Positions 1 through 32,795 of a stretch of DNA of 32,795 nucleotides are shown one piece after another (the stretch's first letter is position 1; every line of letters begins with the position of its first letter). The notes beneath the pieces are model-generated. The model saw nothing but the letters and a program-made list of their open reading frames with translations, was not told where the DNA came from and ran no database searches. Origin of the DNA: Reclinomonas americana ATCC 50394. Lineage: Eukaryota. The stretch covers positions 56,751-89,545 of the forward strand of contig PS015695.1 in assembly GCA_048213135.1 (NCBI GenBank). Direction: 5' to 3'. The position numbers were made by a program, and so were the translations under genes.

Positions 1-1
1 C

Positions 2-976
2 GTGGCTCCAGCAGAACGCCAGGCACACCGCGTTGCGCTCGGCCAGGACCTTGTAGCCCGCGTAGCCATCGACCTGCAGCGTGCCCGCGAAGCCCTGAAG
101 ATGCCGGATCGGCTGCTCGGCCTTGCGGTCGGGCGCATAGAGATAGGCCACGCCAGGCGGATCCGATCCACCCCAGGGCCTGTCGTCGCGGGCATAGGCG
201 AAGAGTTGGCCGGTCTTGGTCCGGCCGCGACCCGGGTCGAGCACCGGCGCCGTGGTCTCATCGGCGAAGAGCTTGTCCGACGCCTTCAGGCGCTCGAACA
301 GCCGCTCATGCACGGGCCGCAGCAGGAAGGCGGCCTTGCCGACCCAGTCGGCTAAGGTCGAGCGATCCAGGTTGACGCCCTGCCGGGCATAAATCTGGGC
401 CTGCCGGTAGAGCGGCAGGTGATCGGCGTATTTCGCGACGAGGACATGGGCGACGGTGGCCTCTGTCGGGATGCCGCCCTCGACGAGCCGGCCGGGCGCC
501 GGCGCCTGCACCACAACCTCCTCGCAGGCCCGGCAGGCGTATTTCGGTCGACGCGTCACGATCACGCGGAACTGGGCCGGCACGATATCGAGGCGTTCGG
601 ACACATCCTCGCCGATGGCATGCAACGCGCCCCGGCAGCATGGGCAAGTCTTGTCCTGGATGTCGATAATCTGCTCGACCCGCGGCAGGTGCGCCGGCAA
701 CGATCCACGGTTATTGCGCCGCTTCCGGGCCCGCTCGGCGCGTTTGGCAGGATCGGCGGCCTCCTCGCCGGCAAAGTCCTCGGCCTCGATCTGCTCGGCC
801 TCCTCGAGCCCCAGCAGCAACTGATCGATCGGCAGGCTCTCGGCCCGGCGGCCGAAGCGATGGCGCTGCAACTCCTTGATGATCTGGCGGAGCCGCTCAT
901 TTTCGGCGCGCTCCGCCGCGAGCATCGCCCGAAGCGCGATCGGATCGTTGGTCTGAGGTTCGGCCGGGTCGCTCAC
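2..976 (-). CDS. tnpC: IS66 transposase TnpC (5' part; truncated by window edge)
   Basis: Manual translation from GTG 976: ...ELQRHRFGRRAE..., Zn ribbon CPCC...YACRAC, KYADHLPLYRQ, LFADETT, LQVDGYAGY, AFCWSH. Not in the ORF track because it has no stop within the window. Confidence 0.95.
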   Translation of the reverse strand, partial: MSDPAEPQTNDPIALRAMLAAERAENERLRQIIKELQRHRFGRRAESLPIDQLLLGLEEAEQIEAEDFAGEEAADPAKRAERARKRRNNRGSLPAHLPRVEQIIDIQDKTCPCCRGALHAIGEDVSERLDIVPAQFRVIVTRRPKYACRACEEVVVQAPAPGRLVEGGIPTEATVAHVLVAKYADHLPLYRQAQIYARQGVNLDRSTLADWVGKAAFLLRPVHERLFERLKASDKLFADETTAPVLDPGRGRTKTGQLFAYARDDRPWGGSDPPGVAYLYAPDRKAEQPIRHLQGFAGTLQVDGYAGYKVLAERNAVCLAFCWSH

Positions 977-1024
977 AAAGCCGATTCAATCATGGATTAC
1001 AGTGGGTTGCCAGCGCAGGTCCGA

Positions 1025-1174
1025 TCAACTTGCGGCGATCGGAACGCGCGTCTGGCGCCGCTCATGTACGCGGCGCCAGTCCAGACCCTCCAGCAAGGCC
1101 TGAAGCTGGGCAGCCGTCAGCCGCACGACACCGTCGGCGATGGCAGGCCACTGGAACTTGCCGTCCTCCAGCCT
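1025..1174 (-). CDS. tnpB: IS66 accessory protein TnpB (C-terminal 49 aa; rest lies in the gap)
   Basis: Translates RLEDGKFQWPAIADGVVRLTAAQLQALLEGLDWRRV...*, the hallmark TnpB C-terminus. Confidence 0.9.
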   Translation of the reverse strand, partial: RLEDGKFQWPAIADGVVRLTAAQLQALLEGLDWRRVHERRQTRVPIAAS

Positions 1175-1175
1175 C

Positions 1176-1518
1176 NNNNNNNNNNNNNNNNNNNNNNNNN
1201 NNNNNNNNNNNNNNNNNNNNNNNNNNNNNNNNNNNNNNNNNNNNNNNNNNNNNNNNNNNNNNNNNNNNNNNNNNNNNNNNNNNNNNNNNNNNNNNNNNNN
1301 NNNNNNNNNNNNNNNNNNNNNNNNNNNNNNNNNNNNNNNNNNNNNNNNNNNNNNNNNNNNNNNNNNNNNNNNNNNNNNNNNNNNNNNNNNNNNNNNNNNN
1401 NNNNNNNNNNNNNNNNNNNNNNNNNNNNNNNNNNNNNNNNNNNNNNNNNNNNNNNNNNNNNNNNNNNNNNNNNNNNNNNNNNNNNNNNNNNNNNNNNNNN
1501 NNNNNNNNNNNNNNNNNN
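1176..1518. other. Assembly gap (343 N)
   Basis: Run of N inside the IS66 element. Confidence 1.
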
Positions 1519-1536
1519 ATGGTCAAGCCTAGACAC
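1519..1536 (-). CDS. Probable start of IS66 TnpA (MSRLDH..., remainder in the gap)
   Basis: GTG at 1536 preceded by GGAGGG, 80 bp inside the IS end. Only 6 codons are visible. Confidence 0.5.
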
Positions 1537-1616
1537 AAAACGATCCCTCCAAATCAGGATCGTTAGAGTGGGCGCTCAATCCGCGGCGAAGAAGGTGCGG
1601 TCGGAACACCGTTTAC

Positions 1617-2420
1617 AGTATGCCGCCCAACGTGTGCCCGACAAGACCGGCGAGCCCGTAAAGGAGCAGGGCAAGTGCAATGGTCTCTCCGCTCAGTTCC
1701 GCTACCTGTTCGATGATCGGCCGCACATAGGTAAAGCCCGCGAAGTGTCCTGCCAACACCAGCATGACCATGACAATTCCCAAGACTACCGAGCGCCGAG
1801 TCAGCACGATGCGGAAGGAGTCGATCCGAGTAGGTTCTGTCGCAGGCAGTCTAGGAAGGGTAGCGACGACACCAATCATGGCAACGAGACCGATCGCAGC
1901 TGCGGCGCCGAAGGTCCCTCGCCAGCCCCAAAGCTCGCCCAGGTATAGTCCAGCCGATGGAGCGAAAACCGTGGCAGCCGTTATGCCGGTAAAGATGACC
2001 GACATGGCCCGTGGCACGCTCGCCGGGGGCACCAGCCGCAGGGCGAGTGCGGTCAGCATAGCCCAGAGGCCGCCCAGCGCTATGCCCAGCAGGGCGCGAG
2101 CGACCAGCAATACCCAATAGGTTTGCGCTAACGCGGTTAGAACCCCCGACAAGAAGATCGTCGCCGTCAGGAGCACAACCAGCTTGCGGCGGTCAAAACG
2201 ACCTGCCGAGAATGATAACGGGGCTGGCAATGGCGGCGATGATCGCGGTTGCGGTGATCGCCTGGCCCGTAGCTCCGATAGCGACATTCAGATCCTGCGC
2301 CATCGGTGTCAACAGGCCGACTGGCAGCAATTCAGATCCGATCAGGCCAAACATGGCGAGAGAAATCGCAACAACGGCAGGCCAATAAGCCTTTGCGGCA
2401 GACGCGTCGCTTTGGGGCAT
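1617..2420 (-). pseudogene. MFS transporter (DHA1, NepI/AraJ-like), frameshifted and truncated by IS66
   Basis: MPQ...YWPAVVAISLAMFGLIGSELLPVGLLTPMAQDL in one frame. After a frameshift near 2205-2215 it continues GRFDRRKL...ARALLGIALGGLW...WGWR...GHFAGFTYVRP and ends where the IS66 terminus supplies TAA. Confidence 0.85.
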
Positions 2421-2561
2421 GACAAATTCCAATCGTGGCAGCGGCAATAATGAGGATTGATCTTCGATCACGCCTGTCGTGATGGTTCACTGGAGGCGGC
2501 GGGCCCTGCAACGACTTGCTGTAGGTAGATGTCTGAAGCGGAAGCGGATTTGATGGAGCCG

Positions 2562-2916
2562 CTAGCCGACAAACGCGTTCGAGCACGAATTCAGCGGGAG
2601 CGTTATTTGAGCCCTCCCTGAGGCCAAGGCTCTCCGCAATGGCTTTGAGCTCGCGGTTCATTTCAATTGATCCGCATGATCCTGCTGTACTGAGGATCGA
2701 ACGCGGTGATGTTCAGGTCTGTGAACAAACTGCCATCCCTGATACGATCGGTAATTCGCCCCATCTTCTGGTAGCTCTCGCGTGTCGTCGCCGCATAAAG
2801 GCTGAAGCGGCCTCCGACAAATTCGGCAATGAGCGGGTTCACCTCGCGTTCGCGCGTCACATCAAATCCGTAGTCCAGTTCGGCGACGTCGCGGCAGGTA
2901 TGGGTGAGTATGACCT
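2562..2916 (-). pseudogene. fpr: Ferredoxin--NADP+ reductase C-terminal remnant
   Basis: VILTHTCRDVAELDYG...TTRESY..MGRITDRI.DGSLF.DL...FDP..SRIM, then frameshifted CGSIEMNRELKAIAESLGLREGSNNAPAEFVLER, then frameshifted FVG*. The N-terminal half is absent. Confidence 0.8.
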
Positions 2917-2947
2917 CCGGCCGCATCTTCTCTTTTGGCGCGGCCGG
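2917..2947 (-). terminator. GC-rich hairpin downstream of the sod stop codon
   Basis: CCGGCCGC (2917-2924) / GCGGCCGG (2940-2947) inverted repeat about 15 nt after the stop. No U-tract follows. Confidence 0.4.
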
Positions 2948-2962
2948 TTGAAGGGCAGAAGA

Positions 2963-3706
2963 TCAACCGAGATTGGCTTCGGCAAACTCGTAATTGGCGA
3001 GACTGTCGAGGAAGTTCGTTACGTAATCCGGCCGCCGGTTGCGGAAATCGACATAGTAACTGTGCTCCCAGACATCGAGCCCGAGCAGCGGCTTGCCTTC
3101 GCCGGTCGCCAGCGGGTTCGAGCCGTTCGGCGTCTTGGTGGTCTTTAGCTTGCCGTCATGGCCCAGCACCAGCCAGGCCCAACCCGATCCGAACTGTGTC
3201 GTCGCGGCGGTCTTAAACGCATCCTTGAAAGCATCGACCGAGCCGAAATCCCCGACGATCTTTGCTTCCAGCTTCCCAGGCAGCTTGCCGCCATTCGGCG
3301 ACAGCGCATTCCAGAAGTGTATATGGTTCCAGTGCTGTCCGGCATTGTTGAAGACTGGCACATAGTCGGCCTTGCCAGTGGCGAATGTGATGATTTCTTC
3401 CAGAGACTTGCCCTGAAGAGCAGCGTCTTTCTCAACGAACCCGTTCAGCGCCGTGACCTCTGCCGCGGAGAATGGCCGGGCACGTTCGCGCAGGTCGCGC
3501 AGTTGCTTGAGATAGTCCGGGAACAGGTCAGGGCGCATGCCGTGGGCCTGACTGATCCCGATGAAGGTTCCGCCGAGATCATCGAACGTCTGGCGCAGGG
3601 CGAACCGGCAAGGCCGAGGCGCGGTGACGCCGCGGCGCCGCTCGGCGAGATAACGCGGTGTCAATGAGATTGCGGCGGCGACGATGTTGAAGAGCCGGGA
3701 GCTCAC
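2963..3706 (-). pseudogene. sodB: In-frame chimera: ABC1/UbiB(AarF)-kinase N-terminal fragment fused to 5'-truncated Fe/Mn superoxide dismutase
   Basis: First 83 aa contain LRQTFDDLGGTFI..SQ..GMRPDLFP.YLKQLRDLRERARPF (ABC1-like). From 3457: VTALNG...FNNAGQHWNH..FW...FGSGWAWL...DVWEHSYY.DFRNRRPDY (SOD). Confidence 0.8.
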
Positions 3707-3746
3707 ACGCTTTGGCCGCGGCTATCGGCCGACGCCGCGCATCGCG

Positions 3747-4787
3747 TCAGAAGAACCGCTGCCGGATGCCGAGCGAGGCGTTCGTCAGCGCGATCGAAGA
3801 CGCGGCATCCGATGCGAGGCCGGTCAGGGCGCGGACCGCATCGATCGTCTCGGGAATGACGATCGCCTGGTTGTCGACCATGTAGGCGTAAAACAGCTCG
3901 TCGCCTTTCGTGCGCAGCATGTCTTCCCAGAGCGCCACCTCGTAGAGATTGTCGTGCGGCCGGCCGAGGTCGGCCATCAGCTCCTTCACGGTATTGATCG
4001 CGGTGAGCCCGTCCGTGGTTCGGATCAGGGCGATCCGCGACGAAGCACGGAAAGCGTCGAGGACCTCCTCTTTTTCGGCCGCGCGGGTCAACTGGACGGA
4101 CCAGTAGTGGAGATGCGCCAACGTCTCGGGAACCTTGACGGCCATGGTCACCACATCGAGGTCGGGATCGACGCTCTGGGCATCGGGTCCCTGATGACTC
4201 GGGATCTCGGGCTCGGGCACGAGCGTGTTCATGATCCCGCTTTTATGGCTCTCCCACGGATCGGTAGCGCGCCTCAGCAGTGTGCCGCGCGCGTGTTTGA
4301 GGAGGCCGGCGCGCTTCAGGGCGGAAAGCGTGCGGACGATGGAGGTCGTATTGCAGGACACGACGCGCGTCGATTGGCGGCCGATCGCGCTTGCAAAGGA
4401 GCTTTCTGCGACGAAAGAGTGTCCGGTCACGGCGTGTTTCTCGCCGCCATGGACGATGAACTTGATGCCTTGGGCGCGGTACCGTTCGACGTTGGTCGCG
4501 GCGACGCGCTTGGGCGTGCAGTCGACCACGATGTCCGCCGTCTGGAGCAGCGCATCGAGCGTGCCGGCGACCGGCAAGCCGGCGTCCCTCATCGGGCCAA
4601 CCGTCTCATCGGAGGCCGCGTAGAACGGGATCGCCTTCTGTTCTAGCGAGCGCAGACGCCAGTCGCTGGCAATATCAGACACCCCGACGAGCTCCATGTC
4701 GTCCTGGATGCGTACGGCGTCGACCACGCGCTTGCCGATTACGCCGTAGCCGTTCACCGCGACGCGGACGGGATTGCGCTGTGTCAT
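3747..4787 (-). CDS. gap: Type II (archaeal-type) glyceraldehyde-3-phosphate dehydrogenase
   Basis: VAVNGYGVIGKRVVDAV Rossmann motif, VVDCTP, catalytic VVSCNTT, RRATDP, SHQGPD, NQAIVIPETIDAVRA. ATG at 4787. Confidence 0.92.
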   Translation of the reverse strand: MTQRNPVRVAVNGYGVIGKRVVDAVRIQDDMELVGVSDIASDWRLRSLEQKAIPFYAASDETVGPMRDAGLPVAGTLDALLQTADIVVDCTPKRVAATNVERYRAQGIKFIVHGGEKHAVTGHSFVAESSFASAIGRQSTRVVSCNTTSIVRTLSALKRAGLLKHARGTLLRRATDPWESHKSGIMNTLVPEPEIPSHQGPDAQSVDPDLDVVTMAVKVPETLAHLHYWSVQLTRAAEKEEVLDAFRASSRIALIRTTDGLTAINTVKELMADLGRPHDNLYEVALWEDMLRTKGDELFYAYMVDNQAIVIPETIDAVRALTGLASDAASSIALTNASLGIRQRFF

Positions 4788-4884
4788 TGCGGATATCCTT
4801 CGACAAGTTACGGAGATCACGTCGCCGCAGCTTGGTTGGGGCCTTGGCGGGAGCGTGCCACCTGATTGCCAGCGTCCGGCGCGC

Positions 4885-4904
4885 TTAACTTTGATCAAGG
4901 TTAA
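4885..4904 (-). promoter_or_regulatory. Overlapping FNR/FixK-type boxes upstream of gap
   Basis: TTGAT-CAAA-GTTAA on the minus strand (4898-4885) and TTGAT-CAAG-GTTAA on the plus strand (4891-4904). Confidence 0.65.
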
Positions 4905-5000
4905 GGTTGCGGCAGGTCGCCCATGCCGCGGGCTGCGCGCTCGCGCCAGGGCGGCAGCGCCGAAAAGAAGCCCGGATCGGGTTGCAGGCGAGCCGACAGC

Positions 5001-5030
5001 CCTGATGCCGACGAGGGCGCCGGCATCAGG
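5001..5030 (-). terminator. Stem-loop just after the multicopper oxidase stop
   Basis: Perfect 10-bp inverted repeat CCTGATGCCG/CGGCATCAGG, extendable to 13 bp with a G-U pair on the minus-strand RNA. No U-tract. Confidence 0.5.
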
Positions 5031-5039
5031 TATCGCGGT

Positions 5040-6524
5040 CTAGCCGAGATCCTCGTAAGTCACGTATGCCATCATGCCGGTCGCCATGTGGTACAGGTGA
5101 TGGCAATGCAACGGCCATGTGCCGGGATTGTTGGCGTCGAAGACGATCGTCATCGAGTCGCCTGGCGGCACCAGGACCGTATCGCGGACTGCGCCCGCGC
5201 GCTTGGCACCGTTGATGGCGATCACCTGGAAATGGTGGCCGTGCAGATGCATAGGATGCGACATCATCGAGGCATTGCGCATGGTGATCTCGATGCGCTG
5301 GCGCCGGCGCGCGCGCAGCTCATCGCCGCCCTCGATAGACCAGGCGTAGCCTTGCATCTGGCCTGTGAGCGTGAGGGTGAACCGGCGATCCGCCGGCTTC
5401 GCGTCGAGGGGATTGCGCGCGCGTAGCCGCTGTTCGAGCTCAGACCCGACGATCGGCCCGGCAGCGTCACCGGTACTGGCAAGTCGTTTCACCGTAGACC
5501 CGGACGTGGCCAGGATCACCCCTGTTCGTTCTACCGCGCCCTCGCGTAGCGCAAGGACGGGATAGGCGCCTTCTCCCGGCGGCAGCGACAGGGCGATGTC
5601 GAGGCGTTGGCCCATGCTGACCGGGAAGATCGAGGCGGAGATCGGCAGGACGTCCTGACCGTCGACTGCGAGCAGTGTGCCCTTGAGCGCGCCGGTGTCG
5701 ATCGTGAAACCCGTCGCGGTTGCGCCATTGATGATACGCAGGCGCACGCGGCCGCTCCTTTCAACGCGCACGATCTCGGGGTCGTCGAGCGTCCGATCGT
5801 TGGCGAGATAGGCGTCGTAGTCGATGTCGTTGAGGTCCATCGCGGCCATTTGCATGCCGGGCATCCCCGCCATCGGCATCTTGCCCATGTCGCCATGTCC
5901 CATACCGGAATGGTTCATCATCGGCATGTCGGCCATGCCGGCTGATCCTTTCGCTGCGCCATGACCCCTGCCTTGCTTCAACCGCGCGAGCAGTTCCTCG
6001 ACCGGCGTGAAGGAAAAATCATGCAGCAGGATGACGACCTCCTGTTCGTCGCGCGCCCGATCGGCGGCGCGGCGAACGATGAGCGGCGCGGCAAGCAGGT
6101 TCTGCTCCTGAAGCGTGTGCGCGTGCATCCAGTGCGTGCCGCCCTCGCCGACCGGGAAGGTGTACCGATGGCTACTTGCGGGTTTGAGCAGGGGCTGCGG
6201 GTTGTCGGGCACGCCGTCGGACTCCCACGGCGGTGTGAGGCCATGCCAATGGACCAGCGTTGGCTGGTCGAGTTGGTTCGAGAGCTCGACGTCGAAGACG
6301 GCCTCGGCGTCCAACGTCAGGCCGGGCACGCCATTCGGCTGCAAAAGGCCGAAGACGCGTGCGGCGCGGCCTTTGACCTCGATCGAGCGGCTGGCTGCAG
6401 CGAGCTTGACGGGAGAAGGGGCGCCTGGCGTCTGAGCCCAGCCGAGGGCGGGGCGGGCAAGTGTAGCGGCGCCAAGGGCCGCGGCGCCGCTCATCACTGA
6501 GTGAAGAAATCTGCGTCTGTTCAT
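5040..6524 (-). CDS. Tat-exported multicopper oxidase with Met/His-rich insert
   Basis: MNRRRFL Tat signal. Cu motifs HWHG, WMHAH, HPMHLHGH, HCHHLYHMATGM. Insert GMADMPMMNHSGMGHGDMGKMPM. Confidence 0.93.
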   Translation of the reverse strand: MNRRRFLHSVMSGAAALGAATLARPALGWAQTPGAPSPVKLAAASRSIEVKGRAARVFGLLQPNGVPGLTLDAEAVFDVELSNQLDQPTLVHWHGLTPPWESDGVPDNPQPLLKPASSHRYTFPVGEGGTHWMHAHTLQEQNLLAAPLIVRRAADRARDEQEVVILLHDFSFTPVEELLARLKQGRGHGAAKGSAGMADMPMMNHSGMGHGDMGKMPMAGMPGMQMAAMDLNDIDYDAYLANDRTLDDPEIVRVERSGRVRLRIINGATATGFTIDTGALKGTLLAVDGQDVLPISASIFPVSMGQRLDIALSLPPGEGAYPVLALREGAVERTGVILATSGSTVKRLASTGDAAGPIVGSELEQRLRARNPLDAKPADRRFTLTLTGQMQGYAWSIEGGDELRARRRQRIEITMRNASMMSHPMHLHGHHFQVIAINGAKRAGAVRDTVLVPPGDSMTIVFDANNPGTWPLHCHHLYHMATGMMAYVTYEDLG

Positions 6525-6626
6525 GGTCGTTAGTCCTCATCGTGCCTGCAGGTGGCAGGCGTGCTGATTGAGCGCACCGAGACGGCGCGCGCCGAGCCCC
6601 GAAGCGTCGGGGCGGGTCGAACTCGA

Positions 6627-7019
6627 TCAGCATCGAGGAGGTTTGTGCGGCTGCCCGATCAGGATGCCAAAGATCGGATCACCGCGGTCGAGTCTGTGCT
6701 TTGCGAGTACTGGCCGCGGCTTCTCGTTCCATCCCGTGGCAGCGGGAGCGGTGCAAAGGCTGCACACGGAGGTGCAACAACGGGCGGCATGCACGCCGCT
6801 CGGCTTGCCGACGGCGCTTGTCGACGAATGAAACTCGGCAGCGTCGCTTGCAACATCATTGCGTACGGAGCGTTCGACCGAGTGGACTGCGCTCGCGCAG
6901 GACGTCACGTCTGCACTGGCCATCGACATACCGAGCAAGGCGAAGGTAAGGGCGGCGACAAGCACCGTTCTCATCATCCCTGCCAAGCGCCGCGACGGCT
7001 TCGTGTGCGTCAGGTTCAT
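6627..7019 (-). CDS. Small CopL/DUF2946-like metal-associated protein
   Basis: Hydrophobic N-terminal segment, CCxxxCxxC cluster and a C-terminal KPPRC, directly upstream of the MCO. GGAG precedes ATG 7019, but the start is uncertain. Confidence 0.6.
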   Translation of the reverse strand: MNLTHTKPSRRLAGMMRTVLVAALTFALLGMSMASADVTSCASAVHSVERSVRNDVASDAAEFHSSTSAVGKPSGVHAARCCTSVCSLCTAPAATGWNEKPRPVLAKHRLDRGDPIFGILIGQPHKPPRC

Positions 7020-7052
7020 ATCTCCCATATAGCAGCAGATTTGAGCAACGAC

Positions 7053-7066
7053 TTGATCGGAATCAA
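7053..7066. promoter_or_regulatory. Consensus FNR/FixK box
   Basis: TTGAT-CGGA-ATCAA, a perfect match, upstream of the copL-like/MCO unit. Confidence 0.8.
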
Positions 7067-7316
7067 TACATCGTTGAAACAACGCGCGAGCCTGGGCTGT
7101 CATCGTCCGCCCGGAGAGCGAAGCAGACGGAACGTCCCCACGTGCTGGCATCGCGAACAGGCGAAAAGTCGATCAGGCCGCATCTTTCACGTCGGCGCGA
7201 CCATCGCCACACGCCGAGATCGGAAGACCTGAGATAATTCTGCCGGTCGGAAACGCCACGCGCCGATCCTGCACGCGAGGTATGCGGCTTTTGGCGGGCA
7301 CATCGATACGGCAATG

Positions 7317-8627
7317 TCATCCGGCTGAAGTGCCCGAGACGCCTACTCCGAAAATCTGCGTCAGCAGTACCACGTTAAGAAGCAGCACAATAACAGTTCC
7401 AACAATCGCCATGGCTCCGATGAGCCGCGTATTGACGTATGGACCCATGATATCCGGGCGCCGCGTGAAGATCACCAGCGCGATCATCGGCACCGGCAGC
7501 GCAATGCTCAAGATGACCTGGCTGACAACGAGCGCGTTCGTGGCATTCACCCCGAGCGCGACGACGACAAAAGCCGGAACCATCGTCACGACGCGGCGTG
7601 CCCACAGCGGGATCCGAAATTGGACAAACCCTTGCATGATCATCTGACCGGCCATTGTGCCGACGACAGAACTCGAGATCCCTGATGCGATCAGCGACAC
7701 CAGGAACACCGCCGCGGCGGCAAAGCCCAAGAGCGGCGTCAAAGTATGATACGCGCTTTCGATTTCGGCGACATCGCTGTGTCCGTTATGAAAGGCGCTG
7801 GATGCCATCATGACCATGGCCATGTTGACGAGACCCGCGGCGGCGAGCGCCAGCACAACCTCGATGTTCGAAAACTTCAAGAGCTTGCGTCGCTCCGATT
7901 CACCGGCCACAGGTGCGCGCTGTTGGGTCAATCCCGAGTGAAGATAAAGAGCGTGGGGCATGACGGTCGCGCCTATGATGCCGACGGAGATGATCAGCGC
8001 CTCACGATCCGGAATGTGCGGCAATAGCGCACTGTATGAGGCCGCCGTCCAGTCAACCGGCGCGATGAACATTTCGACGAGGCAACACAGCCCAATGACC
8101 GCAATGAGGCTGCCTATGATCAACTCCATAGGACGGAAGCCGTGCTTCTCGAAAAGCAGGATTCCATAAGTCACGACCGCTGTGACCAGCATGCCCGCAA
8201 GGAGCGGCATGTGGGCGAGAAGAGACAGGCCGAGCGCCCCGCCGAGAAACTCGGCAAGATCTGTGGCCATGGCAGCGATTTCGCTTATGATCCACATCGC
8301 GATCACGATAGGGACGGGAAAGTATTCTCGGCACATTTCCGCAAGATTGCGCCCGGTCACGATGCCGAGCTTGGCCGAAAGCGCCTGAAACAGCATGGCG
8401 ATGAGATTCGCCATCAGGACAACCCACAGCAACGTGTAGCCGTATTTGGCACCGGCTTGAATGTTGGTGGCAAAATTGCCGGGGTCCATGTAGGCGATCG
8501 ATGTGACAACAGCCGGACCGGCAAATAGCAGGGCCGTGGTGGGCCCTCGACGCCGACCCGCCAGCGCCTCTTCGATGGCCGCAATGGTGCGCTGTGTCAC
8601 GGTCTGCAATGAGAGGAGAGAGGACAT
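7317..8627 (-). CDS. mntH: NRAMP-family Mn2+/divalent metal transporter MntH
   Basis: YMDPGNF and VMPHALYLHS metal-site motifs, GTMAGQMIMQGF, about 11 hydrophobic segments. Confidence 0.95.
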   Translation of the reverse strand: MSSLLSLQTVTQRTIAAIEEALAGRRRGPTTALLFAGPAVVTSIAYMDPGNFATNIQAGAKYGYTLLWVVLMANLIAMLFQALSAKLGIVTGRNLAEMCREYFPVPIVIAMWIISEIAAMATDLAEFLGGALGLSLLAHMPLLAGMLVTAVVTYGILLFEKHGFRPMELIIGSLIAVIGLCCLVEMFIAPVDWTAASYSALLPHIPDREALIISVGIIGATVMPHALYLHSGLTQQRAPVAGESERRKLLKFSNIEVVLALAAAGLVNMAMVMMASSAFHNGHSDVAEIESAYHTLTPLLGFAAAAVFLVSLIASGISSSVVGTMAGQMIMQGFVQFRIPLWARRVVTMVPAFVVVALGVNATNALVVSQVILSIALPVPMIALVIFTRRPDIMGPYVNTRLIGAMAIVGTVIVLLLNVVLLTQIFGVGVSGTSAG

Positions 8628-8655
8628 TTCGAAGCCTTTCGTTACCTCTGCTTCG

Positions 8656-8677
8656 AAATATAGCCAAAGCTACATTT
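8656..8677. promoter_or_regulatory. MntR operator overlapping the mntH promoter
   Basis: Palindrome AAATATAGC-CAAA-GCTACATTT, resembling the enterobacterial MntR box AAACATAGC-N4-GCTATGTTT. Confidence 0.85.
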
Positions 8678-8684
8678 TCGTCAA
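8657..8684 (-). promoter_or_regulatory. sigma70-like promoter of mntH
   Basis: -35 TTGACG (8684-8679), 16-nt spacer, -10 TATATT (8662-8657). Confidence 0.6.
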
Positions 8685-8689
8685 TCGAC

Positions 8690-8718
8690 TTTAACGGCGG
8701 GCGGGCGAGGCGTATAAT
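8690..8718 (+). promoter_or_regulatory. sigma70-like promoter of mntR
   Basis: TTTAAC (8690-8695), 17-nt spacer, TATAAT (8713-8718). Confidence 0.55.
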
Positions 8719-8778
8719 GTCGCTGCGATTCACATGGCTGCGGACTTGGACCATCCGCTCAATCAGAAAGCGACCTCA

Positions 8779-9270
8779 GTGACCGCGGCACAAATACGAC
8801 GACGGAGTGACTCATCGGACCGTGATGATCCACGGCAGGCTGAGCGGTTTGAGAAAGCCAGAGCGGCGCGATCGATGACGCTCTTGGAGGACTACGTCGA
8901 GCTGATCGCCGACCTGTTGAAAGAGCACGGCGAGGCTAGAACAACCGACATCGCCCGAATACTCGGGGTTACGCACCCCACCGCCACGAAGACGATAGCC
9001 AGGCTGAGGCGTGAGGGGTTGGCTGTATCGCGTCCTTATCGGGGCGTGTTTCTGACCGAAGCCGGAATTGCCCTGGCCGACCGGGTTCGGCGAAGGCACC
9101 GTCTCGTCGTAGAATTATTGATCGCGATCGGCGTACCGCAGGAGTCCGCTGAAGCGGACGCCGAAGGCATTGAGCACCACGTGTCAGATGTCACGCTGTC
9201 GGCATTCGAGCGTTATCTGAAGAAAAGCGCGGCCGGCGGCCGCAGCCTCGGTGCGACCGGCAAGCCGTGA
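8779..9270 (+). CDS. mntR: Manganese-responsive regulator MntR (DtxR family)
   Basis: EDYVELIADL...EARTTDIARILGVTHPT...PYRGVFLTEAG...RRRH...DAEGIEHHVS. Start is GTG 8779 or ATG 8734. Confidence 0.92.
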   Translation: MTAAQIRRRSDSSDRDDPRQAERFEKARAARSMTLLEDYVELIADLLKEHGEARTTDIARILGVTHPTATKTIARLRREGLAVSRPYRGVFLTEAGIALADRVRRRHRLVVELLIAIGVPQESAEADAEGIEHHVSDVTLSAFERYLKKSAAGGRSLGATGKP

Positions 9271-9352
9271 CATTCCTGGCTGAGACGAGAGTGGTCACAG
9301 ACCGCGGGACGGTATGACGTTCTGCATTGACGGGTGTTGGCAAGGGCGTGGA

Positions 9353-10606
9353 CTAGCCGAGATGCGGCAGCGTAACGAAGGCCGCAAAGCCGACGGCACC
9401 TGCCACTACGGAGGCGAGCGCGAGAGGAAGCCAGAAGCGCACTGGCCCGGTCGCTGCAGCGACGATGAGCCGGCCGGCGGCATTGGTTGCAAGCGCGATC
9501 AGCACGGCGTGCCCCACGGTCTCTCTATCGGCTGAGACGCCGAGAAGCCGTAATGCGCTCAGCACGGCAACGTCGATATCGAACGTGCCGGTGATCGCCG
9601 ACGTGACCACCATGCCGCCGGTGTTCCCGACCGAAACTGCAGCACTTATGGTCGATACCACCGCAAAAAGAATCGCAAAGGCCAGCAGTGCCCACAATTC
9701 GAAGGGGTTGCGTGGCATTTGCCCGGCGTCGCTTGGAACTGCACCGCGCGACAGGAACACCCCGCCACACATTACGAAAGTCAGCACCGCGGCAAGAATG
9801 GCTAGACCTGCGACGCCGAGCACTGATGGTGAGACGATCGCGACGATGCCGGCAACACGCAGCACCGAGACAGCCGCGGCGAGCGTGGCGGCTCCGGCCA
9901 GCGGCCAGGGATTGCCGCCTGCGGTTGCCGTCCGCGCGAGCGCCAGCGTGACCGCCGTCGACGACACTACTGCCCCCGCCAATCCGCCCACCAGCACTCC
10001 ACGTGTGGCTCCGAACAGGCGGACGGCAATATAGCCGAGGAACGAGATGGCAGCCGTCAGCACTGTGAACAGCCAGATCTGTTGCGGATTGAAGCCGCCC
10101 CACGGATCGATCGCCTGCGCAGGGAGGAGCGGCAGAATGATCGCCGTCATCACCGCCAGCACCAGCGCTGCGCGCAACTCGATCCAGGAGATGCGCCTGA
10201 GAAGGCCATGCAGCAGATCGCGACTGGCGAGCAGGACGGCGAGTGCGGTTCCTCCGGCGGCAGCTGCGCGGTGATCCCCCGTAACCGCCAGAGCTCCGAG
10301 CACGAACACGCCCAGCGCCGCGACAACGCCCGTCACGCTGAAATCGGCATCCTGAGTGGCTTCGCGGCTCTTGAACCACGCGAAGACCGCCGTGAAGGCG
10401 ATCAGACCCGCAATGAGCACCGAAGGCGCCTCGAGACTGCGGGAAAGCGCCGCGAACACGCCGCCCAGCAAGCCGGTGATCGCATAGGTACGGATACCGG
10501 CCGTCCTGGCACCGTCCGGGGCGTCGCGCTCGCGCCAGCCGCGCTCGAGGCCGACGAGCAGACCAATAGCCAGGGCGAGGCCGAACTTCGTGATCAAGAT
10601 TTCCAT
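9353..10606 (-). CDS. MgtC/SapB-family membrane protein with DUF4010 domain
   Basis: LALAIGLLVGLERGW...AGIRTY, ILPLLP...DPWGGFNP..IWL, GGLAGAVVSSTAVT, DIDVAVLS. Confidence 0.88.
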   Translation of the reverse strand: MEILITKFGLALAIGLLVGLERGWRERDAPDGARTAGIRTYAITGLLGGVFAALSRSLEAPSVLIAGLIAFTAVFAWFKSREATQDADFSVTGVVAALGVFVLGALAVTGDHRAAAAGGTALAVLLASRDLLHGLLRRISWIELRAALVLAVMTAIILPLLPAQAIDPWGGFNPQQIWLFTVLTAAISFLGYIAVRLFGATRGVLVGGLAGAVVSSTAVTLALARTATAGGNPWPLAGAATLAAAVSVLRVAGIVAIVSPSVLGVAGLAILAAVLTFVMCGGVFLSRGAVPSDAGQMPRNPFELWALLAFAILFAVVSTISAAVSVGNTGGMVVTSAITGTFDIDVAVLSALRLLGVSADRETVGHAVLIALATNAAGRLIVAAATGPVRFWLPLALASVVAGAVGFAAFVTLPHLG

Positions 10607-10649
10607 CGCGAGACTCCCGACGGCCGGCGACCATGATGGGAGACGTGCG

Positions 10650-11174
10650 TCATCGGGCTTTGCGGATCATCCGCCGCAGGACGTCGTCGCAGCGCCAGAA
10701 GTGGTGCCAAAGCGCGGCGCAGGCATGCAGGAGAACAAGAACGAGTAGCGTCCAGCTAAGGACGCTGTGAACCGGGGCGATCCGAAACGTCAGATACATG
10801 GCGATCGTTCCGGTGATCGGCAGCGCGATCAGCACGGCATAGAGGGCGGCGTGCATGGCTTTGGCCGACATGCGCTCCAACGGCGACAAGCCCGGAACAG
10901 GCGCCGGACGGCCGCATGTGAAGCGCAGCAGAAGCTGCGCCAGCGCGAGACCAAGAATGGCCCAACCGCTCCAGGCATGCACCTGATGCAGAAACAGGTC
11001 GATGGGACGCGGCTTCATGAACAGGTGCGCCATGTGGGTGCGCTGTATTGCCCAGGCGGTCGGCACCTGGACAAGACACAGGACCAGCACCAGCCAATGC
11101 ATGAGTCGATGCGCGAGAGGAAATCCGTCCGGGCGATCCGCGCCGCGCATCCATCCAGGCAACAGCGTCCTCAA
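10650..11174 (-). CDS. Cytochrome b561/b-type membrane protein
   Basis: RLMHW, LHQVHAWSG, MHAALY..L..LPITG, VHS, LHACAALWHHFW..DDVLRRM with four TM segments. The TTG start overlaps the upstream TGA. Confidence 0.85.
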   Translation of the reverse strand: MRTLLPGWMRGADRPDGFPLAHRLMHWLVLVLCLVQVPTAWAIQRTHMAHLFMKPRPIDLFLHQVHAWSGWAILGLALAQLLLRFTCGRPAPVPGLSPLERMSAKAMHAALYAVLIALPITGTIAMYLTFRIAPVHSVLSWTLLVLVLLHACAALWHHFWRCDDVLRRMIRKAR

Positions 11175-13035
11175 GCCTCGACCTCAACGATGTCGCCTGA
11201 GCGTGCGGCATAGTCGAGCGCATAGGCGAGCTCGCCTGTTGTCTCGGCGTGGACATTGAGAAGCGGCTGGCCGCGGTCGATCTCGTCGCCGAGCCTGACC
11301 TCCATGTGAACGCCCGCAGCCTTCGCTTCCGGCGCGCCCGCGAGCTTGGCGAGCCGGGAGAGCTTGCGGTTGNNNNNNNNNNNNNNNNNNNNNNNNNNNN
11401 NNNNNNNNNNNNNNNNNNNNNNNNNNNNNNNNNNNNNNNNNNNNNNNNNNNNNNNNNNNNNNNNNNNNNNNNNNNNNNNNNNNNNNNNNNNNNNNNNNNN
11501 NNNNNNNNNNNNNNNNNNNNNNNNNNNNNNNNNNNNNNNNNNNNNNNNNNNNNNNNNNNNNNNNNNNNNNNNNNNNNNNNNNNNNNNNNNNNNNNNNNNN
11601 NNNNNNNNNNNNNNNNNNNNNNNNNNNNNNNNNNNNNNNNNNNNNNNNNNNNNNNNNNNNNNNNNNNNNNNNNNNNNNNNNNNNNNNNNNNNNNNNNNNN
11701 NNNNNNNNNNNNNNNNNNNNNNNNNNNNNNNNNNNNNNNNNNNNNNNNNNNNNNNNNNNNNNNNNNNNNNNNNNNNNNNNNNNNNNNNNNNNNNNNNNNN
11801 NNNNNNNNNNNNNNNNNNNNNNNNNNNNNNNNNNNNNNNNNNNNNNNNNNNNNNNNNNNNNNNNNNNNNNNNNNNNNNNNNNNNNNNNNNNNNNNNNNNN
11901 NNNNNNNNNNNNNNNNNNNNNNNNNNNNNNNNNNNNNNNNNNNNNNNNNNNNNNNNNNNNNNNNNNNNNNNNNNNNNNNNNNNNNNNNNNNNNNNNNNNN
12001 NNNNNNNNNNNNNNNNNNNNNNNNNNNNNNNNNNNNNNNNNNNNNNNNNNNNNNNNNNNNNNNNNNNNNNNNNNNNNNNNNNNNNNNNNNAAGGCGGCCA
12101 GCCGCGTCCTCGCCGCGCACCTTCGCGGTGGCGCCGACCGGAATGTCGATCACGACATGGGTTGACCCCGCTGCGATCTTCTTGGACAGGACGGAGGCGA
12201 TCAGCTGGCCTTCGGTGTCGATATCGAGCTCGCGCTCGACGCGCACGAAGATATCGTCGGCCGGGCTCAGATGCACGGCGCCGCCCCAGGCGATACAGCC
12301 GCCTTCACGTTCAACGACGCGCCTCAATGTCGCGATGTCGAGTTCCACCGGAGCCAGCGTCTCCATCGTGTCGGCGGTGCCGGCCGGAGAGGTGATGGCA
12401 CGTGACGAGGTCTTGGGCATGAGCAGGCCGTTTGCCGCGACGATCGCGACCACGATCGGCGTTGTCCTGTTGCCGGGGAGGCCGCCGACGCAATGCTTGT
12501 CGACCACGATCGGCGCGTCCCAGCGCATCCGTTCGCCGACGTCCACCATAGCGCCGGTCAGGTCGGCGGTTTCGTTCTCGTCGAGGGGGAGGGCAGCACT
12601 GGCGGTCAGAAAGGCCGCAAGGTGGACCTCCGTGTAGCGGCCGGCGACCACGTCGCGCAGGATCTCGGAAAAGGCTCGGGAGTCGAGCCGATTGCCGTAG
12701 ATGCGCTGACGCACGCTCGCCAGGGAGTCAATCGCTGGCGCATGGCTGACCCGGACCACATCACCGTCGGTCAGGCCAAGCCGTTCCCACGCGGCCTCGG
12801 AAAGGCCGACCTCGTCGATGGCGATGAGCCCGTCACCATCGACCTGAAACAGGGTCGCCTGCACCTCGCCATTCCCGTTGGACACGAGCACCTGCGAGCG
12901 CGCCGACAGTCCCTCCGACCGGCAGACGTGGCAATCGGTGCGCATGACGACGACAGCCTGATGCTGGGTGTGCAGATGGATGCGTCGCACCCGCAGCGTC
13001 GGTTGAGCGGGAATGGCCATGTCGGTCGACGTCAT
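11171..13035 (-). CDS. AMP phosphorylase-like / thymidine phosphorylase family protein (spans the gap)
   Basis: N-terminal extension, VDKHCVGGLPGNRTT, KTSSRAITSPAGTADTME, LSPADD, ASVLSKKIAAGS..V.IDIPVG.TAKV. After the gap: NRKLSRLAKLAGAPEAKAAGV...GQPLLNVHAETTGELAYA...VEVEA* (TGA 11173-11171). The ATG overlaps the upstream TGA. Confidence 0.9.
11373..12090. other. Assembly gap (718 N)
   Basis: Run of N inside the phosphorylase gene. Confidence 1.
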
Positions 13036-14047
13036 AGATCGAACTTCTGGTTCTGACGGGGAACGACGGCGTTCCACTTGAGCTCGCGGTCGATGCGAAC
13101 GCGCAGGGCTTCCGCGCCTTCGTCTTCACCATGCACGATGAACACACGTGACGGCGGTCGCCGGAAGCCCGAAAGCCATCGCATCAGCTCGTTCGAATCG
13201 GCGTGGGCTGACAGCATCGACAGTTCCTCGACCGCAGCGCGAACCGGAATCCATTCGCCGTGGATCTTGGTCTCCTGCGCGCCTTGCAGCATGGCCCGGC
13301 CGCGGGTGCCGGCTGCCTGGAAACCGGAGAACAGGATCGTGTTGCGGGCGTGTGGAGCGAACGCCTTCAGGTGGTGGAGGACGCGCCCGCCGGTCGCCAT
13401 GCCGCTCGCCGAGATCACCACCTTGGGGTAGGGGCTTGCCGTGATGCCCTTCGAGCCGTCGACGTCGCGGGTGTAGGTCGCAATCGCGCAGACTTCCTTG
13501 CATTGCTCCGGCGTCAGGCGGTGGTCCCCGCGGTGGGCGTGGAGGAGGTCGGTGGCGTCGATTGCCATCGGACTGTCAAGATAGACAGGCACCTTCGCCA
13601 GGCGCCCAGCCCTTTTGAGCTTCCAGAGATGGTAAAGGAGCGATTGCGCGCGGCCCACGGCGAAGGCGGGAACGACGACCGTCCCGCCGCGCGCGACCGT
13701 TCGCTCGACGACGGCGCCGAGCGCTTCGGTGGGATCGGCAGGATCGTGCACACGGTTGCCGTAGGTCGATTCGACCAACACATAGTCCGCCTCCGGCACC
13801 GGCACGGGATCGGGAAGAACCGGATCGTCATAGCGGCCGAGATCGCCGGAGAAGGCGACACGGCGTCCGCCCCATTCGATCTCGGCGGTGGCGGCCCCAA
13901 GGATGTGACCGGCATGGCGGAAAGTCAGCGTCGCGCCGAACGAGAGCTTGACCGGTTTGTTCGAAGGGAACGGTCGAGAAGAGTTCGAGGCGTGTGCTCA
14001 GCGTCACGGATGCCGTAGAGGGCGAGCGCCGCTGTGCTCGTAAAGAC
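13032..14047 (-). CDS. MBL-fold beta-CASP ribonuclease (YSH1/TTHA0252-like); N-terminus lies in the gap
   Basis: HAGHILGA, FSGDLGR, VESTYGNR, PAFAVGRAQ, YLDSPMA, ISASGMATGGRVLHHL, GFQAAGTRGR, LSAHAD, VHGE. There are two apparent +1 slips near the contig end (about 13950-13995). Confidence 0.9.
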
Positions 14048-14677
14048 NNNNNNNNNNNNNNNNNNNNNNNNNNNNNNNNNNNNNNNNNNNNNNNNNNNNN
14101 NNNNNNNNNNNNNNNNNNNNNNNNNNNNNNNNNNNNNNNNNNNNNNNNNNNNNNNNNNNNNNNNNNNNNNNNNNNNNNNNNNNNNNNNNNNNNNNNNNNN
14201 NNNNNNNNNNNNNNNNNNNNNNNNNNNNNNNNNNNNNNNNNNNNNNNNNNNNNNNNNNNNNNNNNNNNNNNNNNNNNNNNNNNNNNNNNNNNNNNNNNNN
14301 NNNNNNNNNNNNNNNNNNNNNNNNNNNNNNNNNNNNNNNNNNNNNNNNNNNNNNNNNNNNNNNNNNNNNNNNNNNNNNNNNNNNNNNNNNNNNNNNNNNN
14401 NNNNNNNNNNNNNNNNNNNNNNNNNNNNNNNNNNNNNNNNNNNNNNNNNNNNNNNNNNNNNNNNNNNNNNNNNNNNNNNNNNNNNNNNNNNNNNNNNNNN
14501 NNNNNNNNNNNNNNNNNNNNNNNNNNNNNNNNNNNNNNNNNNNNNNNNNNNNNNNNNNNNNNNNNNNNNNNNNNNNNNNNNNNNNNNNNNNNNNNNNNNN
14601 NNNNNNNNNNNNNNNNNNNNNNNNNNNNNNNNNNNNNNNNNNNNNNNNNNNNNNNNNNNNNNNNNNNNNNNNNNNNN
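14048..14677. other. Assembly gap (630 N)
   Basis: Run of N covering the phosphoketolase 3' end and the beta-CASP 5' end. Confidence 1.
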
Positions 14678-16994
14678 TGCGTTCGGCGACTGTCAGAAAT
14701 TCGTTGCGCGACCATCCGGCCAAAGGTGCGGCGGCATCGATCAGGTGCGCCCAACTGCAGCGATTGGCGAATAGCAGGCCCGAGGCATCCAGCGTGCCGC
14801 CCCGGCTGATATAGCCGCGGGCCACAGTGTGTTTCGGACCGCTGTCGAGCCGTCGCAGCAGGCCGAGCATCGGCTCGGGCCGTGTGTGCGAGACGATCAG
14901 GCGCGGGACATCGACCGGGAAGAGGCGCACGAGCTCCTCGTCCGACGCCACAAAATGCGCCTCGATCGGATCGCGCGGGATACGGAAGCGACCGGGCTCG
15001 CTGATCGCCGTCACCACCACCCGCCGTCCATGCTCTTTCAGGCGGTGCGCCGCCTTGAGCGCCTCTTCGAGCTGGTAGGCGCCGATCGCAACGATCTGCA
15101 ACTCGGCGCCGTCAACCTGTCCTTCGATGTGGGCAGCGCCGTCGGCGACAAAACGGACGGCGGCCGCGCCGTCGAAGCGGTGCGGCATGTCGCGCTTGGA
15201 GACGATCACGCAGGCGACCTGGCCGCGTCCTTCGAACACCGAAGCCATGGTGGCGACGGCGCTGTTGGCGTCGACCGGAAACAGAACGCGCGCGGTGTCC
15301 GACATCTCGCCGAGCAGCGCCTCGCCGATCGTCGGATCCTGATGCGACTGCTCGTTCTTGGAATTCTCCCAGGTATGCGAGGTGACGACGAGCGGCACGG
15401 AAATCCAGCCTGGGTTCTGGCCCACGGTGCGTTGGTGGCGCGCGAAGATAATCTCCTGACGCAAGCCACCCAGCATCTTCATCGCGAATGCTTCGTAGCT
15501 GACGATGAGGTTGATCCCGCCTTTGTTCGCAAGGGCCGCGGCGGCGACCGCCTCCTCGTTGAGCGCCGTGATCACGCTGCCGTTGCGTGCCTCGGCGACG
15601 CCGGTCTCCGGCGAATTGACGCGATGGCGCAGGCGCTCGAGGGTCGCGCCCATATGATTGGAGCTCAACTCGTCGGGGTTGCCGACACGCACGCGCAGAG
15701 CAGGATTGGCGTCGACGAGCCGTACAAACCAGCGATCCAGCGCGTGCATAGCGCAATCCGCCGGTGAGCCGGCTTCCGTCCAGTGGGGGGCAGGGAGTTC
15801 CGGCGCCGGCGGATGGCGGACCGCCAGAGGGTGAAGGCTCTCCGCTGGCCGGTTCTGCCGCTCGTGGACCGCTACGGCAGCGACCGCCGCCTCGATGTCG
15901 CCAGGTGGGACGAACAGGTCTTTCGCCGCGGCGTTGAAGGCGCTGCGCGCAGCTTCGTTTCGCGAAGGGTTTGCTGCCAGAGGCAGGTTGTGCGCGGCAT
16001 TGGTGCCTGCGCCAGGGAAGCCGAACCCCTTCACGGTCTTGGCGATGACGTAGGGCATGGGGGCCGGATAGGCGCGATCGGGATCGGCGGAAAAGCGCCC
16101 AAGGCGTTCCTCCACCGTCAGGATCGCCCAGACGAAGGCCGCGGGATCGCGACCGTCGATCTCGAACGGATCGAAGCCGTTGAGCCTGAGATGATCGGCG
16201 AGCCAGGCCGCGCCGCCCTGCTGCGCAATCTGCGCCCGCTCCTCGATCCTTCGGCCGTTGAGGATCATGACCGGCACAACGAGACCGCTATCCTCAGCTC
16301 GCCACCAGCGCGCCGTCCAGTCCGAGCCGCGCTGCTCCTCGAAGGCGCCGTCGCTCAGGAAGGCGACCAGACTTTCTCCCGGCAGTGGGGCATGGACGTA
16401 CTGGACCTCGGCGAAGCCGAGATACCCGCCCTCGGAAATGGCGCCAGCCGTGTTCGGTCCGGCATGGCTGCCGATCGGCACCGCCGGACCGCCGTCGGCA
16501 TCGATGGCATAGGAATAGAAGTCGGCGGCGAGCCGGGACAACCCCTTCTCGCTGCGGTCATAGCGCCCTTTCTGCGCATCCGAAACATCGCCGGTCAGCG
16601 CGTTGATCGCCTCGATCGCGGCGACGCAATGGCCCTGGCCCATCAGCCAGGAGCGAGTGGTGGCCGAGAGTGCGTTCGCCGCGAGATAGCCGATAAAGGC
16701 CGGCACCATGTTCAGGGAACCGCCGGTGTGGCCTTCCGGCGTGGCCTTGAAGGCGTCGGCCGGCAGCGCCGCACCGGACAGATCGACGCGGCTTGCATAG
16801 GTCATGTGGACGACTGTCCACATCGCCGCGCTGGCCAGCCGGTCGGCGGCGGCAAGCAGGCGGTAGAGCGCGTCAGGGTCCAGCTTCGGCGACTGCGCGA
16901 GCGAGCGAATGCGCTCGACGGTCTCGTCGGTATGCGTGATCGGGCCGTAGCCGGCGCGCCAATGTTCGAATGCTGAGGACGTCGTCGCGGCCAT
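14678..16994 (-). CDS. xfp: Divergent phosphoketolase (XFP family, TPP-dependent); 3' end lies in the gap
   Basis: EGHTGGSLN, GQGHC, GSHAG, EGGYLG, LSDGAFEE...ILNG, KTVKG, PDELSSN, SYEAF, SHQDP, FPVDANS, IVSKR. Confidence 0.85.
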
Positions 16995-17042
16995 GCGTTT
17001 GCTGCCTTCAAGGATTGATTTGCTTTACGGCTGTTGGCCGGT

Positions 17043-18077
17043 TCATCCGACCCCGCCGGTCCAGGGCGGAGGATCGCTCGCGGGGAAGGAATCGATACCA
17101 GCGCGTTCGACGTCGTCGACCGCCTCGGGTGGGCGTCGATGACGGATGAGTTCGCGATCAGGCGCGTCGGCAGCCGCGATCGCGTCGGCGATCAGCTGCG
17201 AGAGTCCGATCGCGTTGGTCGGGTGACGGACCGAATCGGTGGACACGATCCTGCCGCAAAGCGGCGCCAGGCGCGTATAGGAATCCCCGGCGAAGATGCC
17301 GTGCACGACAGCGACGTCGGGACGTGGGAATCCAAGCGGCGGCAGCTTGCGCGCCGCTTCGATGAGCGTGTTGCCGGAGGAGGCGATGTCGTCGACCAGG
17401 ACGGGCTGCAGCCCGCTCCATGAAGAGAGGTCGGGAAACGCGATCTCGACGTCGCGGTCGCCATGCCGGATCTTGCGCAGCACCGCATGCGGTGCGCCGA
17501 TCTTTGCGGCGATGGCAGACACCCATTGCTCGCTTTCCTCGTCCGGACCGATGATCAGCGGACTGGCAACCGACGCGGCGATCCACTCCGCCAGGAGCGG
17601 CGCCGCATGCAGCGTCAGCGCCGGGATTTCGTAGAGCGCGGACAGCGCCGGATAGCGGTGCAGGTGCGGATCGACGGTGACGAGCCGGTCGAAGCTGGAC
17701 GAGATCAGGCGCGCGAAGGTTCGCGAGGTGATGGCCTCACCCGGCCGGAAACGCCGATCCTGCCTCATATAGGCCAGATAGGGAGCGATCAACGTCACCG
17801 CGGTGGCGCCGAGCGATCGGGCCGCGTCAGCGAGAAAGATGAGCCGGAGAAAGCCTTCATCGGGGCGAGCGAGCGTCGAGACCAGAAGAACCGATTTTGC
17901 TGCGACGTCGCCGGCGAGGCGCACATAGCTCTCGCCATCCGGAAAGTTGCGCGTTTCGATCTCCCCCAGTTCGCCGGCGCCAGCGTTCGCAAGTGCTCGC
18001 GCAAATGCTTCATTGCCGGGGAGAGCAACGATGACGGGAGCCGAAGTCATCTGGGCTGGGGCAGGAGGCATCATCAT
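17043..18077 (-). CDS. prs: Ribose-phosphate pyrophosphokinase-like protein with C-terminal SFPASDPP tail
   Basis: FPDGESYVR, PYLAYMRQDRRF..GEAI, VDPH, PD, K.R, VLVDDIASSGNT, VHGIF, STDS. Several possible ATG starts (18050-18077). Confidence 0.9.
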   Translation of the reverse strand: MMMPPAPAQMTSAPVIVALPGNEAFARALANAGAGELGEIETRNFPDGESYVRLAGDVAAKSVLLVSTLARPDEGFLRLIFLADAARSLGATAVTLIAPYLAYMRQDRRFRPGEAITSRTFARLISSSFDRLVTVDPHLHRYPALSALYEIPALTLHAAPLLAEWIAASVASPLIIGPDEESEQWVSAIAAKIGAPHAVLRKIRHGDRDVEIAFPDLSSWSGLQPVLVDDIASSGNTLIEAARKLPPLGFPRPDVAVVHGIFAGDSYTRLAPLCGRIVSTDSVRHPTNAIGLSQLIADAIAAADAPDRELIRHRRPPEAVDDVERAGIDSFPASDPPPWTGGVG

Positions 18078-18186
18078 TCTTTCGCAGTCTCGTTCCGGCG
18101 TGCAGACGGACGCGCGGTCAGCTCATGATTTCTTGCCCAAAGGCGAAGACAGGTCCCCGATAAAGCCCGCACGGAAGCTCGATTCT

Positions 18187-18200
18187 TTAATCGAGATTAA
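18187..18200 (-). promoter_or_regulatory. FNR/FixK-like box upstream of the prs operon
   Basis: Palindromic TTAAT-CGAG-ATTAA within TCTTTAATCGAGATTAAGTTC, which is 19/21 identical to 32671-32691. Confidence 0.6.
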
Positions 18201-18306
18201 GTTCTTGCCCTTGGTGTCGGGCCGGTCTGCGCGCTGGAACGGTGTTTCCGGACATGCGCAAAGGGCATGCTCAAGGGCACCGGCCAACAGCTTTCCGGAC
18301 TCAATC

Positions 18307-18320
18307 TTGATCTGAGTTAA
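18307..18320 (+). promoter_or_regulatory. FNR/FixK-like box upstream of ftsH
   Basis: TTGAT-CTGA-GTTAA followed by AG. Confidence 0.65.
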
Positions 18321-18484
18321 AGTTCTGGCCCTCCCGGGCGCGCATTTTGGCGACCAAGCAGGCTTCAAGCGCCTTTTAGCAAAGAACCTTGTTGATCCTG
18401 GCGCTCAATAGACGCGGCGATCCATGACGTACCTGGCTGATGACATGAACCGCATTGGCCGTCGCGCGCGCGAGAAGTACGGGA

Positions 18485-20368
18485 ATGCAGCTGATGGAGA
18501 ATGAGAACAAAGCGTCGACAAAGCGGGTCTTCAAGTTCGACATCCTGTACTTTATTGCCGTCTTCTTCGCCGTTCTGCTGATCCGGGATCTGCTTGTCGG
18601 TCAAGGCCACATCAAGGTCATTCCGTACAGCGAATTCCAGAGCCTGATCGAAAAGGACGCCGTCAGCGACCTGGTGGTCGGACCGACGGAGATCACCGGC
18701 GCTTACAAGCCGCCGGTCGAGAAGGACGCGCCCCAGCATTTCTCCACGGCTCGCGTCGAGCCGCAGATCGCCGACCTGCTGACCAAGCGCAATATATCGT
18801 TCTCGGGCAAAGCCGCGCCGGGCCTGTTCGAAAACCTGCTCTCGTGGCTGATGCCGGCGGCGATGTTCGTGTTGATCTGGATGTTTTTGCTGCGGCCAAT
18901 GATGGCCGGACAGCATGGCGGCCTGATGGGCATCGGGCGCAGCCGGGCGAAAGTCTATGGCGAGAGGTCTGTAAAGGTGACCTTCGCCGATGTCGCGGGC
19001 GTCGATGAAGCCAAGCAGGAGCTCGCCGAAGTCGTCGGTTTCCTTAAGGACCCGGCAACCTATGGCCGGCTCGGTGCGCGCATTCCCAAGGGCCTGCTTC
19101 TCGTCGGTCCGCCCGGAACCGGCAAGACGCTGCTGGCGCGTGCCGTCGCCGGGGAATCGGGGGTTCGCTTCTTTTCGATTACCGGTTCCGAATTCGTCGA
19201 GATGTTCGTCGGCGTCGGCGCTTCGCGCGTGCGCGACCTCTTCCAGCAGGCGCGCGAGCAGGCCCCCGCCATCGTCTTCATCGACGAACTCGATGCGCTC
19301 GGTCGCGCCCGCGGCGTCGATATGCCGGGCGGTGGACATGACGAAAAAGAGCAGACGCTCAATCAGCTGCTCGCCGAGATGGACGGCTTCGACCCGAGCA
19401 TCGGCATTGTCGTCCTGGCCGCGACGAACCGGCCAGAGATTCTCGATCCCGCGTTGCTGCGCGCCGGTCGCTTCGATCGCCAGGTTCTGGTCGACCGCCC
19501 CGATCGTCAGGGCCGGATCGACATACTGAACGTGCATCTGAAGAAGATCAGTGTGGCGCCCGAACTCGACGTCGCGGCGGTCGCGGCGCTCACGCCCGGC
19601 TTCACCGGCGCCGATCTCGCCAATCTGGTCAACGAAGCCGCGCTTGTGGCCACGCGCCGCGGCGCGAGCGCCACCGTGCTCGACGATTTCACGCAGGCCG
19701 TGGAACGTATCGTCGCCGGCCTGGAGAAGAAAAGCCGGATTCTCATTCCACGCGAGCGCCAGATCGTCGCCCATCACGAGATGGGACATGCGCTCGTCGC
19801 CATGGCGCTTCCCCAGAGCGACGTGGTGCAGAAGGTCTCGATCATCCCGCGCGGCATTGCTGCGCTCGGCTACACGCTCCAGCGGCCGACCGAGGATCGC
19901 TTCCTGATGAGCCAATCCGAACTGCAAGATCGCATGGCGGTGCTGCTTGGCGGTCGGGCCGCCGAAAGCCTGGTGTTCGAGGAGATTTCGACAGGCGCGG
20001 CGGACGATCTCGTCAAGGCGACGGACATCGCACGCAACATGGTGGTCCGGTTCGGCATGTCGAAGGAGCTGGGACAGGTCGCTTATGAACCGGAGACCGG
20101 CAGCTTCCTCGTCGGACAGACCCCGGTCTGGCGGCCGCGCACCTATAGTGATGAGACGGCCGAGGCCATCGATCACATGGTGAAAGACCTGATCGACCGC
20201 GCCTTCCAAAAGGCACGCGCGATCCTCGAGCGCAACCGCTCCGTGCTGGATAGCAGCGCGCGCGAACTCCTCGCGCGCGAAACGCTGGGGCCTGATGAGC
20301 TGGCCAAGCTGACCGCCGGTCTCTCGCGCGAGGCGTCGGGCCGGCCGGGGCTCGCTCTCGTCGAATGA
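18485..20368 (+). CDS. ftsH: ATP-dependent zinc metalloprotease FtsH (accessory paralogue)
   Basis: Two TM helices, [59 protein letters not shown]. Start is ATG 18485 or 18494. Confidence 0.95.
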
Positions 20369-20429
20369 TGCGGATCAAACGCTGTCGGCTCCCTGCCGAG
20401 CCGGCGCATGCTGTTCAAGGGACCATAAA

Positions 20430-21416
20430 GTGCGCAGATCGCCTCTTGTCGTCATCGCCGTCTTGGTCGCAACCGCCGCGGCCGGCGGCTATGTCTATTG
20501 GCTCGGTACGCAGAACCGGGTTCCGGCAGGCCTGGCGCGAGTGAATGGAAGGATCGAGGTCGAGCGGGTCGACATCACCAGCAAATATGCCGGGCGACTG
20601 GCTGAAGTCCTGGTCAACGAGGGCGCGAACGTCAACAAGGGCGACGTGCTTGCCCGGCTCGATACGAGCGAGATCCAGGCCCAGTTGACGGCCGCGCGCG
20701 CCGCCGTCCATCGCAGCCATCAGAGCGTCGCCAGCGCGCAAGCGAGTGTTGCCCTGCGCGAGGCTGAACTCAATCTTGCGCAAGTCGAACTCCAGCGTGT
20801 CGTCGACCTCATGCGAACGAACACTTCGACCCAGGCCGAGCTCGATCGCCGCACGGCGCAACGCGACATTTCAAGAGCGTCTCTGCAGACCGCTAAAGCC
20901 GCGGTCGAGGACGCCAAGGCCTCGGTGGAGGTTGCCGAGGCGCAGGTCAGCCAGATCGAAGCCGCCATTGCCGACATGACGTTGAAGGCCCCGGTATCAG
21001 GCCGCGTCGAGTACCGTCTCGCCCGAACCGGCGAGGTCGTCGGCGCCGGGGGGCGCATATTGACGGTCTTCGACCTCTCGGACGCCCATATGACGATCTA
21101 TCTTCCGACGGCCTCGGCCGGTCGTGTGGCGGTTGGCGCGCACGCGCGCCTCGTGCTGGACGGCCCGGGCGGCTACGTCTTGCCGGCGATCGTGTCGTTC
21201 GTTTCGGCCGACGCGCAGTTCACACCGAAATTCGTCGAGACGGCGAATGAGCGCGAGAAGCTGATGTATCGCGTCAAGCTGCATCTCGACCCGGCGCTGG
21301 TCGCCTCCGAGCGGGGCTATGTCAAGGCGGGGATGACCGGCAACGCCTATGTTCCGGTGACCCCAGACGCGCTTTGGCCAACCGAACTTGCGCCGAGGCT
21401 GCCCGATGAAGGCTGA
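20430..21416 (+). CDS. yhiI: HlyD-family membrane fusion protein (YhiI-like)
   Basis: N-terminal TM, NGRIE, V.EG..V.KGDVLARLD, coiled coil, LKAPVSGRV, AQFTPKFVET.NEREKLMYRVK. Confidence 0.9.
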   Translation: MRRSPLVVIAVLVATAAAGGYVYWLGTQNRVPAGLARVNGRIEVERVDITSKYAGRLAEVLVNEGANVNKGDVLARLDTSEIQAQLTAARAAVHRSHQSVASAQASVALREAELNLAQVELQRVVDLMRTNTSTQAELDRRTAQRDISRASLQTAKAAVEDAKASVEVAEAQVSQIEAAIADMTLKAPVSGRVEYRLARTGEVVGAGGRILTVFDLSDAHMTIYLPTASAGRVAVGAHARLVLDGPGGYVLPAIVSFVSADAQFTPKFVETANEREKLMYRVKLHLDPALVASERGYVKAGMTGNAYVPVTPDALWPTELAPRLPDEG

Positions 21417-24174
21417 GCCCGCCACAGCCGTCAGCCTGTCGGGCGTCCAACATGCCTATGGGAAGGTGATCGCTCTTCGCAGTCTGGCTCTGACCATTCC
21501 GCGAGGGTGCAAGCTCGCCATCGTCGGCCCGGACGGGGTCGGCAAGTCGACCTTGCTCGGCTTGATCGCGGGGGTTCGCCGCATTCAGCGCGGTTCGGTC
21601 AATGTGCTGGGCGGCGACATGGCTTCGGCGGCGCACCGCCGCGAGGCCGCGCCCCGCATCGCCTATATGCCGCAAGGGCTCGGACGCAATCTCTACCCGA
21701 CCTTGTCGGTCTACGAGAACATCGACTTCTTCTCCCGGCTGTACAGCCAGCCGGACGATAGTCGGCGTCGGCGCATCGACGAGCTCATGCGGGTCACCGG
21801 GCTGTTTCCGTTCGCCGATCGCCCGGCGGGAAAGCTCTCCGGCGGGATGAAGCAGAAGCTCGGGCTGTGTTGCGCGCTGGTTCATGATCCCGATCTCCTC
21901 ATTCTGGACGAACCGACGACCGGCATCGACCCGTTGTCGCGCCGCCAGTTCTGGACGTTGATCGGACGTATCCAGGCCGAGAGGCCGACCATGACGGTGA
22001 TCGTGGCGACCGCGTACATGGAGGAGGCTGGCGCCTTTGATCGCATCGTGGCAATCGACGATGGCGCGATCATTGCGGACGGGAGCCAGGCAGAACTGCT
22101 TGCGCGCGCCGGCGCCACCACTCTCGAACAGGCCTATATCGAGCTACAGCGTCCGGAACGGCGCGGGGCGCGCGCGGCGCCGTCCGTGCCGCGTCTCGAA
22201 CCCGACGGCGGACCGCCGGCCATCGTGGCCGAAGGCCTGACCATGCGCTTCGGCGATTTCACCGCGGTCGATCATGTCAGCTTTCGCATCGAGCGCGGCG
22301 AGATTTTCGGCTTCCTCGGCTCCAATGGCTGCGGCAAGACGACGACGATGAAGATGTTGACCGGGCTGCTTCCGGCGACCGAAGGTCATGCCGAGCTCCT
22401 GGGCAAGGCGGTCGATGCGCGCGACATCTCGACGAGGACGCGGATCGGCTACGTCTCGCAGTCTTTTTCGCTTTACGAAGAGCTGACCGTGCGCGGCAAT
22501 CTCGAGCTGCACGGACGACTGTGCGGCATCGGCGGCAAGGGGCTGCGTGAGCGGGTGGATGAGGCCTTGTCACGCTTCGAGCTCGGCAAGGTCGCCGAGA
22601 CGCTGCCGGACGCCTTGCCCTTGGGCATGCGCCAACGCCTTCAGCTGGCGGCGGCATGCCTGCACCGGCCGGACGTCCTGATCCTGGACGAGCCCACCTC
22701 GGGCGTCGATCCGGCGGCTCGCGACCGCTTCTGGAGCCTTCTGCTCGAGATGTCGCGCCGCGACGGGGTGACGATCTTCATCTCGACGCATTTCATGAAC
22801 GAGGCCGAGCGCTGCGACCGCGTCTCTCTCATGCATGCGGGCCGCGTGCTGGCGGTCGGCGCGCCACGCGAGCTCCAGGCCGCACGTGAGGCCGCAAGCC
22901 TCGAGGATGCCTTCGTCGCCTATTTGGAAGATGCGGCGGGTACGGGTGTTGGCGAGCCGTCCGTGACTGATGAAGCGGTTGGCGTGATCGAGCCGACCTC
23001 AGTGAGGCTGAACGACAATGCCGAGGTGGCGCAAACGCCGCGCCTTGCTTCGATGAAGCGGATCTGGACGTTTGCACGCCGGGAGGCGCTCGAGCTCAGC
23101 CGGGATCGCATCCGGCTGGCCTTCGCGCTGATCGGTCCGCTGCTGCTGATGGCGGCGTTCGGCTACGGGATATCGTTTGATATCGAAGGTTTGCGCTACG
23201 CGGCGCTCGACCGTGACCAATCTTTGGAAAGCCGGGCGTTTCTCGACCAGTTCTCGAACTCGCGGTACTTCGTCGAGCAGGCACGTCTAAACGACGATGT
23301 CGACATCGACCGGCGACTGCGCGCCGGCGAGCTGAAATTCGCCATCGACGTCCCACCCGGCTTCGGCCGCGAGCTTTTACAGGGCCACAGGCCCGAGGTC
23401 GGCTTCTGGCTCGACGGCGGCAATACCTTCCCCGCCGAGACCGCGCGCGCCTACATTCTTGGAACGCTTCAGACCTACGCCGGCGAGCTGGCGCGCGCCG
23501 CCAATCGCGCCAACGGACTGCCAGCCGAGACGCTGCGGGTCGAGCCGCGCTTTCGTTACAATCAGGATTTCCGTTCCGTCGTCGCGATCACGCCGGGATC
23601 GATCATGCTGCTGCTGATCATCTTCCCGGCGATGCTGACCGCCCTCGGCGTCGTGCGGGAGAAGGAGATGGGGTCGATCGCGAATGTCTATGCTTCGCCG
23701 GCGACGGTCGGCGAGTATCTGCTCGGAAAACAGCTCCCCTATGTTGTGATCGGCGTCCTGAGCTATCTCAGCCTGCTGGCTTTCGCCGGTGGCGTACTGG
23801 GCGTGGTGCCGAAGGGCTCGCTGCTGGCGCTCTCGCTCGCAGCCCTGATCTATGTCTACGCCGCGACGGCATTCGGGCTTCTCGTGTCCGCCTTCGTCTC
23901 GACCCAGGTCGCCGCGATCTTCGGCACCGCGATCCTGACGGCGATGACCGCAGCGCATTATTCGGGCTTCCTGATCCCGGCCTCCTCGCTCGAGGGGCCG
24001 GGCCGCATCATGGGCCTGTCCTTCCCGCCGCTTTGGTTTCAGACCATCAGCCTTGGCGTGTTCGCCAAGGGCCTCGACACGCCAGCGTTCGCCCGCGAGC
24101 TTCTGATGCTGGCGGGGTTCGCGCTTGGTTTCCTGCTGCTAGCACGTCTTTTGATCCGCAAGCAGGGGACGTAG
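21406..24174 (+). CDS. rbbA: Ribosome-associated ATPase / ABC transporter RbbA (two NBDs fused to a permease)
   Basis: GPDGVGKS, YMPQGLGRNLYPTLSV, LSGGMKQK, GSNGCGKTT, LPLGMRQR, STHFMNEAERCDR and a C-terminal ABC-2 permease. Confidence 0.93.
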   Translation: MKAEPATAVSLSGVQHAYGKVIALRSLALTIPRGCKLAIVGPDGVGKSTLLGLIAGVRRIQRGSVNVLGGDMASAAHRREAAPRIAYMPQGLGRNLYPTLSVYENIDFFSRLYSQPDDSRRRRIDELMRVTGLFPFADRPAGKLSGGMKQKLGLCCALVHDPDLLILDEPTTGIDPLSRRQFWTLIGRIQAERPTMTVIVATAYMEEAGAFDRIVAIDDGAIIADGSQAELLARAGATTLEQAYIELQRPERRGARAAPSVPRLEPDGGPPAIVAEGLTMRFGDFTAVDHVSFRIERGEIFGFLGSNGCGKTTTMKMLTGLLPATEGHAELLGKAVDARDISTRTRIGYVSQSFSLYEELTVRGNLELHGRLCGIGGKGLRERVDEALSRFELGKVAETLPDALPLGMRQRLQLAAACLHRPDVLILDEPTSGVDPAARDRFWSLLLEMSRRDGVTIFISTHFMNEAERCDRVSLMHAGRVLAVGAPRELQAAREAASLEDAFVAYLEDAAGTGVGEPSVTDEAVGVIEPTSVRLNDNAEVAQTPRLASMKRIWTFARREALELSRDRIRLAFALIGPLLLMAAFGYGISFDIEGLRYAALDRDQSLESRAFLDQFSNSRYFVEQARLNDDVDIDRRLRAGELKFAIDVPPGFGRELLQGHRPEVGFWLDGGNTFPAETARAYILGTLQTYAGELARAANRANGLPAETLRVEPRFRYNQDFRSVVAITPGSIMLLLIIFPAMLTALGVVREKEMGSIANVYASPATVGEYLLGKQLPYVVIGVLSYLSLLAFAGGVLGVVPKGSLLALSLAALIYVYAATAFGLLVSAFVSTQVAAIFGTAILTAMTAAHYSGFLIPASSLEGPGRIMGLSFPPLWFQTISLGVFAKGLDTPAFARELLMLAGFALGFLLLARLLIRKQGT

Positions 24175-24176
24175 CG

Positions 24177-25304
24177 ATGCGGCGCTGGATCGCAAATGCC
24201 TTCCGTCTCGGCGTCAAGGAATTCGCCAGTCTGTCGCGCGATGTCGTGATGGTGGTGCTCATCGGCTACGTCTTCACCTTCGCTGTCTATTCCGAAGCGA
24301 CAGCCATGCGAACCGACGTCAACGACGCCAAGGTGGCCGTCATCGACGGCGATCGCTCGACCCTCTCGGGCCGGATCAAGGACGCGCTGCGGCCTCCCTA
24401 TTTTCGGCCGGCGATCGAGATTGACCGCTCGAGCCTCGACGGCTTGATGGACAAGGGCGCCTTCACGTTCGTTCTCGACATTCCGCATGGTCTGGAAGCC
24501 GATTTTCTCGCCGGCCGCAACCCGACTGTTCAGGTCAATGTCGATGCCACCAGCATCTCACAGGCCGGCGTCGGCACCGCCTATATCCAGGAGATCGTCG
24601 CGCAGGAGACAACACGCTTCCTCAAGCAGGCCCCCGTCGAGACGCTCGCCCCGGTCAACCCGGTGATCCGCGCGATGTTCAACCCGAACCTCGAAGCCAT
24701 CAGCTTCACGGCCAGCATGGGCGTCATCAACAATGTCACCATCCTCGCCATCATTCTGGTCGGTGCCGCGGTGATGCGGGAACGGGAGCATGGCACAATC
24801 GAGCATCTTCTGGTTATGCCGGTGAGCGCCAGTGAGATCATCGCCGGCAAGATCTGGGCAAACGGGCTGGTCATATTGCTGGCAGCCGCGTTCTCGCTTC
24901 ACGTCGTGGTCGAGGTTGTCCTGCGCACACAGATCGTCGGCTCGATCGAGCTGTTTCTTGCCGGAACGGCCATCTATCTCTTCGCTGTGACGTCGCTCGG
25001 CATCCTCCTCGCCACCGTCGCGAACTCCATGCCGCAATTCGCGCTGCTCTCCATCCCGGTCTTCGTGCTCATGTTCCTGCTGTCCGGCTCCTTCACGCCG
25101 TTCGAGAGCATGCCGCGCGCGCTCCAGGCGATCATGGACCTGTCACCATCGACGCATTTCGTGCGCTTCGCTCAAGCCGTACTTTACCGCGGTGCTGGCG
25201 GTGATGTCGTCTGGCGCGATCTTCTGGTCATGGCAGGGCTCGGCGCGGGGTTCGTGTCGGTTGCTCTTTACCGCTTCAAAGCCATGCTCGCGCGCCCGTC
25301 GTGA
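24177..25304 (+). CDS. yhhJ: ABC-2 type permease YhhJ-like
   Basis: FRLGVKEF.SL.RD, VNVDAT, FNPNL, REREHGTIEHLLVMPV, LSGSFTPFESMP, AVLYRGAG. Confidence 0.92.
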   Translation: MRRWIANAFRLGVKEFASLSRDVVMVVLIGYVFTFAVYSEATAMRTDVNDAKVAVIDGDRSTLSGRIKDALRPPYFRPAIEIDRSSLDGLMDKGAFTFVLDIPHGLEADFLAGRNPTVQVNVDATSISQAGVGTAYIQEIVAQETTRFLKQAPVETLAPVNPVIRAMFNPNLEAISFTASMGVINNVTILAIILVGAAVMREREHGTIEHLLVMPVSASEIIAGKIWANGLVILLAAAFSLHVVVEVVLRTQIVGSIELFLAGTAIYLFAVTSLGILLATVANSMPQFALLSIPVFVLMFLLSGSFTPFESMPRALQAIMDLSPSTHFVRFAQAVLYRGAGGDVVWRDLLVMAGLGAGFVSVALYRFKAMLARPS

Positions 25305-25365
25305 CGATCGGCCTCGAGGGTGCGACGCGCGGGTCGAGGCTTGTCCGCATGGGACTCGACGGCAG

Positions 25366-26604
25366 CTAGCGACTTGCCGTCGGTTCCGGCATGAGAAGGC
25401 GGGGCAGACGTATGCTGGCCAACAGTGTGGCCAGGATGAGCAATGCAGCGAGGAGAAAGCTCGCATCGGGCAGGACCGGCAAATTGAACAGCGCGCCGCC
25501 CGCTACAGATCCCAGGGCCTGGCCGAGACTGGCAGCGGCAGTCATGCGACCGAGCTGTGCGCCCTGGCTTGTCGGAATGCCAAAGGAAGACCAGTAGGTG
25601 GCGACCGGCGACAGCAGGCCGGCGCTCGCTGCCACCAGTGCGACTGCAACCGACATCAAAACAGACGTGTTAACGACCGAAACGACGACCAGCCCGATGG
25701 CAAGCGTCGCCAAACCAGGCGCAATGAACCAGCGCGTGAACTCTGGCTTGATGAGAGGCGAGAATACCAAGGCTTGCACGACCGCCATCACCAGGCTGCA
25801 CTCGGCAAACATGATGCCGATATGCGCAGCGTCGAGACCAAGGTCCTTGCCGCGCAGCGCCAGTCCGACTTCGAAGACGCCAATTGCGAGGGCCGTCACC
25901 AGCGCGATCGCGAGGAGCCGCAGCATGGCGGGCCGTTCGATCTGCGCGGTGTCGGGTGTCACATCGACGTTGTCGCGGCGCGAGCCCGAGGGAAGCAGGA
26001 TCACCACCGACACGGCTGCGATCACGGCCAGCCCTGTCGCCGTGAGCAGCGGCATCGCAAGAGAGCGATCGGGTGAGAGAATCCAGACTCTGCCAGCGAC
26101 ACGCATCGCCAGCCCACCGAGCAGAGGCCCGATGAAGAAGCCGGCGGTGCCCGCTATATTGATCAGCGCGAAGCGATGGGCGCGCCATTCTTTCGACGGC
26201 GCATAGTCGCCGATGAGCGCATAGGCGACAGGTGTGATAGCGGCGGCGAATAGGCCGCCGAGAAAGCGGCCGAGATAGAGAAGCGGGAGACTTTCCGTGA
26301 CGGCAAAGAATCCGGTGGTCACCGCGAAACCCAGAAGGCCGACCAGGATGATCGGCTTGCGCCCGCACCGATCGGAAATCCGTCCCCAGATCGGAGCGCC
26401 GATGAAGATCGCGATGATGTACGCGCCCGTCAGTAGCCCCGTATGCCATGACAAGGCCTGTGGCGTGCTCGCGCCGGCGATCTGCTCGATCAGGAAAGGC
26501 AAGATCGGCAGAGCGACGCCATAGCCGACCGTGATCGCGAACATTGCCACCAGCACCGCCGAAAGCCCGCGCCAACCGAGGCTCTCCGGTTCAGTTGCAG
26601 CCAT
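25366..26604 (-). CDS. MFS efflux transporter (DHA1, TetA/Bmr-like)
   Basis: Motif A WGRISDRCGRK, GRFLGG, motif C GFFIGPLLGG and about 12 TM segments. ATG at 26604 (alternative TTG 26667). Confidence 0.85.
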   Translation of the reverse strand: MAATEPESLGWRGLSAVLVAMFAITVGYGVALPILPFLIEQIAGASTPQALSWHTGLLTGAYIIAIFIGAPIWGRISDRCGRKPIILVGLLGFAVTTGFFAVTESLPLLYLGRFLGGLFAAAITPVAYALIGDYAPSKEWRAHRFALINIAGTAGFFIGPLLGGLAMRVAGRVWILSPDRSLAMPLLTATGLAVIAAVSVVILLPSGSRRDNVDVTPDTAQIERPAMLRLLAIALVTALAIGVFEVGLALRGKDLGLDAAHIGIMFAECSLVMAVVQALVFSPLIKPEFTRWFIAPGLATLAIGLVVVSVVNTSVLMSVAVALVAASAGLLSPVATYWSSFGIPTSQGAQLGRMTAAASLGQALGSVAGGALFNLPVLPDASFLLAALLILATLLASIRLPRLLMPEPTASR

Positions 26605-26824
26605 GGCACAGAGCCGATCTTGTATGAGAACACCGGTCGCGCTCTGCGCCTGACGCGGCTCTTGCAATTTCTAGGTGGGCGAACAGCCAATTGAGCTGCA
26701 AAGCGTTCGACACCATTTCATCCACGCCCTTCGACGAGACGTCGCGCGCGAGCCGACCAGCGGGGCGCCAAGGGCTTGACGAGCGACCGAAGCTTCGAGC
26801 TAGACTTGGGATTCAACGAAGTCT

Positions 26825-26838
26825 TTAATCCGCATCAA
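26825..26838 (-). promoter_or_regulatory. FNR/FixK-like box between the divergent MFS and nuclease genes
   Basis: The minus strand reads C-TTGAT-GCGG-ATTAA-AGA. Confidence 0.7.
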
Positions 26839-26947
26839 GCTTTTAGCCGACATCGTCGTTTGTTCGTGCTCCAGACGACGATCAGCCATGCTAGGTACAA
26901 GAATCGATGTCTGGCGCTAGCCTGACCGGGGAAGAGCGTCCGACACC

Positions 26948-28255
26948 ATGTCCGAAGCCTTGTTATCGTCTGTTCCCGTACCTCACGCCGACCTGTTGCG
27001 CGAGCTGATCCGACGCTGGCGCGATGACCCAGGCGCAACCTACCGCTCGTGGTTCTTGTGGGACGAGCGATTGAAGAACTTCCGCTCGATACGGCGCGGT
27101 CTGCAGGTGGTGGTCGCCGAAATCGAAGCAGGCCGTTTCGGCGTCGCCTATCGAGGCTCGTCGCTCGAAACGGTGGTTCATTCGATCGCCGAGCAACGCC
27201 AGATATTCAAAGGTGCGGACCATGCCTGGCTGTGGAAGCCGAAGCTGCGCATCCCCGACATCTACGAAAGTCCAGAAAACCAACGCGCGTTCGGACGATT
27301 GCTCGACAACTGCTCATGTTGCGACACCGCCGAGGAGGTCATAGGTCACATCCGGGCGATCGATCAGCGCAAGATCAAGGGATTGGGACCTGCCGCCGCC
27401 AATCTTCTCTACTTCCTGCATCCGACCCTGATCCCGCCGTTCAACACTGCCATCGTCAACGGCTACAACGCCGTAAGCGGCGCCAAGGTAAAGCTCGGTT
27501 CGTGGGACCACTTCCTGGCGATGCGCGCCGGTATCCTCGATCTCAACGACTGCTACCGCGACCTTCTATCCAATGACCTAGGCGCGATCGGCGGATTCTT
27601 GTTCGACGTCGGCTCGGGGCGTTACCCCGCCCCGCCGCTCGATCAAGAGGGCTCTGCCGCCCGCGACTGGCTGGGCCAGCTGGAGCAGGCGCGCGCTGAG
27701 GCAAGCCGCCTCGACAAGGCGGTGGCAGCGCAGGGCGAGACCGATCGCACCCATGCGGAGATTCAGGCATGGTTGCGCGATCTCGGTCTTGCGCTTGGCC
27801 ATGACGTGTGGATCGCCGCCAACGATCGCGGCCGGCTTCATCAGGGCGTCCCCTTAGGCCAAGGGTGCCTAGAGCGGTTACCGGATGCCATCGCAACTTC
27901 GCCCGGCGCGGACTCGATCCGGCTGATCGACGTGCTGTGGCTCTCCAAAGGCGGAGGCGTCGCGGCCGCCTTCGAGGTCGAACACTCGACATCGATCTAC
28001 TCGGGAATCGTGCGCATGCTTGACTTGGCATTGTCGGGCGGCGACCTGCACGCGACCGCAGGTCTGTTCCTGGTCGCGCCGGACGCGCGTGAGGCAGACG
28101 TGCGTGCCCAGCTCCGCCGCCCGGCGTTCAGCCGGATCGCCGATCTGGATTTCGCCTACCTCGCCTATGGCGAGCTTGAGAGGAACAAAGACGCGATCGC
28201 CCGCTTCGGGTCAGACCTCAAAGCAATCAGAGCCATAGCGAGTCCGCTTCCTTGA
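26948..28255 (+). CDS. Conserved-looking protein with HhH-like N-terminal half and restriction-endonuclease-like C-terminal domain
   Basis: IKGLGPAAANLLYFLHP (HhH-like), a helical linker, then THAEIQ..L..LG...G..VW.A.ND, IDVLW and AAFEVEHSTSIYSGIVRMLDL. Confidence 0.7.
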   Translation: MSEALLSSVPVPHADLLRELIRRWRDDPGATYRSWFLWDERLKNFRSIRRGLQVVVAEIEAGRFGVAYRGSSLETVVHSIAEQRQIFKGADHAWLWKPKLRIPDIYESPENQRAFGRLLDNCSCCDTAEEVIGHIRAIDQRKIKGLGPAAANLLYFLHPTLIPPFNTAIVNGYNAVSGAKVKLGSWDHFLAMRAGILDLNDCYRDLLSNDLGAIGGFLFDVGSGRYPAPPLDQEGSAARDWLGQLEQARAEASRLDKAVAAQGETDRTHAEIQAWLRDLGLALGHDVWIAANDRGRLHQGVPLGQGCLERLPDAIATSPGADSIRLIDVLWLSKGGGVAAAFEVEHSTSIYSGIVRMLDLALSGGDLHATAGLFLVAPDAREADVRAQLRRPAFSRIADLDFAYLAYGELERNKDAIARFGSDLKAIRAIASPLP

Positions 28256-28430
28256 CGCGAGAGCCGTCGCGCGTCGTCCTGGCCAGGCTGTTGTGGAATG
28301 CCGCCCTTTGCTGGCGGTCGTCCCGACCCTACGAAAGGCCGTGTCCGATGAGCATACCTGCAAAGGCGGGACATCAGAGCCAGATCGATTCAACGTCGAT
28401 CCGATTCATCGAACTGCCGGGACCCAAGAC

Positions 28431-30209
28431 CTAGTAGTCGTAGAGCCCACGAAAAGCCCGCTCCTGGGCGCTGTCCCGCGTCTCGCGGGCCATCTCGATG
28501 GCTGCTTGCATCTGTTCGCTCAAGGTACGCTCCGCAGCACGCATGGGATTGTCCATGGCCGCGGGAAGCCGCTTCGCGCGAACTTCGTCGGCAAGCCTTG
28601 CGATCACATGCATCCACGGTGAAAACTTTTCGGAGAGCATATAACGGCTGGTCCGCATCGGATGAAGCCATCGCAGCACCTCGGCCGACCACGGCGTGGT
28701 CATGGCCTGAACCCACGGGCTGACGAAGTTGCTGTAGAGCGTCTCGTTCGCCTGCGACAATTGTCGCACGCGTTCAAAGGCTTTCCGCGGATTGTCGAAG
28801 GCCAAGTCTTCGACGCGCCGCTCTTCGAAGGAAACGCTGTATTGCGGTTTGCGACAGTCAGGATCGTTGGTCGGGTTGGAGATCTTCATCTCGTAGAGGC
28901 CGGGCGGAAGGTTCACGACGTCATCGAGGCTCTCCAGGATGGCGCGGTGTTCCGAACGCGCGACCGACGCTGAAACGAAGATACCTAGATGCCCGACGCG
29001 GGGATCGGTCATGAAGACAATTCTCTGGCCTGCCTCCTTCAAAGCATCTGTGGTCTTGTAGACGGCCTTAAGCCAGGCCAGAGCCTGATGGGGCGGCGTG
29101 ATGTTGTCGCCGTAGGAGGCAAAGATCACCAGCGGGCTCTTCAGACTACGCAGATCGATCCTCACCGCGTCACCGAGCTCAAGCGTGCCCTGCTCAAGCT
29201 CGTTGCCAATAAAGAGATGATCGACGATCTCGACCATCTCTTCTCGGCTGAAGCTATACCACGCGTTCCACCAGCGCTCGAATTCGAGGAACCGCTTCTC
29301 TTCATGATCGACGTCTAGGTAGAGACTTGCGTATTTGTCCCAGATCGCCGCCTCGGGTTTGAGTGTTTCGAAGTTCTGGACGAGCCAGGCGCCGTCAAAG
29401 CGGCCAGCCCCAAGATCGCCAACGAAGTGCGTGAGCCAGCTCCCGCCGAGCAGGCCGCCGGCGAGCCGCATGGGATTCGCCCCGGACTCGCCTGCCCAAT
29501 AGGAGAGGGGCGAGCCGTTGAGGACGATCGGGCCGACTGGCGCTCGGCAATGAATAGCGACCAGCATGGCGGCCCACCCAGCCTGGCAATTTCCGTAGAG
29601 CACGGGCTTCTTGCCGGGATGTCGCGCGATCACCTCGTCGACAAAGTGGTGCATCGCATGGAGGACATCGATGAGCCTTTGATGCGGGCTCGGCGCCGGA
29701 AAGAAGCTGACGAAGTAGACCGGAAACCCTTCGTGCAGAGCCATGCCGATTTCGGATTCGCGCTTGAAGCCGCCGATGCCCGGCCCGTGCCCGGCGCGCG
29801 GATCCATGATGATGACAGGGGGCTTGGAATCGTCGACGCATGCGTCCGCGTGCTCGGTGTCGGCGGTCGTGATCCGGAGGAGCGCATAATTCGCTGGGCG
29901 TTCGAATCGCCTCGCATCCAGCAGCATTTCGTACTGGAAGGTGAGCACCGGCGGCATGCCGGCTTCCTCATGCTCCAGCATGGTGTTGGCCCGCTTTCTC
30001 AGCACGTCCCAAAACAGGACCGAGCGCTGCCAGGCGTCGATCGGATAAGCCCATATCCCGGCGGGGTCGAACAGCGTGCTCGCTGCTTGGCTGGACGGCG
30101 CCGGATCGCGCATGTCGGCGCGCGGGGAGAGCGATGCAGGAAGAGCCGCCGTCCCGGATTGGGCCAGTGGCGCGCCTTGCTGGCGTTCCGCAGGGATAGT
30201 GACTGGCAT
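28431..30209 (-). CDS. DUF3141-family alpha/beta hydrolase (PHA synthase/depolymerase-like)
   Basis: QRSVLFWDVLRKR, DPRAGHGPGIGGFK, GNCQAGW, GDNITPP, GHLGIFVS. RBS GAGGAG precedes ATG 30209. Confidence 0.85.
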   Translation of the reverse strand: MPVTIPAERQQGAPLAQSGTAALPASLSPRADMRDPAPSSQAASTLFDPAGIWAYPIDAWQRSVLFWDVLRKRANTMLEHEEAGMPPVLTFQYEMLLDARRFERPANYALLRITTADTEHADACVDDSKPPVIIMDPRAGHGPGIGGFKRESEIGMALHEGFPVYFVSFFPAPSPHQRLIDVLHAMHHFVDEVIARHPGKKPVLYGNCQAGWAAMLVAIHCRAPVGPIVLNGSPLSYWAGESGANPMRLAGGLLGGSWLTHFVGDLGAGRFDGAWLVQNFETLKPEAAIWDKYASLYLDVDHEEKRFLEFERWWNAWYSFSREEMVEIVDHLFIGNELEQGTLELGDAVRIDLRSLKSPLVIFASYGDNITPPHQALAWLKAVYKTTDALKEAGQRIVFMTDPRVGHLGIFVSASVARSEHRAILESLDDVVNLPPGLYEMKISNPTNDPDCRKPQYSVSFEERRVEDLAFDNPRKAFERVRQLSQANETLYSNFVSPWVQAMTTPWSAEVLRWLHPMRTSRYMLSEKFSPWMHVIARLADEVRAKRLPAAMDNPMRAAERTLSEQMQAAIEMARETRDSAQERAFRGLYDY

Positions 30210-30439
30210 CGGAAACTCCTCACACATGGCGCGTGCCGCACGCGCTCCTGATCTCACGCCGCGCTGAGCATCTTGTCCTCGACGGACCATTAGGGTTCAC
30301 GGTCGGGCGCCGCAGCGCTGCCGGTTCTTCGCGCGAGCTTCTCAGGACCCAAACCTTGGTCTGTCCCCTTTCGGTTGCGTCCGATGGAGGATTAACAGCC
30401 CCGGCCATCCTTTTCGGATGGCCGGTTCGCAGAAGCCCA

Positions 30440-32542
30440 TTATCCTTGCCTGCGGTAAAAGCGCAGGAACTGCGCATTGATGGCGACAATGATGGTGCTG
30501 GCGGACATGAAGACCGCAGCGACGGCCGGCGTCATCAGGAAGCCGGTGCCGAAAGTAATCCCGGCGGCCATCGGAATCGCCACGGTGTTGTAACCCGTCG
30601 CCCAGATGAGGTTCTGCACCATCTTGCGGTAGGTGGCGCGGGACAGTCCCAGAATGGCCGCGACGTCGCGCGGATCGCTCTTCACGAGCACGACATCCGC
30701 GGACTCGACCGCAACATCCGTGCCGGCACCGATGGCGACGCCGAGGTCCGCCTGAACCAGCGCTGGCGCATCATTGACGCCATCACCGACCATCGCAACC
30801 GAGAGCCCGCGGGCCTGCAGTTCCTTGATCTTGTCGGACTTCTGGTCGGGCAGCACCTCTGCGAAATACTCCGCGATGCCAAGTTCCTTCGAGACGCTCT
30901 CGGCGACGCCCTTCGCATCACCCGTCAACATAACCGGCTTGATGCCAAGCCGCGTCAGCTCGGAGATCGCGTCCTTGGATTCCGGCCGGACGATGTCGGC
31001 GAGTGCGAAGAGTGCCCGCGGTGCGCCATCCCTCAGCAGCGCTACCACCGTCTTGCCCTGAGCTTCGAGTTGCTTGAGCTTGTCGTGCGTGACGGGCTTG
31101 CCCTGCCGGGCGAGATGGCCGGGGCTGACGATACGGATGTCTTGGCCATCGACTTTCGCGACAATGCCTTCGCCTGTGATGTTGCTCACCTCGCTGGCCT
31201 TGGGAATGGTCAGGTTCCTGCGCTTGGCCTCGGCGACGATGCCGTGAGCGATAGGGTGTTCCGATTGATTTTCCGCTGCCGCGGCAAATGTGAGTTCCGT
31301 GTTCTCGTCCCCATCAGCAAGCAGGACAATGTCGCTAACCCCGAAGCGGCCTTCCGTCAGCGTGCCGGTCTTGTCGAGCACGACAGCGTCGAGATTGCGT
31401 GCCCGCTCGAACGCGGCGCGGTCGCGGATGAGTAGGCCGTTGCTGGCGCTCAGCGATGTGCTGACGGCGACCACCAGCGGCACGGCAAGCCCAAGGGCAT
31501 GCGGGCAAGCCACGACCATCACGGTGACCATGCGTTCCAGTGCGAACTCAAGCGGCGCGCCAAGCCAAAGCCACCAGACGAACAGCGTTCCGAAGCCGAC
31601 GACCAGGGCAATGTAGGTCAGCCAGGCGGCCGCCCTGTTGGCGATATCCTGTGTCCGCGAACGCGTCGCCTGCGCTTTTTTCACCAGATCGATGACCTGG
31701 GCGAGATAGGTGGCGTCACCTGTCTTGGTCACTTTGATGGTCACGGCGTTGGCGCCGTTGATCGCCCCGCCGATCGCCGTTGCACCGACCGTCTTGGTGA
31801 CGGGACGCGATTCGCCCGTCAGCATGGCTTCGTTGAAGCCTGACGATCCCTCGACGATTTCTCCGTCAACCGGCACCTTGGCGCCCGGGCGGACGATGAC
31901 GCGGTCACCCGGCTTCAAATCCGTGATCGATACATCGTGCGTCGTGCCGTCGGCATCGATGCGTGTGGCGTGGTCAGGCAACAGCCGGACTAGCTCCTCC
32001 AATGCGCGCGACGCACCCATCACCGAGCGCATCTCGACCCAATGGCCGAGCAGCATGATGGCGATAAGCGTGACGAGCTCCCAGTAGAACGCCTCGCCCG
32101 GGAAACCGAATGTGACCGCCGCCGAGAAGAAATACGCCGCCGAGATCGCCATCGCGATGAGCGTCATCATCCCGGGCTGTCCCTTGCGGAGCTCGGAGAA
32201 GAAGCCGGTTAAGAACGGCCAGCCGCCGTAGAGATAGGCGATGGTCGACAGCGCGAAGAGGACCAGCCCATCACCTGGGAAGGACAGGACATCCGTGAGA
32301 CCGAGCCAATCCCGGATCATCGGCGAAAGCACCAGCACCGGAGGCGTCAGGACCAGGGTGACCCAGAATCGACGGCGGAAATCTGCGACCATGGCTCCGT
32401 GGTCGTGACCAGCGTGGTCCGAATGGGTGGACCCGGCTGCCGCAACGATTTTGGCGCCGCCGTGACCGGCGTCGGATCCGGATTTTGCACTAGTGTGCTG
32501 CTGATGGTCGTGGTGATCGTGATGGGAATGCGGTGAGCTCAT
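30440..32542 (-). CDS. copB: Copper-translocating P1B-3-type ATPase (CopB-like)
   Basis: His-rich N-terminus, [45 protein letters not shown] at 32542 with GAGGA RBS. Confidence 0.93.
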
Positions 32543-32673
32543 TCGTCCTCGTCCGTCAGATGGCCCGGCCAGAGCGTGGCCATGGCGAGCAATAGGTGTC
32601 TCTGCCGCACTGATCATAACTTGGAGCGACAACGTCCTTGTCACGAACCTCGCCGCCACACGCCCTGAAATCT

Positions 32674-32687
32674 TTAATCCAGATCAA
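32674..32687 (-). promoter_or_regulatory. FNR/FixK-like box upstream of the Cu ATPase
   Basis: The minus strand reads C-TTGAT-CTGG-ATTAA-AGA. Confidence 0.7.
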
Positions 32688-32795
32688 GTTCAGCGTGTCC
32701 GTCGCCTCGGTGCGCCCGACGAAGCCTCTGGCAGGATCTCGGAGGAGGGGGAAGCGAAGGCGTCTATCCGAGTGTGATGGTTGTCCCGGCTTTGC

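Follow-up and report, generated by a model that had tools for sequence, protein, structure and literature searches.

The window, a stretch of 32,795 nucleotides, contains six co-directional genes on the minus strand. In the order of transcription they encode a PRPP synthase paralog (Prs-like, positions 17043-18077), a divergent phosphoketolase-like protein (XFP-like, 14678-16994), a β-CASP ribonuclease-type protein (visible part, 13032-14047), a homolog of the archaeal-type AMP/NMP phosphorylases (nucleotide phosphorylase, NP, 11171-13035), a cytochrome b561 family protein (10650-11174; Pfam Ni_hydr_CYTB, 79.5 bits) and an MgtC/DUF4010 membrane protein (9353-10606; Pfam DUF4010, 121.6 bits, and MgtC, 48.5 bits). 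The β-CASP and NP genes are joined by a four-nucleotide ATGA overlap at 13032-13035, and the NP and cytochrome b561 genes by a TTGA overlap of the same length at 11171-11174. The TTG start of the cytochrome b561 gene is a mechanical call; an identical four-nucleotide overlap is present at this junction in the RefSeq annotation of a Pseudorhizobium flavum plasmid. The spacer between the Prs-like and XFP-like genes is 48 nucleotides long, and that between the cytochrome b561 and MgtC genes is 43. The sequence-only reading had described six co-directional genes with these two overlaps and with other visible spacers of less than 50 bp, and all of this is confirmed: the genes form a conserved, translationally coupled set. 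A terminator-like hairpin, detected by a consensus scan only, lies past the MgtC gene, the last of the six, at 9228-9244 on the minus strand.

The operon is interrupted by two runs of N, at 11373-12090 and 14048-14677. The first run covers the middle of the NP gene. The second run conceals the last codons and the stop of the XFP-like gene, of which 772 codons are visible, together with the 5' part of the β-CASP gene, including its HxHxDH motif. In the nearest genome (G001, 99% complete) the counterpart of the second run, on G001:C4, is 405 nucleotides long, the genes are intact and the HxHxDH motif is present. The visible part of the ribonuclease scores 116.1 bits with Pfam Beta-Casp and 65.2 bits with RMMBL, and its best relative of known structure is the Thermus RNase TTHA0252 (269.7 bits). 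Compared to two relatives, the gene contains two single-base insertions, at about 13956-13965 and 13986-13999, both at most 90 nucleotides from the second run, so that the ribonuclease is frameshifted as assembled.

The visible N-terminal part of NP alone scores 435.4 bits with NF003338 (cut-off 434), and the full-length protein of the nearest genome, which is 98-99% identical, scores 675.2 bits, well above the threshold. NF003338 (PRK04350) is a 'thymidine phosphorylase' subfamily. The full-length protein also passes TIGR02645 (586.7 bits, cut-off 434.6), but falls below the equivalog threshold of the archaeal AMP phosphorylase model TIGR03327, AMP_phos (484.2 bits compared to 535); the two fragments in the window score 309.1 and 44.4 bits with this model. 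The match to the AMP phosphorylase of T. kodakarensis, 4GA5, amounts to 312.4 bits, compared to 116 for the best pyrimidine-nucleoside phosphorylase. NP has an N-terminal extension that precedes the thymidine-phosphorylase fold. The models match from residue 13-14 onwards and the alignment with 4GA5 begins at NP residue 67 (chain residue 50); alignments with nucleoside phosphorylases start no earlier than about residue 108-135. Judged by sequence comparison, NP resembles the archaeal AMP/NMP phosphorylases much more than the nucleoside phosphorylases, in keeping with the identity first proposed for it.

The Prs-like protein consists of 344 residues and ends in the tail ...SFPASDPPPW. It is a second, archaeal-type PRPP synthase paralog, scoring 420.6 bits with NF005537 (cut-off 322) and 185.8 bits with TIGR01251 (cut-off 113); the nearest genome carries a separate housekeeping Prs. 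The best relative of known structure, M. jannaschii 1U9Y, aligns across 267 residues, and the stretches FPDGE, RQDR and DD..S.GNT, which are the usual Prs motifs, are visible in the alignment. Prs activity is predicted from these family scores and motifs. The substrate of canonical Prs is ribose 5-phosphate, not ribose-1,5-bisphosphate (R15P).

NP and the Prs-like protein are close partners. Their genes adjoin each other at 57 of the 73 unfused loci of the metagenome set and at 25 of the 28 that a set of 401 Pseudomonadota genomes yielded, which gives 82 of 101 unfused NP loci altogether, and in one representative, P0159, the two proteins are fused into a single chain. In a sister group of modules, whose phosphorylase is of the same NF003338 subfamily, the PRPP-forming partner is PhnN instead. 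PhnN::phosphorylase fusions account for 10 of the 12 long representatives tested, with PhnN parts of 160-208 bits (cut-off 156). None of the nine loci in which PhnN is fused or coupled to NP contains a Prs-like gene (0/9, compared to 82/101); the Fisher p value for this exclusion, 7.7e-5 for the metagenome set alone, overstates its significance because related loci are not independent. NadC or PncB+PncA is encoded directly upstream in all eight PhnN-linked loci that have upstream sequence (8/8). The operon NP, in contrast, is partnered by the Prs-like protein and has no NAD-pathway gene next to it. According to the discussion of PMC9700705, PhnN converts R15P to PRPP and can bypass Prs. The fusions and coupling with PhnN, the absence of a Prs-like gene and the presence of a NAD-pathway phosphoribosyltransferase at these loci support R15P as the probable product of NP, and PRPP as the hub of the module. 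The conserved core of the module is the NP and Prs-like pair only.

The XFP-like protein matches Pfam XFP with 141.6 bits (cut-off 22) and XFP_N with 48.7 bits (cut-off 23.7), but is below every NCBIfam phosphoketolase model, the best scores being 144-146 bits against cut-offs of 777-1518. The copy in the nearest genome is 789 residues long and 97% identical. RefSeq names the protein 'xylulose 5-phosphate 3-epimerase'. It belongs to the same fold family as Bifidobacterium Xfp (3AHC/3AI7) and the cyanobacterial enzyme 8IO8, and its gene, like those of ordinary phosphoketolases, often has acetate kinase as a neighbor. Its match to solved phosphoketolases amounts to only about 100 bits. Thirteen active-site residues of the Bifidobacterium enzyme are listed in PMC10547157. 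In an alignment at about 25% identity, ten of them are kept: the ThDP-activating Glu479 (E479) and H64, H97, H142, G155, H320, S440, Y501, N549 and H553. The other three are changed (Q321N, Q546N and H548K), and the changes are invariant in 12 members of the clade. The retained residues and the frequent proximity of acetate kinase would fit the earlier designation as a phosphoketolase, which none of the curated cut-offs supports.

The linkage of these genes was surveyed with the XFP-like gene as the anchor, using the best 80 of its 543 confirmed relatives. Among these 80 loci, the β-CASP gene is present in 62, the phosphorylase in 53 and the Prs-like gene in 51, and all three partners are found in 34 of the 58 whose flanking sequence extends for 5 kb or more in each direction. 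There are at least four kinds of gene order. Prs>XFP>CASP>NP occurs in 28 loci and XFP>CASP>NP>Prs in 12, NP>Prs>XFP>CASP occurs once, and an inverted block is found in two loci. The persistence of the four-gene linkage through rearrangements, together with the translational coupling, argues for one pathway. The co-occurrence expected for the four enzymes thus holds when the XFP-like gene is the anchor, but when the phosphorylase is the anchor, only three of 80 loci contain an XFP-like gene; the four-enzyme combination is conserved in the XFP-like clade and is not a universal set. In the same best 80 of 543 loci, NP is missing from 27, acetate kinase is present in 33, directly upstream in several of them, and Pta is present in 7. 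The XFP-like gene is an add-on to the NP and Prs-like core and otherwise stands beside acetate kinase. Its occurrence apart from NP and its rarity at NP loci suggest that it may encode a fermentative enzyme in its own right. A Pfam domain search found neither an acetate kinase nor a Pta gene within the window; the nearest genome has three AckA genes, located elsewhere in the genome. Cytochrome b561 and MgtC/DUF4010 are encoded in only 6 and 8 of the best 80 of 543 loci, respectively, and are local, lineage-specific riders.

A gene for an FtsH paralog (18455-20368, plus strand; TIGR01241, 753.4 bits) diverges from the operon and shares an intergenic region with it. The same divergent arrangement is found in the relatives L001, L002 and L007 and on the P. 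flavum plasmid. The single FNR-like box reported for this region by the sequence-only reading was replaced by two sites. The sequence TTGATCTGAGTTAA, which has one mismatch to TTGA-N6-TCAA, is positioned at 18307-18320, and a second palindrome with two mismatches, TTAATCTCGATTAA, is positioned at 18188-18201, 111-124 nucleotides upstream of the Prs-like ATG. On the operon strand the counterpart of the first box is TTAACTCAGATCAA or TTAACTCAAATCAA, which is found 242-246 nucleotides upstream of the Prs-like start in L001, L002, L003, L007 and L015. In L015, TTAATCTCGATCAA, with one mismatch, at -132 matches the place of the second palindrome. The window has 10 sites with at most one mismatch, compared to 5.8 expected, a number that is reached by 8 of 100 shuffles and so is not significant by itself; the support for the boxes comes from their position and their conservation in relatives. 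A box is found upstream of only 19 of 91 unfused phosphorylase loci, compared to about 12% expected.

A putatively homologous gene group is known from Bradyrhizobium diazoefficiens. The bll3117-bll3116-bll3115 operon encodes, in a different gene order, a thymidine phosphorylase family protein, Prs and an MBL fold hydrolase, which were matched to the window by annotation names. According to PMC9104804 and PMC6515984, it has a FixK2 box, ATGATCTGGGTCAA, at -74, its expression is 6.6- to 30.6-fold lower in a fixK2 mutant and its proteins are up in microoxia; neither paper assigns a function to it. A phosphoketolase-family gene, bll2518, shares another operon with acetate kinase. By analogy, the operon in the window is predicted to be under oxygen control. 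This FixK2-dependent, microoxic induction is the only experiment on the module in the literature searched, which contained neither biochemistry nor genetics of any operon member. The description of the operon as undescribed is valid for its biochemistry, but not for its expression.

The surroundings of the operon are of the same kind in the window and on the P. flavum plasmid, namely stress, metal and fermentative genes. IS66 and metal-resistance genes are on the flanks of the region in the window. Outside the operon, a type II (archaeal-type) GAPDH is encoded at 3750-4790 on the minus strand (NF003251, 440 bits, cut-off 185), its start being estimated from the 1041-nucleotide RefSeq gene of P. 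flavum. Overlapping FNR-like boxes are present upstream of it at 4885-4904, and a GAPDH homolog is found in 17 of the best 80 of 543 XFP-anchored loci. On the P. flavum plasmid, type II GAPDH and the arginine deiminase pathway are both encoded near the operon copy. The operon is real and belongs to a stress and metal island of the plasmid type. Its gene descriptions resemble those of the low-oxygen lxa locus of Burkholderia cenocepacia, which, according to PMC3721108, carries a metal-dependent RNase, cytochrome b561, an ABC transporter, a cation ATPase and acetate kinase. An lxa deletion mutant is impaired on ribose and nucleosides according to this source, whose Table 4 has no phosphorylase, Prs paralog or phosphoketolase.

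[quoted passage not shown] Its phosphorylase is a close homolog of NP, including the N-terminal extension, and NP is likewise predicted to convert NMP and Pi to base and R15P. The two systems differ in what follows: the partners of NP in the operon are a Prs paralog, a β-CASP RNase and a phosphoketolase-like enzyme, and the R15P isomerase family TIGR00511 has no match in the nearest genome.

The explanation we favor, with a probability of about 0.45, is low-oxygen breakdown of RNA and nucleotide ribose via R15P, which would recycle the sugar and possibly yield ATP. In the series of activities and flux directions that we infer for the operon, an FNR/FixK-type regulator would turn it on at low oxygen, the RNase would release 5'-nucleotides from RNA, and NP would convert nucleotide and phosphate to free base and R15P. 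The sugar phosphate would remain in the pool of R15P, PRPP and ribose-5-phosphate, where the Prs-like enzyme would act. R15P might leave this pool by way of PhnN, which is chromosomal in the nearest genome, to PRPP, followed by the Prs-like reaction in reverse (PRPP + AMP -> ribose-5-P + ATP). Such pentose phosphate as is converted to xylulose-5-P (or fructose-6-P) would be cleaved by the XFP-like enzyme to acetyl phosphate and glyceraldehyde-3-P, and ATP would be made via acetate kinase, encoded elsewhere, and the type II GAPDH of the island. The chain from RNA to acetyl phosphate is plausible, but none of the operon genes has a known role in the use of R15P. Also against it are the scores of the XFP-like protein below all curated cut-offs and its three invariant pocket changes, the imperfect FNR-like boxes and their chance-level number, the lack of acetate kinase in the window and the frameshifted ribonuclease.

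As an account of the core pair, the supply or salvage of PRPP is no weaker than energy yield. The NP and Prs-like proteins, with PhnN elsewhere, could keep PRPP for NAD and nucleotide salvage and, in cells that are starved of energy and do not grow, dispose of AMP. The XFP-like protein would then be an independent, only co-regulated fermentative enzyme whose substrates come from the general pool of pentose or hexose phosphates. Such anabolic PRPP supply, rather than catabolism, is what the NadC-PhnN-phosphorylase modules suggest. The mutual exclusion of Prs-like and PhnN as partners of NP, the conformity of the Prs-like protein, additional to the housekeeping enzyme, with the curated Prs models, and the pairing of XFP-like genes with acetate kinase away from NP are also in its favor. 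The linkage and coupling of the four genes in the XFP-like clade argue against it, and a β-CASP RNase and type II GAPDH suit bulk breakdown better than fine salvage. We regard PRPP supply as less likely than breakdown, though it is a serious competitor.

Still less probable is a self-contained bisphosphate route, in which the XFP-like enzyme would cleave a ketopentose bisphosphate, eliminating phosphate in place of water, or the Prs-like enzyme would convert R15P directly. Q321N and Q546N each shorten a side chain by one methylene and H548K brings in a lysine, changes that might accommodate an additional phosphate in both size and charge, and the Prs-like protein occupies the place held by the R15P kinase PhnN in the sister modules, in an operon with no other candidate for using R15P; the nearest genome, too, has no match to the R15P isomerase family. 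The same missing isomerase, which would turn R15P into a ketose, speaks against the route, as do the intact motifs and model scores of the Prs-like protein and the simple pairing of many XFP-like genes with acetate kinase, as for ordinary phosphoketolases. An anti-phage or other conflict system acting by nucleotide depletion or RNA degradation would fit the mobile islands and plasmids that carry the operon, and its content of an RNase and of enzymes that cleave nucleotides, but none of the six operon proteins matches a PADLOC model, the neighbors are of the stress, metal and fermentative kinds, and the putative Bradyrhizobium homolog is induced in microoxia through FixK2 (PMC9104804 and PMC6515984); we consider it very improbable. 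A chance gathering of unrelated passengers on a mobile island, suggested by the flanking IS66 and metal-resistance genes and the variable cytochrome b561 and MgtC/DUF4010, is equally remote and is already disfavored by linkage that survives different gene orders, by natural fusions and by the four-nucleotide start/stop overlaps.

In this lineage, the NP and Prs-like heart of the module has gained a β-CASP RNase and a highly divergent phosphoketolase-like enzyme. If low-oxygen breakdown via R15P is the correct explanation, the operon would represent a bacterial route from the nucleotides of RNA to doubly phosphorylated ribose, used when oxygen is scarce.

The operon is real, as the sequence-only reading had observed, and would represent a new bacterial version of the nucleotide-phosphorylase pathway of archaea. 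The window's open reading frames, scanned against protein families, give six genes, all on the minus strand and all in one direction. A Prs-like protein, which is a second, archaeal-type PRPP synthase paralogue (17043-18077; NF005537, 420.6 bits, cut-off 322), is followed by a divergent phosphoketolase-like protein, XFP-like, that runs from 16994 down into an N run. The latter matches Pfam XFP and XFP_N, and scores at most 146 bits with the NCBIfam phosphoketolase models, whose cut-offs are 777-1518. The other four genes encode a beta-CASP/RMMBL RNase (visible at 13032-14047; Pfam Beta-Casp and RMMBL), an archaeal-type nucleotide phosphorylase (11171-13035; NF003338), a cytochrome b561 (10650-11174; Pfam Ni_hydr_CYTB) and an MgtC/DUF4010 protein (9353-10606; Pfam DUF4010 and MgtC). 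Both overlaps described earlier, ATGA and TTGA, are borne out, the spacers measure 48 and 43 nt, and a terminator-like hairpin is found 3' of the last gene. Two of the genes are interrupted by N runs (11373-12090 and 14048-14677). In RNA library X1, which may contain DNA, an 8819-nt contig spans 14678-18138 and extends past the compared stretch, and a second contig spans 18319-21500. These contigs show neither transcripts nor ends nor levels, so the gap between them (18139-18318) is not meaningful. Runs X2, X13 and X14 gave only short pieces.

The operon lies on a plasmid-type island of stress and metal genes. An FtsH paralogue, an HlyD protein, a fused ABC ATPase-permease, which RefSeq names RbbA, and an ABC-2 permease occupy 18455-25301; this set is transcribed away from the operon and is kept with it in the related loci L001, L002, L007 and L015. 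On the other side, an MntR-type repressor (8734-9270, plus strand) and an Nramp/MntH transporter (7320-8627, minus strand) are positioned between MgtC/DUF4010 and a multicopper oxidase. L002, L007 and a plasmid of Pseudorhizobium flavum leave no space for this pair, which is a local insertion. The family scan found no match in the stretch of about 1.7 kb between the MFS and DUF3141 genes (26671-28433); the corresponding gap in locus L003 is only about 390 nt. Pieces of an IS66-family transposase and IS66 Orf2, with an N run at 1176-1518, occupy 2-1522 and adjoin a truncated MFS gene (1616-2287). Together these mark the edge of a mobile element.

The sequence hidden by the N runs can be seen in two close copies. 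In the nearest genome, G001 (99% complete), a contig of 134,459 bases is collinear with window positions 6807-32795 at 98-99% identity. Opposite the N runs it has 380 and 405 bases, and all genes are intact, with a phosphorylase of 508 residues and an XFP-like protein of 789 residues. The RNase there is about 452-456 residues long and carries the motif HAHLDH; its start codon either overlaps the XFP-like stop codon as ATGA or comes 8 nt past that stop. Compared with G001 and the plasmid of P. flavum, the RNase gene of the window is frameshifted by two 1-base insertions at 13956-13999. Both are within 90 nt of an N run, and the remaining three run edges are free of indels. Misassembly at the end of a contig is their probable origin; should they be real, the RNase gene is broken in the window strain. 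The second copy is on a 207-kb MOBQ plasmid of P. flavum, where the same block is 90.9% identical across 5.7 kb. RefSeq names its products ribose-phosphate pyrophosphokinase, xylulose 5-phosphate 3-epimerase, MBL fold metallo-hydrolase, thymidine phosphorylase family protein, cytochrome b and MgtC/SapB. A type II GAPDH and the arginine deiminase pathway are encoded close to the block. The genes of the latter, arcA, argF and arcC, are beside a YfcC-family gene (27545-30697 of the plasmid locus), about 9 kb from the block, and provide the plasmid island with a further oxygen-independent source of ATP.

The phosphorylase scores 312 bits with the AMP phosphorylase of T. kodakarensis (4GA5), compared to 116 with the best pyrimidine-nucleoside phosphorylase. 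It exceeds the NF003338 and TIGR02645 cut-offs and is under that of the archaeal AMP_phos equivalog (484.2 compared to 535). The Prs-like protein is closest to the M. jannaschii enzyme 1U9Y, and a separate housekeeping Prs (382.6 bits) is encoded on the G001 chromosome. The RNase is closest to the Thermus RNase TTHA0252 (269.7 bits). The XFP-like protein, the sole member of its family in G001, reaches only about 100 bits with solved phosphoketolases. Thirteen pocket residues have been given for the Bifidobacterium phosphoketolase (PMC10547157). In a profile alignment the XFP-like protein retains ten of them (H64, H97, H142, G155, H320, S440, E479, Y501, N549 and H553), and its three changes, Q321N, Q546N and H548K, are invariant in 12 members of the clade. 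Among the 80 best of 543 XFP-anchored loci, acetate kinase is found in 33, where it is often immediately upstream, and Pta in 7. The most economical reading of these sequences is that the XFP-like protein would form acetyl phosphate and that its sugar pocket is altered.

At its C-terminus the Prs-like protein has a short tail, ...SFPASDPPPW (17046-17090). The motif [FYW]P[AG]SD[PA] is present at this end in 23 of 51 XFP-anchored loci, compared to 0 of 57 phosphorylase-anchored loci, and three loci (L049 and L050 near 17385, L065 near 8959) also have it in small ORFs of their own next to the cluster. The tail may be a docking peptide.

Conservation of the gene set was examined from two anchors. 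With the XFP-like protein as anchor, species genomes yield 543 confirmed relatives, and the best 80 of them (57-89% identity) have the RNase nearby in 62 loci, the phosphorylase in 53 and the Prs-like gene in 51. Type II GAPDH (17/80), MgtC/DUF4010 (8/80) and cytochrome b561 (6/80) are rarer neighbors. Among the 58 loci flanked by 5 kb or more on each side, 34 contain all three partners, 4 the RNase and phosphorylase, 8 the RNase alone, 2 other pairs and 10 no partner. The order is Prs>XFP>CASP>NP (CASP being the RNase and NP the phosphorylase) in 28 loci, XFP>CASP>NP>Prs in 12, XFP>CASP>NP in 6 and NP>Prs>XFP>CASP in one; two loci have an inverted block. Because the linkage outlasts rearrangement, a shared function can be argued. 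The hosts include Rhizobiaceae, Bosea, Rhodopseudomonas, Paracoccus, Brevundimonas, Hyphomonas, Achromobacter, Pigmentiphaga and Luteimonas, and this spread, together with the plasmid copies, indicates that the block is mobile.

Viewed from the phosphorylase the picture is different. In the best 80 of 575 metagenome relatives, the Prs-like gene is directly 3' of the phosphorylase in 57 of 73 unfused loci, and many of the 16 loci without it reach a contig edge. Of these 80 loci, 27 contain the RNase and only 3 the XFP-like gene; in two of these three it is preceded by acetate kinase. The four enzymes do not form a universal set. In a second, independent sample, the top 30 places in 401 Pseudomonadota species genomes (about 48 full-length phosphorylase matches), the Prs-like gene adjoins the phosphorylase in 25 of 28 unfused loci. 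The phosphorylase and Prs-like pair is therefore widespread, and the four-enzyme operon is an enlarged version of it.

Fusion proteins provide clues to the function of this pair. The visible N-terminal part of the phosphorylase was compared with 1.84 billion representatives, which gave 401 proteins at E <= 1e-30. Of twelve long forms tested, ten combine an N-terminal domain of PhnN, the PRPP-forming ribose-1,5-bisphosphate (R15P) kinase, with an NF003338 phosphorylase (TIGR02322, 160-208 bits, cut-off 156). In P0159 a Prs-like domain (NF005537) is joined to the phosphorylase, and one of the twelve has neither. Another long form unites RNase and phosphorylase pieces in one protein. Four proteins of 912-950 residues (P0186, P0229, P0256 and P0259) contain an intein with a LAGLIDADG endonuclease within the phosphorylase catalytic domain. 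Over both locus sets, PhnN is fused to or overlaps the phosphorylase in nine loci. None of the nine has a Prs-like gene nearby, whereas 82 of 101 unfused loci do; Fisher's p for this exclusion in the first set is 7.7e-5, which is overstated as related loci are not independent. Furthermore, a phosphoribosyltransferase of NAD pathways is directly upstream on the same strand in all eight PhnN-linked loci having upstream sequence (NadC in seven, PncB with an isochorismatase-family gene in one), and NadC is found in none of the unfused loci. PhnN converts R15P to PRPP and is able to bypass PRPP synthase in E. coli, according to PMC9700705. Its fusion to the phosphorylase and alternation with the Prs-like gene, the NAD link and this chemistry constitute the strongest sequence-level evidence that the bacterial phosphorylase subfamily would make R15P and that PRPP would be the hub of the module.

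The sequence-only reading had the operon carry RNA via NMP and a ribose bisphosphate to acetyl phosphate and GAP under low oxygen, with type II GAPDH taking the GAP. The likeness to AMP phosphorylase and the PhnN fusions support this pathway in part, but the operon is without any gene known to use R15P. The R15P isomerase family has no match in G001, which encodes a PhnN on its chromosome (192.6 bits) and three acetate kinases away from the operon. The Prs reaction is reversible. The route could be closed if PhnN made PRPP and ADP from R15P and ATP, and the Prs-like enzyme, working in reverse, made ribose-5-phosphate and ATP from PRPP and AMP. The net reaction would be R15P + AMP to ribose-5-phosphate + ADP, and a housekeeping isomerase and epimerase would then supply the XFP-like enzyme. 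In the other reading, the module would serve chiefly to secure PRPP and to remove AMP, with the XFP-like enzyme acting on other sugar phosphates. We give the catabolic chain to acetyl phosphate and this PRPP supply about even odds.

It is unlikely that the operon is a complete, self-contained pentose-bisphosphate route, with need of neither R15P isomerase nor Rubisco, in which a divergent enzyme of its own handles the bisphosphate. The XFP-like protein might then be a phosphoketolase of ketose bisphosphates, releasing phosphate in place of water, its pocket reshaped by Q321N, Q546N and H548K. Otherwise the Prs-like protein, in the place of PhnN, might shift the energy of the R15P 1-phosphate to the adenylate pool, so that phosphorolysis of one AMP would help to recharge another. 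An anti-phage role is unlikely, none of the six operon proteins matching a PADLOC model, and so is a chance assembly of the genes.

Two FNR-like sites are upstream of the operon, at 18307-18320 (one mismatch) and 18188-18201 (two mismatches). The window contains ten such sites compared to 5.8 expected, which is not significant. Seven of the ten are intergenic; they precede type II GAPDH, the HlyD/ABC genes, an MFS gene and a P-type ATPase, or lie between the oxidase and Nramp genes. The site at 7053-7066, TTGATCGGAATCAA, is perfect, and another, ATGATGCGGATCAA, is at 20365-20378. Relatives have upstream boxes too: five close loci have one at -242 to -246, locus L015 at -132 and L020 at -72, and two Achromobacter loci have perfect boxes at about -115. 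Several phosphorylase-first loci have ATGAT-N4-xTCAA at -59 to -72, which resembles the Bradyrhizobium site. In two crude surveys of upstream regions, for which operon starts were guessed, 24 of 78 and 19 of 91 loci have a box, compared to roughly 12% expected. This modest excess of sequence matches is only a hint of oxygen control. PMC9104804 places a FixK2 box at -74 of the B. diazoefficiens bll3117-bll3116-bll3115 operon and reports bll3117 and bll3115 down 6.6-fold and 30.6-fold in a fixK2 mutant. Microoxia raises all three proteins and their transcripts, according to PMC6515984. Low-oxygen control likely holds for the lineage of the window, but not for the whole family.

A literature search, with most subscription journals outside it, found no biochemical or genetic study of any module member, only expression data in two Bradyrhizobium papers and work on archaea; nor did it find a paper with both ribose-1,5-bisphosphate and phosphoketolase. 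Given that PhnN and the Prs-like gene alternate, and given the NAD link, the hypothesis lends itself to direct testing. If it is true, many bacteria possess a route so far known from archaea, by which the energy of the nucleotide bond would be saved as ribose-1,5-bisphosphate when respiration fails, and the ribose of RNA recycled or burned. It would define a new phosphoketolase clade, give a function to the large 'thymidine phosphorylase family' and to a family of Prs paralogues, and explain the role of a FixK2 target of nitrogen-fixing Bradyrhizobium.
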